Shown here: positions 1-64,000 of the stretch, one piece after another
How the letters are laid out: each line of letters starts with the position of its first letter
Numbering within the stretch: the first letter of the stretch is position 1
Made by a program: the position numbers and the translations under genes
DNA from: an uncultured Actinomycetes bacterium
GTDB lineage: Bacteria; Actinomycetota; UBA4738; HRBIN12
Reading direction: 5' to 3'
Length of the DNA: 64,000 nucleotides
Assembly (NCBI GenBank): GCA_963716935.1
Contig: CAVQUN010000005.1
Location: 384,864 to 448,863 of the forward strand
Notes under the pieces: generated by a model
What the model saw: the letters and a program-made list of their open reading frames with translations, nothing else
The model's database searches: none
Told to the model about the DNA's origin: nothing

Positions 1-63
1 CAAACGAAACACCACGGCGCGAAGAACGACAACCACCCGGGCCGGCGCTAGCGTGGAGATCTC

Positions 64-1389
64 GTGACGGGTCGCCGACTGCTCATCCTGCTCGTCGTGC
101 TCGCCGCGATCGCGATCCCCGCCGGGGTCCTCCAGGCCGTGTGCGCAGGGCGATCGTGCGATCGGAGCTCCGGCGCGACGCCCCGCGTTCCCTTCTGTCC
201 TCTTCCCACGGCGATCAAGGAGGCCATCGCCGACGGCTATCGGGAGGGCCGATCCCCCGACGTGCTCGGCGTGACGGCGGAGGTGGCCGTCGCGCGCAGC
301 GACGGAAACGCGATGGGCGTGGCGTGGCCTTCGACGCACGCATCCGACGCCGGGCGTGTGCCGCTCGCGTTCGCGGGGCCGGGGGTGACCGCGGGCGCCG
401 ACGTCCCCGCGGGCCTCACGCTCGACCGCGTCGCCCCCACCGTCGCCGAGGCCATCGGCCTGGACCGTCCGTTCCCGGACGTGCGATCGGGGACCGCGAT
501 CGAGGGCGTCGCGGACGCCGCCGACCCCCGGCTCGTCCTGTTCATCGGCTGGAAGCGGACCGGCTCCTCCGACCTGGAGGCCGCCCCCGGCGACTGGCCG
601 TTCCTCGCGTCCCTCCTCGCGGACGGGGCCGGGACGCTCGACGCCTCAGCGGGGTCGCTCCCGCTCGACCCGGCGGCCATCCTCACGACGATCGGCACCG
701 GCGGGCTCCCTGCGCAGCACGGCATCACGGGCTCCTTCGTCCGCAACGATCAGGGATACGTGGCGCACGCGTTCGGGCACGACGCGCCCGTGCAGGTGAT
801 CGCGACGCTCGCCGACGACGTGGACGAGCAGAGCGGCGGCCGGGCGCTCGTCGGCCTCGTCGGCACGAATGAGGCCGACCGAGGACTGGTCGGCGGTGGC
901 TGGTATCCCGACGAGGACCCCGTCGACGTGTCGGTCGGCGAGGGCAAAGACCTGCCGACGGCCGCGCTTCGTCGCCTGGCGGCCGGCTACGGGGCCGACG
1001 ACGTCACCGACGTGCTCGGCGTCGCCCTGAGCGGCGCCGTGGGCAAGCTGGACGCGCAGACCAAGCGGATCGTGACCGCGGCCCGACACGCAACCCAGGG
1101 ATCCGTGCTCGTCGTCGTCGCGGGCACCGGCGCGATCGAGCCCGGCTCGTCCGCCGTCCCGGACACCGACCTGATCGCGGCGGTGGAGGATGCCGTGCCC
1201 GGCTCCGGACGTGCCGTCGCCGGCGCGGTGCCGGGGGGACTGTTCCTCGATCAAGGTGTGCTCGCGCGAGCGAAGGTGACCGGAGAGGTCGCGGTCGACG
1301 CGCTGCTCGGCGTGACGAACCCCGACGGCGGGGAGATGATGGCCGACGCGTTCCAGGGCTTCGCCGTCTCGTTCGCGCGGTACTGCTGA
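64..1389 (+). CDS. Secreted alkaline-phosphatase-superfamily protein, type I phosphodiesterase/nucleotide pyrophosphatase-like
   Basis: N-terminal signal peptide (LLILLVVLAAIAIPAG). Motif TIGTGGLPAQHGITG resembles the TG..P..HGI motif of the NPP/phosphodiesterase family. Codon usage is consistent with neighbouring genes. Confidence 0.45.
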   Translation: MTGRRLLILLVVLAAIAIPAGVLQAVCAGRSCDRSSGATPRVPFCPLPTAIKEAIADGYREGRSPDVLGVTAEVAVARSDGNAMGVAWPSTHASDAGRVPLAFAGPGVTAGADVPAGLTLDRVAPTVAEAIGLDRPFPDVRSGTAIEGVADAADPRLVLFIGWKRTGSSDLEAAPGDWPFLASLLADGAGTLDASAGSLPLDPAAILTTIGTGGLPAQHGITGSFVRNDQGYVAHAFGHDAPVQVIATLADDVDEQSGGRALVGLVGTNEADRGLVGGGWYPDEDPVDVSVGEGKDLPTAALRRLAAGYGADDVTDVLGVALSGAVGKLDAQTKRIVTAARHATQGSVLVVVAGTGAIEPGSSAVPDTDLIAAVEDAVPGSGRAVAGAVPGGLFLDQGVLARAKVTGEVAVDALLGVTNPDGGEMMADAFQGFAVSFARYC

Positions 1390-1408
1390 GGACGCGGAGG
1401 GCTCGCTG

Positions 1409-2413
1409 ATGGCCGTCGCCGCAACCAGATCCCGCACCGTCTCGCCGCGAGGCGCGATGCTGGTCGCCGCCCTCCTGGTCGCGGGCGCGCTGGGCCTGCG
1501 GCTCGCGGACCCGCAGCGGTTCGCCTGGGTCCGGACCTACCTCGTCATCTTCGGGTCGATCCTCGTCCAGGCCCTTCCGTTCGTGATGATCGGCGCGCTC
1601 GCCGCGTCCCTCGTCGAGGTCTTCGTGCCGATCGGCACGTTCGAGCGGCTCGGGCGGCTCCCGCGACCGTTGCAGCTCCCCGCCGCCGCCCTGGCCGGCC
1701 TCGCCTTCCCGATCTGCGAGTGCGGCTCCGTCCCGGTCGCGCGCCGGCTCATCCAGCGCGGGCTCATGCCGTCGGCGGCCGTCACGTTCATGCTCGCGGC
1801 CCCGGTGCTCAACCCGGTGGTCATCGCATCGACGTACGTCGCCTACCGGGGTCGCTCCACGCTGTGGATGATGGTCGGCGGGCGGTTCCTGCTCGGCCTG
1901 CTGGTGGCCGTCGCGGTGGGCTGGGTGATCGGCAACCGCTCGCCCGATGAGCTCCTGAAGCCGAACCCCGAGGAGACCCACGAGCACCTGACCGAGCTCG
2001 GCCGCCCCGAGGCGCGCTGGCGCCGGCTCTTCGTGCACCTCGGCAACGACTTCCTGTTCATGGGCCGGTATCTGATCCTCGGCGCCGGGATCGCGGCGGG
2101 GATCCAGACGTTCCTTCCGACCTCGGTGCTCGACGGGGTCGCCGGCGCGCCGGTGCTCGCGATCCTCGTGATGATGGGGTTGGCGCTCGTGCTCTCGCTC
2201 TGCTCGGAGTCCGACGCGTTCGTGGCGGCGTCGTTCGTCCAGTTCGGCCCGTCCGCGCAGCTCGCGTTCCTCGTGTTCGGGCCGATGATCGACCTGAAGC
2301 TCCTCGCGCTCTATGCGGGGACGTTCCGGCGCGGCTTCGTCCGGACGGTGGTTCTCGCGGTCGCGGCGGCGACGCTGGCGGGGACGCTCTGGCTGGGGGT
2401 GCTGCTCGGATGA
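1409..2413 (+). CDS. DUF318/YraQ-family permease (two-component membrane permease subunit)
   Basis: Polytopic membrane protein carrying the PICECGSVPVARRL motif typical of the DUF318 permease family. Followed by its usual TIGR03943 partner with a 4-nt overlap. Confidence 0.75.
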   Translation: MAVAATRSRTVSPRGAMLVAALLVAGALGLRLADPQRFAWVRTYLVIFGSILVQALPFVMIGALAASLVEVFVPIGTFERLGRLPRPLQLPAAALAGLAFPICECGSVPVARRLIQRGLMPSAAVTFMLAAPVLNPVVIASTYVAYRGRSTLWMMVGGRFLLGLLVAVAVGWVIGNRSPDELLKPNPEETHEHLTELGRPEARWRRLFVHLGNDFLFMGRYLILGAGIAAGIQTFLPTSVLDGVAGAPVLAILVMMGLALVLSLCSESDAFVAASFVQFGPSAQLAFLVFGPMIDLKLLALYAGTFRRGFVRTVVLAVAAATLAGTLWLGVLLG

Positions 2414-3171
2414 GCGACGCCGTCGTCACCCGACGAGCCGCGCGCGGCCGCCCCGAGTCGGCGCCGGCGCGCCGGTGGAGCCCGGCGCGCGTCGCGGGCG
2501 CCGTCGTGCTCGGCGCGTGGGCGGGCCTGTTCTGGTTCCTCCTGCTCTCGGGACGGCAGGCCTTCTACCTGTCGACGCGCACGCAGTGGATCGTGCCCGT
2601 CGCCGCCGTGCTGCTTTCCGCCGCGGCGCTCGGCCGGCTGGCGTCCGCGCGCACCACCCTGCCCGAGCCGATCCGGCGCCGCGAGCTCGCGATCATGGCG
2701 ACGATCGTGGTCCCCGTCCTGTTGGTCGTCGCGCTGCCGCCCGCCACGCTCGGCACGTTCTCGGCGAGCAAGCGAGCCGGGTTCGCCGGCGTCGGCGTGG
2801 CGACCTCTGCCGGCGACATCGCGACCGGCGACCTGACGCTCGTCGACGTCGCCGCGGGTCAGACGACGCCCGAGGGCGAGCGCGCGCTCGCGACCCGCGG
2901 CGGCGACACCGTCGACTTCGTCGGGTTCGTGACCCGCTACGCCGACACGCCGGCGGACGAGCTCCTGCTCACTCGGTACGTCGTCACGTGCTGCGTCGCC
3001 GACGCCACGGTCGCTCAGGTCCGCGTCGTCAACGTCACGCCGGGCGCCTTCGAGGACAACGACTGGGTCGAGGTGAAGGGCGTGATCTACCCGATCGGCC
3101 GGGAGGTCATCGTGCGCGCGATCTCGGTGGACCCGGTCGAACGACCGGATCACCCGTACCTGTCCGCCTAG
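2410..3171 (+). CDS. TIGR03943-family protein (partner of the DUF318 permease)
   Basis: N-terminal TM segments followed by a soluble domain with a CC motif (VTCCVADATV). Conserved pairing with the upstream permease. ATGA start/stop overlap. Confidence 0.6.
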   Translation: MSDAVVTRRAARGRPESAPARRWSPARVAGAVVLGAWAGLFWFLLLSGRQAFYLSTRTQWIVPVAAVLLSAAALGRLASARTTLPEPIRRRELAIMATIVVPVLLVVALPPATLGTFSASKRAGFAGVGVATSAGDIATGDLTLVDVAAGQTTPEGERALATRGGDTVDFVGFVTRYADTPADELLLTRYVVTCCVADATVAQVRVVNVTPGAFEDNDWVEVKGVIYPIGREVIVRAISVDPVERPDHPYLSA

Positions 3172-3599
3172 CGGCAGTTGCGACAGGTTCCGATCAGGTC
3201 GAGCCGGTGGCTGACGGCCGAGAAGCCGGTGCGATCCGCGACGTCGGACACGGCGCGCGCCACCTGCCGCTCGAAGCTCGGTGGCACCGTCACGTCCTCG
3301 ACGGCGCCGCAGCTCCGGCATACCAGATGGTGATGATGCTCGGTCAGGTCCTCGGCGAGCTCGTAGCGGCCGAACTCCTCCTCCGTGACGACCCGCCGCA
3401 CGGCGCCGGCCTGCTCGAGCACCGCGAGGTTGCGGTACGCCGAACTCTGCGGCAGCCCGGCCTTCGCGTCCGCGAGCTCGGGGATCGCGACGGGCTTGCC
3501 GGCGCGCGCGAGCGCATCGACGAGCGCGCGGCGCTGCGAGGTGTAGCGCTGCCCGACGCCGCGCAGCCGCGCCTCGACCGCCCCGTGGATGCCGCTCAC
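3168..3599 (-). CDS. zur: Fur-family zinc uptake regulator Zur
   Basis: Fur fold with HHHHLVCRSCG and C-terminal CRNC metal sites. GTG start overlaps the znuB stop as GTGA. The upstream part of the 259-aa track ORF is Arg-rich and probably spurious. Confidence 0.8.
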   Translation of the reverse strand: MSGIHGAVEARLRGVGQRYTSQRRALVDALARAGKPVAIPELADAKAGLPQSSAYRNLAVLEQAGAVRRVVTEEEFGRYELAEDLTEHHHHLVCRSCGAVEDVTVPPSFERQVARAVSDVADRTGFSAVSHRLDLIGTCRNCR

Positions 3600-4447
3600 G
3601 GCGTCGACCCCTCCGGACGAAGCCGCAGCGCGGCGCCGCGCTTGACGAGCGCGAGCACCCCGAAGATCCCCGCGGCCACGAGCACGATCATTCCGCTCGG
3701 CGCGAGACCCCAGATCCGTGCCCCGGCGAGACCGGCCACCACCGACACGACCCCGATCGCGACGCTCCACTTGAGCGTCCCGCCGAACGACCGCGCAAGG
3801 AGCTGGCCGCTCCCGACCGGCAGGACCATCAGGGCGGCGATCAGCAGGATGCCCACGATGCGCATCGCGGCGACGACGGAGACCGCGATCAGCACGGCGA
3901 GCACCCCGTTCACGAACCCCACCGGCAACCCCGCGACGCGGGACCACTCCTCGTCGGTCACCACGGCGAACAGGACGCGCCGAAGGATCAGCATCGCGAC
4001 GACGATCGCCGCGCCGAGTGAGACGATCACGCCGATCTCCGAGTTCGAGACCGTGAGCGGCTGCCCGAAGAGATAGACGAGCAGGTTGGCGTCGTACCCG
4101 CCGCCGAGGCTGATCAGCACCACGCCGGCCGCGATCCCCGAGTAGAAGAAGAGCGCCAGCGCGAGATCACCCGATGCTGCCTTCTTCGCCCGAAGCCACT
4201 CAAGCCCGAGCGCCCCCAAGACGGCGACCACGAGCGCCCCCCAGACGGGCCAGACCTGGAGGAGCACGCCGGCGCCGACGCCGGCGAACGCGAGGTGCCC
4301 GATGCCGTCGCCAATCAGCGACATCCGCTTCTGCACCACGAAGGTCCCGATCATCGGCGCGAAGATCCCGACCGCGAGGCTCGCGACGAGCGCTCGCTGC
4401 ATGAACTCGAGTTCGAACGGATACGGCAGCGCCCCGATCGCTGTTCC
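3596..4447 (-). CDS. znuB: Zinc ABC transporter permease ZnuB
   Basis: ABC-3 family permease sequence from MGTAIGALPYPFELEFMQRAL onward. The N-terminal 143 aa of the track ORF is Arg-rich junk. ATG at 4447 abuts the znuC stop. Confidence 0.85.
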   Translation of the reverse strand, partial: GTAIGALPYPFELEFMQRALVASLAVGIFAPMIGTFVVQKRMSLIGDGIGHLAFAGVGAGVLLQVWPVWGALVVAVLGALGLEWLRAKKAASGDLALALFFYSGIAAGVVLISLGGGYDANLLVYLFGQPLTVSNSEIGVIVSLGAAIVVAMLILRRVLFAVVTDEEWSRVAGLPVGFVNGVLAVLIAVSVVAAMRIVGILLIAALMVLPVGSGQLLARSFGGTLKWSVAIGVVSVVAGLAGARIWGLAPSGMIVLVAAGIFGVLALVKRGAALRLRPEGSTP

Positions 4448-4449
4448 CA

Positions 4450-5244
4450 TCAGCGCAGCCCCTCCAGCCAGAGCGGCAGGTCCTCGGGGTGCACGCCGAG
4501 GCTCACGCCGGAGGCCGCGAGCTCCGAGGGGGGGCCGTCGAACAGGACCCGGTGCTTCAGCACGACGACGCGGTCGAGGTCGGGCGCGACGGCCGCCAGC
4601 TCGTGCGAGACGAGCAGGACCCCCGCGCCGTGCTCGGCGATCAGGTGCGTGAGCGAGTCGCGGAAGCGGCGCTGGGACTCGACGTCGATGCCGGCGATCG
4701 GCTCGTCGAGGAGCAACAGGTCGGGTTCGCTCGCGAAGGCGCGGGCGATGAACACGCGCTGTTGCTGCCCGCCCGAGAGCTCGTTCAGCGGTCGCCCGCT
4801 CAGGTCGTCGAGACCGACGGACTCGAGCGCGTGCCGCACCTCGTCGCGATCCTGCTGGCGGAGCGGCCGCCACCACCCCCGCCGGGCGAGCCGGCCGGCG
4901 GCGACGATCTCCTCGACGGTCGCCGGCACCTCGGAGTCCAGGACCGGCCGCTGCGGCACGTAGCCGATTCGGCCCCGATCCGAAAGGCGGGCAGGCGGCT
5001 CGCCCAAGAGCCGGACGGTGCCGGCCGAGGGCTCGAGCGAGCCGAGCAGGACGCGCAGCAACGTGGACTTACCCGAGCCGTTCGGGCCGACGAGCGCCAC
5101 GAACTCGCCGGCGCGCACCGACAGGTCCACGTGCTCCAGGATGGGCGTTCGCCCGTACGCGAACGACACGCCGTCGGCACGCAGCAGCTCGCCGCCGGGC
5201 GGGGCGCTCGCACGCGGCGTCGCGTGGCGCTCAGGCGCAGCCAA
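4450..5244 (-). CDS. znuC: Zinc ABC transporter ATP-binding protein ZnuC
   Basis: Walker A GPNGSGKST, signature LSGGQQQR, Walker B LLLLDEP. Size and position fit znuC. Confidence 0.9.
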   Translation of the reverse strand: MAAPERHATPRASAPPGGELLRADGVSFAYGRTPILEHVDLSVRAGEFVALVGPNGSGKSTLLRVLLGSLEPSAGTVRLLGEPPARLSDRGRIGYVPQRPVLDSEVPATVEEIVAAGRLARRGWWRPLRQQDRDEVRHALESVGLDDLSGRPLNELSGGQQQRVFIARAFASEPDLLLLDEPIAGIDVESQRRFRDSLTHLIAEHGAGVLLVSHELAAVAPDLDRVVVLKHRVLFDGPPSELAASGVSLGVHPEDLPLWLEGLR

Positions 5245-6142
5245 GGGCTCCTCGCAGGGTCCTCAGGTTGTCGCGCATCACGGAAAGGTAGTCCTGGCCC
5301 GCAGCGAGCTCCTCGGGCGTAAGGCCCTCGAGCGGATTGAGGACCGCCGTCGTTACCCCCGCCTCCTCGGCGAGCGTCTGCGCCACCTCCGGCGGCGCGA
5401 GCTCCTCCGTGAAGATCGTCGTGATCCCCTCGTCCCGCACCAGCGTTCGGAGCTCGGCCAGGCGCGCGGGGTCGACCTCGGCCTCGGGGGCGAGCCCCGA
5501 GATCGCGACCTGCTCGAGCCCGTACCCCTCGGCGAGATAGCCGAATGCCGCGTGGTTGGTCACGATCGTCCGGCTGTCGCAGCTCTGCAGCCCGGTGGCG
5601 TACTCATGGCTCAACTCGTCGAGCTCGGCGCGATACGCCTGTGCGTTGGCGCGAAAGGTCGCCGCATCCTGCGGGTCCGCGTCGGCGAGCGCCTCGGCCA
5701 CGGCTCCGACGATCTTCGAGTAGCGCTTCGGATCGAGCCAGACGTGTGGATCGGAGACGAGCTCGCCCGATGCCTCGTCGGGCGGCGGCAAGAGCGGGCC
5801 GACGGCGTCGAGCGCGTCCACGACCGTGCCGCTCGCCTGGTCGACTCCGTCCTGGACGGCAGGCTGGAACCCGTCGCCGATGTAGACGACGACGTCGGCG
5901 GTCACGAGGCGCTCGAGGTCGTCCGGGGCAAGCTCGAGGTCGTGCGGCTCGACGCCGGGTGGGGTGAGATCGTCGACCGAGACCAGGTCGCCGCCGACGA
6001 CCTGAGCAGCCTCGGCGAGCGGATAGAAGCTCGCGACGACGTGCACGGAGTCGTTCTCCAATCCCGACTCGCCGGCCGGCGCGCAGCCCGCCGTGCCGGG
6101 GACGAGGGCGAACAGCAGGCCGGCCACGGCCGCTCGCCACAT
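5231..6142 (-). CDS. znuA: Zinc ABC transporter substrate-binding lipoprotein ZnuA
   Basis: TroA/ZnuA-like cluster-9 SBP (VVASFYPLAE, HVWLDP motifs). Lipoprotein signal MWRAAVAGLLFALVPGTAGC. Start chosen at ATG 6142 so that the candidate Zur box lies upstream. Confidence 0.8.
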   Translation of the reverse strand: MWRAAVAGLLFALVPGTAGCAPAGESGLENDSVHVVASFYPLAEAAQVVGGDLVSVDDLTPPGVEPHDLELAPDDLERLVTADVVVYIGDGFQPAVQDGVDQASGTVVDALDAVGPLLPPPDEASGELVSDPHVWLDPKRYSKIVGAVAEALADADPQDAATFRANAQAYRAELDELSHEYATGLQSCDSRTIVTNHAAFGYLAEGYGLEQVAISGLAPEAEVDPARLAELRTLVRDEGITTIFTEELAPPEVAQTLAEEAGVTTAVLNPLEGLTPEELAAGQDYLSVMRDNLRTLRGALGCA

Positions 6143-6170
6143 CTCGTCGCGCTCCCCTCGGGGAAGTTGG

Positions 6171-6185
6171 GAATGAGAACGATTC
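6171..6185. promoter_or_regulatory. Candidate Zur/Fur-family box GAATGAGAACGATTC upstream of znuA
   Basis: Imperfect inverted repeat GAATGA-N3-CGATTC, AT-richer than its surroundings, located 29-43 nt upstream of the proposed znuA start. Confidence 0.35.
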
Positions 6186-6300
6186 CTGAAACCACGAGCC
6201 ACCCTAGCCCCGACGCGACTCGGACGTCAAGGGAAGAGCCCTCCACGAACCGCTCCGACGCTGCGACGTCTCCGGCCCGGGCCGCGGTACGGTTTCGCCG

Positions 6301-7335
6301 ATGACCGTTCGGATCGGCCTCGGCCTGTTCACCGGTCAGATCCCGGCAGGATCTCCGCGGTCGTTCGCGCGGGAGTACGCCGACACCCTCGAGCTCGTGC
6401 GCCTCGCGGAGGCGGTCGGGTTCGACTCCGCGTGGGTGAGCGAGCACCACGGCTCCTCCGATGGCTACCTCCCCTCCCTGTTGCCGATGCTCGCGGCGCT
6501 CGCCGCATCGACCGAGCGCATCGCGCTCGGCACCGGCCTCGTGCTCGCGCCGCTGCACGATCCGATCCGGCTCGCGGAGGACGCGGCCGTCGTCGATCAG
6601 CTCTGCGATGGTCGCCTCGTCCTCGGCCTCGGGCTGGGATGGCGCGAGGAGGAGTTCCGGATGTTCGGCGTCCCGATGGCCGAGCGCGGGCTCCGCACGG
6701 AGGAGACCATCGAGGTCCTGCGCCGCGCGTGGACGGGGCGGCGCTTCTCGTTCGAGGGACGGGCGTTCACGTTCGAACGGGTGAAGGTCACGCCGACGCC
6801 GGCGCGGCCGGGCGGCCCGCCGATCTACCTCGGCGGGTACGCGGACGCAGCGGTCCGCCGTGTCGGACGGCTCGCCGACGGCTACCTCGCACACGCGACG
6901 ATGGACGACCTCGCGAGCTACGTCGCCGTCGCCGAGTCTGCGGCGCGCGACGTCGGTCGCGACCCGTCGGCGCTCGGGCTCGCGCTGATGGTAGACGCCT
7001 TCGTCTCGACGGACCCGGACCCGTGGGCCGACATCGCCGAGGCCGTCGCCTACCGGCACGGCGCGTACGACGCCTGGGACGAGGGCGCGGACACGCCGGA
7101 GCGGGACGCGCTCGAGCTCCCGACGCCCGATCTCGACGAGCTCCGCCGCTCGGTGCCGGCGGGAACGCCGGGCAACGTGCTCGATGCGTTGCGGCCGCTC
7201 CTGGCGCCGTTCGCCGGTCGCCGCGAGCTGGATCTGATCGTCCGCCTGCACTACCCCGGTATGGACGCGGACCTCTCGCGAAGGGCGGTGGAGCTCTTCG
7301 CGGCCGAGGTCGCACCGACTCTTCGAAGCGACTGA
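6301..7335 (+). CDS. LLM-class F420-dependent (luciferase-like) oxidoreductase
   Basis: Luciferase-like monooxygenase TIM-barrel signature (GLGLFTGQ, SAWVSEHHG, LVLGLGLGW). Confidence 0.8.
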   Translation: MTVRIGLGLFTGQIPAGSPRSFAREYADTLELVRLAEAVGFDSAWVSEHHGSSDGYLPSLLPMLAALAASTERIALGTGLVLAPLHDPIRLAEDAAVVDQLCDGRLVLGLGLGWREEEFRMFGVPMAERGLRTEETIEVLRRAWTGRRFSFEGRAFTFERVKVTPTPARPGGPPIYLGGYADAAVRRVGRLADGYLAHATMDDLASYVAVAESAARDVGRDPSALGLALMVDAFVSTDPDPWADIAEAVAYRHGAYDAWDEGADTPERDALELPTPDLDELRRSVPAGTPGNVLDALRPLLAPFAGRRELDLIVRLHYPGMDADLSRRAVELFAAEVAPTLRSD

Positions 7336-7350
7336 CCGCGGGGCGAGGGC

Positions 7351-8232
7351 TCAGTCGGGGAGACGGACGCGCCCCCGCGGGCTCGCCGCCAGCGCGGACC
7401 CTCCGGCGACGACGAGCCCATCGCGATGCAGGTCGCGCACCGCCTCGGCGACCCGCGGCGGCTCGACGCCCGTCCGGCCGGCTAGGGTCGCCATCGTCAT
7501 CGGCGAGCGCTCGCGCAGCGCCCGGACGATCGCGCCCCGCGCCTGTCGCGACGAGCCCGCGAACGGACCCTGCCGCCTCCTCGCGCGGTGCGGAACGGCG
7601 CCGCCGGCCAGGAACCGGCACGACCGCGCGAGCGGGCATCGGTCGCACCGCGGGCGCGGACGGCAGATCTCGCGCCCGAGGTCCATGACGGCCTGGTTCC
7701 AGGCGCCGGGGTCACGACGGTCCAGCCACGACTCCGCGATCTCGAGCACCCGGCGTCGTGGAGCCTCCTCCGGCTCGACGCCGAGGCTCACGCGCGCGAC
7801 GACCCGTCGCAGATTGGTGTCGAGCGCGACGACCGGGACGCCGAACGCGAGGGACGCGACGGCCGCGGCCGTGTACGGCCCGACGCCGGGGAGCGTTCGA
7901 AGCGTGGCCGGGTCGGAGGGGACCCGGCCGCCGTGCTCGCGCACGATCGAGCGCGCGGCCTCCGACAGCGCGAGCGCCCGCCGGTTGTAGCCGAGGCCGT
8001 CCCAGGCTCGAAGCACGTCTCCTCGGCCTGCGGCCGCGAGCGCGCCGAGGGTCGGAAAGGACGCGAGGAACCGCTCGAACGCCGGGACGACCCGCGCGAC
8101 CTGCGTCTGCTGCAGCATGAGCTCGGAGACCAGGATTCGATAGGGATCGGGCGTCATGCGCCACGGGTAGGCGCGCCGGCGGGGCCGGTACCAGTCCAGA
8201 AGTGCCGCCGAGCGCTCGCGCTCGCCGCTCAC
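7351..8232 (-). CDS. mutY: HhH-GPD DNA glycosylase, MutY/adenine-glycosylase-like (short form)
   Basis: LMLQQTQV and HhH motifs plus a 4Fe-4S loop CRPRPRCDRCPLARSC. GTG start at 8232 (VSGERERS). No NUDIX-like C-terminal domain is present. Confidence 0.75.
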   Translation of the reverse strand: MSGERERSAALLDWYRPRRRAYPWRMTPDPYRILVSELMLQQTQVARVVPAFERFLASFPTLGALAAAGRGDVLRAWDGLGYNRRALALSEAARSIVREHGGRVPSDPATLRTLPGVGPYTAAAVASLAFGVPVVALDTNLRRVVARVSLGVEPEEAPRRRVLEIAESWLDRRDPGAWNQAVMDLGREICRPRPRCDRCPLARSCRFLAGGAVPHRARRRQGPFAGSSRQARGAIVRALRERSPMTMATLAGRTGVEPPRVAEAVRDLHRDGLVVAGGSALAASPRGRVRLPD

Positions 8233-8245
8233 CGCCGAGGGATGG

Positions 8246-8434
8246 TCAGAACCCGGCCTTGCCGCGCTCGGGCAGCTCGGCCGCGGCCCCTCGAAGCGCC
8301 GCGTAGACCTCCGTGAACACCTCGCCCGCGTACTTCGGCGGCTGGCAGTTCTGGCCTCCCATCGCGCCGCGGACCGCCGAGGCCGTGATCTCCACCGCCT
8401 TCTCGAACAGCACCCAGTCGAACTCCCGGGCCAT
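8246..8434 (-). CDS. Small hypothetical protein (62 aa)
   Basis: Good RBS (AAGGAGG) 7 nt upstream of the ATG. Non-repetitive composition. Sits between mutY and the acyl-CoA dehydrogenase. Confidence 0.5.
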   Translation of the reverse strand: MAREFDWVLFEKAVEITASAVRGAMGGQNCQPPKYAGEVFTEVYAALRGAAAELPERGKAGF

Positions 8435-8488
8435 CTGTGCCTCCTTGAGGATGAGCGAACGCGGGCCACAGGCTACCCGCGACGAGGG

Positions 8489-9658
8489 TTACTCGTAGGC
8501 GCGAAGGCCCGTCAAGGCTTCCCCGAGGATCAACGTGTGGATCTCGTTCGTTCCCTCATAGGTCAGCACCGACTCGAGGTTGTTCATGTGCCGGATCACC
8601 GGGTACTCGAGCGTGATGCCGCTCGCTCCGAGGATGCCGCGCGCCTCGCGGGCGATCTCGAGCGCCTCGCGCACGTTGTTGAGCTTGCCGAGGCTCACGT
8701 GCTGCGGCAGCAGGTGTCCCTCGTCCTTCATCCGGCCGAGATGCAGCGCGAGCAGCGTTCCCTTGTTCAGCTCGACGGCCATGTCGGCGAGCTTGCGCTG
8801 CGTGAGCTGGAAGCCGCCGATCGGGCGGCCCCACTGCACGCGGGTCTTGGCGAACGCAAGCGCGCTCTCGAAGCAGGCGCGAGCGGCGCCCATCGCGCCC
8901 CAGACGATGCCGAAGCGCGCCTCGGACAGACAGGAAAGCGGGCCCTTCATCCCGACGACGCCCGGCAGCGCCGCGTCCGCGGGCAGTCGCACCTCGTCGA
9001 GAACCAGCTCCGAGGTCACCGACGCGCGCAGCGAGAGCTTGCGATGGATATCGCGTGTGGAGAAGCCGGGCGAGTCCGACGGGACGAGGAAGCCGCGAAC
9101 GCCGTCCTCGGCGTTCGCCCAGACGATCGCGAGATCGGCGATCCCGCCGTTGGTGATCCACATCTTGGTGCCCGAGAGCACCCAGTCGTCGCCGTCGCGC
9201 TTGGCCGCCGTTCGCATCCGGGCGGGATCGGATCCGAAGTCCGGCTCCGTGAGCCCGAAGCACCCGATCACCTCGCCGCGGGCCATGGCCGGCAGCCAGC
9301 GCTCCTTCTGCTCCGGCGAGCCGAATCGATGGATCGGGAACATGCAGAGCGAGCCCTGGACCGAGACGAACGAGCGCAGGCCGCTGTCGCCGTACTCGAG
9401 CTCGAGGCAGGCGAGACCGTAGGAGACCGCATTGGTGCCGGCGCAGCCGTAGCCGTCCAGGTGCATGCCCAGCAGGCCGAGGTCGGCGAGCCCCGCGGCG
9501 ACCTCGCGCGGGAACTCCGCGCGCTCGAACCAGTCCCCGATGTCGGGCAGGACCCGATCGGCGACGAAGCCGCGGACCGCGTCCCGGATCGCGCGCTCCT
9601 CGTCCGACAGAAGCCGATCCAGGTCCAGGAAGTCCAGCGGATCGGGAGCGCCGGCCAT
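8489..9658 (-). CDS. Acyl-CoA dehydrogenase (glutaryl-CoA dehydrogenase-like)
   Basis: Full ACAD fold with conserved CFGLTEP, GTKMWITNG and YEGTNEI motifs. Confidence 0.9.
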   Translation of the reverse strand: MAGAPDPLDFLDLDRLLSDEERAIRDAVRGFVADRVLPDIGDWFERAEFPREVAAGLADLGLLGMHLDGYGCAGTNAVSYGLACLELEYGDSGLRSFVSVQGSLCMFPIHRFGSPEQKERWLPAMARGEVIGCFGLTEPDFGSDPARMRTAAKRDGDDWVLSGTKMWITNGGIADLAIVWANAEDGVRGFLVPSDSPGFSTRDIHRKLSLRASVTSELVLDEVRLPADAALPGVVGMKGPLSCLSEARFGIVWGAMGAARACFESALAFAKTRVQWGRPIGGFQLTQRKLADMAVELNKGTLLALHLGRMKDEGHLLPQHVSLGKLNNVREALEIAREARGILGASGITLEYPVIRHMNNLESVLTYEGTNEIHTLILGEALTGLRAYE

Positions 9659-9762
9659 GACGGTCCGCTAGCCTAGCGTGCGGGGAGAACCCCATGGCCG
9701 ATCGACGCGTCTGAGTCGGTGACGTCCCCGCGCCGACCCGGAGGCTGCAGGACCACAACTGC

Positions 9763-11190
9763 ATGCTCTTCCCGACCACCGACTTCGCGATCTTCTTCGC
9801 GGTGGTGTTCGCGCTCAGCTGGGTGCTGAACCCACATCGCCGCGCCTGGAAGTGCTTCATGCTCGCCGCCAGCTACGCGTTCTACGCGTGGTGGGACTGG
9901 CGCCTCGTCTGGCTCCTCGCGCTCGTGAGCGCGGTCGCGCAGCTCGGCGCGATCTGGGTCGAGCGCGAGGACGACGAGCGGCGCCGCCGGCGTCGCACGG
10001 CGGTGAGCGTCGTCGCGCTGCTCGCCCCGCTCGCCTGGTTCAAGTACTACGGGTTCTTCGCGCTCAGCCTCGCGAACGGGTTCGACTCGCTCGGCCTGTC
10101 CGCGCCCCTGCCCCTGTTGCAGGTCGTCCTGCCGGTGGGGATCAGCTTCTACACGTTCATGGCCATCAGCTACGTCGTCGACGTCTCGCGGCTGGAGATC
10201 ACGCCCGCGCCGTGGCTCGACGCGTTCGTCTACCTGTCGTTCTTCCCGCATCTCGTCGCGGGGCCCATCGTTCGCGGCGACGAGCTGCTCCCGCAGGTTC
10301 GTCGGGCTCGCGACTCGTCGTCGATCGACGTGTCGCGCGCCGCGTACCTGATCGCCGGCGGCCTGTTCAAGAAGATCGTCGTGTCGAGCTTCCTCGCCGC
10401 GCAGATCGTCGACCCGGTCTTCGGCGCGCCCGGTGCGCACTCGGCGCTCGAGACCCTGCTCGCGATCTACGGCTACGCGATCGTGATCTACACGGACTTC
10501 AGCGCGTACAGCGACATCGCCATCGGCACCGCGCTGCTGCTCGGGTTCGAGTTCCCGGAGAACTTCGACCGGCCCTACTCCGCGATCTCGCTCCGCGACT
10601 TCTGGCAGCGATGGCACATGACGCTGTCCCGATGGTTGCGCGACTACCTGTACATCCCCCTCGGGGGGAGCCGGCGCGGGGAGCTCCGCACCGCCGTGAA
10701 CGTGATGATCACGATGTTGCTCGGCGGCCTGTGGCACGGCGCCGGTTGGACGTTCGTCGTCTGGGGAGGGTTGCACGGCGGCGGCCAGATCGTCGGCCGG
10801 GCCCGCCGTCGATGGCGCGAGGCGCACGCGCGTCCCGCCGAACCCACGTCGGCGGGGCGCCGGGCGATCGCCACGGTGGTCACCTTCCAGCTCGTCTGCC
10901 TGGGTTGGGTGTTCTTCCGCGCCGACTCGATGAGCTCGGCGCTCGCGGTGCTCGGACGGCTGGTGCACGGCTGGGGCGAGGCATCCCCGCTGGTCACGCC
11001 GGCGGTCGTCGCCGTGATCGCGGCGATGCTGCTGCTCCAGAACGCCCCGCGGACGCCGGCCGACGCCCTCCAGCGGTCGTTCTCCCGGCTCGTCCCCGTC
11101 CTGCAGGGAGCGGCGTTCGCCCTGGTCCTGTTCTCGATCACGTCCCTCGGCCCGCAGGGCGTCTCGCCCTTCATCTACTTCCGCTTCTGA
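9763..11190 (+). CDS. MBOAT-family membrane O-acyltransferase (AlgI/DltB/PatA-like)
   Basis: Multi-TM protein with the conserved MBOAT region (FWQRWHMTLSRWLRDYLYIPLGG...WHG). Confidence 0.9.
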   Translation: MLFPTTDFAIFFAVVFALSWVLNPHRRAWKCFMLAASYAFYAWWDWRLVWLLALVSAVAQLGAIWVEREDDERRRRRRTAVSVVALLAPLAWFKYYGFFALSLANGFDSLGLSAPLPLLQVVLPVGISFYTFMAISYVVDVSRLEITPAPWLDAFVYLSFFPHLVAGPIVRGDELLPQVRRARDSSSIDVSRAAYLIAGGLFKKIVVSSFLAAQIVDPVFGAPGAHSALETLLAIYGYAIVIYTDFSAYSDIAIGTALLLGFEFPENFDRPYSAISLRDFWQRWHMTLSRWLRDYLYIPLGGSRRGELRTAVNVMITMLLGGLWHGAGWTFVVWGGLHGGGQIVGRARRRWREAHARPAEPTSAGRRAIATVVTFQLVCLGWVFFRADSMSSALAVLGRLVHGWGEASPLVTPAVVAVIAAMLLLQNAPRTPADALQRSFSRLVPVLQGAAFALVLFSITSLGPQGVSPFIYFRF

Positions 11191-11192
11191 CC

Positions 11193-12359
11193 ATGGCGCA
11201 GACGATCTCCCCGCCGAGGCCATCGCTCGAGGACCCCGAGCCGAGGCCGATGACGCCCGCACGCGGGCGGCGAACGGTCCGCGCGAAGGACGCGTTCGTG
11301 ACGCTCGTCGTCGCTCTCGTCCTGTGGGCGCTGCTGTTCGCGCCCGTGCTCGAGAAGGGGGCGGAGGGCGGGCCGGTGGGGACCCGCCGAACGGTGGCGC
11401 TCGCCCTGCTCCGGCCGCTCACGACCGTGTCCGACGCGCTCGGCGTCGATCGGGCGTCCGGCGTCGTGCTCCGCGTGCTCGGACGCGACCTCGACGCCCC
11501 GGCCGGCGGCGAGCTCGACCTCCCGCAGATCGACCTGCCGCCGCTTCCGCCGATCGTCGAGCCGGCCGATCCGTCGCCGCCACCACCCGAGCACACCAGC
11601 CCGTCCCCCGCCACACCGCAAGCGGCCGAACAGGAGCCGCCGCCCGACGGCGGGGGCTCGCCGGCTGCCGCCGCCGACCCGAAGATCCGCCTTCCCACCG
11701 GCGACGCAAAGCTGCGGGTCGCCGTCGTCGGCGACTCGCTGTCGCAGGGACTCGGGCCGGCGATCGCGCAGCTGTTCGATCCCGACGTGAGCCGGGTGTT
11801 GCCGCTCGGCCGCCAGTCGACGGGCCTCGCGAGGCAGGACTACTTCAACTGGCAGTCCGCCATGCGCCAGCTCGAGGAGGAGTTCCGGCCCGACCTCGTG
11901 TTCGTCCAGCTCGGCTCGAACGACAACCAGTCGCAGATCACCCCGAGCGGCGGCCAGGTGGAGGTCGGCAGCATCGCGTGGGTGAACGCCTATCGCGAGC
12001 GCGTCGACGCCTTCCTGCGCGAGGCGACCTCGAACGGAACCCACGTCGTCTGGGTCGGGATCCCGGTCGTCGCCGAGCACCAGCGATGGGAGTTCTACCG
12101 GCGGGTCAACGCGATCTATCGAGAGGCGGCCGCCGCCAACCCGCTCGCCACCTATGTGGACGCGTGGAACCTGTTCGAGAACCGCGAGGGCGGCTACACG
12201 GCCTACCTGCGCAACGAGCGGGGCGTCTTGCAGGAGATGCGCGCACCCGACGGGATCCACATGACGCCCACCGGCTACGACTACCTCGCGCGCGATGCCA
12301 TCCGGGCGGCGGCGACGGCGTTCGCCCTGCCGCAGCGGGCCGTCTCGTTCCCGATCTGA
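11193..12359 (+). CDS. SGNH/GDSL hydrolase-family protein with N-terminal membrane anchor and Pro-rich linker (AlgJ/PatB/DltD-like partner)
   Basis: ATG 3 nt after the MBOAT stop. TM anchor, then a PPLPP...PPPP linker, then the GDSL block AVVGDSLSQG and an SGNH core. Confidence 0.8.
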   Translation: MAQTISPPRPSLEDPEPRPMTPARGRRTVRAKDAFVTLVVALVLWALLFAPVLEKGAEGGPVGTRRTVALALLRPLTTVSDALGVDRASGVVLRVLGRDLDAPAGGELDLPQIDLPPLPPIVEPADPSPPPPEHTSPSPATPQAAEQEPPPDGGGSPAAAADPKIRLPTGDAKLRVAVVGDSLSQGLGPAIAQLFDPDVSRVLPLGRQSTGLARQDYFNWQSAMRQLEEEFRPDLVFVQLGSNDNQSQITPSGGQVEVGSIAWVNAYRERVDAFLREATSNGTHVVWVGIPVVAEHQRWEFYRRVNAIYREAAAANPLATYVDAWNLFENREGGYTAYLRNERGVLQEMRAPDGIHMTPTGYDYLARDAIRAAATAFALPQRAVSFPI

Positions 12360-12434
12360 GCCGGCTCCTCGCCCGCACCTGTCGAACCCGTTCGTCGCCG
12401 TTCGTCGGTAGGGTGACGGAGGGTGGACGACGGT

Positions 12435-12452
12435 CGATCGGAGCTCCGATCG
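12435..12452. promoter_or_regulatory. Perfect 18-bp palindrome CGATCGGAGCTCCGATCG upstream of the yciI-like/sigma operon
   Basis: Perfect inverted repeat immediately 5' of the RBS GGGAGGAGG of the YciI-like gene. Preceded by a tandem direct repeat CCGTTCGTCG x2 (12389-12408). Confidence 0.3.
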
Positions 12453-12464
12453 GGAGGAGGCGGC

Positions 12465-12827
12465 ATGCGATACCTGCTGTTGATCTACGGGGACGAGAAG
12501 GAATGGGACGGCATGGGGCTCTCGCCCGAGGACCAGGCGGTCGAGATGAAGCGGTGGAACGACTACACCGACTGGCTCCAACAGAAGGGCTGGCACCTCG
12601 GGGGCGAGGCGCTCGAGCCGACGTCCTCGGCCACGACGGTGCGCGGGAGCGAGGGCACGACGCTCACCACGGACGGGCCCTTCGCCGAGACGAAGGAGCA
12701 GCTCGGCGGCTACTACCTGATCAATTGCGCGAACCTGGACGAGGCCATCGAGGCGGCGTCGCAGATCCCCAGCGTCGGGCGGGGGTCCATCGAGATCCGG
12801 CCGATCATGGAGTTCGGGCAGGAGTAG
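12465..12827 (+). CDS. YciI-like / DGPF-domain protein
   Basis: YCII-related fold with the DGPF motif (TTDGPFAETKEQLGGYYLI). ATG 12465 lies behind a strong RBS. Confidence 0.8.
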   Translation: MRYLLLIYGDEKEWDGMGLSPEDQAVEMKRWNDYTDWLQQKGWHLGGEALEPTSSATTVRGSEGTTLTTDGPFAETKEQLGGYYLINCANLDEAIEAASQIPSVGRGSIEIRPIMEFGQE

Positions 12828-12903
12828 CGGGATCGATCCGCGTGCGGTCGTCGACGACCTGTTTCGCACGGAGCACGGACGGGTCGTCGCCACCCTGATC
12901 CGC

Positions 12904-14064
12904 GTGCTCGGCGACTTCGACCTCGCCGAGGACGCGGTGCAGGAGGCGTTCGCCGAGGCGGTGCGGACCTGGCCCGAGCGCGGGGTCCCGCGCAACCCGG
13001 GAGCGTGGATCACGACGACCGCGCGGAATCGGGCGATCGACCGGCTCCGGCGCGAGCGGGTCCTGCGCGAGAAGACCGAAACGCTGACCCGGCTCGCCGA
13101 GCTCGAGTCCCTGGGCGGAGACGAGACCGACGTGAGTGGGATCCCCGACGACCGGCTGCGGCTGATCTTCACGTGCTGTCACCCGGCGCTGCCGATGGAC
13201 GCTCGCGTCGCGCTCACGCTGCGAACCCTCGGCGGCCTCACCACGGGGGAGATCGCCAGGGCGTTCCTGGTCGCCGAGGCCGCGATGGCACAGCGGCTGG
13301 TGCGGGCGAAGCGGAAGATCGTCGCCGCCGCGATCCCGTACCGGGTCCCCCCGCCCGAGCTGTTGCCCGAGCGACTGCCGGGCGTGCTCGCGGTGCTCTA
13401 CCTCGTCTTCAACGAGGGCTACGCGGCGACCTCGGGCCCGCTCGTGCGCACCGATCTGTGCAACGAAGCGATCCGGCTGACCCGGGTGCTGGTGGCCCTC
13501 ATGCCGAACGAGGCCGAGGCCGAGGGACTGATGGCGCTGATGCTCCTGCAGCACTCGCGCCGCGATGCGCGGGCCGACGAGCGGGGAGCCCTCGTGCTGC
13601 TCGAGGACCAGGACCGGGCGCGGTGGGACCACGACATGATCGACGAGGGGATCACCGCCCTCGACGCCGCCATGGCCGCTCGGCGGCCCGGCCCGTATCA
13701 GATCCAGGCGGCGATCGCCGCACTGCACGCGCAGGCACCGCGACCCGAGGACACGGACTGGCCGCAGATCGCGGCCCTGTACGGGCGGCTGGCCGAGCTC
13801 TCGCCCTCGCCCGTCGTGGAGCTGAACCGCGCGGTGGCGGTCGCGATGGCCGACGGGCCCGCGCGGGGCCTCTCGATGGTGAACGCCCTCGCGGGCGACC
13901 TCGACGGCTACCACCTGTTCCACTCGGCGCGGGCCGATCTCCTTCGCCGGCTCGAACGACGGGACGAGGCCGCCGAGTCCTACCGTCGAGCGCTGGCGCT
14001 CGCAACGAATCCGAGCGAGCGGGCGTACCTCGAGCTGCGGCTCGCGGAGGTCACGGCGACCTGA
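12904..14064 (+). CDS. ECF-type RNA polymerase sigma-70 factor with C-terminal extension (SigJ-like/DUF6596 type)
   Basis: Sigma regions 2 and 4 (DAVQEAF...WITTTARNRAIDRLRR) and a long C-terminal domain. First canonical start is GTG 12904, but conserved region 2.1 is encoded in-frame upstream from about 12829 (see findings). Confidence 0.75.
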   Translation: MLGDFDLAEDAVQEAFAEAVRTWPERGVPRNPGAWITTTARNRAIDRLRRERVLREKTETLTRLAELESLGGDETDVSGIPDDRLRLIFTCCHPALPMDARVALTLRTLGGLTTGEIARAFLVAEAAMAQRLVRAKRKIVAAAIPYRVPPPELLPERLPGVLAVLYLVFNEGYAATSGPLVRTDLCNEAIRLTRVLVALMPNEAEAEGLMALMLLQHSRRDARADERGALVLLEDQDRARWDHDMIDEGITALDAAMAARRPGPYQIQAAIAALHAQAPRPEDTDWPQIAALYGRLAELSPSPVVELNRAVAVAMADGPARGLSMVNALAGDLDGYHLFHSARADLLRRLERRDEAAESYRRALALATNPSERAYLELRLAEVTAT

Positions 14065-14497
14065 CCAGATACATCAACACGGCGCCGACGGGGATCGGCC
14101 CGTCGTCGCCGTCCAGGTTGGTGCTCGTCAGGTACGGCCCTTGCGCAGGGCGATATCCCAGGCGCTCGTACAGGGCTCGCGCCGGCGCGGCCGCCTCGTC
14201 GAGCGAGACGGACAGGCCGACGGCGATCTGGCCGGCCGCGAGCGCGGCTGCCTCGAGCGCGCCCATGATCGCGCGCGCGGCCCCCTGCCGGCGTCGCGAG
14301 GGCTCGACGAAGACGTCGCGCACCTCCGCGCAGCGCTCGCGGGCCGCCGAGATCGAGTACTCCTCGTGGATGGGGAACAGCACCATCCCTCGCCCGACGG
14401 GCTCGCGTCCGTCCCACGCGATCACCTGAACGAGCTCGCCGCGACGCTGGGCGGCGAGCCGGCGTTCGTACTCGGTCGAGCTCCAGACGGGCAGCAC
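14051..14497 (-). CDS. GNAT-family N-acetyltransferase
   Basis: GNAT motif A (RRRQGAARAIMGALE) and fold. Convergent with the sigma factor, with a 14-nt tail overlap. Confidence 0.75.
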   Translation of the reverse strand: MLPVWSSTEYERRLAAQRRGELVQVIAWDGREPVGRGMVLFPIHEEYSISAARERCAEVRDVFVEPSRRRQGAARAIMGALEAAALAAGQIAVGLSVSLDEAAAPARALYERLGYRPAQGPYLTSTNLDGDDGPIPVGAVLMYLVRSP

Positions 14498-14546
14498 TCG
14501 GTGCAGGGCCCCGAGGTCGGCCTCCCCGAGCCGGCGGACCTCGAGC

Positions 14547-15926
14547 TCAGCCGATCGGCACCTCCGGCAGCCGGGCGAGCGCCGCCTCCTCCGCCGCCGG
14601 GTCGAACTCGACCTCGGGCAACCGGCCGTTCAGGTAGTCGTCGTACGCCTGCATGTCGAAGTGACCGTGACCCGAGAGCCCGATCAGGATCACCCGCTCC
14701 TGCCCGGCTACGCGCGCCGCGCGCGCCTCGTTCACGGCGCCGCGGATCGCGTGCGCCGACTCCGGCGCCGGCACGATCCCCTGGGCCTTGGCGAACAGCA
14801 CGGCCGCCTCGAACACCTCGTTCTGCGTGTACGCGGCCGCCTCCATGTGTCCGTGCTTGACGAGCAGCGACAGCGACGGGGAGTCCCCGTGGTAGCGAAG
14901 CCCGCCCGCGTGGACCGGCGCGGGGACGAAGTCGTGCCCGAGCGTGTACATGGGAAGCAGCGGGGTGAGCTGCGCCGTGTCGCCGAAGTCGTAGGCGAAT
15001 CGGCCCTTCGTGAGCGTCGGGCACGCCGCGGGCTCGGTCGCGAGGAACCGCATGTCGGGCGTCTCGCCGCGCAGCCGCCCCGCCATGAACGGATACGCGA
15101 GCCCGCCGTAGTTGGAACCGCCGCCGACGCACCCGATCACGACGTCGGGCACCTCGCCGGCCATCGCCATCTGCTCCTTGGCCTCGAGCCCGACGACGCT
15201 CTGGTGCAGCAGCACGTGGTTCAGGCAGGACCCGATCGAGTAGTTCGTGTCCTCGTTCGTCGCCGCGACCTCGATCGCCTCGCTGATGGCGATGCCGAGC
15301 GAGCCCGTCGAGTCCGGGTTCGCCTCCAGGATCGACTTCCCGGCCTGGGTCGTGGACGTCGGCGAGGACCGCACCTCGGCGCCGAAGGTCTCGATGAAGA
15401 TGCGCCGGTACGGCTTCTGTTCGTACGACGCTCGCACCATGAAGACCAGGCACTCGAGGCCGAAGAAGCTGCACGCCATCGACAGCGATGACCCCCATTG
15501 CCCGGCGCCGGTCTCCGTCGACAGGCGGCGCGCACCCGCCTCGCGGTTGTAGTACGCCTGCGCCACCGCGGTGTTCGGCTTGTGCGACCCCGCGGGCGAG
15601 ACGCCCTCGTACTTGAAGTAGATCCGCGCCGGCGTGTCGAGCGCGCGCTCGAGCCGCGTGGCGCGAAACAGCGGCGACGGCCGCCAGAGCTGATAGACGT
15701 CGAGGACCTCGCCGGGGATGTCGATCCACTCGTCGGTCGAGACCTCTTGCAGGATCAGCGCCTCGGGGAACAGGGGGGCGAAGAGGTCCGGGGTCACCGG
15801 CTCCTTCGTCCCCGGATGCAGTGGCGGCAGGGGAGGGATCCCCGCCTGCGCCATCACGGGCAACAGGTTCTGCCAAGCCGTCGGGATGCGATCGGAGGGA
15901 AGGTCGAAGCGCGTGCGCTCGGTCAC
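14547..15926 (-). CDS. trpB2: TrpB-like PLP-dependent enzyme (tryptophan synthase beta, TrpB2 family)
   Basis: About 459 aa, with the PLP-lysine region ([11 protein letters not shown]) and the TrpB2-type N-terminal extension. Confidence 0.85.
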
Positions 15927-15992
15927 CGGTGCCTCCTCGAAGCCGGGAAAGAGCGCGAAGCGTACCCGGTCGCGCGCGCCGGGCGCCAGCCG

Positions 15993-17483
15993 TCAGCGCG
16001 GCGCGTCGGGCAGGTGCAAAGGGGTTGCGCTCGGGTAGTCGGGCTCGTCGTGCTCCTTGGTGACGTGCCACTTCCGCGGCGCGATGAGCGCGTCGGCCTC
16101 GGGCGGGCCCCAGGTCCCCGGCTCGTACGGGTGGACGGGGGCGGGATGGTCGAGCACCGGCTGGAGGATCTCCCAGGCGCGCTCGACCCCGTCCTGGCGG
16201 ATGAACAGGGAGTGGTCGCCGCGCATCGCCTCCAGGATCAGCAGTTCGTAGGCGTCGGGGATCTCCTGCTGGGGGAAGTCCTCGTCGTAGTCGAACTCCA
16301 TCGTCACACGGCCCAGACGCATCCCGGGACCGGGCCGTTTCGCGTTGAACGCGATGGTGATGCCCTCGTCGGGCTGGATCCGAATCGTGAGGTGGTCGCG
16401 CTTGGCGAGGTCGACCTCCGTGTTCTTGAACACGTTGAAGGGGACCTTGCGAAACTTGAGGGTGATCTCGCTCGCCTTCTCCTGCAGCCGCTTGCCGGTC
16501 CGCAGGTAGAACGGCACGCCGGCCCACCGCCAGTTGTCGACCGTGAGCTCCATCGCCGAGAAGGTCTCGACGTTGGACTCGTCCGAGACGCCCTCCTCCT
16601 GCCGGTACCCCCGGTACTGGCCGCGGACGATCCGGTCGGGATGGCAGGCCTCGGTGGCCCGCAGCACCTTCACGGTCTCGTCGCGCAACCGGTCGGGCTC
16701 GAACGCGACCGGCGGTTCCATCCCGACGAACGTCATCACCTGGAAGAGGTGGGTCGAGATGATGTCGCGGATGCTGCCCGTCTGCTCGTAGAACACACCC
16801 CGCCCCTCGATCCCGATCGACTCGGCGACCGTGATCTGCACGTGGTCGATGTAGCGACGGTTCCAGATCGGCTCGAACATCCCGTTCGCGAATCGGAACG
16901 CGAGGACGTTCTGGACGGTCTCCTTGCCGAGGTAGTGATCGATGCGGAACACCTGAGACTCGTCGAAGACCTCGTGGATCGTGGCGTTCAGCTCCTGCGC
17001 CGACGCGAGGTCCCGGCCGAACGGCTTCTCGAACACGATCTTCGCGTCGCGGTGGAGCCCGACCTCGCCGAGCCGGCGCACGATGTCGGGATAGACGGTC
17101 GGCGGGGTGGCGGCGTAGAAGAACCGACCCCCGGCGGTCCCGAGGCGCTCGTCGGCCCGCTCGAGGTGCTCGAGGAGCCCCCCCATCGCGAGGGGGTCGG
17201 CGAACTCGCCCTGGCAGTAGGAAAGGTGTCGCGCGAAGTCGGCCCAGACCTGTCCCTCCGGTCGGTGCCGGGAGAACTCCCGGATGTGGTCGTGCGCCTG
17301 CTCCAGGAACTCGTCGTCCGTCATCGGGGACCTCGCGTAGCCGACGATCGCGAAGCCCTTCGGCAGCGCCCCCTGCAGGAACAAGTGGTAGAAGGCGGGA
17401 AGCAGCTTGCGCTTGGTCAGATCGCCCGAGGCGCCGAAGATCACCACCGCTTGCGGAGCGAGCTCCTTCACCACCGCGCTCAC
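15993..17483 (-). CDS. zwf: Glucose-6-phosphate 1-dehydrogenase
   Basis: NADP-binding VIFGASGDLTKRKL, catalytic RIDHYLGKE, and the full G6PD C-terminal domain. GTG 17483 forms a GTGA overlap with the upstream Rieske-like gene (alternative ATG at 17516). Confidence 0.88.
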   Translation of the reverse strand: MSAVVKELAPQAVVIFGASGDLTKRKLLPAFYHLFLQGALPKGFAIVGYARSPMTDDEFLEQAHDHIREFSRHRPEGQVWADFARHLSYCQGEFADPLAMGGLLEHLERADERLGTAGGRFFYAATPPTVYPDIVRRLGEVGLHRDAKIVFEKPFGRDLASAQELNATIHEVFDESQVFRIDHYLGKETVQNVLAFRFANGMFEPIWNRRYIDHVQITVAESIGIEGRGVFYEQTGSIRDIISTHLFQVMTFVGMEPPVAFEPDRLRDETVKVLRATEACHPDRIVRGQYRGYRQEEGVSDESNVETFSAMELTVDNWRWAGVPFYLRTGKRLQEKASEITLKFRKVPFNVFKNTEVDLAKRDHLTIRIQPDEGITIAFNAKRPGPGMRLGRVTMEFDYDEDFPQQEIPDAYELLILEAMRGDHSLFIRQDGVERAWEILQPVLDHPAPVHPYEPGTWGPPEADALIAPRKWHVTKEHDEPDYPSATPLHLPDAPR

Positions 17484-17812
17484 GACTCCTCGGCCGGCGG
17501 CGCGACCTCGATCCATCCGTCGCGCTCGCGGACGCCGAACACCCGGATCGGGTCGACTGCGGGCCCGTCGAGGGGCTCGCCGCTCCGAAGGTCGAACTCG
17601 CTCCCGTCCCCCGGGCAGATCACGCTGTCCTCGTCGGCGCCGAGCTCCCCCTCGGCGAGCGATGAGAGATCGTGCGGGCATTCGTCGGCGACGACGAACA
17701 GCTCCTGCTCGACGTGCACGACCGCGACGCGCGCCTCGGCAAGGTCGTAGGCGCGCAGCTCGCCCTCGGGAACCTCGGCCAGCGCCGCGATGCGCCGAAA
17801 GCCCTCATCCAC
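17480..17812 (-). CDS. Rieske/NirD-like small protein, atypical (second cluster His replaced by Asp)
   Basis: CPH...CPGDGSEFDLRSG matches the NirD/Rieske spacing, but has D where the second His ligand is expected. Translationally coupled to zwf. Confidence 0.65.
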   Translation of the reverse strand: MDEGFRRIAALAEVPEGELRAYDLAEARVAVVHVEQELFVVADECPHDLSSLAEGELGADEDSVICPGDGSEFDLRSGEPLDGPAVDPIRVFGVRERDGWIEVAPPAEES

Positions 17813-17867
17813 GTTCCCACCTCACGCTCGGCATCTTCTCGCATCGGCGACGGCGGGCCGAGCGACC

Positions 17868-18560
17868 TCACGACGCCGCCGGCCGGGCCGGCACGCGGGC
17901 GAGCGCCATCCATCCCCGCTGCACGACGGTGACGGCGCCGAGCGTCGTCAGGATCGCGAGCGCGGGCAACAGCGCCCCGGGGACCGTCAGGCCGATCAAC
18001 ATGGCGACGTAGCGTTCGAGCCGTTGGAAGAACCCCTCGGACAGCGAGACGCCGGCCGCCTCGGCCTCGGCGCGGATGTGGCTCACCGACACCGCGATGA
18101 CCATCGTGGCGAGGGCGAGCCCGGCCTCCAACCGTTGGCCGCTCTGCTCCGCGAGGGACCAGTACAGGCACCCGAACAAGATGAGGTCCGACACCCGGTC
18201 CAGGACCGAGTCCAGGAAGGCGCCGAACCGGCTTTCCTCCCCCCGGAGCCGGGCGACGGCGCCGTCGAGGACGTCGAGCAGCCCCGCGGGGATGAGGAGC
18301 AACCCGGGGACGAGCCGTTCGCCGCGCAGAAGGAGGATGCCGACCCACACGTTGGTCGCGAGCGCGAGCAGCGTGAGGTGCCACGGTCGCAACCCGCTCC
18401 GGTAGGCGCCCGCGAGCAACACCCGGTACGGCCAGGTGAACACCCACCGCAGCGGTTTGGCGGCAAGCCCGGTCGCCTGTCGCGGCGCCGGCATGTCCCG
18501 GATCCGCGGGACCTCCTCCGGTCCCGGCTCTCCGGGATCCGTGGCCGGTGGCTCGTTCAT
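17868..18560 (-). CDS. CDP-alcohol phosphatidyltransferase-family membrane protein
   Basis: CDP-OH_P_transf signature region (DVLDGAVAR...DSVLDRVSD) with multiple TM helices. Confidence 0.75.
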   Translation of the reverse strand: MNEPPATDPGEPGPEEVPRIRDMPAPRQATGLAAKPLRWVFTWPYRVLLAGAYRSGLRPWHLTLLALATNVWVGILLLRGERLVPGLLLIPAGLLDVLDGAVARLRGEESRFGAFLDSVLDRVSDLILFGCLYWSLAEQSGQRLEAGLALATMVIAVSVSHIRAEAEAAGVSLSEGFFQRLERYVAMLIGLTVPGALLPALAILTTLGAVTVVQRGWMALARVPARPAAS

Positions 18561-18599
18561 CCCGGCGAGGCTAGCGCCGTTGGCGGACGCGCGTCGCGC

Positions 18600-19133
18600 T
18601 CAGGACCGCGGCTCGAGGCCGACGACCCGGTACCGGAAGGTACCGCCCGGCGCCTCGTACGCCACCTCGTCGTCGGCGCGGGCCCCGATCACCGCTCGCC
18701 CGAGCGGGGACGTGATCGTGATCGTCCGCACGCCGGGGACGCGCTCCTCGGCCGATTCGGCCAGCAGGTAGACCTCGTCCTCGAGATCGGGGTCCTCGAG
18801 GGGCCGCAGGGTCACGAGCATCCCGGCGCCAACGACCTCGGAGGAGGGAGGCGCCTCGACGATCTCGGGATCGCGGAGCATGTGCTCGATCTTGCGGATC
18901 CGCGACTCCATCAGACCCTGCTCGTTCTTGGCGGCGTCGTACTCCGCGTTCTCGCGGATGTCCCCGTACTCGCGGGCGACCTTGAGACGCTCGGCGATGT
19001 GCGAGCGGCCGTCCGTGCGCAGCCCATCGAGCTCGGCCTTCAACCGAAGGTACGCGTCGAGCGTCAGCGTGGCCGTCGGCTCCACGCCCGGCTTGCGGGG
19101 GGGCCTGCTGGCGAGCTCCTCGGGCAGTTCCAC
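18600..19133 (-). CDS. greA: Transcription elongation factor GreA
   Basis: The C-terminal 177 aa of the track ORF are a canonical GreA (LTLDAYLRLKAELDGL...GDIRENAEYDAAK...). GTG at 19133. The upstream 167 aa of the track ORF is Arg-rich artefact. Confidence 0.88.
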   Translation of the reverse strand: MELPEELASRPPRKPGVEPTATLTLDAYLRLKAELDGLRTDGRSHIAERLKVAREYGDIRENAEYDAAKNEQGLMESRIRKIEHMLRDPEIVEAPPSSEVVGAGMLVTLRPLEDPDLEDEVYLLAESAEERVPGVRTITITSPLGRAVIGARADDEVAYEAPGGTFRYRVVGLEPRS

Positions 19134-19144
19134 GGCGAGCGAAT

Positions 19145-20197
19145 CTACCAACTCATCGTCGGGCGGACCCCGCTCGCGATCTTCTCGATCACGCCGCCCG
19201 TTTGAGCACCGCGCAGGCCCGCAGGGTGACCCACCGGCTCGGCGTGCCCGGTCGGTCGACGTCGGACCAGAGCTTGCCTGCGTAGGAATACCGGTTGGCC
19301 CAGCGGCCGTCGGCGTCTTGCTGCGCCGAGCAGCCATTCGATCGCGTTGCCGAGTCGCGGATCGCGACCGCGGCCGAGCTCCCCGAGCACCTCGAGGTTC
19401 TGGAGCACGTCGGCCACGTAGCCGGAGGGGAACCCGAGCTTGAACCAGGACGAGCTCACGTTCGTGCCGGTCGGGTAGTCGGCCTCGGCCGGATCCCGCG
19501 ACAGGAGGAACTCGACGCCGGCGCCGATCGCGCGCCGCACGTGCGGCGCCCGCCGCCGAGGGGGAACGGCCGCGAGCGCGCGCAGGCCCTTGATGGCGCC
19601 CCACGCGCACGGGTGCCCCCAGTTGACGGCGCACCCGAACCCGGGACCCGACGTCCCGGACCGGTAGAAGTCGTCGAAGCCCTCGCCGGTGATCGAGCGG
19701 GCCTGCCAGTTCACCGAACGGCGGACGCGCTCGTCGTCGAGCCAGCCGAAGTCGATCACGGCGCGGAGCAGGTTGCCGTTCAGGCAGTGGTAGACGGCCG
19801 ACGGCGGCGGCGGCCGCTCGCCGATCGACCCCGAGGCGCCGAAACCGCCGCTCGAGGTCTGGGCGTGGCCGATGACGTACTCGCAGGCGCGGGCGATGCG
19901 CCGGTCACGGCCGTCCGCGCCCATCTGGTCGAGGAAGATGAGGCTCCAGACCGTCCCGGTGTACTTCCGCGCATAGCCCGGACCGGGCTTCTCCCAGAAG
20001 CCCTCCGGCGTCTGGTGCGCAAGGATCGAGGCGATCGGCGGGACGCGCATCGCCACGGCCCGCGCTCGGCGCACGCTCGCCGAGTCCTCCGGCTCGTCGA
20101 GCAGGAGCCGCAGGGCGAGGTGGCGGACGGCCGGGACCTCGTCGTCGAGGAGCCAGGGCAACGGATCCCCGTTCAGGAGAACTCGCCAGTCCCCCAC
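19145..20197 (-). CDS. Hypothetical protein, possibly alpha/alpha-toroid (prenyltransferase/squalene-oxidase-repeat-like)
   Basis: Non-repetitive 350-aa ORF with Trp/Gly-rich repeats (GFWEK, GGFG, NWGHPCAWGA). GTG start 3 nt after the ALDH stop. The C-terminal ~45 aa are low-complexity and may be out of frame. Confidence 0.4.
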   Translation of the reverse strand: MGDWRVLLNGDPLPWLLDDEVPAVRHLALRLLLDEPEDSASVRRARAVAMRVPPIASILAHQTPEGFWEKPGPGYARKYTGTVWSLIFLDQMGADGRDRRIARACEYVIGHAQTSSGGFGASGSIGERPPPPSAVYHCLNGNLLRAVIDFGWLDDERVRRSVNWQARSITGEGFDDFYRSGTSGPGFGCAVNWGHPCAWGAIKGLRALAAVPPRRRAPHVRRAIGAGVEFLLSRDPAEADYPTGTNVSSSWFKLGFPSGYVADVLQNLEVLGELGRGRDPRLGNAIEWLLGAARRRRPLGQPVFLRRQALVRRRPTGHAEPVGHPAGLRGAQTGGVIEKIASGVRPTMSW

Positions 20198-20200
20198 GGG

Positions 20201-21640
20201 TCAGTCCTGCGAGAAGTAGATGTTCTTCACCTCGGTGTACAGGTTCACGGCGTGCATCCCCATCTCGCGGCCGATCCCGCTCTGCTTGTAGCCGCCGAAC
20301 GGCGCCTCGGTGTGCACACTGTGCGCGGAGTTCACCGACAGGACGCCCGTCCGAATCCCCTTGGCCACGCGGATGGCGCGGCCGAGGTTCCGCGTCCAGA
20401 CCGAGCCCGAGAGCCCGTACGGCGTGTCGTTGGCGAGGCTGATCGCCTCCTCCTCGGTGTCGAACGGCATGATGCACGCCACCGGACCGAAGATCTCCTC
20501 GCGAGCCACGCGCCACGAGTTCTCGACGTCCGCCAGGATCGCCGGCCGCAGGTAGAAGCCGCCGGGCGGCTCCGGCGGGACCTCGCCGCCGGTCACGAGG
20601 CGCGCGCCTTCCTCGAGCCCGATCGCGATGTAGTCGAGCGAGGTCCGGCGCTGTCCGTCCGAGATCATCGGCCCGAGGTCCGTCGACTCGTCGTCCGGCA
20701 TGCCGACGTGCAGCTCGGCGGTCCGCTTGGCCATGCGCTCGATGAACTCGTCGTAGACGGGTCGCTCGACGAACATCCGCGCGCGGGAGGTGCAGTCCTG
20801 TCCCGTGTTGTCGAAGATCGACCACATCGACTTCTCGACGCACACGTCCATGTCGGCGTCGGCGAACACGACGTTCGCGGACTTGCCCCCGAGCTCGAGG
20901 GAGACGCGCGTGATGTTGTCCGCGCAGAGCTTCATGATCTGCGACCCGACGGCCGTCGACCCCGTGAACCCCACCTTGGAGACCCGCGGATCGGACACGA
21001 GCGCCGTTCCGACCTTCGAGCCCGGACCGGGCAGGACGCTGATCGTCTGCGGGGGCAACCCCGCCTCGACGAGCAGGTCGGCGAGCTTCAGCACCGACAG
21101 CGGCGTGAAGGTGGCGGGCTTGACCACGATCGAGTTGCCGCAGGCGAGCGCGGGCCCGATCTTCCAGGTCGCGATCACGAGCGGGAAGTTCCACGGCGTG
21201 ATGAGGGCGCAGACGCCGACCGGCTCGCGCAGGGAGATGTCGAGCCCGGGATCCGAGACCGGGATCGTCTCGCCGAAGATCTTGTTCGCGGCCCCGCCCC
21301 AGTACTCCAGGACGTTGGCGACGATGCCCATCTCGCCGCGCGCGGCGTTGATCGGCTTGCCGGCGTTGCGCGACTCCACCGCCGCGAACTCCTCGAGCCG
21401 CTCGCGGAACAGGACCGCCACTCGCAGCAGCACCCGGCCGCGCTCCGTCGCGCTCATGCGTCGCCAGGGCCCTTCCTCGAACGATCGGTGGGCGACGTCG
21501 ACCGCTCGACGCGCGTCCTCGACGCCGGCGTCCGCGACCTGGGTCATCGGGAGCCCGGTCCCGGGCTCGATCACGTCGGAGGCCGTCCCGTCGGCGGCGG
21601 CGGTGCGCTCGCCGCCGAGCACCAGCAGCTCGGTCGTCAT
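20201..21640 (-). CDS. NAD(P)-dependent aldehyde dehydrogenase
   Basis: ALDH catalytic motifs LELGGKSA and GQDCTS. ATG 21640 with RBS GGAG. The N-terminal 60 aa of the track ORF are excluded. Confidence 0.88.
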   Translation of the reverse strand: MTTELLVLGGERTAAADGTASDVIEPGTGLPMTQVADAGVEDARRAVDVAHRSFEEGPWRRMSATERGRVLLRVAVLFRERLEEFAAVESRNAGKPINAARGEMGIVANVLEYWGGAANKIFGETIPVSDPGLDISLREPVGVCALITPWNFPLVIATWKIGPALACGNSIVVKPATFTPLSVLKLADLLVEAGLPPQTISVLPGPGSKVGTALVSDPRVSKVGFTGSTAVGSQIMKLCADNITRVSLELGGKSANVVFADADMDVCVEKSMWSIFDNTGQDCTSRARMFVERPVYDEFIERMAKRTAELHVGMPDDESTDLGPMISDGQRRTSLDYIAIGLEEGARLVTGGEVPPEPPGGFYLRPAILADVENSWRVAREEIFGPVACIMPFDTEEEAISLANDTPYGLSGSVWTRNLGRAIRVAKGIRTGVLSVNSAHSVHTEAPFGGYKQSGIGREMGMHAVNLYTEVKNIYFSQD

Positions 21641-21713
21641 GACAAGGCTCCTCGTTCGGCGACGGGCCAGATGATAGGCCCGTATGCTCCGCTCGTCGCA
21701 GGGAGGTGGCGTC

Positions 21714-22493
21714 ATGGGACGGCTGGACGGCAAGGTCGCGTTGATCACCGGAGGCGCGAGCGGCATGGGGATGGTCGCCTCGAAGCTGTTCGCGGCCGAG
21801 GGCGCGAAGGTGGTGCTCACCGACCTCGCCGACGACGCGGGCCTCGCGATCGCGAAGGAGATCGAGGCCGACGGCGGCGAGGCCGCCTACGTCCACGCGG
21901 ACGTCTCGTCCGAGTCCGACGCGAAGGACATGGTGGCGGCGGCCGTCGAGCGCTTCGGCGGCCTGCACGTCTTGTACAACAACGCCGGCGTCATGCTCGC
22001 CGAGGACGGCTCCGTCGACTCGACGGACGCCTCCATCTGGGACACGACCCTCGCGATCAACGTGAAGGGCGTCGCCTTCGGGTGCAAGTACGGCGTCCCG
22101 GCGATGATCGACTCGGGGGGCGGGTCCATCATCAACGTCGCTTCCTTCGTCGCGTGGATGGGCGCCGCGACGTCGCAGACCGCCTACACGGCCTCGAAGG
22201 GGGCCGTGCTCGCGATGACCCGCGAGATCGCCGTCGAGTATGCGCGCAGGGGCGTCCGGTGCAACGCCCTGTGCCCGGGCCCGATCGACACGCCGCTGCT
22301 CGCCGAGCTGCTCTCGGATCCCGCGCGGCGCCAGCGGCGGTTCGTCCACATCCCGATGGGCCGGCTCGGCCGGGCGGACGAGCTCGCGAAGGCGGCGCTG
22401 TTCCTCGCCTCCGACGACTCCTCGTTCATGACCGGGGCCTCCCTGGTCGTGGACGGGGGGATCACCGCGGCATACGTCACGCCCGAGGACTGA
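21714..22493 (+). CDS. SDR-family oxidoreductase
   Basis: TGGASGMG Rossmann motif, NNAG, and the YTASK catalytic motif. RBS GGAGG upstream of ATG 21714. Confidence 0.88.
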   Translation: MGRLDGKVALITGGASGMGMVASKLFAAEGAKVVLTDLADDAGLAIAKEIEADGGEAAYVHADVSSESDAKDMVAAAVERFGGLHVLYNNAGVMLAEDGSVDSTDASIWDTTLAINVKGVAFGCKYGVPAMIDSGGGSIINVASFVAWMGAATSQTAYTASKGAVLAMTREIAVEYARRGVRCNALCPGPIDTPLLAELLSDPARRQRRFVHIPMGRLGRADELAKAALFLASDDSSFMTGASLVVDGGITAAYVTPED

Positions 22494-22542
22494 CCGGCAA
22501 AGAACGGACTGAACCCTCCGGCCTCGGGGGACGATAACCCCG

Positions 22543-22827
22543 GTGATGGAGGCGCTCCTCGCCGTCGGCGGCCCGGGTCCGCAGATCACCCCCAGCTGGG
22601 ACTTCTGGCTCCCCGGCTACATGCTGCTGTCGTTCCTGCTGCTGGTCGTCTTGGTCCGAAGCCGGGTCACGCCCTGGACCGCGGCCGTCTGCCTGGCCAC
22701 CGGGACCCTCTGGTCGTGGACCGACAACGCGATGGGCGTCGTCCCCGCCGCCGCGCTCGCCGTGTTCGTGGCCGTGCTCGCCGGGGCGGTGCGCCGGCGG
22801 ATGCCACCACTGCGCCGCGCGCGCTGA
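22543..22827 (+). CDS. Small hypothetical membrane protein
   Basis: Two predicted TM helices. Weak RBS. No recognisable family. Confidence 0.3.
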   Translation: MMEALLAVGGPGPQITPSWDFWLPGYMLLSFLLLVVLVRSRVTPWTAAVCLATGTLWSWTDNAMGVVPAAALAVFVAVLAGAVRRRMPPLRRAR

Positions 22828-22830
22828 CGC

Positions 22831-24354
22831 TCAGGCAGAGGCGAACGCCGGCTTCAGCGCGAAATACACCTCCCGGTACCGCCGGTACGCCTCGTCGTAG
22901 ACCTCGCGCCGCTCCGGATCGGGCTCGTGCCCGTCGGGCCGAAACGCCACGAAGGCCTCGACCGCGTCCACCACGCTCGCATGCACGCCGGCGCCGACCG
23001 CCGCGAGGATCGCCGCGCCGGTGGCGGTGGTCTCCACGCTCTGCGGAACGCGGACGGGAAGCCCCGTGACGTCGGCCTTGATCTGACGCCACAACGGCCC
23101 CTTCGCGCCGCCGCCGACGATCGTCAGGCGGCGAACGTCCAGACCCGCGGCCTTCATCGCCTCGAGGATGTCGCGGAGGGCGAACGCGCTCCCCTCGAGG
23201 ATCGCTCGCGTCATGTGCGCGCGGCTGTGGGCGAGCGTCAGCCCGAAGAAGACGCCGCGCGCCGCCCCGTTCCACTCCGGCGCCATCGCGCCCTGCATGC
23301 ACGGCAGGAACACGAGCCCCTCGGCCCCGGGCGGGACCCGCTCGGCCTCGCGCGAGAGGAGGTCGTAGGCGTCGCCGAGGCCCTCGGCCTCGGCGCCCCG
23401 CTCGATCGGCGCGAACTGATCGCGCCACCACCGCAGGTTGCCGCCCGAGACGAACCCCGGGTTCTCGAGCAGCCAGGCGTCGGGGTCGGCGTGGGGATGG
23501 CACTCGACGAGCATCGTCGGGTCCTCGCGCGGCTCGGCCGAGGCGGCGCACACGGGCTCGGCGGTCCCGACGACGTCGCACACCTCCCCGGGGGCGAACA
23601 CGCCGGCGCCGAGCGTGGCAGCCATCTCGTCGCCGCAGCCGACGGCAACCACGGTCGCGCGATCGAGCCCCGTTGACTCCGCGAACGCCGCCGTGATCAA
23701 CGCGATCGGGTCGGTCGCGGCCACCACCGCCGGGAGCAGGTGCTCGGGGAGATCGACCGCCGCGAGCGCCTCGGCCGACCACTTCCGCGACCGAGGATCG
23801 AGGAGCGCGAGCGAGGAGGCGTTCGAGTAGTCCACCGCGATCGTCCCGGAGACCTCGCGCAGCACGTACGTGCCGGGCGACATCAGAAACGTCGCACGCG
23901 ACCACACCTCGGGCTCCTCGTCGCGGACCCAGAGCGCCTTGAACACCGCGTGCGAGGAGTCGAGGTTGGCGCCCACGTGGTGATAGAAGTCCTCTGGAGC
24001 GATGCGCTCGGCCACGGCGGCCGCCTGAGCCTCCGCGCGGCGGTCCATCCAGATCATGGCGGGGCGCAGCGGGCGCGCGTCGGCCCCGCAGACCACCATC
24101 CCGTCGAGCTGCGATCCGAAGGACAGCCCCTTCACGGCCGAGGGCCCCTCCGGGACGTGCTCGAGGAGCTCGCGCACGCCCGCCGCGACGGCCGCCGGCC
24201 AGAGGTCGGGGTCCTGCTCGGCGGCGCCGGGGAACGGGAACGAGAGGTCATAGGCCTGGTACGAGGACGCCACCAGCGTCCCGTCGGCCGAGTACAGCGC
24301 GCAGTTCGTGCCCTGCGACCCGACGTCGCAGCCGATGACGTACGGCCCGCTCAC
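22831..24354 (-). CDS. FGGY-family carbohydrate kinase (xylulokinase-like)
   Basis: FGGY N- and C-terminal domains (YVIGCDVGSQG...GGGAKGPLWRQI). GTG 24354 forms a GTGA overlap with the upstream ADH stop. The 5' 317 codons of the track ORF are artefact. Confidence 0.85.
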   Translation of the reverse strand: MSGPYVIGCDVGSQGTNCALYSADGTLVASSYQAYDLSFPFPGAAEQDPDLWPAAVAAGVRELLEHVPEGPSAVKGLSFGSQLDGMVVCGADARPLRPAMIWMDRRAEAQAAAVAERIAPEDFYHHVGANLDSSHAVFKALWVRDEEPEVWSRATFLMSPGTYVLREVSGTIAVDYSNASSLALLDPRSRKWSAEALAAVDLPEHLLPAVVAATDPIALITAAFAESTGLDRATVVAVGCGDEMAATLGAGVFAPGEVCDVVGTAEPVCAASAEPREDPTMLVECHPHADPDAWLLENPGFVSGGNLRWWRDQFAPIERGAEAEGLGDAYDLLSREAERVPPGAEGLVFLPCMQGAMAPEWNGAARGVFFGLTLAHSRAHMTRAILEGSAFALRDILEAMKAAGLDVRRLTIVGGGAKGPLWRQIKADVTGLPVRVPQSVETTATGAAILAAVGAGVHASVVDAVEAFVAFRPDGHEPDPERREVYDEAYRRYREVYFALKPAFASA

Positions 24355-25403
24355 GGCAGGATCACCATCTTCAGCCCGGCGCCCGAGCGGATCGTCTCGA
24401 ACGCGTCCCCGATGCGTTCGAGCGAGAACCGGTGCGTGACGACGCGCGCGAGGTCCTCCTGGCGGCGGTCGAGGTAATCCATCGTGATCCGGTACTGCCG
24501 ATGGGTGGCCCCGTACGCGCCGAGGATCGCGAGCTCCTTGTAGTGGAGCTGGTTCATGTCGAGCGGGCTCACCGGGTCGTGCTTGGGCAGTCCGGCGAAG
24601 TAGACGACCCGGGCGCGCTTGGCGGCCATCTCGAGCGCCGCCTGCTGGGCGGCCTTGGCCGGAGCGGCCACGCTCACGCGGTCGACCCCGTGACCCCCCG
24701 TCCGGGAGAGCACCTCGGAGACGCCGTTGTCGGCGCCCGAGACCCAGGCGTCGTCGACGAAGTCGCCGACGATGCCCAGCGCGACGTCGAGCCGGTCCTT
24801 CTTGACGTCGGACAGGAAGATCCGGCTCGCGCCGCGGTCGCGGCACATGACGGCCTGCCAGCACCCGATGGGCCCCGTTCCGAGGATCATGACCGTGTCG
24901 CCGAGGCGCACGTCGAGCATCTCGACGCCGTTCAGCGCGCACGCGAACGGATCGGCCACCGTCGCGAGGTCCGAGGGCAGGTCGCCCGGCAGCGGGATGA
25001 GGTTCTTCGTCGCGATCGGCGGGACGGCCGCCCACTCGGCGTAGGCGCCCGGAAACGGGTCGTACCCGTAGAGGAGATGGTGCTCGCAGAGGTTCTGGAA
25101 GCCGTCGAGACACCAGCGGCACTCGCCGCACGTCAGGATCGAGCCGAGGAACACCCGGTCGCCCTTGCGAACGCCGGGAGGCAGCGCCGCCTCGTGCCCG
25201 ACCTCCTCGAGCACGCCCACCGGCTCGTGGCCCAGCACCCACGGCGCGGGAGCGCGGGGGTCGCCGTTGAAGAACGTCCGGGCGTCGGTCCCGCAGATCC
25301 CGCACGCCTCCACGCGAAGGATCGCGCCGGCGGGGTCGAGCTTCGGTTCCTCGGTGTCGCGGATCTCCACGGCATCGACGTCGGTCATGAACGCCGCGCG
25401 CAT
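24351..25403 (-). CDS. Zinc-dependent MDR alcohol/polyol dehydrogenase (sorbitol/threonine dehydrogenase-like)
   Basis: GHEPVG catalytic Zn motif, structural Zn cysteines CGECRWC, and Rossmann GTGPIG. Confidence 0.88.
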   Translation of the reverse strand: MRAAFMTDVDAVEIRDTEEPKLDPAGAILRVEACGICGTDARTFFNGDPRAPAPWVLGHEPVGVLEEVGHEAALPPGVRKGDRVFLGSILTCGECRWCLDGFQNLCEHHLLYGYDPFPGAYAEWAAVPPIATKNLIPLPGDLPSDLATVADPFACALNGVEMLDVRLGDTVMILGTGPIGCWQAVMCRDRGASRIFLSDVKKDRLDVALGIVGDFVDDAWVSGADNGVSEVLSRTGGHGVDRVSVAAPAKAAQQAALEMAAKRARVVYFAGLPKHDPVSPLDMNQLHYKELAILGAYGATHRQYRITMDYLDRRQEDLARVVTHRFSLERIGDAFETIRSGAGLKMVILP

Positions 25404-25410
25404 GCCTCGA

Positions 25411-26220
25411 TCACCGCCCCGCCAGCTCGTCCTGGAGCGCCTCGTGGGCCTTGTCGGCCGCCCAGCGCTCGCGGATCACGCGGGCGAGCGCCCGCGTGAT
25501 GGCCTCGGGCGACGCGTGCATGAAGATGTTCCGGCCGACCGAGCACCCGATCGCCCCCGCCTCGACCGCGACCTGCATGCGCCACAGCAGCTCGGCGTCC
25601 TCCAGGCGCGACCCGCCGGCCAGCACCACCGGGATCCCGTTCGCCGCCTCGACGAGCCGCCCGAACGACTCCGGGTCCCCGGGCCAGTTCGTCTTCACGA
25701 TGTCGGCGCCGAGCTCGGCGCACAGGCGGACGTTGCGCCGCAGGTACTCGAAGCCGTACTGCTGCTTCAGCTCCTCGACCGTCGCGTAGGTGGTGGGGAA
25801 CTCGGCCTCGGCGATGAACGGCATGCCGAGCGCCCCGCACTCGCGCCCGACGGCCGCGAGGATGTCGATCATCCCGGGCTCGGTCTCGCCGCCGAGCGCG
25901 GTGAAGAGCACGACGGCGTCGGCGCCGAGCACGAGCGCCTCCTCCACCTCGGCGATCTGCACGATCTGCGGCCGGTCGCCGTCCGGGTTCCCCGACGCCG
26001 AGAGCAGGAGCGCGAGCGAGGTCGTCGGCGAGAAGGCCGGCTCCGCGATCCGGATCATGCCCTTGCTCATCATGATGACGTTCGCGCCGCCGGCCACGGT
26101 CTCCGCGGCGCGCATCGCGATGTCCGCGAGCGGCTCGAGGAACGTCGGCGAGGTCATGCCGTGGTCGAGGGCGCAGATGATCGACACGCCCGCGGGATCG
26201 ATCACGCGCTTCAGTCGCAT
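25411..26220 (-). CDS. DhnA-type class I aldolase (FbaB/LsrF/ADH-synthase family)
   Basis: 269-aa C-terminal segment of the track ORF with the DeoC/DhnA TIM-barrel pattern (IVKTNWPGD, VVLAGGS). ATG at 26220. Confidence 0.8.
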   Translation of the reverse strand: MRLKRVIDPAGVSIICALDHGMTSPTFLEPLADIAMRAAETVAGGANVIMMSKGMIRIAEPAFSPTTSLALLLSASGNPDGDRPQIVQIAEVEEALVLGADAVVLFTALGGETEPGMIDILAAVGRECGALGMPFIAEAEFPTTYATVEELKQQYGFEYLRRNVRLCAELGADIVKTNWPGDPESFGRLVEAANGIPVVLAGGSRLEDAELLWRMQVAVEAGAIGCSVGRNIFMHASPEAITRALARVIRERWAADKAHEALQDELAGR

Positions 26221-26240
26221 CGCCTTGCCCACCTGTGCCG

Positions 26241-26985
26241 TCACGTGTGCCTCCTCCCCGGACCCCGCCGGAACACCGAGAACTCGAACGCGTCCGCCAG
26301 GTGGTGCTCGTGCGAGGAGACGAGCGGAGCGCCCGACTCGTCGAAGTCCACCTGACGCAGATACAGGAGCAACGTCCCGCGGGCGACGCGGAGACGGGAT
26401 GCGACGTGTCCGTCCGCCCGCGTCGGCCGGAACGTCGCGAGCCCGTGATGGATCACCTGGCCGAGATCGCGCTCGAGCACCTCGTACACGGAGCTCGTCT
26501 CGAGCTTGGTGAGCAGCGCCGGGTCGTCGCCCGTGACGCGCATGGCCAGGATGTCGCGCGACAGGACGACGGGTCGCCCGTCGGCCGTGCGAACCCGGTC
26601 GACGACGACCACGTCCTCGCCCGGCTCGAGGTCCAGACGCTCGGCCTCCTCGGCGGAGGCGGCCTCGACGCGTAGGACCCCCTGCTCGGTTCCCGGTTCC
26701 ATGCCCGACGCGCGGATCGCGTCGGTCACGCCGAAGTTCGCGTCGAGGTTGTTCGCCATGCGCGGGCGGTCCGACACGAAGGTCCCCGCCCCGCGCGTCC
26801 GCCGGACGAGCCCCTCCTCCTCCAGGGACCGAAGCGCCTCGCGAAGCGTCGCCCTCGAGACGCCGAGCTCGGCCGCGAGCTCGGGCTCGGGGGGAGCTGG
26901 CTCCCCGCCGGCTCGTCGAGGATCCGCGTGGCGATGTGGCGCCGCACCGAGAGCGTCTTGGAACCCGACCGTCGCACCCGCACCC
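26241..26985 (-). pseudogene. GntR/HutC-family regulator (wHTH + UTRA) interrupted by a frameshift at a C6 homopolymer
   Basis: The HTH half (VRRSGSKTLSVRRHIATRILDEPAGSQLPP | EPELAAELGVSRATLREALRSLEEEGLVRRTRGAGTF) switches frame at the G6/C6 run 26888-26893. The UTRA effector domain continues in the other frame to the stop at 26241. One extra C would restore a single ORF. Confidence 0.6.
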
Positions 26986-27004
26986 CTCCCGAGCCATCAG
27001 TATT

Positions 27005-27017
27005 TGTCTGACAAAGC
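27005..27017. promoter_or_regulatory. Palindrome TTTGTCTGACAAA, candidate GntR/HutC operator
   Basis: Perfect 6-1-6 inverted repeat with the GT-N-AC core typical of HutC-subfamily operators. Lies in the divergent region between the GntR gene and the permease gene. Confidence 0.35.
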
Positions 27018-27081
27018 CCGGTCGTCAACACGGATCCCGAGCGTGGCAGGCACGGCGCGAGCCTCAGTGGGGACTTCTCCT

Positions 27082-27116
27082 GTTTGACATGCCCCGGCCG
27101 GCTATGGCTCGATACG
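27082..27116 (+). promoter_or_regulatory. Conserved promoter-like motif GTTTGACA-N21-GATACG (copy 1) upstream of the permease gene
   Basis: Contains a TTGACA -35-like hexamer. Identical architecture, with the downstream CGAACGA extension, recurs at 28830-28864. Confidence 0.4.
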
Positions 27117-27163
27117 GCCCGAACGACCGACGGACGGTCCGTGCAGCCAGGGGAGGTGGCCAC

Positions 27164-28765
27164 GTGTCGGAACGCAAGGTCGGGTCCGTGACCTACCAGG
27201 AGGTGGGCCAGGACTACTTCGACAAGCGCGGCCTTCGGCGCCACGCAGGTGTCTGGTCGCTGTGGGCCCTCGGCGTCGGGGCGGTCATCTCCGGCGAGTA
27301 CTACGGCTGGAACTTCGGCCTGGGAACCGGAGGATTCGGCGGCCTGCTGATCGCCGGTGCGCTGATGGCGATCATGTACTACGGCCTCGTCTACTCGATC
27401 GCCGAGATGTCCCCCGCGCTCCCGCACACGGGCGGTGCGTACTCGTTCGCGAGATCGGCCATGGGGCCGTGGGGCGGGTTCCTCACCGGCCTCGCGGAGA
27501 ACATGGAGTACGTGATCACGCCGGCGGTCGTCGTCGGCGCGATCGGGCTGCTCATGCAGGAGATCGTCGCGGGCCTGTTCAACGTCACCGGCGACCCGTG
27601 GTGGAACAGCCTCCCGATGTGGTGGGCGGTCTTCTACATCATCTTCGTCGGGATCAACATCCTCGGGATCGAGGCCACGATGCGATTCACGGTGGTCATC
27701 ACGGTCCTGTCCATCGCGGTCCTCGTGTTCTTCTTCCTTGCGGCGATCTTCTCGGGGAAGCTCGACTTCTCGCTGTGGACGAACATCCCCAAGGGCGGCG
27801 GCGAACCGATCCCCGGCGGAGGCGGACCGATGCTCCCGTTCGGGCTGAGCGGGATCTTCAAGTCCCTTCCCTTCGCGATCTGGTTCTTCCTCGCGATCGA
27901 GGAGGTGCCGCTCGCGGCGGAGGAGTCGATGGACCCGCGGCGCGACGTGCCCAAGGGATCCGTGTGGGCGATGCACACGCTGCTGATCGCGGCCATCCTC
28001 ACGCTGGTCTTCAACACGGCCCTGCCGGGAGGAGCGTTCCTCTACGGCCAGTCGGGGTTCCCGCTGCTGGATGGGCTGTTCGCGATCTTCGGCAAGGACA
28101 GCGCCACCGAGTTGCTCGGGCTCCTGTTCCTCATCGGCCTCGTGGCGAGCTTCTTCACGATCATCTACGCGTACGGCCGGAACACGTACTCACTGTCGCG
28201 CGCCGGCTACTTCCCGAAGTTCCTGTCGAAGACACACGGTCAGCGCAAGACACCCCATGTCGCCCTGATCGCCGGGGCGCTCGTCGGGTACGCGGTCTCG
28301 CTGCTCGTGTACATCCTGCAGCGTGAGGAGCTCGGCACGCAGATCGTCGCCGCGCTGCTGAACATGGCGGTATTCGCTGCGGTCATCTCGTACATCTTCC
28401 AGATGACGTCGTTCGTCCTGCTCCGCAGGAAGATGCCGAACATCGCGCGGCCCTACCGCAGCAAGTGGGGCGTTCCGGGTGCGGTCATCGCGGGACTGCT
28501 CGCGGCCGTGTCCCTCGTGGCGATCTTCCTGAACGAGGCCTACCGCCCCGGCGTGTATGGCGTGGCGATCTACTACGTCCTCGGGGTCCTGTACTTCGCG
28601 ATCGCCGGGAGGAACCGGCTCGTCCTCTCACCGGAAGAGGAGTTCGCGCTCACGCAGGGCGAGAAGGGCGTGCCGCAGGAGAGCTACGTGACGAGCGCGG
28701 CGGAGCAGGAGGCGATCCTGCGCGGCGAGAGTTCGAGCACCGGAACCCAGGCCCCGTCTGGGTAG
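27164..28765 (+). CDS. APC-superfamily amino acid/ethanolamine permease (EutP/Eat-like)
   Basis: 12-TM APC fold. HTGGAYSF-like motif (LPHTGGAYSFARSAMGPWGGF) typical of ethanolamine permeases. GTG 27164 behind RBS GGGAGG. Confidence 0.8.
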   Translation: MSERKVGSVTYQEVGQDYFDKRGLRRHAGVWSLWALGVGAVISGEYYGWNFGLGTGGFGGLLIAGALMAIMYYGLVYSIAEMSPALPHTGGAYSFARSAMGPWGGFLTGLAENMEYVITPAVVVGAIGLLMQEIVAGLFNVTGDPWWNSLPMWWAVFYIIFVGINILGIEATMRFTVVITVLSIAVLVFFFLAAIFSGKLDFSLWTNIPKGGGEPIPGGGGPMLPFGLSGIFKSLPFAIWFFLAIEEVPLAAEESMDPRRDVPKGSVWAMHTLLIAAILTLVFNTALPGGAFLYGQSGFPLLDGLFAIFGKDSATELLGLLFLIGLVASFFTIIYAYGRNTYSLSRAGYFPKFLSKTHGQRKTPHVALIAGALVGYAVSLLVYILQREELGTQIVAALLNMAVFAAVISYIFQMTSFVLLRRKMPNIARPYRSKWGVPGAVIAGLLAAVSLVAIFLNEAYRPGVYGVAIYYVLGVLYFAIAGRNRLVLSPEEEFALTQGEKGVPQESYVTSAAEQEAILRGESSSTGTQAPSG

Positions 28766-28791
28766 CGGGTCGCTCGATCCAACGCGCGGAC

Positions 28792-28824
28792 GGCGGGCCC
28801 CTCGGGGCCCGCCGTCTTCGTCTC
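28792..28824 (+). terminator. Putative intrinsic terminator after the permease gene
   Basis: GGCGGGCCC-CTCG-GGGCCCGCC hairpin followed by GTCTTCGTCTCC. The T-tract is weak for a high-GC genome. Confidence 0.4.
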
Positions 28825-28829
28825 CGCAC

Positions 28830-28864
28830 GTTTGACAGCCCGGACCGTCGGTGCACGTGATACG
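28830..28864 (+). promoter_or_regulatory. Conserved promoter-like motif GTTTGACA-N21-GATACG (copy 2) upstream of GS-like gene 1
   Basis: Same hexamers and same 21-nt spacing as copy 1. Followed by CGAACGAAC. Confidence 0.4.
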
Positions 28865-28890
28865 CGAACGAACTCACGAGGGGGAGCGAG

Positions 28891-30279
28891 ATGACGCACC
28901 CGCAGGGCATGCTCGACGCGAAGCACCTCGAGGAGCTCGCCGGCAAGGGCGAGATCGACACGGTTCTGTGCATGTTCACCGACCTGCAGGGCCGCTTCAT
29001 GGGCAAGCGCGTCGTCCCGCACTTCTTCCTCGAGGAGATCCTGGGCGAGGAGGGGCTGCACGCGTGCCTGTACCTGCTCGCCATCGACATGGAGATGGAG
29101 CCGCTGCCCGGATACCGCTACGCGAGCTGGGAGACCGGGTACGGCGACTTCCGCATGGTCCCGGACATGAGCACGCTTCGCTGGTGCCCCTGGCTCGAGA
29201 AGACCGTGATGGTGCTCTGCGACATCTTCGAGGAGGAGGAGAAGGACCAGGAGGTGGAGGTCGCGCCCCGGACGATCCTCAAGCACCAGATCGCGCGCGC
29301 GGCCGCGGCCGGCTACACGATCAAGACCGGCTCGGAGCTCGAGTTCTACCTGTTCCAGGATTCGTACCGCGAGGCCGCCGAGCGCGGCTATCGGGACCTG
29401 CGCCCCAGCTCCCCGTACATCATGGACTACCACATGCTCCAGACCACGCGGGACGAGTGGATCGTCCGGCAGATCCGCAACGCGATGCTGGGTGCGGGCA
29501 TCCCCGTCGAGTTCAGCAAGGGCGAGTTCGGCAAGGGCCAGCAGGAGATCAACATCACCTACTCGGACGCGCTCTCGAACGCCGACCACCACGCCCTGTA
29601 CAAGCACGGGGTCAAGGAGATCGCCGAGCTGAACGGCGTGGCGATCACCTTCATGGCGAAGTGGACGATGGCCGAGGCCGGCTCCAGCTGCCACCTGCAC
29701 TCGAGCGTGTGGAACGCCGAGGGGACCAAGAGCCTGATGTGGTCCGACGAGGGCGAGCACCACATGAGCGACACCTACCGCTGGTACCTCGGCGGCCTCA
29801 TGGCGTGCGCGCGCGAGATGGCCTGGATGTACGCGCCGTTCGTGAACTCCTACAAGCGCTACCAGCTGGGCTCGTGGGCGCCGACGGCGATCGTGTGGAG
29901 CCGGGACAACCGCACCTGCGGATTCCGCACCGTGGGCGAGCACACGGGCGCGCGGGTCGAGTGCCGGATCCCCGGCGCCGACGCGAACCCCTACCTGGCG
30001 TTCGCGGCGACGATCGCGGCCGGCCTGTGGGGGATCGAGAACAAGGTCGAGCCGCCCGAGATGTTCGTCGGCAACGCCTACGAGGCTAAGGACGTGGCCC
30101 GCGTCCCCTACTCGCTCCACGAGGCGATCGAGGCGTTCAAGGACTCGAAGGTGGCCCGGGAGGCGTTCGGGGACTTCGTCTTCGAGCACCTGCTGAACAC
30201 GGCGGTCCAGGAGCAGGTCATCTTCGACAACACGACCGTGACCGACTGGGAGCTCGCCCGGTACTTCGAGCGCGGCTGA
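28891..30279 (+). CDS. Glutamine synthetase-family protein 1 (gamma-glutamyl-amine synthetase, GlnA4/PuuA-like)
   Basis: GS catalytic-domain motifs (GSELEFYLF, KGEFGKGQQEIN, SWAPT...WSRDNRT, ADANPYLAFAA). Lacks the GlnA type I adenylylation loop. Confidence 0.88.
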   Translation: MTHPQGMLDAKHLEELAGKGEIDTVLCMFTDLQGRFMGKRVVPHFFLEEILGEEGLHACLYLLAIDMEMEPLPGYRYASWETGYGDFRMVPDMSTLRWCPWLEKTVMVLCDIFEEEEKDQEVEVAPRTILKHQIARAAAAGYTIKTGSELEFYLFQDSYREAAERGYRDLRPSSPYIMDYHMLQTTRDEWIVRQIRNAMLGAGIPVEFSKGEFGKGQQEINITYSDALSNADHHALYKHGVKEIAELNGVAITFMAKWTMAEAGSSCHLHSSVWNAEGTKSLMWSDEGEHHMSDTYRWYLGGLMACAREMAWMYAPFVNSYKRYQLGSWAPTAIVWSRDNRTCGFRTVGEHTGARVECRIPGADANPYLAFAATIAAGLWGIENKVEPPEMFVGNAYEAKDVARVPYSLHEAIEAFKDSKVAREAFGDFVFEHLLNTAVQEQVIFDNTTVTDWELARYFERG

Positions 30280-30304
30280 CCATAGGCCTCGAGAGACTCG
30301 TGAG

Positions 30305-31036
30305 ATGCGGCCCGTCCTGCTGATCGGGCACGATCAGAACGAGACCTTCGGGTTGGCCCCGGCCGGCCTCGGGGCTCGAGGGCTGGAGGTCTTTGAGCAC
30401 CGTGCCCCGTCGGGCGGCACGCTCCCTTCGATCGACGCGGTCTCCGGAGTGATCGTCTTCGGGGGATCGATGAACGTGGACATGGTCGACCGTTACCCCT
30501 TCCTCCTGGAGGAGCGAGGCTTCGTGCGCCGGGCCGTCGACGCGGGCGTTCCCCTTCTGGGGATCTGCCTCGGATCGCAGATGCTCGCGAGGGCGATGGG
30601 TCATGAGGTGTATGCGGCCGACGTGCGGGAGTTGGCGTTCAACGTCCTCCACGTGACGCCCGAGGCGGCCGCCGACCCGCTCATGTCCGTGTTCCGCGAC
30701 GGCGACATGGTCTTCCACTGGCACGAGGACACCTTCGAGCTCCCGGAGGGCGCGACGATCCTCGGCACCGGGGACGAAGTCCATCTCCAGGCGTTTCGGA
30801 TCGGCGACCACGCCTGGGGCATGCAGTTCCATTTCGAGATCGACCGGGCCGAGCTGGAGCTCTGGCTCCGGGCGGCTGGCGAGGACGTCGTGCAAGCGTG
30901 GGGGAAGACCACTGCCCAGGTCCTGGATGAGGCCGATCGTTTCTTGGCGACCCAGGAGGCGCGCGCCACCCGGCTCTTCGGCAGGTTCGCAGACGTGGTC
31001 CTGGCGGCGGGGAGAAATCGATCGGCCACCGGCTAG
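30305..31036 (+). CDS. Class I glutamine amidotransferase-like protein 1 (gamma-glutamyl-amide hydrolase candidate)
   Basis: GATase1 fold with nucleophile-elbow GICLGSQ and His/Glu in WHEDTFELP. Confidence 0.8.
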   Translation: MRPVLLIGHDQNETFGLAPAGLGARGLEVFEHRAPSGGTLPSIDAVSGVIVFGGSMNVDMVDRYPFLLEERGFVRRAVDAGVPLLGICLGSQMLARAMGHEVYAADVRELAFNVLHVTPEAAADPLMSVFRDGDMVFHWHEDTFELPEGATILGTGDEVHLQAFRIGDHAWGMQFHFEIDRAELELWLRAAGEDVVQAWGKTTAQVLDEADRFLATQEARATRLFGRFADVVLAAGRNRSATG

Positions 31037-31134
31037 ACAGCGACCGCACTCCGGTGCAAGGATTCGCGACGACGTGACCTGGTGGGGGTTCCCGCCTCGG
31101 CTCGCGGGGTCCCCCCGACAAGGGAGGGGGTCGC

Positions 31135-32721
31135 ATGGCTGCGCAGGCCGATGAGAAGGTGATGGTCGCCGAGAAGATCGCGCCGCTCCTGGTCGCGCGG
31201 TCCCTCACGGCCTTCGACCTGATCGTCATCTTCGTCGGGATCGTCCTGTTCATCACGAACTCCGCGGGCTTGCAGTTCGCTGGCCCGTCCGTGTTCGTCT
31301 TCTGGATCATCGCGTTCCTGACGTTCCTCCTCACCGGCGCCTTCATCACGGCGCATCTCGGGAGGATGTTCCCGGAGGAGGGGTCGCTGTACGTCTGGAC
31401 CCACAAGGTCCTCGGCCCGTTCTGGGGGTTCTTCGCCGGGTTCGTGGCCTGGTGGCCGGGACCGCTGGTGATGGTCGCGGCCGGCATCCTCGTCGTTGCC
31501 TTCGCCCAGCAGGTCGCCGCCTTCAGCGACAGCACGATCCTGACGGAGGCCTGGCAGCAGGGCCTGGTCATCCTGGCGGTCCTCTGGTTCGGAGCGATCC
31601 TGTCGCTGCTCCGGATGCGCCTCACCCAGAACTACGTGAACCTCCAGTTCTTCTTCTACGGCGCGGCGATCTTCGTGATGGGGCTCGCCGGCGTGGTCTG
31701 GCTGCTGAAGGGCAACCCGGCGGCGAACTCGTTCGCCACCGATCTGTGGAACCCGTGGCAGGGCGACAAGATCGTGCTCGGGCTGCCCGGGTACCTGACC
31801 TTCTACTCCTTCGCCGTCCTCGCCCTGCTCGGGATCGAGGTCCCGCTGAACATGGGCGTCGAGGTCGTAGGCGGCGAGGCCGCGATCAAGAAGTACCTGT
31901 TCTGGGGTTGCATCATCGTGATGGCCGCCTATCTCTGGACGACGTGGGGCAACATGGTGACCGTCTCCGTCGCCGAGGTGAACGGCACGACCGGAGGCGC
32001 GCAGGGGGTGGGCATCGCGATGGGTGACGCGCTCGGGATCGCCGTGGCGCTCGTCCTGATGTGGTTCTTCATCACGGCCTCGATGGTCTACAACTACTCG
32101 TTCGCCCGGCTGCTCTTCGTTTCCGGACTGGAGAAGCGGCTGCCCCCGATGATTGGTCGCGTCAACAAGAACAAGGTGCCGGCGAACGCCGTCCTGCTGC
32201 AGACGATCCTGGCGTCGATCATCACAGCCATCATCTTCTTCGGCATCGGGCAGGCCGGTGGCGGCGACCCGAACAAGCCATACTTTGCGCTCCTCGCAGG
32301 GCTCACCATCATCTGGTGCATCTCGACGGCTCTGCTGTTCCTCGACATCTTCTTCGCAAAGCGGGCCGATCCGGAGCGATTCGAGAAGGCGCGGAGGACG
32401 AACGAGGGGTTCCTCTACGCCTGCGGCGCGGTCGGCTTCCTGGCGAACCTCGCCGCGGTGTTCTTCATCTTCACCGGCACGTGGTATCCGCCGGGATTCC
32501 CGACCCTGGGAGAATGGAACACGTGGCTGGCAGTCATCGCGGTCGTTTCGATCGTCGCCGGGATCACGATCTGGTTCATCTCCGAGGGGATGCGCGGGGG
32601 CAAGTCGGATGTCCAGCTGATCGACGAGATCGCGGCTGAGGTCGGCGCCACGGTCGTAAACCTGAACGAGCCGACGACCGCTGGCACCTCGCCGGGCGGG
32701 GTTGGCGGTTCGCCCGCTTAG
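31135..32721 (+). CDS. APC-family amino acid/polyamine permease
   Basis: 12-13 predicted TM helices with APC-family composition. RBS GGGAGGGGG upstream of the ATG. Confidence 0.82.
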   Translation: MAAQADEKVMVAEKIAPLLVARSLTAFDLIVIFVGIVLFITNSAGLQFAGPSVFVFWIIAFLTFLLTGAFITAHLGRMFPEEGSLYVWTHKVLGPFWGFFAGFVAWWPGPLVMVAAGILVVAFAQQVAAFSDSTILTEAWQQGLVILAVLWFGAILSLLRMRLTQNYVNLQFFFYGAAIFVMGLAGVVWLLKGNPAANSFATDLWNPWQGDKIVLGLPGYLTFYSFAVLALLGIEVPLNMGVEVVGGEAAIKKYLFWGCIIVMAAYLWTTWGNMVTVSVAEVNGTTGGAQGVGIAMGDALGIAVALVLMWFFITASMVYNYSFARLLFVSGLEKRLPPMIGRVNKNKVPANAVLLQTILASIITAIIFFGIGQAGGGDPNKPYFALLAGLTIIWCISTALLFLDIFFAKRADPERFEKARRTNEGFLYACGAVGFLANLAAVFFIFTGTWYPPGFPTLGEWNTWLAVIAVVSIVAGITIWFISEGMRGGKSDVQLIDEIAAEVGATVVNLNEPTTAGTSPGGVGGSPA

Positions 32722-32783
32722 CAGACGATCCGCAGCAGCTGAGGGCCGCTCACGACTCGTGAGCGGCCCTCAACGCTCACCGG

Positions 32784-33959
32784 TCACTCGCCGCCGATGC
32801 CGTGCAACCGGCGGCAGCTTCCCGCCAGCACCAGCCTGCCCAGCCGCTTCGCGTCCGAGGCGGAGAGGTAGTCGCGCTTCACGAACCGGGTGAGGACGCG
32901 CTCGAGCGCCGATCGGGCGAGCAGGGCCGAGGCCCAGAACGCCTCGGGCTCGCCCGCCTCGTCCGAGCCGTAGAGGAGCTTCGCTGCGGGGACGGTTCCC
33001 ACGAGCATCTCGAGCGCCCACTCGACCTGTCCCCATCCCCACGGGATGAGCTCGGAGAGCTCGAGGTAGACGTTGGGGAGCACGGACGCGATGTACGCGG
33101 CCTCGCGAACCCACGGGTAGCCGGAGTGGACGAGGACGACCGGCTGATCCTGGACGTCGACGAGGAGCGGGAACAGCGACTGCGGCGTGGCGTGCGCGAG
33201 GTCGATGTCCGGGTCGCCACCGCCGCAGTGGAAGTGGAAGGGCCGATCGGTCGCCTTGGCGACCTCGAGCGTGCGCCTGATGAGGAAGTCGCGGACCGGC
33301 TTGGCGTGCTCGCGGCTCTCGCGCCAGTCGTCGGCGCGCCACTTGCCGAACGCCGCCTCCGCATCCGCCGGCGTCGGATCGCCGACGTCCAGACCGGTGC
33401 GGTACGCGACGATCGACTTGAACGCGACGCAGTTCGCGTCGCCGGCGGCCTCGCGGGCGTCGGCCTCGACGCCAGAGACCAGGTCGTCGAACGAGCCGTC
33501 GCGGCGTCGAAGGATCCACGGCTCCAGCCGCGCCACGCGGTGGACCGTCGCGCCGATCGTCCGCGCGAACTCGGCGGCCGGGATCGGGGGCTGCGGGAAG
33601 CCCTCGTCGGAGAGGACCGCGACGACGCCGGCGGCCTCGAGCAGCCCCTTCGTATAGGCGACGGCGTCGGCCTGCAGCGCCGCCTGGCGGGCAGCGGTCA
33701 CCGCCTCCCGGGTCGGTTCGCACCCGAGATGCCCGGCCAGCCACCGTCGCAGCGCGATCGCGAACACCGTCGAGTCCGTCATCGAGTCGGCGAGCGGCCA
33801 GAGATCCTCGTGCACGCGCGACGACGAGTGGAACGCCTCGCCCAGGAACATCGCGCGGGTGTCGAACCCCTCGGAAGGGCGTCCGACGAGGTCCTCGAGC
33901 CGGTACGGATGGGTGTGGGCGTCGACGACCTCCGCGCCCGAGAGCTTCACCTTCTTCAT
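32784..33959 (-). CDS. Amidohydrolase-2 (PF04909-like) metal-dependent TIM-barrel hydrolase
   Basis: HTHPY metal-binding start, HFHCGGG and HSGYPW motifs. Located inside a 988-aa spurious opposite-frame ORF. Confidence 0.78.
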   Translation of the reverse strand: MKKVKLSGAEVVDAHTHPYRLEDLVGRPSEGFDTRAMFLGEAFHSSSRVHEDLWPLADSMTDSTVFAIALRRWLAGHLGCEPTREAVTAARQAALQADAVAYTKGLLEAAGVVAVLSDEGFPQPPIPAAEFARTIGATVHRVARLEPWILRRRDGSFDDLVSGVEADAREAAGDANCVAFKSIVAYRTGLDVGDPTPADAEAAFGKWRADDWRESREHAKPVRDFLIRRTLEVAKATDRPFHFHCGGGDPDIDLAHATPQSLFPLLVDVQDQPVVLVHSGYPWVREAAYIASVLPNVYLELSELIPWGWGQVEWALEMLVGTVPAAKLLYGSDEAGEPEAFWASALLARSALERVLTRFVKRDYLSASDAKRLGRLVLAGSCRRLHGIGGE

Positions 33960-33974
33960 CGGCGTTCCATCCCC

Positions 33975-35430
33975 TCAGTAGCGCCAGCGGACCGCGGAGA
34001 CAACCTCCTCCGGCGACCTCCCCTCGAAGGCATCGCGCTCGCCGCGCCGGGTCGCAAGGAACGCGTCGAACAGCACGTCGCCCATGGCCCGGCGAAGCAG
34101 GTCCGAGCGCTCGAGCTCGCGGATGGCCGCGCCCAGCGACGACGGGAGCTGCCGGACGCCGAGGGCGCGCCGGCGTGCGGCCGGCAGGGATGCGGGATCG
34201 ACGAGGACCGGCTCGGGCAGGGAAAGGCGACGCTCGATGCCGTCGATCCCGGCCGCCACGATGGCCCCGAGCGCAAGGTACGGGTTGGCCGCCGGGTCGA
34301 TGGCCTTCACCTCGAGGTTCGCGGCCTCGGGGCGGCTGCCCACCATGCCGGTGACGAAGCGCAGCGCCGCCTCCCGATTCTCGCGGCCCCAGCACGCCCA
34401 GGGGCCGCTCCACCGGTGCGGCTGGAGCCGCTGGTAGCTCGCCACCGAGGGGGCCGTGATGGCCGTGAGGGCCGGCATCGCGGCCAGCACGCCGGCCGCG
34501 AACGACTCGGCCTCGCGCGTCATGCCCTCGGGACCGCGCCCGCCGTTGAACAGGTTGCGTCCGGCCCGGTTCCACAGGCTGAGGTGCAGGTGGGCGCCGT
34601 TGCCGACCAGGCCGGCGAAGACCACGGGCGCGAACGACTCCGCGAGGCCGTGGTTCCGCGCCACGGCCCGGACCGTGTGCCGGACGACGAGGTTCGTGTC
34701 CGCGGCCGCGATCCCGACGCCGTGCGGGACCGAGAGCTCGAGCTGTCCCGTCGAGTACTCCGGGTGGAACTGCATGACGCCGGTCCCCTGCTCCTCCAGC
34801 GCGCGGATCAGCGACGTCGCGAACGGCTCGACGTCGGCGAGCGCGATCGCGCTGTACGCGGGCCCGCGGTGCGCCGGCGGCGGGTCGGCCTCGGGCCCGA
34901 GCCCCACCGGCGGGCGATGGCCGAGGAAGAACTCCATCTCGTACGCCCCGCGCAGTTCCATCCCGTGCCGCGCGAGCCGCTCGAGCATGCTCCGCGCGAA
35001 CGTCCGGACGCAGGCCGGGTAGGGCTGCCCCTCCTGGTCGAGCTGATCGACCGGGGCGAGGGCCCAGCCCGGGCTCGCGGCGAGCGCGACGGTGCCGGCG
35101 GGATCCGGCAGGAGCCGCGTATCGCCCGTCGGCCCCCCGATGTGCGGCGACGAGGTGATCTGGTCGTCGACGAGGAAGACCGTGAACACCGGCGACAACC
35201 CGACGCCGAACCTCGCCGCCTCCTCGAATCGTCGGAGCGGGACGGTCTTCACGAGCGTGACGCCCGCGTTGTCGACGAGCGCGAGCGCAACGGCCTCGAC
35301 GCCCGAGGCCGCGAGCCGTCGCGAGACCTTGGCGGCCGTGTCCGAGCCGCCGCGAGCCGACCCGCCCCGCGTCCCGGCCGCGGGGCTCAGAACAGCTCCA
35401 GGTACTCGGTTCGCTCCCAATCGGTGACCC
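33975..35430 (-). CDS. Glutamine synthetase-family protein 2
   Basis: Beta-grasp plus catalytic domains (LVDNAGVTLVKTVP...EMEFFL...LHLSLWN...ANPYLALGA). The only in-frame start upstream of the conserved N-terminus is TTG 35430, which overlaps the 3' end of GS-like gene 3 by 44 nt. The rest of the 809-aa track ORF is artefact. Confidence 0.7.
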
Positions 35431-36715
35431 AGTCGTTCGACCTCGAGAGCTCGTAGCGCCGCATGGTGGTGTAGGCCGTGAGGAACTCCTCGCCGAAGAA
35501 GTCCTTGGTCGCCGGCTCCTGCTCGAGCGCGTCGAGCGACTCGTGGAGGTCGGTCGGGAGCTTCTCGAGCGCGTCGTCCTCCTCGGCCGGCACCCCGCGC
35601 TTCGACGGCTCCGGCGCCGAGAGCCCCTCCTCGATGCCGCGCAGGCCCGCCTGCACCAGCGCCGCACCGACGAGGTAGGGGTTCGACATCGCCGAGGGGG
35701 CGCGGTACTCGATGTGCTTGTTCGAAACCGGCCCACCCTTCACCCGGATCAGCGCCGAGCGATCCTCCAGCCCCCACGAGATGTTCGTCGGGCTGAACGT
35801 GTGGCGACGGCGGCGGCGAAGGCAGTTCACGGTCGGCGCGATCACCGCGTCGATCGACCGGGCGTACTTCAGGATGCCGCCGATGAAGGCGCGGCCCGTC
35901 GCGTTCAGTCCCTGCGGGTCCTCCTCGTCGCCGAACGCGTTCTCGCCCGACTCGGTGCGCACGAGCGACACGTGCGTGTGGCAACCACTGCCCGCCGACG
36001 TCGGCCACGGCTTGCTCATGAAGGTCGCGAGGAGCCCGTCCTGCTTCGCGATCTCCTTCACGCCGTTCTTGAAGGTGAACGCGTTGTCCGGGCCCGCCAG
36101 GCCTCGACCCGGCGCGAAGTTGATCTCCCACTGCGACCCGGCGTATTCGCAGTTCGACGTGATGATGTCGACGCCGACCTCCGGCATGGCCTCGAGGATC
36201 CGCCGGATCGTCGGCACGTAGTCGTTGCGGACCGTGTTGAAGATCTGGTAGCCGGAGAACAACGGCTCGTGCGTCTCGGGATCCACGAGGTAGAACTCGA
36301 ACTCGGAGCCGATCACCGGCTCGAAGCCCATCGAGCGCGCCTTGTCGAGCGCCTCGCGGAAGACATGCCGCGGCGTGGCGCGGAGCGGGCTGCCGTCGTA
36401 CCACTGCGTGTCGCAGATCAGCCTCGCCGTCCGATCAGCCCACGGGAGCACCGCGGCCGTGTCGGGGTCGGGGAACAGCAGCTGGTCGCCGTATCCGCGC
36501 TCCTCGTGATACAGCGTGCCCGGGACAACGTCGGAGCGCGTGTCGAGCACGCTCGTGCCGCCGTACATGTTGAGGCCGCGCTCCGAATACCCCGACGCGT
36601 GACCGATCGGGATCGTCTTGGAGCGCGAGATGCCGTGGAGGTCCGGGAGCTCGAACCGGACGAACGCGATCCCCTGGTTCCGCCAGTCCTCGAGCACCTT
36701 CGTGACGTCGCTCAT
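35387..36715 (-). CDS. Glutamine synthetase-family protein 3
   Basis: ATG 36715 behind RBS GAGGAGGGGA. GS motifs (GSEFEFYLV, GCHTHVSLV, MSNPYLVGAA). The N-terminal 52 aa of the track ORF are excluded. Confidence 0.85.
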   Translation of the reverse strand: MSDVTKVLEDWRNQGIAFVRFELPDLHGISRSKTIPIGHASGYSERGLNMYGGTSVLDTRSDVVPGTLYHEERGYGDQLLFPDPDTAAVLPWADRTARLICDTQWYDGSPLRATPRHVFREALDKARSMGFEPVIGSEFEFYLVDPETHEPLFSGYQIFNTVRNDYVPTIRRILEAMPEVGVDIITSNCEYAGSQWEINFAPGRGLAGPDNAFTFKNGVKEIAKQDGLLATFMSKPWPTSAGSGCHTHVSLVRTESGENAFGDEEDPQGLNATGRAFIGGILKYARSIDAVIAPTVNCLRRRRRHTFSPTNISWGLEDRSALIRVKGGPVSNKHIEYRAPSAMSNPYLVGAALVQAGLRGIEEGLSAPEPSKRGVPAEEDDALEKLPTDLHESLDALEQEPATKDFFGEEFLTAYTTMRRYELSRSNDWVTDWERTEYLELF

Positions 36716-36926
36716 CTGCGCTCCCCTCCTCGGGCTCGCCCCGATCGACCTGCGGTGCTGGGTATAGCGTGAGGGGCCGAGACCCGCAACGCGAGGCGAC
36801 GCGGCCGGCGACGGCCGCTCCCGAGCGACCGGGCGGGACTCCGGGCCACGGGGCGGGTGGGGTACGCTCACGCCGCCGGCGCGACGTTCGGCGGACGACC
36901 GACCGGAGCACGCGAAGGAGGTCCGG

Positions 36927-38318
36927 GTGGCCCAGGCGTTCGTTGATGGCAGCCGAAGCCACGTGCTGCCGCTCGAGCTCGCTCACGCCTACCCGGTGAT
37001 CGTCCGCGGCGAGGGCGTCTGGGTCGAGGACGCGGCCGGCACCCGGTACATCGACGCGATGAGCGGCGGGTCGATGGCCGCCACGCTCGGCCACGGCCGC
37101 CGCGACATCGTGGCGGCAGCCCGGGCGCAGGCCGAGACGCTGCCGTTCCTCCACAACGAGCGGCTCACGAACCCCGCGCAGGAGCGCCTGGCCCGAGAGC
37201 TCGTCGAGGTCGCCCCGCAGGGGTTCACCCGGGTGCGGTTCACGACCGCGGGCGCCGATGCCAACGAGCTGGCGGTGCAGCTTGCCCGCAGCTACCACGT
37301 CGAGCGCGGCGAGCCGGGGCGCTGGCAGGTGATCTCGCCCGCGCAGGCCTACCACGGTCCGACCATGGAGACGCTCGCGCTGACGGGACGCCCAGGGCTC
37401 CAGCGCCCTTTCGAGCCGTACCTCGCCCGGCACGAGCACATCCCGCCGAGCACCTGGCGGTTCGATCCGACCGGCGAGGCGGCGCTGCAGGCGCTCGACG
37501 AAGCGTTGGAACGGGTGGGGCCCGAGACGGTCTCGGCGTACTTCTGCGAGCCGATCAGCGCGGCCGCGCTTCCCGCATACACCCCGCCTCGCGGCTTCTG
37601 GGAGGGGCTGGCCGAGCGACGCGAGCGCCACGGGTTCCTCGTGTGCTTCGACGAGATCGTCACCGGCGTTGGCCGCACCGGTCGCTGGTTCGCGGGCGAG
37701 GCCACGGCCTGCGCGCCGGACCTGATCGCGACGGCGAAGGGTCTCGGGGCCGGCTACGCGGCGATCGGCGCCGTCCTGTGCCGGGACCGCGTGTTCGACG
37801 CGATCGCGGAGGGCTCGGGCCGGTTCACGCTCGGGCACACGTGGGACGGCGCCCCGCTCTCGTGCGCCGTCGGGCTCGCGGTCATGGAGGCGATGCGGTC
37901 CGAGCGCCTGGTCGAGCGGGTCCGCGATCGGGGGCCGATCCTTCGCGAGGAGCTGGAGCGCTCGCTCAAGGCCGTTCCCATGGTTCACGAGGTCCGCGGC
38001 GAGGGCTACCTGCTCGGCGTCGAGTACGTGGATCCGCGCGACGGCCGGTCGTTCCTGCCGCCGGAGCTTCGCGTGGCCGGACGGATCGACCGCGCGGCGT
38101 TCGAGGGCGGCCTCATCACGCTGTCGACCCAGCCGACGCGAGACGGCTACGCGGGCGACCAGACCCTGTTCGCGCCCGCGTTCACCGCGGGCGACGAGGA
38201 TCTCGAGGAGATGGTCGCCCGGTTCGCCGACGCAGTGACCCGCGTCGCGGAGCAGGTCGAGTCCGAGCTCGCCGCCTCGTCCGCGAGCTCCCCCTCACCG
38301 ATCGGAGGTGCGCCGTGA
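36927..38318 (+). CDS. Class III (omega) aminotransferase 1
   Basis: PLP fold type I, AT-III family (FDEIVTGVGRTGRWFA, ATAKGLGAGY with the PLP-lysine). GTG start behind RBS GAAGGAGG. Confidence 0.88.
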   Translation: MAQAFVDGSRSHVLPLELAHAYPVIVRGEGVWVEDAAGTRYIDAMSGGSMAATLGHGRRDIVAAARAQAETLPFLHNERLTNPAQERLARELVEVAPQGFTRVRFTTAGADANELAVQLARSYHVERGEPGRWQVISPAQAYHGPTMETLALTGRPGLQRPFEPYLARHEHIPPSTWRFDPTGEAALQALDEALERVGPETVSAYFCEPISAAALPAYTPPRGFWEGLAERRERHGFLVCFDEIVTGVGRTGRWFAGEATACAPDLIATAKGLGAGYAAIGAVLCRDRVFDAIAEGSGRFTLGHTWDGAPLSCAVGLAVMEAMRSERLVERVRDRGPILREELERSLKAVPMVHEVRGEGYLLGVEYVDPRDGRSFLPPELRVAGRIDRAAFEGGLITLSTQPTRDGYAGDQTLFAPAFTAGDEDLEEMVARFADAVTRVAEQVESELAASSASSPSPIGGAP

Positions 38319-39037
38319 GCCCAACTCCCGCCGGCGCCGCCCCGTTGCGCGCGCTCGTCCTGCAGCACGAGGACCCCACGCCCCCCGGGCTCGTCACCGA
38401 ATGGCTCGCGTCCCACGAGGCCCTCGTCGAGACCTTCCGCATCGACCTGGAGGATCGCGAGCTCGATCCGACCGACTACGACCTCATCGTGTCGCTCGGT
38501 TCCGAGTTCGCCGCGTTCGACGACACGAAGCCGTTCGTGGGGCGCGAGGCCCGGCTCCTGCGTCGAGCCGTCGACGCCGACGTCCCCGTCCTCGGCCTCT
38601 GCTTCGGCGGCCAGATGCTCGCGCGGGTGCTCGGCGCCGACGTGTTCCGCTCCGAGGAGTCCGAGATCGGGTGGCTCCCCGTCCGCAGCACCGATCCCGA
38701 GCTCGTCCCCGAGGGCCCGTGGTTCCAGTGGCACTTCGACTCGTTCACCGCGCCGCCCGGGGCGAGCGTGATCGCCGAGTCCGACGTGGGCCCGCAGGCC
38801 TTCGTCGCGGGTCGCAGCCTCGGGCTGCAGTTCCACCCCGAGGTGACCCCGCAGATCATGGACGACTGGGTGCGCACGTACCGGCATGAGCTCGACGCCG
38901 ACGGGGTCGATCCCGACGCGCTGCTGGAGGAGACGCATCGGCGCGCCGACGAGAGCCGCCGGACGTCGTGGCAGCTCCTCGAGCGGTTCCACGACCGGAT
39001 CGCCGGCCTCGGCGCGCGGGAAGCGACGACGGCGTAG
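38314..39037 (+). CDS. Class I glutamine amidotransferase-like protein 2
   Basis: GTG 38314 in a GTGA overlap with the aminotransferase stop. GATase1 motifs GLCFGGQ and HFDSF...FHPE. The upstream 223 aa of the track ORF are artefact. Confidence 0.8.
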
Positions 39038-39051
39038 GCGGCGGAGGAACC

Positions 39052-40414
39052 GTGCAGGCGACGATCCGATCCGAGCAGACGAGCGTGTTCCCCCGCTTCG
39101 CCGACCTCGCCTACCCGAACGTCGAGCGCGGCGACGGCGTCTGGCTCACGACGACCGACGGACGCCGGATCCTCGACGCCTGCTCCGGCGGCGCGATGGT
39201 GACGTGCCTCGGGTACGGGGTCCCCGAGGTGGTGGCGGCCGCGGCCGAGCAGGCCGAACGCATCGCGTACTTCTACAACCACCACTTCACGAGCGAGCCG
39301 CAGGAGCGATTCGCCGAGCGCCTGCTTGCGATCGCCGCCCCGGAGATGGCGCGAGCGCGATTCGTCTCGGGCGGCTCGGAGGCCAACGAGACCGCGCTGC
39401 AGCTGGCGCGCCTGTACCACGTCGAGCGGGGCGAGCCCGAGCGCTGGCGCGTGATCTCGCCGGCGCAGTCCTACCACGGCTCCACGATGGGGACGCTCGC
39501 GCTGAACGGGAGGCCCGCCCTGCAGGAGCCGTTCACTCCCTACCTCGCCGACCACCTGCACCTGCCGCCGTCGACGTCGCGCTTCGACCCGACCGGCGAG
39601 GCCGCGTTGCAGGAGCTGGATCGCCTCCTCGAACGGGCGGGCCCGGGGACGATCGCCGCCTTCCTCGCCGAGCCCGTGAGCGCGGCGGCGCTGCCCGGGT
39701 ACGCGCCGCCGGAGCGGTTCTGGCGAGGCCTCGCCGAGCGTCGCGAGCGGCACGGGTTCCTCGTCTGCCTCGACGAGGTGGTGACCGGCATGGGCCGCGT
39801 CGGGAGCTGGCTCGCGGCGCACCAGCTGCCGATCGAGCCCGACATCGTCGCGGTCGGCAAGGCGCTCGGCGCCGGGTACGCGCCGCTCGGCGCGGTGCTG
39901 TGCCGCCGGCACGTGTACGACGCCCTCGACCGGGGCTCGCGCGAGTTCGACCTCGGCCATACGTGGGACGGCGCCCCGCTGTCCACCGCGGTCGGGCTCG
40001 CGGTGCTCGACCAGCTCGAAAGCCGGGGCCTGGTCGACCGCGTGCGCGATCGCGGGCCGGCCCTGCGGCAGGAGCTCGCGTCGGCGCTCGCGGGCTTCGG
40101 CGTCGTCGGCGAGGTTCGCGGCCGCGGCTTCCTCCTCGGCGTCGAGCTCGTCGACCCGCGCGACGCGCACGTCGTTCCTGCCGGTCGAGCTCGACGCCGC
40201 GACGATCGTCGACGACCTCGCGCTCGAACACGGCCTCCTCGTCACGTCGACGCATCCCCAGGCGGACGGCTACGCGGGCGACCAGACGCTCCTCGCCCCC
40301 GCCTACACGAGCACCGACGCCGAGCTCGCCGAGATGGTCGAGCGGTTCGCCGCGACGATCGGCGAGGTCGAGCGCGTTCTCGGGCGGACGCTCTCCGGCA
40401 CGAACGCGCCATGA
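39052..40414 (+). pseudogene. Class III aminotransferase 2, apparently +1 frameshifted near 40165
   Basis: Paralogue of aminotransferase 1. Homology runs in frame 1 to ...GVELVDPRDA, then continues in frame 2 (SFLPVELDAATIVDDLALEHGLLVTSTHPQADGYAGDQTLLAPAYT...) to TGA 40412-40414. Frame 1 instead reads an Arg-rich tract into the next gene. Confidence 0.6.
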
Positions 40415-41700
40415 GCGAGCCCCTCGGCGAGTTCATCCTCCTCGGCATGCCCGACGTGAACGGCTCGCTCCGCGGCAAGGCGCTGCGACCCGAGGCGTTC
40501 GAGTCGGCGCTCCGGCACGGGACGGTGATGACGGACCTCCTGCTCGGCCTCGACCCGGTCGACACGCCGATCGCCGACTACGAGCGGTTCGGGATCCGAA
40601 CCGGCGCCGCGGACCTCGTCGTGCACCCGGATCCGGAGACGCTGCACCCGTTGCGATGGCGGCCCGGGTGGCGGGTCTGCCTCGCCACGCCGACCTGGCC
40701 CGACGGCTCGCCCTGCGAGCTCGCCTCGCGAGAGGTGCTACGCCACGTCCTCGACGGCGTCGCCGAGCTGGGGTTCGAGGTGCTCGCCGCGTTCGAGTAC
40801 GAGATCCGGATCTGGGACGCGAACGGCGATCCCCTGTCGAGCGGCATCAGCTACAGCCTCACGGAGATCGACCGCTACGCCGCGTTCGCGTCCGAGCTCG
40901 CCCCGGCGCTTCGAGAGCTCGGGATCGAGCTCTCGGCGGTCCACACCGAGGCCGGGCCGGGACTCCTCGAGCTGAACCTCACGCCCGGGCGCGGCCTTCG
41001 CGCCGCCGACGACGCCGCGTTGGTCAAGTTCGCCGCCAAGCAGCTCGCCGCGTCGATGGGGCTGCGCGCGAGCTTCCTCGCCAAGACGGTTCCGGGAGAG
41101 GAGGGATCGAGCGGCCATCTCCACGTCTCGCTGTGGAACGGCGACGCGAACGCCTTCGCCGCGTCGGACCTCACCCATCCTCTGCCGCCTGCCTTCGACG
41201 CCGCGGTGGCCGGCGTCCTCGACCACCTCCCGGCCGCGTCTTTGCTGCTGAACCCGACGATCAACTCGTACAAGCGGCTCGTCCCGGGATGGTTCGCGCC
41301 GATCAACGCAACCTGGGGGTTCGAGAACCGCTCGTGCGCCGTCCGCGTCATCCGGTCGACCCGGCCCGAGCTGTGGCGGTTCGAGTGCCGGCGCCCCGGC
41401 GCCGACGCCAACCCGTATCTCGCGCTCGCGGCGCTCGTCGCCTCGGTCGCCGACGGCCTCCGGCGCGGGGCGACGCCGCCGGCGCCCGTCGAGGGCGACG
41501 CCTACGCGCGCGACGACCTCCCGGAGCTGCCCGGCTCCCTCGAGGCGGCGCTCGGGGCCTTCGAGGCCGACGCGGTCCTGCGACGCGAGCTCGGCGAGCG
41601 GTTCGCCGAGTACTACGCCACGTCCCGGGCCTGGGAGCTCAAGGCGTGGCGCGAGACGGTCACCGACTGGGAGCGCGAGCGCTACGACCGCGCGGTGTAG
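40411..41700 (+). CDS. Glutamine synthetase-family protein 4
   Basis: ATG 40411 overlaps the frame-2 stop of the upstream aminotransferase (ATGA). GS catalytic motifs (AAFEYEIRIW, GHLHVSLWN, ADANPYLALAA). Confidence 0.85.
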   Translation: MSEPLGEFILLGMPDVNGSLRGKALRPEAFESALRHGTVMTDLLLGLDPVDTPIADYERFGIRTGAADLVVHPDPETLHPLRWRPGWRVCLATPTWPDGSPCELASREVLRHVLDGVAELGFEVLAAFEYEIRIWDANGDPLSSGISYSLTEIDRYAAFASELAPALRELGIELSAVHTEAGPGLLELNLTPGRGLRAADDAALVKFAAKQLAASMGLRASFLAKTVPGEEGSSGHLHVSLWNGDANAFAASDLTHPLPPAFDAAVAGVLDHLPAASLLLNPTINSYKRLVPGWFAPINATWGFENRSCAVRVIRSTRPELWRFECRRPGADANPYLALAALVASVADGLRRGATPPAPVEGDAYARDDLPELPGSLEAALGAFEADAVLRRELGERFAEYYATSRAWELKAWRETVTDWERERYDRAV

Positions 41701-41706
41701 GACCCG

Positions 41707-43005
41707 ATGACCCCGTACCGGCCGCTCGTCGCCGTCGTCGCCTACCACCTCGCCGACGATCGGGTGCCCCGATGGCCGCATGGCGGCTACGGCGTCCCCG
41801 GTCCCTACCTCGACTGCCTCCGGCGGGCCGGCGCCCGCACCGCCATCCTGTCCCCCGGGGAAACGGGATCGCCGCAGGAGCTCCTCGATCCCTTCGACGC
41901 GCTCCTGCTCGTCGGGGGCGGCGACGTCGATCCCGAGCGGTACGCGCAGGCGCCGGGCGAGCACGTGTACGGCGTCGAGGAAGACCGCGACGCGTTCGAG
42001 ATCGACCTCCTGCGAGCCGCCGACGCGATAGGCGTGCCCACCCTGTGTATCTGCCGCGGCATGCAGGTCATGAACGTCGCGTTCGGTGGCACGCTCCTGC
42101 AGCATCTCCCGGTGGTACCGGGCCTCCTCGAGCACGGCGTGCCGGTCCAGGACATCCAGTCGCTGCACGACGTGCGGACGGACCCCGGGAGCCGCCTGCG
42201 GGCGACGGCCGGCGTCGAGACGCTGACGTGCTCGTCGCACCACCATCAGGGCGTCGATCGCGTCGGGGAGGGGTTGCGGGCCACGGGGTGGAGCGAGGAC
42301 GGGCTCGTCGAGGCGATCGAGCGCGAGCCGGGGGGCGGGGCGGACGATCGCCCGTTCGAGGCCGGATGGATGGTGGGCGTGCAGTGGCATCCGGAGGACA
42401 CGGCCGACGGCGACGCCGCACAGCAATCGCTGTTCGACGCGCTCGCGGTCCTCGGCCACGTTCGCGGCACGCGCGCCCGGCCCGGCCTTCGCGCCGGACG
42501 GAGCCGCGCCTACGAGCTGGTCGAGCCCGATCCGGCGTGGGCGGCGATGTTCGAAGAGGAGGCGGATCGGATCCGGGCCGCGCTCGGGCCGGTGGCCGTT
42601 CGCGTGGACCACGTCGGCTCGACGGCGGTTCCCGGGCTCGCGGCCAAGCCGACCATCGACATCCAGGTGTCGGTCGACGCGATGGTGCCGCGCGCCCGCT
42701 TCGTCGAGCCGCTCATCGCCCTTGGGTACGAGTTCGTCGTCGACCCCACCGACACCGAGCACCAGTACCTCCGGCGGGAGATCGACGGCGTGCGCAAGCA
42801 CCAGATTCACGTCTGCGCGGCGGGCGGCGAGTGGGAGGCTCGGCACCTGCGGTTTCGAGACCACCTTCGAGCCCATCCCGAGGACGCCGCCGCATACGAG
42901 GAGCTGAAACGGCGGCTCGTGCGCGAGCACCCGAACGACGTCATGACGTACGTCGACGGCAAGACGCCGTTCATCCGCCGGATCGAGGCGCTCGCCGACC
43001 CGTAG
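41707..43005 (+). CDS. Fusion protein: peptidase C26/class I GATase (PuuD-like gamma-glutamyl hydrolase) + GrpB-family domain
   Basis: N-terminal half has the C26 triad context (LCICRGMQ nucleophile, HHQG, WHPE). C-terminal half has GrpB motifs (VDHVGSTAVPGLAAKPTIDIQV, HQIHVC, FRDHLRAHPE). Confidence 0.8.
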   Translation: MTPYRPLVAVVAYHLADDRVPRWPHGGYGVPGPYLDCLRRAGARTAILSPGETGSPQELLDPFDALLLVGGGDVDPERYAQAPGEHVYGVEEDRDAFEIDLLRAADAIGVPTLCICRGMQVMNVAFGGTLLQHLPVVPGLLEHGVPVQDIQSLHDVRTDPGSRLRATAGVETLTCSSHHHQGVDRVGEGLRATGWSEDGLVEAIEREPGGGADDRPFEAGWMVGVQWHPEDTADGDAAQQSLFDALAVLGHVRGTRARPGLRAGRSRAYELVEPDPAWAAMFEEEADRIRAALGPVAVRVDHVGSTAVPGLAAKPTIDIQVSVDAMVPRARFVEPLIALGYEFVVDPTDTEHQYLRREIDGVRKHQIHVCAAGGEWEARHLRFRDHLRAHPEDAAAYEELKRRLVREHPNDVMTYVDGKTPFIRRIEALADP

Positions 43006-43097
43006 CGAGCCCGGCGCGCAAGCCCCGGCGCTCCCCCATCCGCCGAGTCGCCGAGGCTACGCTGTCCGTTCCGGGTGACGGCGAGGGCGGAGCTGCG

Positions 43098-44201
43098 ATG
43101 GGCGAGTTGAGAATCGTTCGGGCCGAAGGGGATCCCAACGCGCGCGGGCAGCAGATCGGGCGCGAGCTCCGCGACCTCCTCAACGAGTCCGTCGACTTCT
43201 ACCACCGCTACCTGTCTCGTCGCGGGGTCAGCTCGCAAGGGCTCCAGGACGTCCTCACGCCGTATCTCGTCGCCGCCGAGGGCCAGTTCCCCGCGTTCAT
43301 GGCGACGCTGAAGGGGATGTCCGTCGGCGCGATGGTCCCGGTCCTGGAGCTGTTCGCGATCAACGCGTTCGAGGAGCTGGAGCCGATGCTCGAGACGCCC
43401 GAGGGGGCGCTGCGATTCCTTCAGCGGAAGGAGGGCTACCTCGAGCCGCCGTCGCCGCCGATCGAACGCTGCTCCAGCTTCACGGTGACCGGACCCGACG
43501 CGACGATCCTCGCGCACAACGAGCACTGGCTGGCCGGCGACCTCGGCAACATCGCGCTGGTCGTGGACATCCCCGACGACCGCCCCGTTCGCGTGGCCTC
43601 GCCGACCGTCGTCTGCTGCCTGCCGGCCGTGGGGATGAACAGTCACGGCGCCGCGCAGGGCATCGGGTCGCTGACGGCCTCCGACGACGGCGTCGGCGTG
43701 CCGCGCGTGCTGGTGTCCCGGCACTCATTGGAGGCGATGGACCGGGGGGACGCGGTCGCGCGAGCGGGGCTGCCGTCTCGTGCGGGCGGGTACGGGCACA
43801 CCTTCGCGTTCCCCGGCGGCGACGCCTTCGTCGTGGAGACCACCGCGACCGCGCTCGCGGTCGTCGACGAGCCGGCGATCCACACGAACCACTACCTGGA
43901 CCCGGGCCTCGCGCAGCTCGGGCCCGAGCCCTCGGCGGGCAGCCGGGCTCGGTACGCCCGGATCGAGCAGCTGCTCGCCGAGCGATCCCCGCGAACGGTG
44001 CCCGAGGTGATGGATATCCTGCGCGACCACGGCTCTTCTCCTCAGGCGATCTGCCTGCACCCTGACCCCGCCGAGGGCGACGAGGCCTCGGCCGTGCTGT
44101 TCTCGATGGTCGCGGAGCTGGAGGAGGGCAGGATGTGGGTCGCCGCCGGCAACCCGTGCGAGAACGAGTACGAGGAGATCGACCTCGCCGGCGTGCTCTG
44201 A
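43098..44201 (+). CDS. Peptidase C45-family Ntn hydrolase / acyl-CoA:6-APA acyltransferase-like protein
   Basis: ATG 43098. Putative autoproteolytic nucleophile (ERCSSF) and a NEHW block resembling the C45 NEDW region. It is the C-terminal portion of a 1771-aa artefactual ORF. Confidence 0.65.
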   Translation: MGELRIVRAEGDPNARGQQIGRELRDLLNESVDFYHRYLSRRGVSSQGLQDVLTPYLVAAEGQFPAFMATLKGMSVGAMVPVLELFAINAFEELEPMLETPEGALRFLQRKEGYLEPPSPPIERCSSFTVTGPDATILAHNEHWLAGDLGNIALVVDIPDDRPVRVASPTVVCCLPAVGMNSHGAAQGIGSLTASDDGVGVPRVLVSRHSLEAMDRGDAVARAGLPSRAGGYGHTFAFPGGDAFVVETTATALAVVDEPAIHTNHYLDPGLAQLGPEPSAGSRARYARIEQLLAERSPRTVPEVMDILRDHGSSPQAICLHPDPAEGDEASAVLFSMVAELEEGRMWVAAGNPCENEYEEIDLAGVL

Positions 44202-44427
44202 GCTTCGCTGACCTGCGGTCAGTTTCGGAGCAATCGAACCGCTGCTGCCTGCCGAATCGGTGGCTACCGAAGCGCTCGGGGTCCGTGCTATACAGACCGC
44301 CGATGCCGGATCCCGCGCGGCTCGTCGTCCCGGACGGCAATCGCGCGCAACTCCGGCGGTCGCGCGCGTCCGTAGGCCTCGAGGGGGGTCCGCGGCGAAC
44401 CGGGGACGGCCGGAAGGAGGAGGCGCG

Positions 44428-46311
44428 ATGAGGGGCTCCAGGGGCAGGTTCGGGATCGCGGTGGCGCTCGTCACGATCCTCGCGACGGGGGCGTTCGCGA
44501 GCGTGGCCCTCGCGCAGGACACCGGGTCGACCGGGTCGACCGGGAGCGACGGCGGTGCGCCCGTCCGGTTCACCTGGGGATCGTCCAGCGAGCCGAGCTC
44601 GCTGAACCCGATGGCGGGCTATCTCGGGACGGACTTCTACTTCTGGACGGCGAGCTACCACCTGCTGGTCAACTTCGACCAGAACCTCGGCGCACGCCCC
44701 GGGCTCGCGACCGACATCGAGACGAGCCCCGACAACATGCAGTTCACGTACACGATCCGCGACGACGTCACCTGGTCCGACGGCGAACCCCTCACCGCCG
44801 AGGACGTCGCGTTCACCCTGAACCTGTACAAGTTCAACCACGCGTACCTGCCGCAGGGCTACCTGACGCTGATCGACGGCGAGGTGACGGCGCCCGACGC
44901 CACCCACGTCACGTTCCGCACCAAGGAGCCGACCGGCCTATACAGCGGACAGTTCCCCTACATGTACGACTACATCCTGCCCAAGCACGTGTTCGAGGGC
45001 ATCGACAAGCCGAAGCAGTACGAGAACGTGCCGCAGGTGGCGAGCGGCCCATTCATGATCACCGACTACCAGATCGGCGAGTTCGTGCAGCTCGAGAAGA
45101 ACCCGTACTGGACCGGCCCCGAGCCCGCGGTCGACGAGCTCATCTATCGCATCTACAAGAACGAGGACGCGCTCGCACAGGCGCTCAAGCAGGGTGAGAT
45201 CGACTTCGCCTACTTCTCGTCGGCAAACATCTACAACTCGCTCATCGACCAGCCGAACATCGGCACGATGGCCGGCAGCGTGCCGGCCTTCGACGAGATC
45301 GGGATGAACACGGGATCCGCATATCAGGATCCCTCCGGCGACTTCGTCCCGCACGGCGATGGCCATCCCGCACTCACCGACGTCACCGTCCGGCGCGCCA
45401 TCCGGATGGCGATCAACAGCGAGGACCTCACGCAGAAGGTGCTCCTTGGGTACGGCATCCCGGGGGACACCATCATTCCGCCCGTCTCCGTCCCCGGGGC
45501 GAGATGGACGCCGACGGGCGACGACGTCATCCCCTGGGACATCCCCGGGGCGAACCAGCTCCTCGACGACGCCGGCTACGTCGATACCGACGGAGACGGC
45601 GTCCGGGAGATGCCGCCCGGCTCGCTCGAGCCCGGCCGCCCGCTCGAGTTCCGGTACTACGTGCGGACGAGCGAACAGACCTCCATCGACGCCTCCCCGT
45701 TCGTCTCCGAGTGGCTGAGCCAGATCGGGATCAAGGCCAACGTCGAGGCGGTGACCTCGAACTCCCTCGGCGACATCATCAACGCGGGGACGTACGACCT
45801 GTTCTCGTGGGGCTGGCTGCCCGACCCCGATCCCTCGGGCCAGCTCAACGTGTTCACGTGCGTCGAGCGCCCGCCCGACGGCAGCACCTACGGCAACAAC
45901 GACCCCTATTACTGCAACCCGCAGTACGACGATCTGTACCAACAGCAACTATCTGAGCTCGACCCCGACAAGCGGTTAGAGATCGCCCACGAGATGCAGA
46001 AGATCTTCTACGAGGACTCCGCGTATGCGGTCATGTGGTACGAGCCGCTCTTCCAGGCCTACCGAACCGATCGCTTCACGGGGTACGCCCCACAGCCCGA
46101 GCCGAAGGGCGACCTGCTCCAGGGCTACGGCGGACCGAGCGACATCTGGACGACGCTCAAGCCCGTGAGCGCCTCCGAGGGAGGGACCACGAGCTCCGAG
46201 GAATCGCGCGGGATCCCGGCGGCTGTGTGGCTCGGCGCGGTGGCCCTGGTCGCCATCATCGTCGTGGTCATGGTCGTGCGGGGTCGCCGCCCCGACGAGG
46301 ACGAGGCATAG
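44428..46311 (+). CDS. ABC transporter substrate-binding protein, family 5 (peptide/opine/nickel type), with Sec signal and C-terminal TM anchor
   Basis: SBP_bac_5 architecture. ATG 44428 behind RBS GGAAGGAGGAGG. N-terminal signal peptide, Ser/Thr/Gly linker, and a C-terminal hydrophobic helix followed by RGRRPDEDEA. Confidence 0.85.
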   Translation: MRGSRGRFGIAVALVTILATGAFASVALAQDTGSTGSTGSDGGAPVRFTWGSSSEPSSLNPMAGYLGTDFYFWTASYHLLVNFDQNLGARPGLATDIETSPDNMQFTYTIRDDVTWSDGEPLTAEDVAFTLNLYKFNHAYLPQGYLTLIDGEVTAPDATHVTFRTKEPTGLYSGQFPYMYDYILPKHVFEGIDKPKQYENVPQVASGPFMITDYQIGEFVQLEKNPYWTGPEPAVDELIYRIYKNEDALAQALKQGEIDFAYFSSANIYNSLIDQPNIGTMAGSVPAFDEIGMNTGSAYQDPSGDFVPHGDGHPALTDVTVRRAIRMAINSEDLTQKVLLGYGIPGDTIIPPVSVPGARWTPTGDDVIPWDIPGANQLLDDAGYVDTDGDGVREMPPGSLEPGRPLEFRYYVRTSEQTSIDASPFVSEWLSQIGIKANVEAVTSNSLGDIINAGTYDLFSWGWLPDPDPSGQLNVFTCVERPPDGSTYGNNDPYYCNPQYDDLYQQQLSELDPDKRLEIAHEMQKIFYEDSAYAVMWYEPLFQAYRTDRFTGYAPQPEPKGDLLQGYGGPSDIWTTLKPVSASEGGTTSSEESRGIPAAVWLGAVALVAIIVVVMVVRGRRPDEDEA

Positions 46312-46342
46312 GAGCGTTCGAAGGAGGCCCGCCCGAACCGTC

Positions 46343-47326
46343 ATGCGCGGCTACCTGGTCGGCAAGGTCCTGCAGGCCTTCCTCACGCTGCTGTTCGTCG
46401 TGGCCTTCAACTTCTTCCTGTTCCGGATCGTTCCCGGCGACCCCGCGGCGCTGCTCCTGCGCGGCACGTCCGCCTACAACCCCGAGAGCGTCGAGGCCCT
46501 CCGGCACGACCTCGGCCTGGACAAGCCGCTCCCGCAGCAGTTCGTCATCTACATCAAGGACACGTTCACGCTGAACTTCGGGCAGTCGTTCTTCCTGCGG
46601 GGGGCGCCGGTCTACGACGTCATCCGCGACAAGGTCTGGCCCACGGTGCTGCTGGTCGGCACCTCGACGATCGCGTCCGCCGTGATCGGCCTCATCATCG
46701 GCATCTACGGCGGCTGGAAACGCGGGAGCTCGTTTGACGTCGGGTCCCTCGGGTTCACGCTGTTCGTCTACGCCATGCCCGAGTTCTGGTTCGGGATCCT
46801 CGTCCTCATGGCGTTCGCCGGGGGGGTGGGGCCCTTCCCTGCCTTGTTCCCCACCGGGGGGTACGAGACCCCCGCATCCGGGCTCACGGGGATGGCACAC
46901 GTCGTCGACGTCCTGAACCACATGGTCCTGCCGTTCTTCGTCCTCACCGTGGCTTATCTGGGCGAGTACTCGCTCATCATGCGGAACTCGCTCATCGACG
47001 TGATGAACGACGACTTCGTCCAAACGGCGCGAGCCAAGGGCGTGCGCGAGAAGAAGGTGCTGTGGGACCACGTCGTTCCCAACGCGGCGCTCCCCACCCT
47101 CACCCTCACGCTGCTGTCCCTCGGGTTCGTCTTCTCCGGAGCCATCACCATCGAGTACGTCTTCTCGTGGCCCGGTCTCGGGTGGCTCACCGTGCAGGCC
47201 ATCGACGCCAACGACTACGCGTTGCTCCAGGGGCTCTTCTTCCTGTTCTCGGCGGCGGTGATCGTCGCGAACCTGCTCGCGGACGTCCTGTACTCGTACC
47301 TCGATCCCCGCGTGAGGGCGGCCTAG
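46343..47326 (+). CDS. ABC transporter permease (DppB/OppB-like)
   Basis: BPD_transp_1 family, with an N-terminal conserved region typical of DppB. Confidence 0.88.
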   Translation: MRGYLVGKVLQAFLTLLFVVAFNFFLFRIVPGDPAALLLRGTSAYNPESVEALRHDLGLDKPLPQQFVIYIKDTFTLNFGQSFFLRGAPVYDVIRDKVWPTVLLVGTSTIASAVIGLIIGIYGGWKRGSSFDVGSLGFTLFVYAMPEFWFGILVLMAFAGGVGPFPALFPTGGYETPASGLTGMAHVVDVLNHMVLPFFVLTVAYLGEYSLIMRNSLIDVMNDDFVQTARAKGVREKKVLWDHVVPNAALPTLTLTLLSLGFVFSGAITIEYVFSWPGLGWLTVQAIDANDYALLQGLFFLFSAAVIVANLLADVLYSYLDPRVRAA

Positions 47327-47327
47327 C

Positions 47328-48305
47328 ATGCGCCCGTCCGAGCCGATGGGGCACGTCCTCGACGCGCCGCCGGCCGGCAGCGAGCTCGAGCCCGGCCCGC
47401 CCGCAGAACCGCCCCGATCCGGGCGCTCGATCGTCTGGTCGCGGCGCCGGCGCTCGGCCAAGCGGATCTGGGCGGTCTACCGCAAGAGCAAGATGGGGAT
47501 GTGGGGGCTGTACATCCTCGCCTTCTTCATCCTCGTGGCGATCTTCGCGCCGCTCATCGCGCCCCGCGAGGCGCTGAACGCGACCTGCCCGTGCAACGGC
47601 GTCCCGTTCAGCCCGCCGAGCCCGGGGTTCCCGTTCGGCACCGACAACTTCGGGCGCTCGGTCTTCGCGCTGACCGTCTGGGGAACGCGGATCTCGCTCA
47701 CGGTCGGGCTGCTCGCCACGGCGATCTCCATGGTGATCGGCTCGCTGATCGGCATCGTGGCCGGCTACTACGGCCGGTGGCCCGAGTCGGTGTTGATGCG
47801 CCTCACGGACTGGTTCCTCGTGATCCCGTTCCTGCCGCTCGCGATCGTGCTCGCGTCCATCCTCGGGCAATCGCTGGGGGTGATCATCCTCGTCATCGGG
47901 ATCACCTCGTGGCCGAGCACCGCCCGCATCATCCGGGCACAGGTGCTGTCCGTGAAGACGCGAGCGTACGTCGAGCGCGGTCAGGCGCTCGGCGCCAGCG
48001 GCTGGCATACAGTCTCCCGCCACATCCTGCCGAACGTCGGTCCGCTGATCCTTGCGAACACGATCCTGACGATCGCGATCGCGATCCTGTCGGAAACCAC
48101 CCTGGCGTTCCTCGGCCTCGGTGACCCGCTCACGATCTCCTGGGGCCGCATCCTCGAGTTCGCCTTCGGCGCCGGCGCGGCCGGAGCCGGGCAGTGGTGG
48201 TGGCTCGTCCCGCCCGGGCTCGCGATCGTCTTCGTCGTGCTGGCGTTCACGATGTGCGGGTTCGCCCTCGACGAGATCGTCAACCCGAAGCTGCGCCGGC
48301 GATGA
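47328..48305 (+). CDS. ABC transporter permease (DppC/OppC-like)
   Basis: BPD_transp_1 family with the EAA-like loop. The next gene starts in an ATGA overlap. Confidence 0.85.
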   Translation: MRPSEPMGHVLDAPPAGSELEPGPPAEPPRSGRSIVWSRRRRSAKRIWAVYRKSKMGMWGLYILAFFILVAIFAPLIAPREALNATCPCNGVPFSPPSPGFPFGTDNFGRSVFALTVWGTRISLTVGLLATAISMVIGSLIGIVAGYYGRWPESVLMRLTDWFLVIPFLPLAIVLASILGQSLGVIILVIGITSWPSTARIIRAQVLSVKTRAYVERGQALGASGWHTVSRHILPNVGPLILANTILTIAIAILSETTLAFLGLGDPLTISWGRILEFAFGAGAAGAGQWWWLVPPGLAIVFVVLAFTMCGFALDEIVNPKLRRR

Positions 48306-49287
48306 GCATCCTGTCGGTCCGTGACCTCGCGATCACCTATTCCACGCAGGGCGGGCCCGTGCCCGCCGTTCGCGGCGTGACCTTCGACATCGAGAAGGGC
48401 GAGGTGCTGGGCCTCGCCGGCGAGTCCGGGTGCGGCAAGTCGACGATCGTGAACGCCATCCTGCGCCTGCTGCCACCCGAGACGAAGGTCGAGGGTGAGG
48501 TGGTGCTGGGCGGCGAGGACGTGCTGTCGATGAAGCCGGGACGCCTGCGCGCCGTGCGATGGACCGAGGCGTCGGTCGTGTTCCAGGGCGCGATGCATGC
48601 GCTGAATCCCGTGCAGCGGGTCGGCGATCAGATCGCCGAGGCGATCGTGATCCACGGGCAGGCCGGCGAGCGCGAGGCGTTGGTGCGGGTCGGCGGTCTG
48701 CTCGAGCAGGTCGGCCTGCCGCCGCGACGGCTTCGCGACTACCCGCACGAGCTCTCGGGCGGCCAGAAGCAGCGCGTGATGATCGCGATGGCCCTCGCGT
48801 GCAGCCCGAGTCTCGTGATCGCCGACGAGCCCACGACCGCCCTCGACGTGATGGTCCAGGCGCAGGTGCTGAAGCTCCTCAAGAGCCTCCAGCGCGAGCT
48901 CGGCCTCGCGATGCTGTTCATCACGCACGACCTGTCCGTGCTCGTCGAGGTCTCGGACCGGCTCGCGATCATGTACGCCGGGAAGATCATCGAGGAGGGG
49001 ACCGCGCGCGAGGTCTTCGACAGCCCGAAGCACCCGTACTCGGAGGCGCTCGCGGCGGCATTCCCGGCGATCGGCGACGAGCGGTTCCGCCGCAACCCAT
49101 CGGGGCTGGGCGGCGATCCTCCCGACCCGGCGGCGATCCCCTCCGGCTGCTCGTTCCATCCGCGGTGCCCGGTCGCGTTCGAGCCCTGCTCGACGACGGT
49201 GCCGGAGCTCTACGCCGCGGGGGAGGGGCGTCGCGCCGCGTGCCTGCTCGTCGAAGGCGCGCTCGTCGACGCTCCGAGGACGGCCGA

Positions 49288-49291
<4 letters not shown>
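48302..49291 (+). CDS. ABC transporter ATP-binding protein (DppD/OppD-like)
   Basis: Walker A GESGCGKST, LSGGQKQR, Walker B, and an oligopeptide-transporter C-terminal domain with Cys cluster. Confidence 0.9.
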
Positions 49292-50361
<1,070 letters not shown>

Positions 50362-50385
50362 TGATCCGGCCGAGTTGAGACCGAG

Positions 50386-51048
50386 CTAGCCGGCCTCGCT
50401 CGCGTCGCCGGGATCGAGGTCCTCCGGCCCGCCCTTCAGGACGCCGAGGATCGCCTCCATCTCGGTGTCGCCGACCGGCGCGTCGCGGCCAGCCCCCTTG
50501 GCCGCCGCGAGCAGGGTCCGAAGGTTGCTCTCGGCCATCTCGGCCCGCGCCTCGAGCTCCTTGGTTCGGGCCGAGAGCGCCGCGGCCCGCCGCTCGGCGT
50601 CGTCGCGGGCCGCCTGCGCCTCGCGAGCCTCCTCCCGCGCGGTGCGAAGGGCTCCGCGCAGCGTCCCAACCTCGCGTCCGAGATCGACGAGCCGGTCCAC
50701 CACCTCACGCCCGAAGTCGGAGTACGAGGTGCGCTTGCCGCCGGTCGCTCGCCCGTCGGCGGTCGGAGCGGCCGACGCTGCAGCCTTCGCACGGCGCGGC
50801 CGCGGCACCTGCTCGCGCTCCCCGGCGTCGATCGGCCGAGCGTCGAGCAGCCGGTAGCGGCCGTCGACCGCCTCCAGGCGCCGCCGGGCAAGGAGCGCCC
50901 GGATCGCGCGCGCGGCCGCGAGCGGCTCCTCCACTCCGATCTCGCGGCCGAGCTCGGCGGGCGACAGATCCACGAGCTCGCCGGTGCTCGCGCGGGCGGC
51001 GACGGCCGCGAGGAAGGCGTTCGCCCGGTCGAGGCTCTCCTGGTTCAC
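50386..51048 (-). CDS. Hypothetical protein with winged-helix-like N-terminus and coiled-coil C-terminus
   Basis: GTG 51048. N-terminal region resembles a wHTH, followed by a basic linker and an Ala/Glu/Arg-rich coiled coil. The 5' half of the 409-aa track ORF is artefact. Confidence 0.4.
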   Translation of the reverse strand: MNQESLDRANAFLAAVAARASTGELVDLSPAELGREIGVEEPLAAARAIRALLARRRLEAVDGRYRLLDARPIDAGEREQVPRPRRAKAAASAAPTADGRATGGKRTSYSDFGREVVDRLVDLGREVGTLRGALRTAREEAREAQAARDDAERRAAALSARTKELEARAEMAESNLRTLLAAAKGAGRDAPVGDTEMEAILGVLKGGPEDLDPGDASEAG

Positions 51049-51264
51049 GCCGGTAATCGTGCTGCATTCGGGCGGGTCGCGCCAGTCCGGGGTGCGCGGG
51101 AGCGGAACAGCGTCGCGAGCCTGCCGTGAGGCCGAGAAAGAGTGACAAAACCGGTCGCCCGATTTGACCGCGGGGTCGCCGCGATGGTGGAATGCGCGTG
51201 GCGCCGCTGGAACCCTCGGGTTCCGGCGGCGCCGCTCATTTCGACCCCTCGAGGAGCCCCGTTC

Positions 51265-52431
51265 GTGCCCGACCCCGTGACCGACCCCGAACGGCTCCCG
51301 CTCGCCGGGGTCCGCGTCGCCGACTTCTCCCGCGTCCTGGCGGGGCCCCTGGCCACGATGCTCCTCGCCGACCTCGGCGCCGACGTCGTCAAGGTGGAGC
51401 GGCCGGGAACGGGCGACGACACGAGGGGGTGGGGACCGCCGTTCGTCGGCGACGACGCCGCCTACTTCCTCTCGCTGAACCGGAACAAGCGATCCGTCGT
51501 GCTGGACCTCGCGACCGACGAGGGGCGCTCGCTCGCCCGGCGCCTCGCGCTCGGAAGCGACGTGGTCGTCGAGAACTTCCGCCCTGGCCTCATGGAGCGA
51601 TTCGGGCTCGACCACCCCTCGCTCTCGGCCGAGCGCCCGGGGCTCGTCTACTGCTCGCTCACGGCGTTCGGCGACGACGGCGAGTCGGCGTCGAAGCCCG
51701 GGTACGACATCATCGTGCAGGCCCTATCCGGGCTCATGAGCGTCACGGGGCACCCCGGCGGCGAGCCCACGAAGGTTGGTGTGGCGCTGCTCGACGTGAT
51801 CTGCGGGCTCTACGCGGCGAACGCGATCCAGGCGGCGCTCGTCGGGCGAGCCGAGACGGGACGCGGGGCGAGGGTGTCGGTCTCGTTGTTCGACGCGAGC
51901 GTCGCGGCGATGGTGAACCAGGCCGCGAACTACCTGCTCGGCGGTCTCGTCCCGGGGCCGATGGGCAACGCCCACCCCAACATCGTTCCCTACCAGCTGT
52001 TCCGCGCGTCCGACCGCCCCTTCATCCTCGCCGCCGGCAACGACCGGCTGTTCGAGCGCACGTGCGAGGTGCTCGGGCTCGCTTCGCTCGCGACCGACGA
52101 GCGGTTCGCGACGAACGAGGCCCGCGTCCGACGGCGGGACGAGCTGATCCCCGTGCTCGCGGAGGCCTTCGCCGCGCGGCCCGCCGCCGAGTGGCTGGCG
52201 CGGCTCGAGGCCGCGTCCGTTCCGTGCGCCGCGGTCCGCACGCTCGACGAGGTGTTCGCGTCGCCGGAGGGCGCCGCATCGGTGCAGCGGGTGCCCGACC
52301 CCGTGCGCGGTCCGCTCGACCTCGTCGCCGATCCGATCCGGGTCGACGGTCGACGCCCCCCTGTACGACTCGCGCCTCCTCTGCTCGGGGAGCACACGGA
52401 CGAGATCGTCCGGGAGCTGACCGAGTCGTGA
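51265..52431 (+). CDS. Family III CoA-transferase (CaiB/BaiF/formyl-CoA transferase-like)
   Basis: CoA_transf_3 motifs (GVRVADFSRVLAGP, the catalytic Asp region). GTG 51265 behind RBS GAGGAG. The upstream 41 codons of the track ORF are doubtful. Confidence 0.8.
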   Translation: MPDPVTDPERLPLAGVRVADFSRVLAGPLATMLLADLGADVVKVERPGTGDDTRGWGPPFVGDDAAYFLSLNRNKRSVVLDLATDEGRSLARRLALGSDVVVENFRPGLMERFGLDHPSLSAERPGLVYCSLTAFGDDGESASKPGYDIIVQALSGLMSVTGHPGGEPTKVGVALLDVICGLYAANAIQAALVGRAETGRGARVSVSLFDASVAAMVNQAANYLLGGLVPGPMGNAHPNIVPYQLFRASDRPFILAAGNDRLFERTCEVLGLASLATDERFATNEARVRRRDELIPVLAEAFAARPAAEWLARLEAASVPCAAVRTLDEVFASPEGAASVQRVPDPVRGPLDLVADPIRVDGRRPPVRLAPPLLGEHTDEIVRELTES

Positions 52432-53240
52432 GCGCGGTCGACCGGTGGGGCGAGGAGCTCCGGGCCTGGACGATCCCGGACGCGATCCTGTCCGCCGCGC
52501 CCGAGTCCCCCTACGGCTTCCCGACGGAGCCGTTTCGCCGGCGCGCGGAGCGCGCGACGGAGCGGGCGCCGACGCCGACGACCCTGCGCTCGCTCGAGGC
52601 GCTGCCGGCGGGCGGCTCCGTCCTCGATGTCGGCGTCGGGAGCGGGGCGACCTCGCTTCCCCTCGCGGAGCGGGCGTCGCGGATCGTCGGCGTCGACGGC
52701 TCCGAGGAGATGCTCGACGCGTTTCGGCAGGCCGCGCAGAAGGCCGGCGTGGATGCGGTCGGCGTGCTCGGCACGTGGCCGGCCGTCGTGGACGAGGTGG
52801 AGGTCGCCGACGTCGTGGTCTGCGGCCACGTCCTGTACAACGTGCAGGAGCTCCGGCCGTTCGTGGAGGAGCTGCGAGCCCACGCCCGGCGCCGATGCGT
52901 CGTGGAGATCACCGATCGACACCCGTGGGCGTGGATGCACGACCTGTGGCGGCGGTTTCACGACCTCGAGCGGCCAGACGGGCCGACCGTGGGCGACGCC
53001 GAGGCCGCGCTCCGCGAGCTCGGGCTCCAGGTCGCCCGCGAGGATCGCATCGAGCCGGGCACGGGCGGCTTCGAACGGCGCGGCGACGCCGTCGCGCTCG
53101 TACGTCGCCGCCTCTGCCTCTCCGCGGATCGTGACGAGGAGGTCGCGCGGGCGCTCGGCGATCTCCTCGCCGAGCACGACGGGCTCTGGTCGGCCGGCCC
53201 GCCGTCGCAACGCATCGTCACGATGTGGTGGGACGCCTGA
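52428..53240 (+). CDS. Class I SAM-dependent methyltransferase
   Basis: GTG 52428 in a GTGA overlap with the CoA-transferase stop. SAM motif I VLDVGVGSG and a Rossmann-like fold. Confidence 0.65.
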   Translation: MSAVDRWGEELRAWTIPDAILSAAPESPYGFPTEPFRRRAERATERAPTPTTLRSLEALPAGGSVLDVGVGSGATSLPLAERASRIVGVDGSEEMLDAFRQAAQKAGVDAVGVLGTWPAVVDEVEVADVVVCGHVLYNVQELRPFVEELRAHARRRCVVEITDRHPWAWMHDLWRRFHDLERPDGPTVGDAEAALRELGLQVAREDRIEPGTGGFERRGDAVALVRRRLCLSADRDEEVARALGDLLAEHDGLWSAGPPSQRIVTMWWDA

Positions 53241-53261
53241 CGGCTCGCGACGCGACCAGCG

Positions 53262-55190
53262 TCAGCGCTCGCGACGGGCCACGTAGTCCCGGACGATGAA
53301 CTCGCCGATCCGCGTGTCGTCCATCAGGAAGATCCGGCCGGCGGTGAGCTCCGCGAGGCGTTCCATGAACCGGATCAGTCCCGGCGAGTCCTCGAGCATG
53401 AACACGTTGAGGGTCACCCCGGCCTTCGCCAGGCGCATCGCCTCGGCGAGCGTGAGTCGGATGGTCTTGGGGACCGGCGGCCACGAGAAGAAGGCCTCGT
53501 CACCCTCGAGGTGCGCCGTCGGCTCCCCGTCGGTCACCATGATGACCTGTCGCGTCGCCCGTGGGTGCTGCGCGAGCAACCGCCCCGCCAAGTTGAACGC
53601 GTGCTGCATGTTCGTGCCGTAGACGCGCTCCCACCCGGCTGCGGTCAGGTCCTGCGGCTGCATCGGCCGGGCGTAGTCGCTGAAGCCGATCATGTAGAGC
53701 GTGTCGTGCGGGTAGCGACCCTCTATCAGGGCGTGGAGCGCGAGCGCCATCCGCTTCGCGTGCACGAAGTGCCCGCGAAGCGGCATCGAGAACGAGAGGT
53801 CGAGGAGCAACGCGGTCGCGGCCTCCGTTCGCTGCTCGGCCTCGACGAGCTCGAAGTCGTCGGGGCGGAGCTCGACGACCGAGCTCGGCCCCCCCCGGAG
53901 GACCGCGTTGAACACCGATCGCTGCACGGCGATCTCGCCCTCGTCGCCGAACCGCCAGGGCCGGGTCGCGCCCGTCGGCTCCGCGAGGCCGCCCGCGTGA
54001 CGCGCCTCGTGGGTGCCCTCGCGGTCGCGCCGCAACTGCTCGAAGACGCGAACGAGCGCCCGCTCCCCCAGCTTTCGCGCGCCCTTCGGGGTGACCTCGA
54101 GTCGTCCCTCGCGACGCGTGACGAGACCCGCCTGCTCGAGCGCGCGCTCGATCTGCTTCAGGCGGCGCACGTCGCGCACGGCCTCCTCGCCGAGGGTGCG
54201 CCGCAGCGCCTCCTCGTCGACGTCGTCCACCGACGCCCCCGCGTACTCGCCCCGCAGCGACCGGTCAAGGTCCTCGTAGTCGTGAAGCCGTTCCATCGCG
54301 TCCACGGTGGCGGAAAGCGGCATCGGCTCCTCGCCGCCGGCGAGCGCCGGCTCGCCCCACGGCAGGTCCGGAAACGCCGAGGAGAGGTTCGCGCCCAGCC
54401 GGTCGACCTCGAAGGCGAGGTCGAGGTCCTGCATCACCTGCTCGGCCAGCGCCTGCAGCTCGGCGCGCTGCTCGGGCGACATCGAGGCGAGGAGCCTGGA
54501 CATCGCCGCCATGCGGCGGGCCATGTTCTCGAGGAGCTCGTCGAGCGTCGTGGGGTTCTCGGGGAACATGTCGCCGTGTCGCTGCATGAACCCGTCGAAG
54601 TCGTAGGGCTCGCCGCGCTCGCGACGCTCGATCATCTCGTTCAGCTCGGCGAGCATGTCGCGGAACCGTTGCAGCTCCTCGGGAGACAGGTTCTGCATTC
54701 CCTGCGCCATCGAGCGGAAGTACGCGCCCATCACCTGCTCCCGAAGCTCCTCGAGCAGCGCGTCGAACCGCCGCTGAGCCTCGGGATCCCGGAAGCGGTA
54801 CTCGCTCAGCTCGCGGATGCGGCCCGCGACGTCCGGCGGGAGGGCCTCGAGGAACGTCTCGCGCATGCGCGCGTCGTCGTCGGCCTCGAAGGACAAGGTC
54901 GTCCGCTCGCGCTCGAGCACGTCCTCGAGCTGCGCGCGGATCGCCTCGAGCGGACCCTGGAGGTCGAGCGCCGCCTGCTCGCGGGCGCGACGCTCGCGCA
55001 GGCGCGCGCGCAGGGCGTCGAGCCCGGTGAACCGGCCGCGCATCCCCTGCCGCAGGAGCCGGGACAGGGCTCCCTCGGCCCCGGCCCCAGACAGGATGTC
55101 CTCGGAGAGCTCCTCGAGCATCTCGGCCGCGGGCACGTCCGGGCCGAACGGGTCCTGGGAGTCGTCCCAGCGGGAGTATCGGAACCGCAC
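53262..55190 (-). CDS. VWA-domain protein (partner of the Mg-chelatase-like AAA ATPase; CoxE/ChlD-like)
   Basis: Long acidic coiled region, then a C-terminal von Willebrand A domain with a MIDAS-like DxSxS context (LLLDLSFSMP). Confidence 0.78.
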   Translation of the reverse strand: MRFRYSRWDDSQDPFGPDVPAAEMLEELSEDILSGAGAEGALSRLLRQGMRGRFTGLDALRARLRERRAREQAALDLQGPLEAIRAQLEDVLERERTTLSFEADDDARMRETFLEALPPDVAGRIRELSEYRFRDPEAQRRFDALLEELREQVMGAYFRSMAQGMQNLSPEELQRFRDMLAELNEMIERRERGEPYDFDGFMQRHGDMFPENPTTLDELLENMARRMAAMSRLLASMSPEQRAELQALAEQVMQDLDLAFEVDRLGANLSSAFPDLPWGEPALAGGEEPMPLSATVDAMERLHDYEDLDRSLRGEYAGASVDDVDEEALRRTLGEEAVRDVRRLKQIERALEQAGLVTRREGRLEVTPKGARKLGERALVRVFEQLRRDREGTHEARHAGGLAEPTGATRPWRFGDEGEIAVQRSVFNAVLRGGPSSVVELRPDDFELVEAEQRTEAATALLLDLSFSMPLRGHFVHAKRMALALHALIEGRYPHDTLYMIGFSDYARPMQPQDLTAAGWERVYGTNMQHAFNLAGRLLAQHPRATRQVIMVTDGEPTAHLEGDEAFFSWPPVPKTIRLTLAEAMRLAKAGVTLNVFMLEDSPGLIRFMERLAELTAGRIFLMDDTRIGEFIVRDYVARRER

Positions 55191-55231
55191 GGATTCAGCC
55201 TACGCCGAGTGCGCCGAAGGGCCGCCGGTGC

Positions 55232-55603
55232 TCAGCCGATGCCGAGGCCGGTCATCAGCGCCCGGAGGGTGAGCCCGAAGCAGATGAACGAGGCGAGCGC
55301 GAACGGCATCCACGGGCGCGAGCGGAAGTTCTCGTCGCGGGCGAGCGCGTGCGCGATCCCGAGGATCACGAGCGGGCCGAACCCGTAGACGTAGTGGAGC
55401 CATGTGCTCGGGCGCTTGCCGAGCAGCAGGAGCACCACCCCGGCGAGCGCCTGACCGATCGCGAGCACCTGGGCCGCAACGAGCCATCGCCAGAACCACT
55501 CGCCGGCCTGGCGCTTGCCGATCCACATGACCAGGCCGAACACCCATCCGATCGCGAAGATCGCGACCACGACGTAGCCCAGGTAGTGGTGGAGCTCGGA
55601 CAC
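55232..55603 (-). CDS. Small integral membrane protein (4 TM), hypothetical
   Basis: Four hydrophobic helices, non-repetitive. Lies between the VWA and AAA genes on the same strand. Confidence 0.5.
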   Translation of the reverse strand: MSELHHYLGYVVVAIFAIGWVFGLVMWIGKRQAGEWFWRWLVAAQVLAIGQALAGVVLLLLGKRPSTWLHYVYGFGPLVILGIAHALARDENFRSRPWMPFALASFICFGLTLRALMTGLGIG

Positions 55604-55616
55604 GGCGGCGGGAATC

Positions 55617-57026
55617 CTACGCGGTGCCGCCCGAGTACCGGGACGCCCCGACGCGCCCCGCCCCGTCCTTGTTCAACCGCCGGGAAAGGTGCAGGCCCTC
55701 GAGCGCGAACTCGATCGCCGAGGCCGCGACGCCGGGGCTCTCCTCCTCGACGCCGAGGCGCTCGAGGAGCTTCGACAGCCCGGGGAGCTCGCCGAACTGC
55801 GCGAGGAGCTCGGACGCGGGCAACAGGTCCGACGTCTCGGCGGCGAACCCCTGCTCGAAGCGACCGAGGATCGGCTGGAAGTCGAACCCGGAGAGTCGGC
55901 GACGGAAGACCTCGAGCTCGGCCGTCTTGAGGGCGCGCGCGAGGATCTCCTCCTCTCGCCCCTCCTCGATGGTGTCGAACTCGATGCGCCCGAGGCTGGA
56001 CTCGAGGACGGCGGGAAGGTCGCAGACCCGAGGCACGGCCTCGGGCTCCCCCGTGCGCGCCGCCCGGCGGACGGCCGCCGCGGCGAGCGTCTCGAGGTTG
56101 CCGATCGAGTACCGCACGCTCACGCCGCTGCGATGGTTCACGTGCGGCGAGCGCCGGAGCTCGGCGGTGAGGGCCGCGAGGACCTCTTTCATGTAGAGCG
56201 GGACCCGGAGCGGGACCTCGCCGGCCGGCGGCCGGGCCTCCTGCTCCATGATCCGGATCTCGTCGGCGAGCGAGTCCGGGTAGTGGGTCCGGACCTGAGT
56301 GCCGAAGCGGTCCTTCAGCGGGCTCACGATGCGGCCTCGGTGCGTGTAGTCGTCGGGGTTCGCCGTGCACATGAGCAGGAGGTCGAGCGGCAGCCGGATC
56401 CGGTAGCCGCGGATCTGCACGTCGCGCTCCTCGAGGATGTTGAACAGCGCCACCTGGATGCGCTCGGGAAGGTCGGGGAGCTCGTTGATCGCCACGATGC
56501 CGCGGTTCGTGCGCGGGATCAGGCCGTAGTGGATCGTCAGCTCGTCTGCGAGGTACCGGCCCTCGGCAACGCGGATCGGGTCGATGTCGCCGATGAGGTC
56601 GGCAACGCTCGTGTCGGGCGTCGCGAGCTTCTCCGCGTAGCGGTCCTCGCGATCGATCCAGTTGATCGGCACGGCGTCACCGTCCTCCGCGAGGAGGGCG
56701 CGGCACCGGGCGCAGATGGGCCGGTAGGGGTGGTCGTTCACCTCGCAGCCGGCGATCGTCGGCGCGCGCTCGTCGAGCAGGTCCACGACCCGGCGGATCA
56801 GGCGCGTCTTCGCCTGGCCGCGCTCGCCGAGCAGGATGAGGTCGTGGCCGGCCAGGATCCCCCGCTCGAGCGCCGGCAGCACCGAGTCGTCGAAGCCGAC
56901 GATCGCGGGAAACAACGGCTCGCCCCGCGCGAGCGTCCCGAGCAGGTTCGCCCGCAGCTCCTCCTTGACCGTGCGATCCGGGTAGCCGGAGGCGCGAAGC
57001 TCGGCGATGGTCGCGGGCGACGGCAT
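55617..57026 (-). CDS. Mg-chelatase ChlI-like / MoxR-like AAA+ ATPase
   Basis: Walker A GERGQAKT, Walker B/sensor regions, and ChlI-like C-terminal helical domains. Confidence 0.8.
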   Translation of the reverse strand: MPSPATIAELRASGYPDRTVKEELRANLLGTLARGEPLFPAIVGFDDSVLPALERGILAGHDLILLGERGQAKTRLIRRVVDLLDERAPTIAGCEVNDHPYRPICARCRALLAEDGDAVPINWIDREDRYAEKLATPDTSVADLIGDIDPIRVAEGRYLADELTIHYGLIPRTNRGIVAINELPDLPERIQVALFNILEERDVQIRGYRIRLPLDLLLMCTANPDDYTHRGRIVSPLKDRFGTQVRTHYPDSLADEIRIMEQEARPPAGEVPLRVPLYMKEVLAALTAELRRSPHVNHRSGVSVRYSIGNLETLAAAAVRRAARTGEPEAVPRVCDLPAVLESSLGRIEFDTIEEGREEEILARALKTAELEVFRRRLSGFDFQPILGRFEQGFAAETSDLLPASELLAQFGELPGLSKLLERLGVEEESPGVAASAIEFALEGLHLSRRLNKDGAGRVGASRYSGGTA

Positions 57027-57063
57027 CCCACCACCCTAGCGCGTCTCGCGCGAACGACGAGTC

Positions 57064-57924
57064 CTAGACCAGGCCGCGCGCGGCGTACTCGGGACCGTAC
57101 TTGCGCTCGGCCAACCGCCGGCCGATCTCGGCGGTCAGCACGATGAGCAGTGAAAGGAACAGGACCACCGTGGAGACCGCGACGGCCTGCGGGAGCTGGC
57201 TCGGGACGCGGAGCATCGCGAAGAGGAAGACCGGCCACGTCTGCTGCGTGCCCGCCAGGAACGACGCGATCGCGTACTCGTCGAAGGAGAGCGTGAACGC
57301 GATCAGGAACGCCGAGAGCAGCGCGGGCAGCAGCAGGGGAAAGGTCACGCGCCGGAATGTCTCCCAGGTTCCGGCCCCGAGGTCGTGGGCGGCCTCCTCG
57401 AGAGAGAGGCTGAGCCGTTCGAGGAGCGGCATGATCGTCAGCATGGTGTAGGGCAGGGACACGACCACGTGCCCGATGATCACGGAATGGATCCCGAGCC
57501 CGATGTAGAACCCGGTCGTGTTCGTGAGGAACTTGTCGAACGCGGTGAACAGCACGAGCAGCGAGATCCCGAAGACGAGATACGGGACCACGAGCGGTGA
57601 GAAGAACAGCGCCGAGGTGGCGGACTTCCCGACGAACCGACGGCGGAGCAAGGCAAACGACGCGAGGACGCCGAGCGAGACGGCGATGAGGCTCGACACC
57701 GTGGCCACGATCAGGCTGCGGCGCAGTGCCCCCAGGAGGAGGGGATTCGACAGGAAGCGCTGGTACCACTCGGTGGTGAAGTGCTCTAGCGGGAACGACA
57801 CGTCCCCCGAGTTGAACGAGAACATCGCGAGGATGACGATCGGGAGATACAGGAAGAGCACCAGGAGCACGTAGAAGACCTGGAGGGATCGCCGGGCCCC
57901 GTTCGAACTCGCGACGTCCGTCAT
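57064..57924 (-). CDS. ABC transporter permease (PotC-like, polyamine/opine type)
   Basis: BPD_transp_1 family. ATG 57924 in an ATGA overlap with the upstream permease stop. The N-terminal 270 aa of the track ORF are artefact. Confidence 0.85.
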   Translation of the reverse strand: MTDVASSNGARRSLQVFYVLLVLFLYLPIVILAMFSFNSGDVSFPLEHFTTEWYQRFLSNPLLLGALRRSLIVATVSSLIAVSLGVLASFALLRRRFVGKSATSALFFSPLVVPYLVFGISLLVLFTAFDKFLTNTTGFYIGLGIHSVIIGHVVVSLPYTMLTIMPLLERLSLSLEEAAHDLGAGTWETFRRVTFPLLLPALLSAFLIAFTLSFDEYAIASFLAGTQQTWPVFLFAMLRVPSQLPQAVAVSTVVLFLSLLIVLTAEIGRRLAERKYGPEYAARGLV

Positions 57925-58874
57925 CCGGCCACGCTCTGGACTCGGATGTACCGGCCGAACAGCACCATCAGGCCCGCGACGACGACCAGCAGGAACATCG
58001 CCAGCACGGAGCCGCTCTGCCAGTCCAGGGCGCGGGTGAAGGCGTCCTGGATCGCGTTGCCGAACATGTACCCGCTGGTGCCACCGACCAGCGTGGGAGT
58101 GACGAACTCGCCGATCGTGGGCACGAAGACGAACACGAACGCCGCGATCACGCCCGGCAGGCTGAGCGGGAGCGTGATGCGCAGGAACGTGCGCCACCGA
58201 CTCGCTCCGAGGTCGGACGAGGCCTCGAGGAGGCTCCGGTCGAGGTTGTCCAGGCTCACGAAGATCGGGAGCGCCACGAAGGGGATCCAGACGTACGCGA
58301 GCACCAGCATGACCGCGAACTGGCTGTAGAGGAGCCAGCCGATCGGGTCGTCCGGACTTCGAAGGTGGAGCGAGAACAGCATGGTGTTGACCACGCCCTG
58401 GTCGCCGAGGATCACCTTCCAAGCGAGCACGCGCAGAAGGAAGCTCGTGAGAAAGGGCGCGATGATCAACAGCAGGAGCACGTACTTGCGTTTGCGAACG
58501 CACAGGGCGAGGAAGTAGCCGATCGGGTAGGCGAGCAGCACCACGATGACCGAGACCGTGAGCGACATCCGGATCGACTTCCAGAACAGTGAGAGGTAGA
58601 AGGCGTCGCCGACCAGGAACCGCTTCCAGTCCTCGAGCGAGATCACCGCAGCCTCGTTCGGAAGGATGTGAATCGCGCCGACGCTGTACGCCGCGATGAA
58701 CGCGACGGGGACGACGAAGAACAGCAGCAGCCACAGCAGCGGCCCCGAGAGCAGCCCGAGCGTCGCCGCCCGGCCCTCGCTGCGAGCCCGCCGGAACGGG
58801 ACGGCCCGGCGATCCACGTCCGCCACGGGCTCCTCGGGCTCGGGGACCGTCAGGCCGCGCTCACCTCGGCCCAC
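57921..58874 (-). CDS. ABC transporter permease (PotB-like)
   Basis: BPD_transp_1 family. The real start may be GTG 58826, because the ATG at 58874 overlaps the SBP gene by 25 nt. Confidence 0.82.
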   Translation of the reverse strand: MGRGERGLTVPEPEEPVADVDRRAVPFRRARSEGRAATLGLLSGPLLWLLLFFVVPVAFIAAYSVGAIHILPNEAAVISLEDWKRFLVGDAFYLSLFWKSIRMSLTVSVIVVLLAYPIGYFLALCVRKRKYVLLLLIIAPFLTSFLLRVLAWKVILGDQGVVNTMLFSLHLRSPDDPIGWLLYSQFAVMLVLAYVWIPFVALPIFVSLDNLDRSLLEASSDLGASRWRTFLRITLPLSLPGVIAAFVFVFVPTIGEFVTPTLVGGTSGYMFGNAIQDAFTRALDWQSGSVLAMFLLVVVAGLMVLFGRYIRVQSVAG

Positions 58875-60061
58875 GTCTGGGCGTAGACGTCACGGCGTGG
58901 GATGTACGACTCGGGGTTCGATCTCGGCGGCTCCAGAACCGACAGGTCGTCGAGGCTGAACGCGTCGATGATGTCCTGCGGGATCGCCGAGAGGTCGACG
59001 GTCGTGTTCGCGTGTCCGTAGTAGTACCAACCGAGCAGGAACGCCGCCGACCGCGCGCTCGACCACGAGTTCACGTACTCGTGCGCGTGGTAGTAGTTGG
59101 CGGAGTCGGCGAACAGGCCGAAGCCGCACGACCAGGAGATCCGACCCTCCTTCGGCTCCATGTACACGACGTCCAGGCCCGCGGTCTTCGCCACCCCCAC
59201 CGTGTCGGGCCACGCGTAGGCGATCCACACCTCGTTGCGCGTGAATGCGTTCTGCAGATCGATGGACTGGTCCCACATGAAGTTCACGAGGTGCTTCTTC
59301 GAGATGAGGAAGTCACGCTCGCTCGCGAGCTCCGCGTCGGTCATGTTCCAGGGGTCGGCGACCTCGTGCAGGTAGGCGGAGATGACCAGCATCTCGAGGG
59401 TGTTGATCCACGAGATCTTGCCCTCGTAGCGATCGTCGAAGAAGATGCTCCATGAGTCCTCCGCCGGTTCGACCAGGTCCGCCCGGTACAACGGCGCGAT
59501 GAAGCCCCAGTCCTCCACGATGTAGTACTGCTTCCCGTCGAGCTGCCCGAACTTCTGCAGCGTCGGGTTGAGCTGGGGGAAGTTCGAGATGAGCGACGTG
59601 TCCCACGGCTGGACCGCGCCGAGGTCGAGATAGTCCTGGAACCGGTAGGCGCAGGGGTGGAGCACGTCGTAGCGGGCGCCGGCGGCCACCTTCGTGAAGC
59701 CGATATCGTCGTTCTCGAACAGGATGAACTGCGGCGTATCGCCGGTCGCGTCGACGTACTGCTGCCAGAACGCGTTGCGCTCCTTGTCCGGGTAGTAGGT
59801 GCCGTCGCCGTAGCCTCCCCAGTCGTAGACCTGCAGGCCGGCCGGCTCCTGCTCCATCGGCGGGTGCACGACGGCGCCGCTCGAGGTGCCGGTCGCGCCG
59901 GTGGTGCCACCACCCCCGCCTCCGCCGTTGCCCGTGTCGGCCTTCTTGCACGCGGCGAGGGCCGCAGCCCCGAGCGTCGAGAGCCCGGCCATCCGCATGA
60001 ATCCGCGTCGGTCCGTGCGTCGCGCCAACAGTCGTTCAAGGTCGAACCGGTCGAGATCCAT
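58850..60061 (-). CDS. ABC transporter substrate-binding lipoprotein, PotD/PotF-like (extracellular solute-binding family 1), Tat signal
   Basis: ATG 60061. Twin-arginine motif RRGFMRMAG, lipobox AALAAC, Gly-rich linker, then a PotD-like fold. Confidence 0.8.
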   Translation of the reverse strand: MDLDRFDLERLLARRTDRRGFMRMAGLSTLGAAALAACKKADTGNGGGGGGGTTGATGTSSGAVVHPPMEQEPAGLQVYDWGGYGDGTYYPDKERNAFWQQYVDATGDTPQFILFENDDIGFTKVAAGARYDVLHPCAYRFQDYLDLGAVQPWDTSLISNFPQLNPTLQKFGQLDGKQYYIVEDWGFIAPLYRADLVEPAEDSWSIFFDDRYEGKISWINTLEMLVISAYLHEVADPWNMTDAELASERDFLISKKHLVNFMWDQSIDLQNAFTRNEVWIAYAWPDTVGVAKTAGLDVVYMEPKEGRISWSCGFGLFADSANYYHAHEYVNSWSSARSAAFLLGWYYYGHANTTVDLSAIPQDIIDAFSLDDLSVLEPPRSNPESYIPRRDVYAQTWAEVSAA

Positions 60062-60155
60062 CGCGCCCCCCCTCGTGCGAAACCGCTCTCGCAAGCTCGC
60101 GCGTATCATGCGCCCGACCGCCCGAACGGTCCACTCCCCTCGAAAGGCAATCGCG

Positions 60156-60725
60156 ATGAGGGCTCGGGTCGCGCTCGTGATCGCCGTGTTCGTGCTGGCC
60201 GCCTGCGGGCGGAACGCCGTCGCCCCGAGCGCGCCCTCGCTTCCGCTCCCAGCCGAGGACGCCGTCGCCGGGCTCCGGCCGCTCTCCGCGACGGAGCTCG
60301 GGCCGCATGACGTCGCCGGCGACGCATTGGACGCGGGGCAGCTCGGAACGCTGCTCGCCGACGCCGGCTTCGAGTCGGCCGTCGGGCGCTCGTACTCGCG
60401 ACCGCGGGGGCCCGTTCGCCGCGTCGATGTCCGCGTCGTCCGATTCGCGACCGACGCCGGCGCCGAGCGCTACCTCGCGTGGTTGAAGGACCATCCGGAC
60501 GACCTGATCGGCGCGGTCGACGTGCTCCCGGTCGCCCTTCCGTCGATCACGACGCTCTTCCTTCACCTCCCCGGCGGCTGCTGCCCGCACGACCAGTCGG
60601 CCGTGCTGGCGACGTGGCGAGACGGCCGCGACGTGATCCGGGTGATCGTGTCGGGCCCCGGAGCCGACGAGGGTACGGCGATCGACTACATCGCGTCGGT
60701 GGAGCGCTGGTGGGCGGCATCGTGA
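60156..60725 (+). CDS. Hypothetical lipoprotein
   Basis: ATG 60156. Signal peptide with lipobox VLAACG. No recognisable domain. Confidence 0.5.
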   Translation: MRARVALVIAVFVLAACGRNAVAPSAPSLPLPAEDAVAGLRPLSATELGPHDVAGDALDAGQLGTLLADAGFESAVGRSYSRPRGPVRRVDVRVVRFATDAGAERYLAWLKDHPDDLIGAVDVLPVALPSITTLFLHLPGGCCPHDQSAVLATWRDGRDVIRVIVSGPGADEGTAIDYIASVERWWAAS

Positions 60726-61549
60726 GGCTCGACGCGTTCGAGATCGTGGCCACGGGACTCGATCACCCCGAGGGCGTCGCCGTCGCGCCCGACGGAACCC
60801 TCGTGGCCGGCGGCGAGGCCGGACAGATCTATCGGATCGGATGGGACGGGAGCATCGAGGAGATCGCCTCCACCGGCGGCTTCATCTACGGCGTCGCGGT
60901 CGACGGCGCGGGCACCGTGTTCGCGTGCGACTACGGCAACGCCTGCGTCCAGCGGGTGACGTCGACCGGGAGCGTCGAGACGTTCTCGACGGGGACGTCG
61001 GAGCGGCCGATGCGCGTTCCGAACTTCGCGGCCTTCGACGCGGCCGGCTCCCTGTACGTCACCGACTCCGGCGAGTGGGGAGACGACGACGGGCTGGTGT
61101 ATCGCGTGTCGCGCGATGGCCGGACCGTCGTGTGGACGGCGGACGCGCCGAGGTTCCCGAATGGCTGCTGCATGGACGCCGACGGCGGGGCGCTGCTGGT
61201 GGTCGAGTCGCGCGGCCGCGTCGTCGTGCGGATCCCGGTCGAGGACGACGGTCGGGCGGGGACCCCTGCCGTGGTGGTGGACCTCACAGGATCGCAGCCG
61301 GACGGCGTCGCGCTCGCCGAGGACGGGAGCCTGTTCGTCGGGTGCTACCGGCCCGATCGCATCTGGCGGATCCACCCGGACGGTGAGGCGGACGTGTTCG
61401 CGGACGATCCGGACGGCGTCGTCCTCAACCAGCCGGCCAACGTCGCCTTCACCGACTCGCGTCTCGTCGTGTCGAGCCTCGGCGGATGGAGCCTGGTGGC
61501 GGCCGACGCCGGCGTTCGCGGCCTGCCGCTGCGCTATCCCGAGCCCTGA
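60722..61549 (+). CDS. SMP-30/gluconolactonase/LRE-family beta-propeller protein
   Basis: GTG 60722 in a GTGA overlap with the lipoprotein stop. Repeated blade motifs (PEGVAVAPDG, GVAVDGAG, PNGCCMDADG, PDGVALAEDG). Confidence 0.75.
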   Translation: MRLDAFEIVATGLDHPEGVAVAPDGTLVAGGEAGQIYRIGWDGSIEEIASTGGFIYGVAVDGAGTVFACDYGNACVQRVTSTGSVETFSTGTSERPMRVPNFAAFDAAGSLYVTDSGEWGDDDGLVYRVSRDGRTVVWTADAPRFPNGCCMDADGGALLVVESRGRVVVRIPVEDDGRAGTPAVVVDLTGSQPDGVALAEDGSLFVGCYRPDRIWRIHPDGEADVFADDPDGVVLNQPANVAFTDSRLVVSSLGGWSLVAADAGVRGLPLRYPEP

Positions 61550-61929
61550 TCGCGGTGGCGCTCGGCCGTGAGCGCGAGGTTGTTCCCATCCGGGTCCGCG
61601 AAGAACGCCATCCAGAGCTCGGAGTGGTCGTCACCGTGGACCAGGTGGGGAGGGGCCGCGAACTCGACGCCCCTCCCACGAAGCGTCTCGTACGCCTCGT
61701 CCAGATCGTCGACCGAGAAGTACAGCATCCCCCGCGAGCGATACTCCTCGGACTCGGGGACGCCCAGATACAGGCGGACGCCGCCGCAGTCGAAGAAGGC
61801 CATCGGCTGTCCCGGCACCTGGAACAGGAACGGGAGGCCGAGGACGTCGCGGTAGAACGCCACCGCGCGGTCGACGTCGGCGACGCTCACGTGGATCTGT
61901 CCGATCTTCCCGAGCCCCTCGAACGGCAC
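61534..61929 (-). CDS. VOC-family (glyoxalase/bleomycin-resistance/dioxygenase) protein
   Basis: Glyoxalase-fold beta-alpha-beta-beta-beta modules with metal-binding His/Glu positions (HVSVADVD...E...). Confidence 0.8.
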   Translation of the reverse strand: MPFEGLGKIGQIHVSVADVDRAVAFYRDVLGLPFLFQVPGQPMAFFDCGGVRLYLGVPESEEYRSRGMLYFSVDDLDEAYETLRGRGVEFAAPPHLVHGDDHSELWMAFFADPDGNNLALTAERHRDQGSG

Positions 61930-61972
61930 GCGAACCTCCCTTCGACGTGCCGAGATCGTACGCGGGAGGAGC

Positions 61973-62707
61973 TCAGCCCATTCGGCTGAACAGGAGCGCG
62001 ACGGCGAGCAGGGGAACGGCGAGCGACAGCCATCGGAGCGCTCCCTCGGGGGCGGCTCGGAGCGAAGCGGCGTCGACGGGCTCGCGGACGCCGCTTCGGA
62101 GCACGAGCTCGCCCCTGACCTCGCCGACGCCTCGTCGAAGCCGGCGCACCGGGGTCGAGAGCACGCGCTGGGCTGCGGACAGCCCCGCGCAGGCGACGGC
62201 GGCGAGCGCCGCCTCGACGCGGAGCGTTCCGGTCTGCGCGAGGTACGCGGTCAGGACGGGGAAGGCGCCCCACGCGACGGCGAACCAGCCGTCCGAGTGG
62301 AACGCGCCGCCGAACAGCTCGAGGTTGTACGCGACGACCAGGAAGGTGCCGACGACGATGGCGACCCAGATCCAGGGCGTGACCTCGCGCGCGCCGTCGA
62401 CGCCGAGGGCGATCGCGCCCGCGAGCCCCACCAGGGCGAGCGCCCGAAGCACGCCGTCCGGGATCCGGGTCTCGAGGGGCCGCCCGTGCAGCTCGTCGAG
62501 CGCGTGGGCCGCGACCCCCATCGCCAGCAGGAAGGCGAGCAGCGTCTCGATCAGCCATCGGCCGTTCACCGCCGGGGCGAGCGACGCGCCGATCACGACG
62601 TACGAGAGGTGCCAGAGGGTGTACGGCGGGTGGAGTAGCGTCCAGTAGTCGCGCCATCCACCGGAACGCAGGGCGTAGAAGGCGGGACGGTCGCCGGCGT
62701 CACTCAT
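61973..62707 (-). CDS. Hypothetical polytopic membrane protein
   Basis: Six to seven predicted TM helices. 8-nt overlap with the upstream methyltransferase gene. Confidence 0.5.
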   Translation of the reverse strand: MSDAGDRPAFYALRSGGWRDYWTLLHPPYTLWHLSYVVIGASLAPAVNGRWLIETLLAFLLAMGVAAHALDELHGRPLETRIPDGVLRALALVGLAGAIALGVDGAREVTPWIWVAIVVGTFLVVAYNLELFGGAFHSDGWFAVAWGAFPVLTAYLAQTGTLRVEAALAAVACAGLSAAQRVLSTPVRRLRRGVGEVRGELVLRSGVREPVDAASLRAAPEGALRWLSLAVPLLAVALLFSRMG

Positions 62708-63428
62708 CGGTGAGACGGTTCGCCTTGATCCCCCACGTCACCACGGCGGCCCCCATCGTCATCCGCTTCGTGCGGACCCGGTGGATCCCGGCCTCCTGCC
62801 ACATCCGCACCTGCACCGCGAGCGGATACCGCCGGTAGAACTCGGAGATGTTCGGACCGAGGAATCGCCCCGTTCGATACCAGGCGCTCGAAACCGCGCC
62901 GCCGATCAGCGGCATCACCCCGCGCGTGTAGGCGGACCACCCGGCGTGGAGCCAGGGGTCCTGGGGGACGTGGAACTCGAGCGCCGCCATAACGCCGCCC
63001 GGCCGAACCACGCGCGCGAGCTCCCGGAGGGTAGCGGCGGGATCCTCGACGTAGCGCAGGAGGTACGTGAACGTGAGGGCGTCGAAGGTCTCGTCGCCGA
63101 AGGGCAGGCACTCCGCCTGGCCGAGCACGAGCCGGACGCGATCCTGCATCCCCCTCGCCTCGAGCGCCTGCCGCCCGCGGCGGAGCATCGAGGGGCTCTG
63201 GTCGAGACCCACGACCCGCAGGTTCTTCCGCACGAGCTCGCGCGCGACGAGCCCCGTCCCGGTCGCGACGTCGAGCACCCAGGACCCGGGAATGGCGTTC
63301 ACGCGCGACACCAGGAAGCGTCGCCAGCGGGGGTCCTGGCCGAACGAGAGCACCGAGCCCATCCGGTCGTACTCGGGCGCGATCCCGGCGAACAGCGAGC
63401 GCGCGTGGCGCTTTCGTTCCGTCTCCAT
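62700..63428 (-). CDS. Class I SAM-dependent methyltransferase (UbiE/MenG-like)
   Basis: UbiE/COQ5-type motifs (VLDVATGTG, LPFGDETFDALTFTYLLRYV). Confidence 0.8.
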   Translation of the reverse strand: METERKRHARSLFAGIAPEYDRMGSVLSFGQDPRWRRFLVSRVNAIPGSWVLDVATGTGLVARELVRKNLRVVGLDQSPSMLRRGRQALEARGMQDRVRLVLGQAECLPFGDETFDALTFTYLLRYVEDPAATLRELARVVRPGGVMAALEFHVPQDPWLHAGWSAYTRGVMPLIGGAVSSAWYRTGRFLGPNISEFYRRYPLAVQVRMWQEAGIHRVRTKRMTMGAAVVTWGIKANRLTDE

Positions 63429-63440
63429 GGAGCCCCGAGC

Positions 63441-64000
63441 CTACGCCGAGGCAAGCAGGTTCGGGAGGTCGGCGATCGAATCGAGCACGACGTCGGGCCG
63501 GCGCTCCTCGCGCTCCAGGTCCGCGGCGCGAAACTTCCCCGTCCGCACGAGCACGCCCGCCAGGCCCGCGGCCTGGGCGCCCAGGACGTCGTTCACCACG
63601 TCGTCGCCGACCATCGCGGCCCGGGCGGCCGGGACGTCGATCTGCTCGAGCGCCGACGAGAAATACGCCTCGGCCGGCTTGCCGCACACGGTCGCGGTCT
63701 TCCCCGTGGCCTCCTCGAGCCCGGCGACGTAGGCCCCGCCGTCGAGCTGCCAGCCCTCCGCCGTGCGCCAGTAGAGGTTCCGATGCATCGCGACGAGCGC
63801 GGCACCGTCCATCAGCATCCGGAACGCCCGGTTCACCGTCGCGTAGTCGAATCCCTCGTACGCCCCGCCCAGCACGACGACGTCCGCGTCCTCGTCCACC
63901 AGCTCGACGCCCTCGAGATCGGCGCGCGCGTCGCCGTCCGAGAGCACGAACGTGCGGGCGTGCGGGTAGGTCGAACGCAGCACCGCGGCGGTGGCGACGA
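63441..64000 (-). CDS. HAD-superfamily hydrolase (HAD-IIA-like), 5' end beyond the window edge
   Basis: C-terminal HAD motifs III/IV (GKP...VGDD..ND). The reading frame is still open at position 64000, so the true start is outside the window. Confidence 0.6.
   Translation of the reverse strand, partial: VATAAVLRSTYPHARTFVLSDGDARADLEGVELVDEDADVVVLGGAYEGFDYATVNRAFRMLMDGAALVAMHRNLYWRTAEGWQLDGGAYVAGLEEATGKTATVCGKPAEAYFSSALEQIDVPAARAAMVGDDVVNDVLGAQAAGLAGVLVRTGKFRAADLEREERRPDVVLDSIADLPNLLASA

Follow-up and report, generated by a model that had tools for sequence, protein, structure and literature searches.

The closest described relatives of the locus studied here are gene clusters in which an amine is first joined to glutamate. 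In Streptomyces coelicolor, the cluster SCO1610-SCO1615 (glnA4, epuRI; Krysenko et al. 2019, PMC6529630) is associated with a proposed route from ethanolamine to gamma-glutamylethanolamide, then to an aldehyde and gamma-glutamylglycine, and finally to glycine and glutamate. Its ligase, GlnA4, is ethanolamine-specific with a Km of 0.47 mM and is needed for growth on ethanolamine (PMC6529630). Proteobacterial clusters are represented by MED193_10026-10056 of Phaeobacter sp. MED193, which is induced on phosphatidylethanolamine (PMC10132767), by the pSymB locus of S. meliloti and by Chromohalobacter salexigens (PDB 5dm3). The Puu system of E. coli (puuP-puuA / puuD-puuR-puuC) has a comparable set of permease, GS-like gamma-glutamyl ligase, aldehyde dehydrogenase (ALDH), class-I GATase-fold hydrolase and repressor, but its substrate is putrescine, PuuD is a C26 peptidase, and the amine oxidase step of PuuB has no counterpart in our locus. 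The Ipu isopropylamine pathway of Pseudomonas sp. KIE171 and Arthrobacter aurescens TC1, likened here by description and not by sequence, also pairs a GS-like ligase (IpuC) with an amidotransferase-type hydrolase (IpuF; PMC6776027), but oxidation is performed by a P450 monooxygenase.

The 64,000-nucleotide stretch of an uncultured soil actinobacterium that we analysed (the window) contains, at about 20.2-31.0 kb, what is probably, judging by sequence, a gamma-glutamylation-type ethanolamine utilisation cluster, and the route proposed for it is that of S. coelicolor. Homology and gene context suggest each of its steps. Ethanolamine would be imported by an Eat-type APC permease (27164-28765, plus strand), after which a GS-like enzyme of GlnA4 type, GS1 (28891-30279, plus strand), would use ATP to couple it to the gamma-carboxyl of glutamate as a gamma-glutamylethanolamide synthetase. 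The alcohol would be oxidised to the aldehyde by an SDR (21714-22493, plus strand) and the aldehyde to gamma-glutamylglycine by an ALDH (20201-21640, minus strand). Glycine and glutamate would then be freed by a hydrolase of the class-I amidotransferase fold, most likely the stand-alone GATase at 30305-31036 (plus strand).

A preliminary description of this DNA had recognised the permease, GS-like and GATase genes and read them as an ethanolamine module of 27164-31036. Third-position GC analysis and Pfam confirmed all three plus-strand genes with these limits. The reading held for the permease, the GlnA4-type gamma-glutamylating enzyme and the hydrolase, while three of its details were wrong or incomplete; the module limits leave out both oxidation enzymes, which lie 5-9 kb upstream (20201-22493).

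When compared with the S. coelicolor cluster, the window shares a divergent GntR-family regulator and a class-I GATase-fold hydrolase in addition to the three enzymes. Aligned end to end, GS1 shares 47-49% identity with Streptomyces GlnA4 proteins, and the genes of these proteins contain the two RT-PCR primers published for S. coelicolor glnA4. The ALDH is 46-48% identical to the ALDH encoded 3' of glnA4 in Streptomyces loci (SCO1612 orthologues), and the SDR is 48-49% identical to the SDR encoded 3' of glnA4-ALDH (SCO1611 orthologues). The differences lie in the regulator, which is of the FadR type (GntR+FCD) in S. coelicolor and of the HutC type (GntR+UTRA) in the window, in the hydrolase (C26 peptidase against GuaA-like GATase), and in the gene order, since glnA4-ALDH-SDR is a single operon there whereas our ALDH and SDR genes form a separate divergent pair. 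An operon for a kinase, a dehydrogenase and an aldolase is present in the window and absent from the S. coelicolor cluster. The statement that a permease gene adjoins glnA4 in S. coelicolor was not borne out: SCO1610-1615 has no permease, in contrast to the window, and one is found in other Streptomyces species (PMC6529630). No relative of the window permease was present in any of the Streptomyces loci compared.

The proteobacterial clusters share a ligase of the same clade (46-51% identity), aldehyde and alcohol dehydrogenases, an amidohydrolase and a transporter directly 5' of the ligase. Their transporter is a TRAP system or belongs to another APC subfamily (TIGR00907-like) instead of the Eat type, their hydrolase is an N-formylglutamate amidohydrolase instead of a GATase, their regulator is of the RpiR type instead of the HutC type, and S. 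meliloti uses an iron-containing alcohol dehydrogenase. Of the cultured organisms represented in the plasmid collection searched, Thermomicrobium roseum has the nearest relatives of GS1 (55.5% identical), of the SDR (58%) and of the permease (51%), all in one megaplasmid operon (NC_011961.1, TRD_RS11145-11135). The operon encodes a GS-family protein, an SDR and a permease named 'ethanolamine permease' by PGAP, in the order GS-SDR-eat as opposed to eat-GS in the window, and adjacent ALDH, GATase, GntR and kinase/aldolase genes are all absent. Sets of GS, SDR, sometimes ALDH, and a transporter recur in T. roseum (with annotated eat), A. silvanus and S. meliloti.

GS1 is a protein of 462 aa with a Gln-synt_C domain (Pfam, 313 bits). 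It is 49% identical to PDB 11zs in global alignment (about 57% in the local HMMER alignment), 46-47% identical to PDB 5dm3 (about 50% locally), which we take to be the ligase of the C. salexigens ethanolamine locus, and 55.5-57% identical to the T. roseum homologue. In a tree built by neighbour-joining only, the bipartition that unites GS1, Streptomyces GlnA4 and 5dm3/11zs was supported by 100% of 300 bootstraps; the outgroups were PuuA, the window paralogues GS2-4 and R. opacus GS_a, without S. coelicolor GlnA2, GlnA3 and PauA1-7. This phylogeny, which the preliminary description had suggested as a check, sets GS1 apart from PuuA/PauA7-like enzymes, and 25 alignment columns are invariant inside the GlnA4-type clade and differ in every outgroup. 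The metal and ATP ligands E149, E151, E212, E219, H268, H270 and E357 are kept in the alignment. An identity of 47% to a characterised enzyme does not guarantee the substrate specificity predicted for GS1.

The permease (533 aa; AA_permease/AA_permease_2 in Pfam) begins with GTG preceded by GGGGAGGTGG. Its best model is the ethanolamine permease TIGR00908 at 366 bits, just under the cut-off of 381.75, and the next family reaches only 117. With this and the 51% identity to annotated T. roseum eat, it sides with Eat and not with generic APC transporters. In 42 of 53 related loci, the gene immediately 5' of the GS1 homologue encodes a homologue of this permease (39-84% identical). The HTGGAYSF-type motif noticed earlier is present, as PHTGGAYSF at residues 87-95, and T. 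roseum eat has PHAGGFYSF at the equivalent position. Since other APC permeases carry just the generic form P-x-x-GG-x-Y-x-W, the motif fits an ethanolamine permease but is not diagnostic alone.

For the oxidation enzymes, Pfam assigns the ALDH to Aldedh (556 bits) and the SDR to adh_short_C2. The former is proposed to act as a gamma-glutamyl-aminoacetaldehyde dehydrogenase and the latter as a gamma-glutamylethanolamide dehydrogenase. Their genes form a divergent pair in the relatives too. The SDR start at 21714 is preceded by GGGAGGTGG, and the protein is 57-59% identical to the SDRs adjoining GS-like genes in T. roseum and A. silvanus.

The near-identical promoter motif reported before the permease and GS1 genes was also recovered. 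The promoter-like boxes TTTGACA-N21-GATACG occur without mismatch at exactly two sites, 27083-27116 (plus strand, 5' of the permease) and 28831-28864 (plus strand, between a hairpin and GS1), and no further site with up to 2 mismatches was found in the 64-kb window, where 0.25 would be expected by chance. The two copies share the boxes, their spacing and the following CGAACGA only, with different spacers, and the 21-nt spacing is non-canonical for a sigma-70 promoter. In nearly all relatives the architecture TTTGACA...GTGGCTnnATAC is kept about 70-80 nt 5' of the permease. The second copy is restricted to the closest relatives of the window (L064, L065, L072, L073, L076, L077, L079, L081, L117, L125 and L127), as TTTGACAG...GATAGC/GATACG, and in these and the present genome it would give GS1-GATase a transcription start of its own.

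The GC-rich hairpin between the permease and GS1 genes (28789-28816, plus strand) has a perfect 12-bp stem closed by a CTCG loop; when extended, the stem reaches about 16 bp (about -35 kcal/mol). It had been called rho-independent-like; the stem is there, but the T-run is missing, and so it escaped the consensus terminator scan. The relatives provide 52 distinct intergenic regions between permease and GS genes, and every one has a stem of 10 bp or more (median 15 bp), compared with a median of 8 bp in shuffled sequences, and 9 of 14 consensus pairs show compensatory changes. The hairpin is a conserved, non-chance feature. It is terminator- or attenuator-like and probably tunes permease against GS1 expression, as a partial terminator or an RNA-stabilising element.

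The last step of the route is assigned to the GATase (243 aa, GuaA-like, PRK07053 type), which has a Pfam GATase domain and matches NF005458 at 162 bits, under the cut-off of 250. That it would finish the route, most likely as a gamma-glutamyl-amide (gamma-glutamylglycine) hydrolase, is proposed from its placement and shared regulation only, and IpuF provides a precedent as an amidotransferase-type enzyme that hydrolyses a gamma-glutamyl amide (PMC6776027). However, the GATase has no homology to the hydrolases used by Streptomyces (C26) or by proteobacteria (formylglutamate amidohydrolase). The closest window relative of the SCO1615-type hydrolase is a C26 peptidase at 41707-43005 (35-39% identical in the C26 domain), and it is conceivable, though rather unlikely, that this enzyme or one encoded elsewhere performs the final hydrolysis and that the GATase stands outside the pathway. 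Only 8 of 58 relatives have the GATase gene directly 3' of GS1, and in L002 the GATase and C26 peptidase genes adjoin. On the other hand, a GATase homologue exists somewhere in 15 of the 30 related loci of at least 9 kb, and the shared operator described below precedes it in L002 and L111. Its catalytic triad is intact (Cys88 in GICLG, His175/Glu177 in QFHFE) and an adjacent synthase partner is absent, while the window C26 gene adjoins a different GS-like gene, GS4, and the role of SCO1615 is itself just predicted.

The regulator gene (26241-26982, minus strand; GntR family, HutC subfamily with wHTH and UTRA, the latter at 99 bits) is frameshifted. A 1-nt deletion at about 26895 puts the HTH in another frame; alignment with the intact relative L067, whose protein has GntR and UTRA, shows CCCGCCC reduced to CCCCCC. 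This type of regulator would bind the conserved putative operator TTTGTCnGACAAA. The candidate site in the window is the perfect palindrome TTTGTCTGACAAA (27003-27015), which occurs once and overlaps the spacer and -10 of a minus-strand promoter-like site (TTGACG-18-AATACT). In 711 kb of related loci, 49 sites with no more than one mismatch were found, none within genes; all of them are at the regulator 5' end, about 70-77 nt 5' of the permease or 57-65 nt 5' of the GATase. In relatives the operator covers the -35-like box of the permease promoter and is also found at the regulator promoter and upstream of the GATase, and we therefore consider these genes one regulon that includes the aldolase/dehydrogenase/kinase operon.

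This operon consists, after the regulator, of a DhnA-type class I aldolase of the DeoC/LacD family (25411-26220, minus strand; Pfam DeoC 115 bits), a Zn-dependent medium-chain alcohol/polyol dehydrogenase (24351-25403, minus strand; ADH_N, ADH_zinc_N) and, as its last gene, an FGGY sugar kinase (22831-24351, minus strand; FGGY_N/C, xylulokinase/LsrK-like). The aldolase matches ADH-synthase, class I FBA and LsrF models, each below cut-off, with MJ0400 as its best PDB match; for the dehydrogenase, whose stop overlaps the kinase start (GTGA), all NCBIfam equivalogs are under cut-off. The kinase reaches 345 bits with the XylB model (cut-off 380), has LsrK and xylulokinase as best PDB matches and is present in 20 of the 30 related loci of at least 9 kb.

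The operon raises an alternative, which we consider unlikely, in which the same chemistry serves a different small amine, either a primary amine or an amino alcohol such as 1-amino-2-propanol, 3-aminopropanol, serinol or an amino-polyol, or in which ethanolamine only arises as an intermediate when a larger compound is broken down. The kinase, Zn-dehydrogenase and aldolase would then deal with the rest of the carbon skeleton. The operator common to this operon, the permease-GS1 unit and the GATase favours it, as do the persistence of the operon with GS1, in 20-22 of 30 related loci and through reshuffled gene orders, its absence from every ethanolamine-type cluster examined in cultured organisms, the permease score slightly under the Eat cut-off, and the quite dissimilar, non-ethanolamine-like gene context of one protein of the GlnA4-type clade (46% identical) that is encoded on a plasmid of R. 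opacus 1CP. Nevertheless, the GS, SDR and ALDH each share about 47-59% identity with their counterparts in ethanolamine clusters and the permease 51% with T. roseum eat, the ethanolamine model leads all permease models threefold, the sequence names no candidate substrate, and the conserved neighbourhood could reflect synteny inherited in one lineage.

It is very improbable that GS1 is instead a polyamine (PuuA/GlnA3/PauA-type) or methylamine (GMAS-type) ligase or a true GS and the permease a generic amino-acid transporter: the window does hold many polyamine-type genes (GS2-4, class-III aminotransferases, the C26 peptidase), and GS1 has significant matches to type III GS (244 bits), GlnA (239) and gamma-glutamylputrescine synthetase (196), but these are far under the cut-offs of 470, 429 and 650 bits, as GS1 is for putrescine, methylamine and true GS enzyme models in general, the GMAS entries 7cql and 9qur give 146-153 bits against 479 for 11zs, identity to E. 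coli PuuA (27%, outside the fully supported GlnA4-type clade) and to GS2, GS3 and GS4 is only 25-31% against 46-57% to GlnA4-type proteins, and separate PuuA/PauA7-like (GS3, PauA7/4hpp-like) and GSI-like (GS2) paralogues are already in the window. The grouping of GS1 with a polyamine clade and of the permease with generic APC transporters, which the preliminary description had named as evidence against itself, was found in neither case.

The locus is most likely a further instance of the already described pathway and no novel type of system. The published route offers no step for the kinase/dehydrogenase/aldolase operon, and the true substrate or pathway may therefore extend beyond ethanolamine.

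The locus described here probably serves ethanolamine utilization by glutamylation. Since the G+C content of the window is about 70%, the real genes were chosen by third-position GC and frame analysis. Three of them lie together on the forward strand at 27164-31036, as the preliminary description had claimed: an APC permease (27164-28765, with a GTG start and GGGGAGGTGG just before it), the glutamine-synthetase-like gene GS1 (28891-30279, Gln-synt_C 313 bits), and a class-I glutamine amidotransferase gene, or GATase (30305-31036), coding for 243 aa. That observation as a whole is confirmed, with the genes, the permease motif, the hairpin between permease and ligase, and the two promoter-like boxes all found. 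The published route places an alcohol dehydrogenase step and an aldehyde dehydrogenase step between ligase and hydrolase (PMC6529630). Outside the three-gene module lies a divergent pair consisting of an SDR (21714-22493, plus strand) and an aldehyde dehydrogenase (ALDH; 20201-21640, minus strand). The SDR is 48-49% identical to the orthologues of SCO1611 in Streptomyces and the ALDH 46-48% identical to those of SCO1612, and thus the full enzyme set is present at the locus. With the ligase-adjacent SDRs of T. roseum and A. silvanus, the window SDR shares 57-59% identity. The same divergent arrangement recurs in relatives; among 30 related loci of at least 9 kb, the SDR occurs in 16 and the ALDH in 12, and flank length limits these counts.

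The ligase was compared with the GlnA4 family through a published RT-PCR primer for S. coelicolor glnA4, which was scanned against one genome per species and returned 60 loci. Thirty-six of these are Streptomyces loci with a GS1 homologue, and the second primer was also located in 25 of the 36. Their gene order, namely C26 peptidase (-), GntR+FCD regulator (-), glnA4 (+), ALDH (+) and SDR (+), agrees with PMC6529630. GS1 is 47-49% identical to the Streptomyces GlnA4 orthologues over the full length and 57% identical to the T. roseum homologue. Its identity to PDB entry 11zs is 49% globally and about 57% in the local HMMER alignment (479 bits), and to 5dm3 46-47% globally and about 50% locally (411 bits), while E. 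coli PuuA and the window's other GS-like genes, GS2, GS3 and GS4, reach 25-31%. Neighbor-joining separated the GS1 family, Streptomyces GlnA4, T. roseum, A. silvanus, S. meliloti, 5dm3, 11zs and one R. opacus protein from all other GS-like sequences in 300 of 300 bootstraps (100%). The expected grouping with GlnA4 and not with PuuA was therefore recovered by phylogeny. The scores of GS1 against the curated gamma-glutamylputrescine synthetase, type III GS (methylamine type) and GlnA models are also far under the cut-offs. A grouping of GS1 with polyamine-specific clades, which the preliminary description had named as evidence against its reading, was therefore not observed, in a tree from which SCO2241, SCO6962 and PauA1-7 were absent. 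The clade has 120 invariant alignment columns, and at 25 of these every outgroup differs. The residues of GS1 that bind metal, ATP and glutamate (E149, E151, E212, E219, H268, H270 and E357) correspond in the alignment to those given for GlnA4 in PMC6529630. For the ammonium-site residues of GS (D50, Y179 and the E327 flap), the GS1 alignment is ambiguous in the loops concerned, and that paper itself offers alternative equivalents. The GlnA4 of S. coelicolor acts specifically on ethanolamine (Km 0.47 mM; PMC6529630), and judged from the sequence, GS1, at 47% identity to it, is likely to share this specificity. Genes of the GlnA4-type clade now named "glutamine synthetase family protein" can be renamed with some confidence.

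Membership of the clade is not always membership of the same pathway. On plasmid pR1CP1 of R. opacus 1CP (locus L147, 6697-11068), a clade member 46% identical to GS1 is accompanied by a second GS-like gene, three SDRs, a DUF1116 protein and an alpha/beta hydrolase, and no ethanolamine-type permease or ALDH lies beside it in this interval; it is this different gene context that leads to the statement. The R. opacus gene speaks for the alternative that the window locus handles a related amine or belongs to a broader pathway instead of ethanolamine utilization by glutamylation. We consider this alternative unlikely.

The permease reaches 366.0 bits against TIGR00908 (ethanolamine permease, TC 2.A.3.5), which is under the cut-off of 381.75 but the best family by far, the next-best giving 117 bits. 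Relatives score 352-363 bits against the same model, and the T. roseum gene named eat by PGAP scores 436 bits. The latter belongs to a GS-SDR-eat operon, and its product is 50.7% identical to the window permease over 503 residues. They have the motif PH(T/A)GG.YSF in common, and the HTGGAYSF-type motif noticed earlier in the permease is there as PHTGGAYSF. We therefore propose an Eat-type ethanolamine importer, as predicted from these sequence matches. A permease homologue lies directly 5' of the ligase in 42 of the 53 related loci with enough upstream sequence. The statement that S. coelicolor encodes GlnA4 next to an ethanolamine permease has to be corrected, as the permease is absent from S. 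coelicolor and present in other Streptomyces; ethanolamine transport by one of these, SPRI_5940, was addressed by heterologous expression (PMC6529630). No relative of the window permease was found in any Streptomyces locus fetched. In S. meliloti and A. silvanus the permease next to the ligase is of another APC subfamily, and the transporter of the Phaeobacter ethanolamine cluster is a TRAP system (PMC10132767). The transporter is evidently the interchangeable part of gamma-glutamylation ethanolamine clusters. As a side observation, most relatives encode, just 5' of the permease promoter, a small hydrophobic protein of about 95-127 aa in which a stretch ...AWGV.P... is conserved, for example at 7955-8242 in locus L001 and 7830-8213 in L002, and in many other related loci. 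It is missing from the window and its closest relatives, where the gap between regulator and permease is only about 180 nt.

For the final hydrolysis the GATase is proposed. The Cys-His-Glu triad of the GATase is intact (C88 in GICLG; H175 and E177 in QFHFE), and the protein stands alone, having neither a synthase domain nor a synthase partner. Its best family is the GuaA-like type PRK07053, with a score under the model cut-off. It matches Peptidase_C26 only partially, at 24 bits, and tblastn gave no match at E<1e-5 between it and the Streptomyces orthologues of SCO1615. It shows no homology to the enzymes to which this step is ascribed, namely the C26 peptidases PuuD and SCO1615 and formylglutamate amidohydrolase. 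The closest relative of the Streptomyces SCO1615 hydrolase in the window is instead the C26 part of 41707-43005 (35-39% identity). According to PMC6776027, an amidotransferase-type enzyme hydrolyzes the gamma-glutamyl amide in the isopropylamine pathway. With this precedent, a role of the GATase as the gamma-glutamyl-amide hydrolase of the pathway is plausible on the basis of its position and shared regulation, and it is a candidate for a third type of final hydrolase. The GATase directly follows the ligase in only 8 of 58 related loci; counted at any position, it occurs in 15 of the 30 loci of at least 9 kb.

A single perfect palindrome, TTTGTCTGACAAA, was found in the window at 27003-27015. 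It sits in the spacer and -10 element of a minus-strand promoter-like site, TTGACG-18-AATACT, before the gene of a GntR/HutC regulator (26241-26982, minus strand). This gene is the first of a four-gene minus-strand operon, followed by a DhnA-type class I aldolase (25411-26220), a Zn-dependent dehydrogenase (24351-25403) and an FGGY kinase of LsrK/xylulokinase-like type (22831-24351). With up to one mismatch allowed, 49 sites were found across 711 kb of related loci, none of them intragenic. All fall in three positions: at the 5' end of the regulator gene; about 70-77 nt 5' of the permease, as TTTGACAGACAAA, overlapping the TTGACA box; and 57-65 nt 5' of the GATase (L002 and L111). Locus L002 keeps this placement although its permease is 8 kb from the regulator. 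We read the palindrome as the putative operator of the HutC-type regulator. One HutC regulon would then comprise the permease-ligase unit, the GATase and the companion operon of kinase, dehydrogenase and aldolase.

The preliminary description had also pointed to a near-identical promoter motif before the permease and before GS1. The boxes TTTGACA-N21-GATACG were indeed found at 27083-27116 and 28831-28864, and the 64 kb contain no third copy even when two mismatches are allowed; both boxes, their spacing and a following CGAACGA are shared, but the spacers differ. When the boxes were tested as operator copies, the permease site proved to be the full near-palindrome TTTGACAGACAAA in most relatives, while only the left half of the operator site survives at the permease promoter of the window and its nearest relatives. 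A standard sigma-70 promoter was rejected for these boxes, given the 21-nt spacing, a GATACG without the final T, and the absence of a call by the promoter scanner. The conserved second box of the relatives (nATACn/GATAGC) also has no usual final T, and the regulator's own site has AATACT at 18-nt spacing. The lineage may have an unusual -10 preference, or another sigma factor may be behind the 21-nt boxes.

The regulator itself belongs to a different family branch from that of Streptomyces. It lacks the FCD domain of the FadR subfamily, being GntR+UTRA (HutC) in the window and its relatives versus GntR+FCD in the Streptomyces orthologue; its divergent local role is analogous to that of EpuRI. 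Compared with the intact gene of locus L067, the window copy has lost one nucleotide in a C-run at about 26895 (CCCGCCC to CCCCCC), and therefore its HTH is out of frame. A second frameshift affects a class-III aminotransferase at about 40165-40175. Two such frameshifts in conserved genes are more readily explained by indel errors of the assembly than by pseudogenes. Alternatively, the repressor may really have been lost, and this would leave the regulon derepressed.

Between permease and ligase lies a perfect GC stem of 12 bp with the loop CTCG (28789-28816). The hairpin had been called rho-independent-like; the stem is present, but there is no T-run, and therefore a consensus terminator scan makes no call. 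Stems of at least 10 bp were found in all 52 distinct permease-ligase intergenic regions (median 15 bp and -34 kcal/mol), versus a median of 8 bp in shuffled sequences, and an alignment of 31 regions showed compensatory changes in 9 of 14 hairpin pairs around a conserved CGGCGG/CCGCCG core. From the end of the hairpin to the ligase start codon the distance is 12-23 nt in most relatives and 57-73 nt in the subgroup of the window, where the second copy of the promoter-like boxes lies within the extra space. An Rfam search of 19000-33000 found no riboswitch, ANTAR or other RNA family for the hairpin or the leaders. We infer that the hairpin is a terminator or attenuator without a U-tract, or an RNA-stabilizing element, setting the permease:ligase ratio.

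The best 120 listed relatives of GS1 are 79-92% identical to it and come mostly from soil metagenomes and MAGs named "Actinomycetota bacterium". A metagenome scan matched 405 stretches, from which the best 80 (78-92% identical) were analyzed together with two MAG loci. The regulator-aldolase-dehydrogenase-kinase operon was present in 20-22 of the 30 related loci of at least 9 kb, either between SDR and permease, as in the window, or 3' of the ligase and divergent from the GATase. The kinase, dehydrogenase and aldolase are co-transcribed with the regulator and share its operator, and they have no place in the published pathway. PDB matches of the kinase and the aldolase pointed to no pathway, and relatives of the aldolase in the plasmid collection were limited to distant archaeal and rhizobial matches. 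It is conceivable, though we would not expect it, that the HutC regulon with operator TTTGTCnGACAAA joins the gamma-glutamyl ethanolamine genes to the kinase, Zn-dehydrogenase and DhnA-type aldolase in an undescribed extended pathway, with the GuaA-like amidotransferase as a third, non-homologous final hydrolase. One option for such a pathway would be the degradation of a larger amino-alcohol, amino-polyol or phospholipid head-group compound via ethanolamine and DHAP. A CDP-alcohol phosphatidyltransferase of phospholipid synthesis (17868-18560, minus strand) lies near the ALDH, and this neighborhood is kept in L064, L070, L078, L101, L116 and L117 (57-77% identity); it may reflect mere synteny or a link with phospholipid head-group metabolism.

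Further genes follow 3' of the GATase, and 31135-43005 forms a dense gamma-glutamylation island. It consists of a second APC permease (31135-32721), an Amidohydro_2 protein (32784-33959), the PauA7-like GS3 (33975-35327, best PDB match 4hpp), the GSI-like GS2 (35387-36871), a class-III aminotransferase (36927-38318) and the frameshifted one (about 39052-40414), the GS-like gene GS4 (40411-41700) and a C26 peptidase-GrpB ORF (41707-43005; Peptidase_C26 at residues 6-230, GrpB at 270-427), which may be a real fusion or another frame artefact. A 910-aa ORF at 38968-41700 resembles an aminotransferase-GS fusion; this was rejected, as the frameshifted aminotransferase and the separate GS4 share a frame by chance. 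The genes of the island probably serve polyamine or other amine catabolism. With GS1 there are four GS-like genes in 13 kb, and redundancy is not a necessary inference from such paralogues. An Opp/Dpp-type ABC transporter (SBP_bac_5, two permeases and ATPase; 44260-49291) comes after the island, and L002 likewise has an SBP_bac_5 gene after its GATase/C26 pair.

The window locus would work like the Streptomyces GlnA4 route and the clusters for ethanolamine gamma-glutamylation in Phaeobacter, S. meliloti and C. salexigens. It differs from them in its Eat transporter, in a GuaA-like GATase as hydrolase family, in a HutC regulator rather than FadR or RpiR, and in the extra co-regulated operon of kinase, dehydrogenase and aldolase. 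Testable regulatory parts are offered by the operator, the HutC repressor and the conserved intercistronic hairpin. Ethanolamine is set free wherever phosphatidylethanolamine membranes decay, and the glutamylation route needs no microcompartment and makes no acetaldehyde. To our knowledge, demonstrations of the route are so far limited to Streptomyces, with a few proteobacteria in which it was inferred. The cluster in the window is complete, a predicted dedicated importer included, and the lineage of uncultured soil Actinomycetota carrying it is abundant. The locus and its relatives suggest that the glutamylation route is common in uncultured soil Actinomycetota.

Follow-up and report, generated by a model that had tools for sequence, protein, structure and literature searches.

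GrpB (UPF0157) is a widespread bacterial domain with thousands of members, for which a crystal structure has been available since 2006. A literature search found neither a function assigned to the family nor a characterised GrpB enzyme, returning only work on CoaE folding and passing mentions. In a 64,000-nucleotide stretch of DNA from an uncultured soil actinobacterium (the whole of which is called the window here), one gene carries a GrpB domain behind a peptidase C26 domain, which raises the question of whether a hydrolase of known chemistry can tell us what GrpB does. The first-pass annotation of this DNA had taken the fusion to mean that GrpB acts in the same gamma-glutamyl chemistry as its partner.

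A single open frame encodes both domains

The fusion gene and its parts are as follows.

41707 to 43005, + strand: whole fusion gene, 432 aa, ATG start, TAG stop (ORF list and sequence)
41722 to 42396, + strand: Peptidase_C26 / class-I GATase-fold domain of the PuuD/SpuA type, aa 6-230 (Pfam PF07722, PDB sequence matches, Foldseek)
42397 to 42513, + strand: conserved helix and Arg/Gly-rich linker, aa 231-269, motif ...LRGSRA.PG..GR.R.Y (alignment)
42514 to 42987, + strand: GrpB / UPF0157 domain, nucleotidyltransferase-like fold, aa 270-427 (Pfam PF04229)

The N-terminus (MTPYRPLVAV) agrees with the start positions of aligned homologues, and in a frame plot GC3 stays at 0.85-0.97 over the full length of the fusion frame, the junction at 42400-42520 included. 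No competing frame overtakes it across the gene; a marginal near-tie of one to two plot windows at ~42790-42850 lies inside the GrpB half and does not suggest a frameshift. The fusion is therefore real, being a single open frame with no internal stop or frameshift separating its halves. A domain HMM scan found both Pfam domains and bore out the domain calls and boundaries of the first-pass annotation: PF07722 scored 166 bits (cut-off 20.5, E 1.3e-48) over profile positions 1-219 of 219, and the C-terminal half cleared the PF04229 cut-off about seven-fold (171 versus 25.5 bits, E 2.4e-50, profile positions 3-157 of 159).

The same single-ORF architecture was found in all of the best 120 clusters formed at 90% identity, with identity down to 63%, and, among the 80 best loci from species-representative genomes, in 76, giving a survey total of at least 120 such clusters and at least 76 species-level genomes. 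Because of this recurrence, the fusion is not an assembly artefact of the contig. A sequencing or assembly error that merged two adjacent genes by deleting a stop codon might be suspected in a metagenome-assembled contig, all the more as the neighbouring aminotransferase bears an apparent frameshift and the fusion gene is frameshifted in several related MAG loci. However, the in-frame junction and conserved linker are present in at least 120 independent clusters and in 70 clean full-length genomic copies, and the GC3 signal is unbroken through the gene. With GC3 continuity, recurrence in clusters, the linker alignment and the clean genomic copies in agreement, an artefact was rejected and can be regarded as practically excluded.

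All but one of the fusion carriers are labelled uncultured Actinomycetota, and the fusion forms a single tight clade, of which one full-length representative is left at 50%-identity clustering. Both halves are under purifying selection (dN/dS 0.26 for C26 and 0.35 for GrpB) and the linker has a dN/dS of 0.27, with the dS values near 1 and partly saturated. In the 50%-identity library, candidates for C26-GrpB fusions that are more distant and independent were discarded, as their two-stretch matches proved to be C26-C26 tandems, GrpB-GrpB tandems and a GNAT-GrpB-GrpB protein. Two supposed variant architectures (P0227 and P0147) were likewise dismissed as frameshift-garbled translations of the same fusion. 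The closest non-fused relatives are single-domain C26 proteins, and tandem GrpB-GrpB proteins are among the nearest relatives. In existing annotation, the family is labelled "putative glutamine amidotransferase" by JGI, and relatives are named "GrpB family protein" by NCBI.

The N-terminal half is predicted to be a hydrolase of the PuuD/SpuA type

Two sites in the C26 half are predicted to be catalytic.

42052 to 42054, + strand: Cys116 codon (TGC), predicted nucleophile in a CRGMQ motif (read from sequence)
42388 to 42396, + strand: His228-Pro-Glu230 (WHPE), predicted catalytic His and Glu (orthologue alignment)

The C26 half matches PDB entries 3fij, 7d4r and 6vtv in sequence, and Foldseek placed it with the solved C26 hydrolases 7d53, 7d50, 3fij and 6vtv (E 1e-19 to 1e-21; TM 0.84-0.90, normalised to target), i.e., in the class-I GATase fold, whose Pfam profile PF00117 also matches the domain (E 4e-9). 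Among these are SpuA of P. aeruginosa (PDB 7D4R/7D50/7D53) and PuuD of E. coli (6VTV), both C26-family hydrolases of gamma-glutamyl-polyamines or gamma-glutamyl-GABA. The fusion has the fold of these enzymes (E about 1e-20, TM 0.84-0.88 normalised to target) as well as their Cys-His-Glu triad and WHPE motif, but is only 28-32% identical to them and carries a 170-aa GrpB domain that they lack. Cys116, His228 and Glu230 are invariant in all 69 full-length orthologues, leaving the triad intact, and H228 aligns with H221 of SpuA, the residue mutated in 7d50 and 7d53. Against the NCBIfam PuuD equivalog (NF008471), the fusion scored 68 bits, so far below the cut-off of 266 that it is not a PuuD orthologue or equivalog, although it is a member of the C26 family. 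Overall, the sequence points to a PuuD/SpuA-type hydrolase that is predicted to be active, probably on substrates of the gamma-glutamyl-amide class.

The fusion lies in a GS-rich, probably catabolic island

The neighbouring genes in the window are listed below.

27467 to 31036, + strand: amino-acid permease, GS-like ligase and class-I GATase-like gene (tblastn, Pfam)
36927 to 40412, + strand: class-III aminotransferase, intact class-I GATase-like gene (~38315-39037) and second aminotransferase (Pfam, NCBIfam)
40411 to 41700, + strand: GS-like gamma-glutamyl ligase, stop 6 nt before the fusion ATG (Pfam Gln-synt_C, E 2e-88)
43098 to 44201, + strand: C45-family autoproteolytic acyltransferase/hydrolase, conserved downstream neighbour (Pfam AAT; NCBIfam C45_proenzyme, 165 bits against a cut-off of 85)
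44260 to 50361, + strand: Opp/Dpp-type ABC transporter, comprising SBP_bac_5, two permeases and two ATPases (Pfam)

The ligase adjoining the fusion matches the NCBIfam models for GlnA and gamma-glutamylputrescine synthetase, all below cut-off, and the second aminotransferase contains an apparent frameshift near 40170 (frame plot, translations and a tblastn frame change). In total, four GS-like genes lie in the 20-50 kb island, along with two class-III aminotransferases, three class-I GATase-fold genes, an aldehyde dehydrogenase, SDR, Zn-ADH, permeases, the C45 hydrolase and the Opp transporter. The gamma-glutamyl-amide context proposed for the fusion therefore holds: a GS-like ligase ends 6 nt upstream, within a GS-rich island, probably for amine/peptide catabolism, where such ligases occur together with aminotransferases, dehydrogenases, the C45 hydrolase and the Opp-type transporter.

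A similar operon logic, with a GS-like ligase, an aminotransferase and a transporter, applies to SpuA and PuuD (PMC9397018). The puu region of E. coli, spu/pau of P. aeruginosa and the glnA2-4 regions of S. coelicolor likewise contain GS-like, ATP-dependent gamma-glutamyl ligases and bring aminotransferase, ADH/ALDH, C26 hydrolase and uptake together in one island (reviewed in PMC9397018). What sets the island described here apart from these regions is its set of four GS-like paralogues, together with two additional class-I GATase-like genes, the C45 hydrolase and an ABC transporter of the peptide type; compared with SpuA/PuuD, the transporter is of the Opp/Dpp rather than the PotD type and C45/S66 peptidase neighbours are conserved.

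In most relatives, the block found at 27467-31036 of the window directly precedes the fusion, and the class-I GATase-like gene of this block is the immediate upstream neighbour in 69 related loci. A C45 or S66 gene and an Opp transporter are conserved downstream, with the C45 gene following directly in 40 related loci and the transporter SBP present in all 64 that have at least 5 kb of flank. Of 48 related loci, 31 have a GS-like gene no more than 8 kb upstream; such a gene directly adjoins the fusion only in the window and in loci L001-L003. Since conservation is strongest for the neighbouring peptidases and peptide transporter, and not for the GS-like ligase, the substrate could be an imported gamma-glutamyl peptide instead of a ligase product. 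An Rfam scan of the window gave no matches, and a promoter and terminator scan of 36.5-46.5 kb, which has low power in a 72% GC genome, gave no sites.

The GrpB half retains the family pocket and one of three carboxylates

Two conserved stretches define the GrpB half.

42610 to 42666, + strand: GrpB signature H302-V-G-S-T...K314-P-x-x-D318-I-Q320, comprising the hG[GS] loop and the first metal-site strand (alignment)
42808 to 42861, + strand: H368-V-C370 strand and E377-x-R379-H380-x-x-F383-R384-D385 helix motif (alignment of the clade and standalone GrpB proteins)

The GrpB half takes the fold of solved GrpB structures, and all of the family motifs (HxGST...AKPxxD, the hHh strand, RHxxFRDxLR, YxxLK and YxxxK) are present, (near-)invariant in the clade and common to about 40 standalone or tandem GrpB domains. 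All 69 sequences carry H302, G304, S305, K314 and D318, and position 320 varies between Q (64 sequences) and S (five). Also invariant in the clade are H368, E377, H380, F383, R384, D385, Y397, K401 and Y415, and the H368-V-C370 and E377...D385 motifs, (near-)invariant as a whole, are conserved in standalone GrpB proteins. The invariant H302-V-G304-S305 corresponds to the hG[GS] loop of Pol-beta-type nucleotidyltransferases. Of the three nucleotidyltransferase carboxylates, the first is kept (D318) and the second and third positions hold Q320 and H368, assigned by motif order and predicted strands rather than by residue-level superposition; the second position (Q320) is variable across the whole GrpB family. 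The fold of this half belongs to the nucleotidyltransferase superfamily, and among its structural neighbours are inactive nucleotidyltransferase-like modules for dimerisation, e.g., NF90/NF45 and the TUT4 LIM.

An AlphaFold model could be superposed on both SpuA/PuuD and E. faecalis GrpB. The pTM of 0.89 for the full-length model and its confidently predicted linker (pLDDT about 82-95) suggest a fixed inter-domain packing, in which GrpB would sit rigidly on the hydrolase, the rigidity of the interface being judged from pTM alone. Other GrpB proteins are arranged differently. E. faecalis GrpB EF_0920 (PDB 2NRK) is a standalone protein of 173 aa, whereas here GrpB is the C-terminal half of a hydrolase. 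In CoaE-UPF0157 proteins (M. tuberculosis Rv1631; M. paratuberculosis, PDB 6N39), the N-terminal partner is a P-loop kinase instead of C26, and the two-domain arrangement of 6N39 does not superpose on that of the fusion (TM 0.33). The RH..FRD motif is degenerate in the CoaE proteins (FALLFVD, with R/H/R lost), whereas the C26-fused GrpB keeps it.

For a fused GrpB, a role has been tested only in the folding or solubility of M. tuberculosis CoaE (PMC2765170, PMC13629385). By analogy, GrpB could be a pure structural passenger of the hydrolase, i.e., a module that aids folding, solubility or oligomerisation in cis and neither binds a ligand nor catalyses a reaction; the tandem GrpB-GrpB proteins among the nearest relatives suggest self-association, inactive dimerisation modules are among its structural neighbours, and it has been lost repeatedly within the clade (see below). 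Conservation of a pocket would not be anticipated in a domain that is only a scaffold, however, and H302, K314, D318, H368, E377, H380, R384, D385, Y397, K401 and Y415 are kept in 69 of 69 species, with the R/H/R that was lost from CoaE-fused GrpB retained here. We thus regard a pure passenger role as unlikely.

GrpB is lost repeatedly within the clade and occurs elsewhere without a gamma-glutamyl context

Four orthologues (L068, L076, L077 and L079) cleanly lack GrpB in an unchanged gene context. They are nested at four separate points within the fusion clade, and parsimony on bootstrap NJ trees required four GrpB losses in every one of 100 trees. At these loci, a tblastn search of all frames, with E values of up to 10 admitted, detected no GrpB remnants. 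Around the 73 nearest standalone GrpB genes in metagenomes, no C26, GS, aminotransferase, C45 or Opp gene was found, nor any recurrent neighbour, and the recurrent "families" that had appeared there were antisense ORFs over the GrpB gene itself. Other fusion partners of GrpB are CoaE, GNAT and GrpB itself. A link between GrpB and microcin-C-like peptidyl-nucleotide metabolism was considered and is not proposed, since its one basis is the co-occurrence of S66/MccF-like and RimL-like GNAT partners.

These findings bear directly on the claim that GrpB shares the gamma-glutamyl chemistry of the hydrolase. Under one version of it, GrpB would be a second enzyme of the gamma-glutamyl-amide pathway, e.g., nucleotidylating the substrate, an intermediate or the GS-like ligase, and the fusion would be a Rosetta-stone clue. 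Such an enzyme would fit a fusion that is stable in at least 76 species, with every GrpB signature residue retained under purifying selection, a confidently predicted inter-domain arrangement, a GS-like ligase directly upstream in the window and a GrpB fold within the nucleotidyltransferase superfamily. Both the general claim and the second-enzyme version are weakened by the four independent losses, which left the context unchanged, by the 73 standalone GrpB loci without a C26, GS or aminotransferase neighbour, by fusion just as well to CoaE, GNAT and GrpB itself, and by Gln and His in place of carboxylates two and three, with D318 alone present. The confinement of the fusion to one clade further counts against a second enzyme, and the tested role of fused GrpB in CoaE folding or solubility against the general claim. 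A second enzyme is accordingly unlikely, and these tests lent no support to the inference of shared chemistry. As a functional hint for GrpB, the fusion retains its conservation in one lineage but is a weak clue, because the GrpB half was lost several times.

Many amidotransferases couple a GATase to an ATP-using domain. The fusion could in principle be a true glutamine amidotransferase, its GATase half hydrolysing glutamine and channelling ammonia to GrpB as a new synthase domain of nucleotidyltransferase fold that activates an acceptor, and the class-I GATase fold (PF00117), the JGI annotation and the predicted rigid two-domain packing would accord with this. Against it, the best matches are the gamma-glutamyl-amide hydrolases SpuA, PuuD and Lin1909, orthologues without GrpB are maintained in these same operons, single-domain C26 proteins are the closest relatives without the fusion and the GrpB metal triad is incomplete, all of which make an amidotransferase very improbable.

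Discussion

The reading we prefer, and hold to be moderately probable, is that of a predicted active hydrolase carrying a functional, dispensable GrpB accessory domain that was fused once. One polypeptide would thus combine two folded, functional domains. The N-terminal Cys-His-Glu gamma-glutamyl-amide hydrolase would form a gamma-glutamyl thioester on Cys116 and then release glutamate together with an amine, amino acid or peptide, and would thereby complete a catabolic route of the gamma-glutamylation type. The earlier steps may fall to the neighbouring GS-like ligases, aminotransferases and dehydrogenases, and the permeases and Opp-type transporter may feed the route. The canonical GrpB domain, its conserved pocket intact, was presumably fused once at the base of this clade of uncultured soil Actinomycetota, where it may serve in cis as a ligand-binding (possibly nucleotide-binding) module that modulates or stabilises the hydrolase. 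On this account, GrpB would not catalyse gamma-glutamyl chemistry and would be advantageous, not required, for the hydrolase's job. Both the class of substrate and the role of GrpB as an accessory or regulator are inferred; the retained canonical pocket is equally well compatible with GrpB as a second pathway enzyme.

Since the signature residues are kept, selection is purifying and rigid packing is predicted, a lineage-specific functional coupling of GrpB to the hydrolase is plausible. That this coupling takes the form of a working enzyme or nucleotide-dependent switch, with either the same gamma-glutamylated substrate or the neighbouring, ATP-consuming GS-like ligase as its target, seems quite unlikely; examples would be the prevention of a futile ligase/hydrolase cycle or the nucleotidylation of an intermediate. 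If it did, the clade would provide a first biochemical handle on the GrpB/UPF0157 family.

For GrpB proteins in general, a domain that is dispensable, lineage-restricted as a fusion and promiscuous in its partners makes this fusion unfit as a basis for annotating them as gamma-glutamyl-pathway enzymes. Nevertheless, nature offers few leads to a testable GrpB hypothesis, and a conserved, predicted-rigid fusion with an enzyme whose chemistry is known is among them. This one comes with a clade of at least 76 species, with natural controls that lack GrpB in an identical operon setting and with a set of pocket residues that are invariant. The island itself is a reasonable target for finding the amine or gamma-glutamyl-peptide substrates of these abundant, uncultured soil Actinomycetota.

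An uninterrupted C26-GrpB gene of single origin

Long spurious ORFs are frequent in genomes of such high G+C content (~72% in the window), and the coding signal of the fusion ORF was therefore examined.

41707..43005 (+): C26-GrpB fusion ORF, 432 codons, ATG to TAG, no interruption

G+C at third codon positions was 0.85-0.97 in the fusion frame from start through stop, including the domain junction (42400-42520), where no rival reading frame takes over. The lone exception, a marginal near-tie of frames in 1-2 windows of this analysis (~42790-42850) within the GrpB half, does not suggest a frameshift. Pfam established the domain composition, with Peptidase_C26 (PF07722) at aa 6-230 (E 1.3e-48, 166 bits, full profile) and GrpB (UPF0157, PF04229) at aa 270-427 (E 2.4e-50, 171 bits, profile positions 3-157 of 159). 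The top NCBIfam matches, dephospho-CoA kinase (its GrpB part) and PuuD, were both far under equivalog cut-offs. The first-pass annotation was right in its coordinates, domain calls and approximate domain lengths, and neither flaw it had named as fatal, an internal stop or frameshift between the halves or a C-terminal part under the GrpB threshold, was found. We regard an artifactual fusion as virtually impossible.

The first-pass annotation had also called for a survey of the architecture. In a collection of 5.8 billion proteins, PF07722 and PF04229 were both present, essentially full length, in all 120 matches listed, these being the best of at least 120 clusters at 90% identity (100% down to 63% identical to the query), and the full fusion occurred in 76 of the 80 best related loci (one genome per GTDB species). 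Judging by source names such as "putative glutamine amidotransferase", "GrpB family protein" and "PuuD/GrpB-like predicted nucleotidyltransferase", the architecture is already in databases, though uncharacterized. All fusion loci but one are labeled as MAGs of uncultured Actinomycetota or Actinomycetes; the exception, L057 (JBLMXP010000199.1; fusion 63% identical), comes from a MAG labeled Planctomycetaceae and may be a binning error or contaminant. Clustering at 50% identity left one full-length representative (P0121) plus fragments. Other two-stretch matches were C26-C26 tandems, GrpB-GrpB tandems and one GNAT-GrpB-GrpB protein, and two apparent architecture variants proved to be frameshift-garbled copies of the fusion. 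This single representative, and the absence of other true C26-GrpB architectures among these matches, argue for one tight clade with a single origin.

Both halves are under purifying selection, with pairwise NG86 dN/dS of 0.26 for C26 and 0.35 for GrpB among 69 clean genomic copies (dS near 1, partly saturated). Single frameshifts split the gene in L069, L072, L075, L078 and L080, all named MFD...bin (one metagenome series); faulty assembly or basecalling is a more probable cause than pseudogene formation.

Conserved residues and domain arrangement

Residue conservation followed the same pattern in two alignments (45 homologs; 69 species-level genomic copies). Cys116 (CRGMQ), His228 and Glu230 (both WHPE) of the C26 half are invariant in both, and a phmmer alignment pairs H228 with SpuA H221, which is mutated in the structures that trap the thioester (7D50 and 7D53). 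The 39-residue inter-domain segment consists of a helix and, after it, a conserved Arg/Gly-rich linker (LRGSRA.PG..GR.R.Y); the segment has a dN/dS (0.27) comparable to the low value of the hydrolase. AlphaFold2, run with the 45-sequence alignment, modeled the linker confidently (whole protein: mean pLDDT 88, pTM 0.89), and so high a pTM for a protein of 250 + 170 residues suggests a fixed arrangement of the domains.

In the GrpB half, H302, G304, S305, T306, K314, D318, H368, E377, H380, F383, R384, D385, R388, Y397, K401, D411 and Y415 are invariant across the 69 species-level copies. The motifs HxGST..AKPxxD, hHh, RHxxFRDxLR, YxxLK and YxxxK are common to the fusion, E. faecalis GrpB (2NRK) and ~40 standalone or tandem GrpB domains. 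In contrast, mycobacterial CoaE-fused GrpB has FALLFVD where the present fusion has RHLRFRD, and by these motifs the present GrpB domain looks canonical, not degenerate. When the nucleotidyltransferase core was mapped by motif order and predicted strands, only the first of three canonical metal-binding carboxylates was recovered (D318), the second position being Q320, which is variable across the family, and the third H368.

Genomic setting and substrate

The following genes accompany the fusion in the window:

20201-26906: ALDH (-), SDR (+), FGGY kinase (-), Zn-ADH (-) and GntR/UTRA regulator (-), flanking a permease/GS-like/GATase-like block
28891-30279 (+): GS-like gene of this farther upstream block
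30305-31036 (+): class-I GATase-like copy
33978-35297 (-): GS-like gene
35387-36982 (-): GS-like gene
~38315-39037 (+): class-I GATase-like copy
39055-40412 (+): second class-III aminotransferase, frame change near 40170
40411-41700 (+): GS-like ligase, stop 6 nt before the fusion ATG
51142-52431 (+): family III CoA-transferase, just past the Opp ATPases

Upstream of the fusion also lie another class-III aminotransferase, an amidohydrolase and a permease, and downstream a C45-family hydrolase and an Opp/Dpp-type ABC transporter. The four GS-like paralogs (inside 13 kb; ~30% mutual identity where compared) all fall under NCBIfam cut-offs for GlnA, type III GS and gamma-glutamylputrescine synthetase. 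The last ~80 residues of the second aminotransferase are in another frame, with a stop overlapping the GS-like ATG at 40411, which marks the gene as a pseudogene or reflects an error in the MAG sequence. The GATase-like gene at ~38315-39037 is intact; the GATase-like protein (~240 aa, PRK07053-like) carries LCFGGQ and FHPE motifs, and neither window copy adjoins the fusion.

Across related loci, however, a GATase-like paralog is the most conserved upstream partner, lying immediately upstream in 69 (e.g., L005:7261-7989), whereas a GS-like gene holds this position in only 3 loci plus the window. This difference points to a ~10.7-kb insertion between the GATase-like gene and the fusion (window ~31000-41700) in the window and L001-L003, holding a permease, an amidohydrolase, three GS-like genes, two aminotransferases and one GATase-like gene. 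The stretch is missing from most related genomes and common, at least partly, to the closest relatives (its GS-like/aminotransferase block is seen in L002 and L003, and L001 is cut at a contig end); the island seems to have expanded specifically in this lineage. Of 48 loci, 31 have a GS-like gene in the 8 kb upstream, and FGGY, ADH and GntR genes recur upstream in 11-19. Acyl-CoA dehydrogenase and ETF/Fe-S oxidoreductase genes were also seen upstream in about half of the related loci. Immediately downstream is C45 in 40 loci or, in 21, an S66 LD-carboxypeptidase/MccF-like gene (e.g., L047:8472-9554), which replaces or accompanies C45 ahead of the Opp transporter and hints at a peptide substrate, possibly with gamma-D-Glu. 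The Opp binding protein follows downstream in 64/64 loci that have at least 5 kb of flank.

The island resembles puu/pau/spu and Streptomyces glnA2-4 systems (PMC9397018), and a gamma-glutamyl-amide setting is well supported. Since conservation among the partners is strongest for amide hydrolases and a peptide transporter, the substrate could equally well be a gamma-glutamyl peptide taken up from outside or a ligase product.

GrpB is lost from four orthologs

Orthologous C26 proteins without GrpB (260-276 aa) occur at L068, L076, L077 and L079. They end 15-25 residues past the LRGSRA motif, and no GrpB remnant was found in any frame within 8 kb. Their closest relatives are fusion proteins (81-87% identity, C26 domain), whereas they are only 68-81% identical to one another, and none of 100 bootstrap NJ trees allowed a parsimony solution with fewer than five state changes, equal to one gain and four losses. 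Because gene context is the same as at fusion loci, the hydrolase appears to do its job there independently of GrpB. The intact GrpB motifs could fit a second enzyme of the pathway; set against four losses and a single mapped carboxylate, this is improbable. The reading as a true amidotransferase in which GrpB would be the synthase, echoing one database name, faces the same losses and seems very remote.

The first-pass annotation further took the fusion to imply that GrpB acts in gamma-glutamyl-amide turnover, which predicts C26 or GS-like genes beside unfused close GrpB relatives. Four standalone GrpB proteins were used as references, and of the 80 metagenome loci closest to them, 7 were the fusion itself; the remaining 73, many on short contigs that limit the power of this comparison, had no C26, GS, aminotransferase, C45 or Opp neighbors and no neighbor family recurring in more than 3 loci. 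GrpB is also fused to CoaE, GNAT and GrpB itself, and experiments have assigned a fused GrpB one role only, helping M. tuberculosis CoaE to fold or stay soluble in cis (PMC2765170, PMC13629385). A literature search found no characterized GrpB enzyme. For GrpB proteins in general, these observations together leave the inference from fusion to function weak. Close relatives of the fusion GrpB include GrpB-GrpB tandems (P0123, P0139, P0141 and others), suggesting that GrpB works as a (pseudo)dimer; P0187 joins a RimL-like GNAT to two GrpB domains.

Within the fusion clade, the intact pocket, purifying selection and a conserved linker with predicted rigid packing indicate that GrpB keeps its native molecular function, physically coupled to the hydrolase. 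A purely structural passenger, which the CoaE precedent might favor and the intact pocket does not, is unlikely, though not negligible. On balance, we favor an N-terminal half that would be an active PuuD/SpuA-type gamma-glutamyl-amide hydrolase, catalyzing the last step of a gamma-glutamylation-type amine or peptide catabolic route, joined to a functional yet dispensable GrpB domain, for which we infer an accessory or regulatory role. The fusion clade thus offers natural pairs with and without GrpB, together with a residue list, that are usable on an old orphan domain.

What the first reader, a model, noticed from the sequence alone, without database searches (positions are those of the whole stretch)
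43098..44201. C45-family Ntn-hydrolase (acyl-CoA:6-APA acyltransferase-like) embedded in the GS-like island
C45 enzymes self-cleave to expose an N-terminal Cys and carry out acyl transfer or amide hydrolysis (penicillin acyltransferase, choloylglycine-hydrolase relatives). Its position right after the GS/GATase genes and before a peptide/opine ABC importer suggests acyl exchange on a gamma-glutamyl or other amide intermediate. This step is not part of known puu/pau pathways.
Basis: inference. Interest (0 to 1): 0.5.

Follow-up and report, generated by a model that had tools for sequence, protein, structure and literature searches.

The report
Self-cleaving C45 amidase beside peptide importer
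The gene is a real but uncharacterised member of the C45 family of self-cleaving cysteine amidases; in uncultured soil Actinomycetota it sits in a conserved cluster between a gamma-glutamyl-hydrolase-type gene and a peptide-type ABC importer, so it most likely breaks an amide bond in an imported compound, which makes it a fairly ordinary find.

Summary
Window 43098-44201 (+) encodes a 367-aa protein. It matches NCBIfam C45_proenzyme over its full length (164.7 bits, cutoff 85) and Pfam AAT (E 7.6e-15). Its AlphaFold model superposes on Penicillium isopenicillin-N acyltransferase (TM 0.77-0.80). The predicted nucleophile Cys125 is invariant in 81 orthologues and lies where the first core beta-strand begins (strand 126-131). 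The residue before it is Arg or His, not the Gly of IAT.

The context claim is only partly right. Across 80 species-level genomes, all uncultured Actinomycetota at 58-85% identity:
- A Peptidase_C26 gene lies directly upstream in 61 of 74, with a 4-8 bp stop/start overlap in 14.
- An Opp/Dpp-type ABC importer lies downstream in 58 of 61.
- GS-like genes are variable neighbours and often absent.
- Most relatives carry a creatininase-family and/or S66 LD-carboxypeptidase gene between C45 and the importer. The window's lineage has lost both.

Sister clades at about 45% identity share none of this context. Some ~25%-identical C45 genes elsewhere again sit with ABC importers or other amidases.

The best reading is a cytoplasmic Ntn amidohydrolase acting on an imported amide or peptide-like compound. 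The substrate is unknown. Acyl exchange on gamma-glutamyl intermediates is not excluded but has no specific support. This is a new member of a known kind, of modest interest.

The parts
43098..44201 (+). C45-family (AAT/IAT-like) Ntn cysteine hydrolase proenzyme gene, 367 aa
   Evidence: HMM hits are above the curated cutoffs. The model has pLDDT 82 and pTM 0.87. The top Foldseek hit is IAT 2x1c (E 2.6e-20, TM 0.77-0.80).
43098..43469 (+). Predicted N-terminal pro-segment (residues 1-124), mostly helical, ending in a low-confidence linker (residues 117-123)
   Evidence: One search gives helices 13-110 and pLDDT below 50 for residues 117-123. The profile aligns residues 9-116 with the IAT alpha-chain. 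Cleavage itself is inferred, not shown.
43470..43472 (+). Codon of Cys125, the predicted autoproteolytic site and N-terminal nucleophile (motif E-R|C-S-S-F)
   Evidence: Invariant in 31 sequences and in 81 sequences. P1 is Arg in 77 and His in 4. The first core beta-strand, 126-131, starts directly after it.
41707..43005 (+). Peptidase_C26 (PuuD/SpuA-like class-I GATase hydrolase) fused to a GrpB domain, the conserved upstream neighbour, 92 nt before C45
   Evidence: Pfam C26 E 1.3e-48 and GrpB E 2.4e-50. The catalytic motifs CICRGMQ and QWHPE are intact. Nearest PDB entries are Lin1909, 7d4r (which I take to be P. aeruginosa SpuA) and PuuD. It lies directly upstream of C45 in 61 of 74 loci, and 33 of those carry the GrpB fusion.
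44281..44295 (+). Conserved GTCCGTGCTATACAG motif in the C45-SBP spacer, possibly the -10 region of a separate promoter for the ABC operon
   Evidence: The TGCTA core is invariant in 7 related spacers and the longer motif is shared by 5. There is a single exact copy in the window. Function is inferred only.
44428..46311 (+). SBP_bac_5 (cluster C) substrate-binding protein with an N-terminal signal/anchor-like segment
   Evidence: Pfam E 8.8e-76. No NCBIfam equivalog is reached; the best is Opp4A at 157 bits against 650. The nearest PDB entries are peptide/oligosaccharide binders at E about 1e-30.
46343..47326 (+). ABC permease (DppB/OppB type)
47328..48305 (+). ABC permease (DppC/OppC type)
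48302..49291 (+). ABC ATPase (OppD type)
   Evidence: ORF. It is 68-87% identical in related loci.
49288..50361 (+). ABC ATPase (OppF type, with the oligo_HPY C-terminal region); the start is approximate
30305..31036 (+). Stand-alone class-I GATase ('GAT1'). In most relatives its orthologue sits directly upstream of the C26 gene. In the window it is separated from C26 by about 10.7 kb of extra GS-like, aminotransferase and permease genes.
   Evidence: The Cys/His/Glu triad is intact.
50386..51030 (-). Conserved hypothetical gene (about 212 aa in relatives, no Pfam hit) that follows the ABC operon on the opposite strand in nearly all loci; the start is approximate
51184..52431 (+). Family III CoA-transferase, a conserved but more distant neighbour; its link to C45 is weak
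   Evidence: Pfam E 5.6e-129. The best NCBIfam match is succinate-glutarate CoA-transferase, 401 bits against a cutoff of 750.

Best explanation
The gene encodes a cytoplasmic C45-family N-terminal-nucleophile (Ntn) cysteine hydrolase made as a proenzyme.

Inferred mechanism, by analogy with IAT: the chain cleaves itself between Arg124 and Cys125. The new N-terminal Cys125 then attacks an amide carbonyl of a small substrate and forms a thioester. The intermediate is stabilised by an oxyanion hole that includes Asn264, and water resolves it. The net reaction is amide hydrolysis (deacylation).

Inferred role: the substrate is an amide or peptide-like compound brought in by the adjacent Opp/Dpp-type ABC importer. 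The enzyme works alongside the upstream C26 gamma-glutamyl-hydrolase-type enzyme. In most relatives a creatininase-family and/or S66 LD-carboxypeptidase is also part of the cluster.

Shown here: family membership, the predicted fold, conservation of the catalytic residues and conservation of the gene neighbourhood. Inferred only: autoproteolysis, hydrolase rather than transferase chemistry, and the link to the importer. The substrate is unknown.
For: Family and fold:
- HMM hits are above the curated cutoffs.
- The profile hits IAT in the PDB at E 6e-13.
- The model (pLDDT 82) matches IAT at TM 0.77-0.80, followed by acid ceramidase, NAAA, penicillin V acylase and bile salt hydrolase.

Catalytic residues:
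- Cys125, H140, E142, W144, D148, R203, R208, N264 and H321 are invariant in 81 orthologues.
- N264, in the HTNHY motif, aligns with IAT N246.
- Cys125 lies directly before the first core strand, after a low-confidence linker.
- I saw no obvious N-terminal signal-like hydrophobic stretch in the sequence; no predictor was run.

Context in 80 species-level genomes:
- C26 lies directly upstream in 61 of 74, and in 14 the C26 stop overlaps the C45 start by 4-8 bp.
- The ABC importer lies within 4.5 kb downstream in 58 of 61.
- This order persists while the genes upstream of C26 change between GS1-GAT1, AT-GAT-AT-GS4 and a divergent CoA-transferase plus GAT1.
- A creatininase-family gene (29 loci) or an S66 gene (21 loci) lies between C45 and the SBP.

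Independent recurrence in some ~25%-identical C45 genes:
- Streptomyces sp. SAT1 has C45 directly upstream of a 5-gene peptide-type ABC operon.
- R. etli has C45 next to a divergent ABC operon and an M20 peptidase.
- Pantoea has glnHPQ followed by C45.
- Haladaptatus has M20, C45 and an ArgE/DapE deacylase together.
- S. cadmiisoli has an ABC operon, a deacetylase and C45.

Characterised non-fungal C45 enzymes are hydrolases. Tan hydrolyses beta-alanyl-dopamine and carcinine (PMC1285064). AzsT removes a succinyl group (PMC10445470).
Against: - No biochemical data exist for this orthogroup, and no PDB sequence is closer than IAT at 17-19% identity.
- All 80 loci come from one lineage at 58-85% identity, so part of the synteny may be inherited order rather than functional linkage.
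- Sister clades at about 45% identity have unrelated contexts.
- In the window the ABC operon is separated from C45 by 226 nt that carry a conserved promoter-like motif. Co-transcription with the importer is therefore not indicated.
- The ligand class of the SBP cannot be read from sequence. Its nearest solved relatives are annotated as peptide, chitin-oligosaccharide and nickel binding proteins.
- P1 is Arg or His instead of Gly, so self-cleavage is assumed rather than demonstrated.
Confidence: 0.55

Rival explanations
1. The enzyme acts as an acyltransferase or transamidase inside the GS-like (gamma-glutamylation) pathway. It would swap the gamma-glutamyl group, or another acyl group, on an amide intermediate, possibly with an acyl-CoA donor as IAT does.
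For: - It belongs to the same family and fold as IAT, the one C45 enzyme that uses acyl-CoA.
- It lies directly after a C26 gamma-glutamyl-hydrolase-type gene, with translational coupling in 14 relatives.
- Four GS-like genes lie upstream in the window.
- A family III CoA-transferase is a conserved neighbour. It is downstream in 28 loci and replaced by an upstream paralogue in 6, never both.
Against: - GS-like genes are not conserved next to the cluster, and many loci have none within reach.
- The basal clade lacks C26, and no GS-like gene is seen there wherever the upstream flank can be read.
- IAT residues Arg302, Ser309 and Arg310 align with Leu320, Glu329 and Ala330 here. Their role in substrate binding is from my memory.
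- The CoA-transferase is separated from C45 by the whole ABC operon and an opposite-strand gene. The 6 loci with the upstream paralogue lie close together on the C45 tree, so they may reflect a single event.
- Tan and AzsT are plain hydrolases.
Confidence: 0.1
2. Feeder amidase, like Drosophila Tan. C45 hydrolyses imported N-acyl-amine or N-aminoacyl-amine conjugates and releases a free amine. The neighbouring GS-like, aminotransferase and C26 enzymes then catabolise that amine by gamma-glutamylation.
For: - Tan, a C45 enzyme, hydrolyses beta-alanyl-dopamine and beta-alanyl-histamine (PMC1285064).
- The window has APC permeases, 4 GS-like genes, 2 class-III aminotransferases, an aldehyde dehydrogenase and a C26 hydrolase, which is a gamma-glutamylation-type amine catabolic set.
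- This reading explains why C45 is glued to C26 while still being next to an importer.
Against: - The variable presence of GS-like genes counts against it, as above.
- Creatininase-family and S66 partners in relatives point to peptides rather than amine conjugates.
- No sequence feature ties this protein to Tan more closely than to IAT. This was not tested, because no Tan sequence was available in the tools.
Confidence: 0.12
3. Salvage of peptidoglycan stem peptides or other gamma-glutamyl or D-amino-acid peptides. The ABC system imports such peptides. S66 removes the C-terminal D-Ala, C26 and GAT1 open gamma-glutamyl or amide bonds, and C45 (with the creatininase-family enzyme) cleaves a remaining unusual peptide bond.
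For: - S66 LD-carboxypeptidase genes lie next to C45 in 21 of 72 loci. In the basal clade they are together with a creatininase-family gene.
- The importer is of the same SBP family as the murein-peptide binder MppA, which is a weak PDB hit at E 4e-12.
- The C26 family cleaves gamma-glutamyl bonds.
Against: - The window itself has neither an S66 nor a creatininase-family gene anywhere in its 64 kb.
- The S66 match to LdcA is far below the equivalog cutoff, 128 bits against 378.
- To my knowledge no C45 enzyme is known to act on muropeptides.
- The idea is entirely inferential.
Confidence: 0.13
4. The neighbourhood is inherited gene order with no functional meaning. C45 has an unrelated housekeeping or detoxifying amidase role.
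For: - All loci with this synteny belong to one lineage.
- Sister clades at 45-50% identity have heterogeneous contexts.
- Gaps of 92 nt and 226 nt flank the gene in the window.
Against: - The C26-C45-ABC order survives several rearrangements on both sides. These include the swap of GS1-GAT1 for GS4, the insertion and loss of creatininase-family and S66 genes, and the gain of the GrpB fusion.
- Stop/start overlaps occur in 14 loci.
- Some unrelated C45 clades independently sit next to ABC importers.
Confidence: 0.1

Closest known systems
Acyl-CoA:isopenicillin N acyltransferase (IAT, PenDE) of Penicillium chrysogenum, MEROPS C45, PDB 2x1c/2x1d/2x1e
   Same: Same Pfam and NCBIfam family and the same predicted fold, at TM 0.77-0.80. 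Both have a pro-segment of about 100-125 residues followed by a Cys nucleophile at the start of a strand. The HTNH motif with the Asn is conserved: IAT N246 corresponds to N264 here.
   Different: Only 17-19% identity. The cleavage site is Arg/His-Cys instead of Gly102-Cys103 (PMC1285064). IAT Arg302, Ser309 and Arg310 are replaced by Leu, Glu and Ala. The setting is a bacterial catabolic-looking operon, not a beta-lactam cluster. The linker before the Cys is longer.
Drosophila Tan (N-beta-alanyl-dopamine / carcinine hydrolase), C45
   Same: A C45 member that works as a plain amide hydrolase releasing an amine (PMC1285064). This is the functional model for the hydrolase reading.
   Different: It is an animal enzyme with a Gly-Cys site. 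No sequence comparison was made here.
AzsT / Tri14 (Streptomyces azaserine and triacsin pathways), C45
   Same: A bacterial (actinomycete) C45 enzyme shown in vitro to remove an N-succinyl group by hydrolysis (PMC10445470).
   Different: It acts on a carrier-protein-bound intermediate inside an NRPS-type biosynthetic cluster. No carrier protein, NRPS or hydrazine-synthesis genes are near the window gene.
Puu/Spu and GlnA2/GlnA3/GlnA4 gamma-glutamylation pathways (PuuA-PuuD; PMC5403932, PMC8998196, PMC6529630)
   Same: The genes upstream of C45 are of these types: GS-like ligases, a C26 hydrolase related to PuuD and SpuA, class-III aminotransferases and permeases.
   Different: None of these pathways, as I know them, includes a C45 enzyme or a peptide-type ABC importer. 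I saw the cited papers only as search listings and did not read them for this point. The GS-like and C26 proteins here score below every NCBIfam equivalog cutoff.
Choloylglycine hydrolase / penicillin V acylase (C59) and acid ceramidase / NAAA (C89)
   Same: Same Ntn cysteine-hydrolase superfold, with structural hits at E 1e-8 to 1e-4.
   Different: These are different families. The TM scores are much lower (0.42-0.62) and there is no significant sequence match.

Membership tests
Peptidase family C45 (AAT/IAT-like Ntn hydrolases) | Significant match to the family profiles above the curated cutoffs | tested here: met
   Pfam PF03417 scores 55.6 bits against 23.2. NCBIfam NF040521 scores 164.7 bits against 85 over the full length.
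Peptidase family C45 (AAT/IAT-like Ntn hydrolases) | Ntn alpha-beta-beta-alpha fold like IAT, with an N-terminal helical pro-segment | tested here: met
   The predicted model has pLDDT 82. Foldseek places IAT first at E 2.6e-20 and TM 0.77-0.80. This rests on a prediction, not a solved structure.
Peptidase family C45 (AAT/IAT-like Ntn hydrolases) | Conserved Cys nucleophile at the pro-segment/core junction | tested here: met
   Cys125 is invariant in 81 sequences and lies directly before strand 126-131.
Peptidase family C45 (AAT/IAT-like Ntn hydrolases) | Gly-Cys autoprocessing motif, as in IAT Gly102-Cys103 and in Tan | tested here: not met
   P1 is Arg in 77 sequences and His in 4. I do not regard Gly as strictly defining, because, from my own knowledge, the related Ntn enzymes acid ceramidase and NAAA cleave after non-Gly residues.
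Peptidase family C45 (AAT/IAT-like Ntn hydrolases) | Autoproteolytic maturation into two chains | not testable with these tools
   This needs recombinant protein, SDS-PAGE or mass spectrometry, and a C125A control.
IAT-type acyl-CoA-dependent acyltransferase (function, EC 2.3.1.164) | IAT residues Arg302, Ser309 and Arg310 (substrate-binding role recalled from memory) and acyl-CoA use | tested here: not met
   The profile alignment puts Leu320 (or His321), Glu329 and Ala330 at these positions. Acyl-CoA use itself is not testable here.
Puu / GlnA3-type gamma-glutamylation pathway | The enzyme corresponds to a known step: ligase, oxidase or aminotransferase, dehydrogenase, or C26 hydrolase | tested here: not met
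   C45 matches none of these families. GS-like genes are not conserved next to the gene.
AzsT/Tri14-type biosynthetic deacylase | Located in a cluster with a carrier protein, an NRPS and hydrazine-forming genes | tested here: not met
   Pfam annotation of most predicted genes in the 64-kb window shows none of these.

The most novel reading that the evidence does not exclude
The conserved block is GATase, C26, C45, (creatininase-family / S66), an Opp-type importer and a family III CoA-transferase. It could be an undescribed pathway by which abundant uncultured soil Actinomycetota scavenge a class of unusual amide-linked compounds. Candidates are peptidoglycan stem peptides, gamma-glutamyl peptides and N-dicarboxyacyl conjugates. 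In this reading the C45 enzyme would have a new substrate specificity, or would transfer an acyl group in a CoA-linked reaction, rather than acting as a generic amidase.
Probability: 0.15. Interest if true: 0.55.

Novelty: new member of a known kind. Interest (0 to 1): 0.3.

Why it matters
To my knowledge only three C45 enzymes have known functions (IAT, Tan, AzsT/Tri14). The family nevertheless holds more than 2,000 clusters at 50% identity. This orthogroup is present in at least 80 species-level genomes of uncultured soil Actinomycetota and sits in a stable gene cluster. That makes it a reasonable target for assigning a new C45 substrate and for understanding organic-nitrogen scavenging in soil. 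Nothing found here challenges current ideas about the family.

Tried and rejected
- Rfam scan of the whole window found no RNA family.
- The sigma-70 promoter and intrinsic-terminator scan of 41.5-46.5 kb found nothing.
- A single-sequence PDB search found nothing significant. Only the profile reached IAT.
- The afdb50 fold library was not available.
- An exact-sequence look-up of the window protein found nothing on record, so the source of the window stays unknown.
- Literature searches for bacterial C45 functions returned only Tan, IAT and AzsT/ThzT. A search for LD-carboxypeptidase with creatininase and ABC transporter returned nothing.
- The Bradyrhizobium plasmid context was uninformative because it is full of IS elements. 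The Ensifer record has no annotation.
- I considered that the 910-aa ORF 38968-41700 was an aminotransferase-GS fusion and rejected it. The junction is out-of-frame Arg-rich sequence, and the true aminotransferase C-terminus is in another frame.
- I considered the complementary distribution of the two CoA-transferase paralogues as evidence for a CoA-linked role. I downgraded it because the 6 exceptional loci lie close together on the C45 tree.
- I could not settle which acidic residue, E142 or D148, corresponds to IAT Asp121. No alignment of that segment was produced and no coordinates were accessible.
Full report

Yes. The window is high-GC (66-74%), so mechanical ORF listing buries the gene inside a spurious 1771-aa ORF.

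- Translation from the ATG at 43098 to the stop at 44199-44201 gives a clean 367-aa protein.
- Codon-position GC is that of a real gene in this genome: GC3 0.93 and GC2 0.47.
- The start is preceded by a purine-rich stretch, and the 30 aligned orthologues start at the same Met.
- Pfam AAT (PF03417) matches at E 7.6e-15, 55.6 bits against a cutoff of 23.2.
- NCBIfam NF040521, 'C45 family autoproteolytic acyltransferase/hydrolase', matches end to end: profile 1-313 of 313, 164.7 bits against a cutoff of 85.

**2. The protein itself**

A single-sequence search of the PDB finds nothing significant. A profile of 31 orthologues finds Penicillium isopenicillin-N acyltransferase (IAT, 2x1c/2x1d/2x1e) at E 6e-13.

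An AlphaFold2 model built on that alignment has mean pLDDT 82 and pTM 0.87. Foldseek against the PDB gives:
- IAT first, at E 2.6e-20, TM 0.77-0.80 and 17-19% identity;
- then the wider Ntn cysteine-hydrolase superfold: the 66.3-kDa lysosomal protein, acid ceramidase, NAAA, CV2077, penicillin V acylases and bile salt hydrolases.

The model has a helical N-terminal segment (helices between residues 13 and 110). A linker of very low confidence follows (residues 117-123, pLDDT below 50). Cys125 comes next, and the first core strand (126-131) begins directly after it. That is the expected layout of an Ntn proenzyme.

Conservation:
- Cys125 is invariant in 81 orthologues.
- So are H140, E142, W144, D148, R203, R208, N264 (motif HTNHY), H321 and others.
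- The profile alignment places N264 on IAT N246 and R208 on IAT R186.

Two differences from IAT stand out:
- The residue before the nucleophile is Arg (77 of 81) or His (4 of 81), not the Gly of the IAT and Tan Gly-Cys site (PMC1285064).
- IAT Arg302, Ser309 and Arg310, which I recall as substrate-binding, align with Leu320, Glu329 and Ala330.

The catalytic core is therefore kept while the IAT-specific substrate contacts are not. I saw no obvious signal-like hydrophobic stretch at the N-terminus (no predictor was run), so the enzyme is probably cytoplasmic. Autoproteolysis is inferred and was not tested.

**3. The neighbourhood in the window**

From 36927 to 50361 eleven genes run on the + strand:
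- class-III aminotransferase (36927);
- class-I GATase (38315);
- a second class-III aminotransferase (about 39061);
- a GS-like ligase (40411);
- a Peptidase_C26-GrpB fusion (41707-43005);
- the C45 gene (43098);
- SBP_bac_5 (44428), two permeases and two ATPases with oligo_HPY tails.

Further upstream are two APC permeases, three more GS-like genes, another GATase and an Amidohydro_2 gene. Downstream are an opposite-strand conserved hypothetical gene, a family III CoA-transferase and a methyltransferase.

None of the GS-like proteins, the C26 domain, the SBP or the CoA-transferase reaches an NCBIfam equivalog cutoff. The C26 domain has an intact Cys/His/Glu triad. Its nearest solved relatives are Lin1909, the probable amidotransferase 7d4r (which I take to be P. 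aeruginosa SpuA) and E. coli PuuD.

C45 is 92 nt from the C26-GrpB stop. It is 226 nt from the SBP start, which has a strong GGAGG-type RBS.

**4. Is the neighbourhood conserved?**

The protein has 977 homologues at E<=1e-5. The best 120 are at least 70% identical and come from soil or metagenome Actinomycetota. A scan of one genome per species returned 80 loci at 58-85% identity, all from uncultured Actinomycetota MAGs. I mapped the window's proteins onto these loci by tblastn.

- A C26 gene lies directly upstream of C45 in 61 of 74 loci with enough flank. In 33 of these it carries the GrpB fusion.
- In 14 of the 80 loci the C26/GrpB stop overlaps the C45 start by 4-8 bp, the usual sign of translational coupling.
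- The ABC importer lies within 4.5 kb downstream in 58 of 61 evaluable loci.
- What precedes C26 is not constant. It can be GS1-GAT1, the AT-GAT-AT-GS4 block as in the window, or a divergent CoA-transferase paralogue plus GAT1. Several loci have no GS-like gene nearby at all; L003, for example, has GreA and then GATase-C26-C45.
- Compared with the common order perm-GS1-GAT1-C26-C45 (L001/L006), the window looks as if about 10.7 kb of extra GS-like, aminotransferase and permease genes were inserted between GAT1 (30305) and C26 (41707).

**5. Partners that the window lacks**

In most relatives a further gene lies between C45 and the SBP:
- a creatininase-family hydrolase in 29 of 72 loci (Pfam E 3.5e-72);
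- an S66 LD-carboxypeptidase-family protein in 21 of 72 loci (Pfam E about 1e-34 for each of its two domains);
- nothing in 22 of 72, as in the window.

On a neighbour-joining tree of the C45 proteins, six of the eight loci of the most divergent clade (L071, L075-L077, L079, L081; 60-64% identity) carry C45-creatininase-S66. They have no C26 (the upstream flank of L075 is too short to judge) and no ABC importer where the flank is long enough to tell. L083 keeps creatininase and S66 together with an importer, and L080 has an importer. The window's own clade has lost both extra genes.

Neither gene occurs anywhere in the 64-kb window. The older partners of this C45 are therefore other peptidase or amidase genes, not GS-like ligases.

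**6. How far does the linkage extend?**

An exhaustive search of 1.84 billion cluster representatives gives 2,217 C45-like clusters at E<=1e-3, and 84 at E<=1e-30. The window's orthogroup is essentially one 50%-identity cluster. The next full-length clusters are 44-47% identical.

Four loci from these sister clades show unrelated and mutually different contexts:
- a GCV_T-like gene overlapping the C45 start, with an AstE/AspA-family gene nearby;
- a class-III aminotransferase, an amidase, an S9 peptidase and a second AAT paralogue;
- no recognisable metabolic partner genes next to C45 in the other two loci.

The C26-C45-ABC arrangement is therefore specific to the orthogroup.

Some much more distant C45 genes (~25% identity) on annotated plasmids and chromids again sit in import or hydrolysis operons:
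- Streptomyces sp. SAT1 has C45 directly upstream of a five-gene peptide-type ABC operon, with a MurR/RpiR regulator.
- Rhizobium etli has C45 beside a GntR regulator, a divergent ABC operon and an M20 peptidase. An aminotransferase, deacetylases and succinate-semialdehyde dehydrogenase follow.
- Pantoea has glnHPQ followed by C45.
- Haladaptatus has M20, C45 and an ArgE/DapE deacylase.
- S. cadmiisoli has a polyamine-type ABC operon, a polysaccharide deacetylase and C45.

This recurrence in several unrelated lineages is the best argument that prokaryotic C45 enzymes commonly serve as intracellular amidases for imported compounds.

**7. Transcription units**

No terminator-like or sigma-70-like site was found, and there is no Rfam hit.

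Aligning the C45-SBP spacer with those of six close relatives that also lack the creatininase-family and S66 genes shows a conserved motif, GTCCGTGCTATACAG (window 44281-44295). Its TGCTA core is invariant, and the window has only one exact copy.

I read this as a possible -10 region. The importer would then have its own promoter, and C45 would be the last gene of the upstream unit that contains C26. This is an inference only.

**8. What it most likely does**

I commit to a cytoplasmic, self-processing Ntn cysteine amidohydrolase. It would hydrolyse an amide bond in a small compound taken up by the adjacent importer, working in series with the C26 hydrolase.

- The hydrolase rather than transferase reading rests on the company it keeps. 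That company is hydrolases of four other families across relatives and, in distant clades, M20, ArgE/DapE and deacetylases.
- It also rests on the two characterised non-fungal C45 enzymes being hydrolases: Tan (PMC1285064) and AzsT (PMC10445470).
- The substrate cannot be named from these data.

Three narrower ideas remain open:
- a Tan-like feeder that frees amines for the GS-like pathway;
- salvage of peptidoglycan stem peptides or gamma-glutamyl peptides, suggested by the S66 and C26 genes and the MppA-type importer family;
- removal of a dicarboxyacyl group whose acid is then activated by the nearby CoA-transferase. That enzyme's best NCBIfam match is succinate-glutarate CoA-transferase, which is sub-threshold.

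It has no specific support and loses weight because GS-like genes are dispensable neighbours.

**9. Comparison, novelty and score**

The protein passes the sequence, fold and nucleophile tests for family C45. It fails only the Gly-Cys motif, which I do not regard as strictly defining. It does not fit IAT's substrate-binding pattern, a known step of the Puu/GlnA3 pathways, or an AzsT-type biosynthetic setting.

It is a new, uncharacterised member of a known enzyme kind, in a conserved cluster that is typical of how prokaryotic C45 genes are arranged. A specialist would find the conserved C26-C45-importer block and the interchangeable creatininase-family and S66 partners mildly interesting as a route to a new C45 substrate. 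It would not be surprising. Interest is 0.3.

Noticed in passing
window 39061-40413 (+), break near 40165-40175: The second class-III aminotransferase is frameshifted. Its N-terminal ~370 residues are in the frame of ORF 38968-41700. Its last ~80 residues (SFLPVELDAATIVDDLALEHGLLV...NAP*) are in the next frame. This is either an assembly or sequencing indel or a pseudogene. It also makes the aminotransferase and the GS-like gene look like a 910-aa fusion, which they are not.
   Followed up: partly
window 41707-43005 (+): The C26 gamma-glutamyl-hydrolase-type domain is fused to a GrpB domain, a fold also found at the C-terminus of some dephospho-CoA kinases. The fusion is present in 33 of 61 orthologous loci and absent in the rest. 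Its role is unknown.
   Followed up: partly
related loci, e.g. L003:11103-11921, L035:5994-6965, L076:11128-12896: Relatives carry a creatininase-family gene and/or an S66 LD-carboxypeptidase-family gene directly after C45. The most divergent clade has both, without C26. The window's clade has lost both.
   Followed up: yes
window 51184-52431 (+) and loci L051, L056, L059-L061, L065, L070, L074, L078: A family III CoA-transferase lies downstream of the ABC operon in 28 loci. In 6 evaluable loci this copy is missing and a ~50%-identical paralogue lies 4-6 kb upstream on the opposite strand, next to GAT1. No locus has both. This probably reflects one evolutionary event.
   Followed up: partly
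window 50386-51030 (-): A conserved hypothetical gene with no Pfam hit follows the ABC operon on the opposite strand in nearly all loci. Its N-terminus looks like a winged-helix DNA-binding domain and the rest like a coiled coil, so it may be a regulator.
   Followed up: no
window 27089-43005: An unusually dense set of gamma-glutamylation-type genes: four GS-like ligases (28891, 33975-, 35387-, 40411), three class-I GATases, two class-III aminotransferases, two APC permeases and an Amidohydro_2 gene. An aldehyde dehydrogenase lies at 20204-21748 (-). All the GS-like proteins score below the NCBIfam equivalog cutoffs.
   Followed up: partly
window 44281-44295 (+): The motif GTCCGTGCTATACAG lies in the C45-SBP spacer. 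Five of seven related spacers share the longer motif (the window has the exact 15-mer) and the TGCTA core is invariant in all seven. The window has a single exact copy. It may be a promoter -10 region or an operator. Several relatives also show a nearby palindrome, TTCGAACCGCCGTTCAA.
   Followed up: partly
L001/L006 (OY969934.1) 11288-16225: In this long-read MAG the SBP and permease genes are called as fragments and odd fusions (107 aa, 287 aa, and permease+ATPase). This suggests indel errors in that assembly. Gene calls from these MAGs should be read with care.
   Followed up: no
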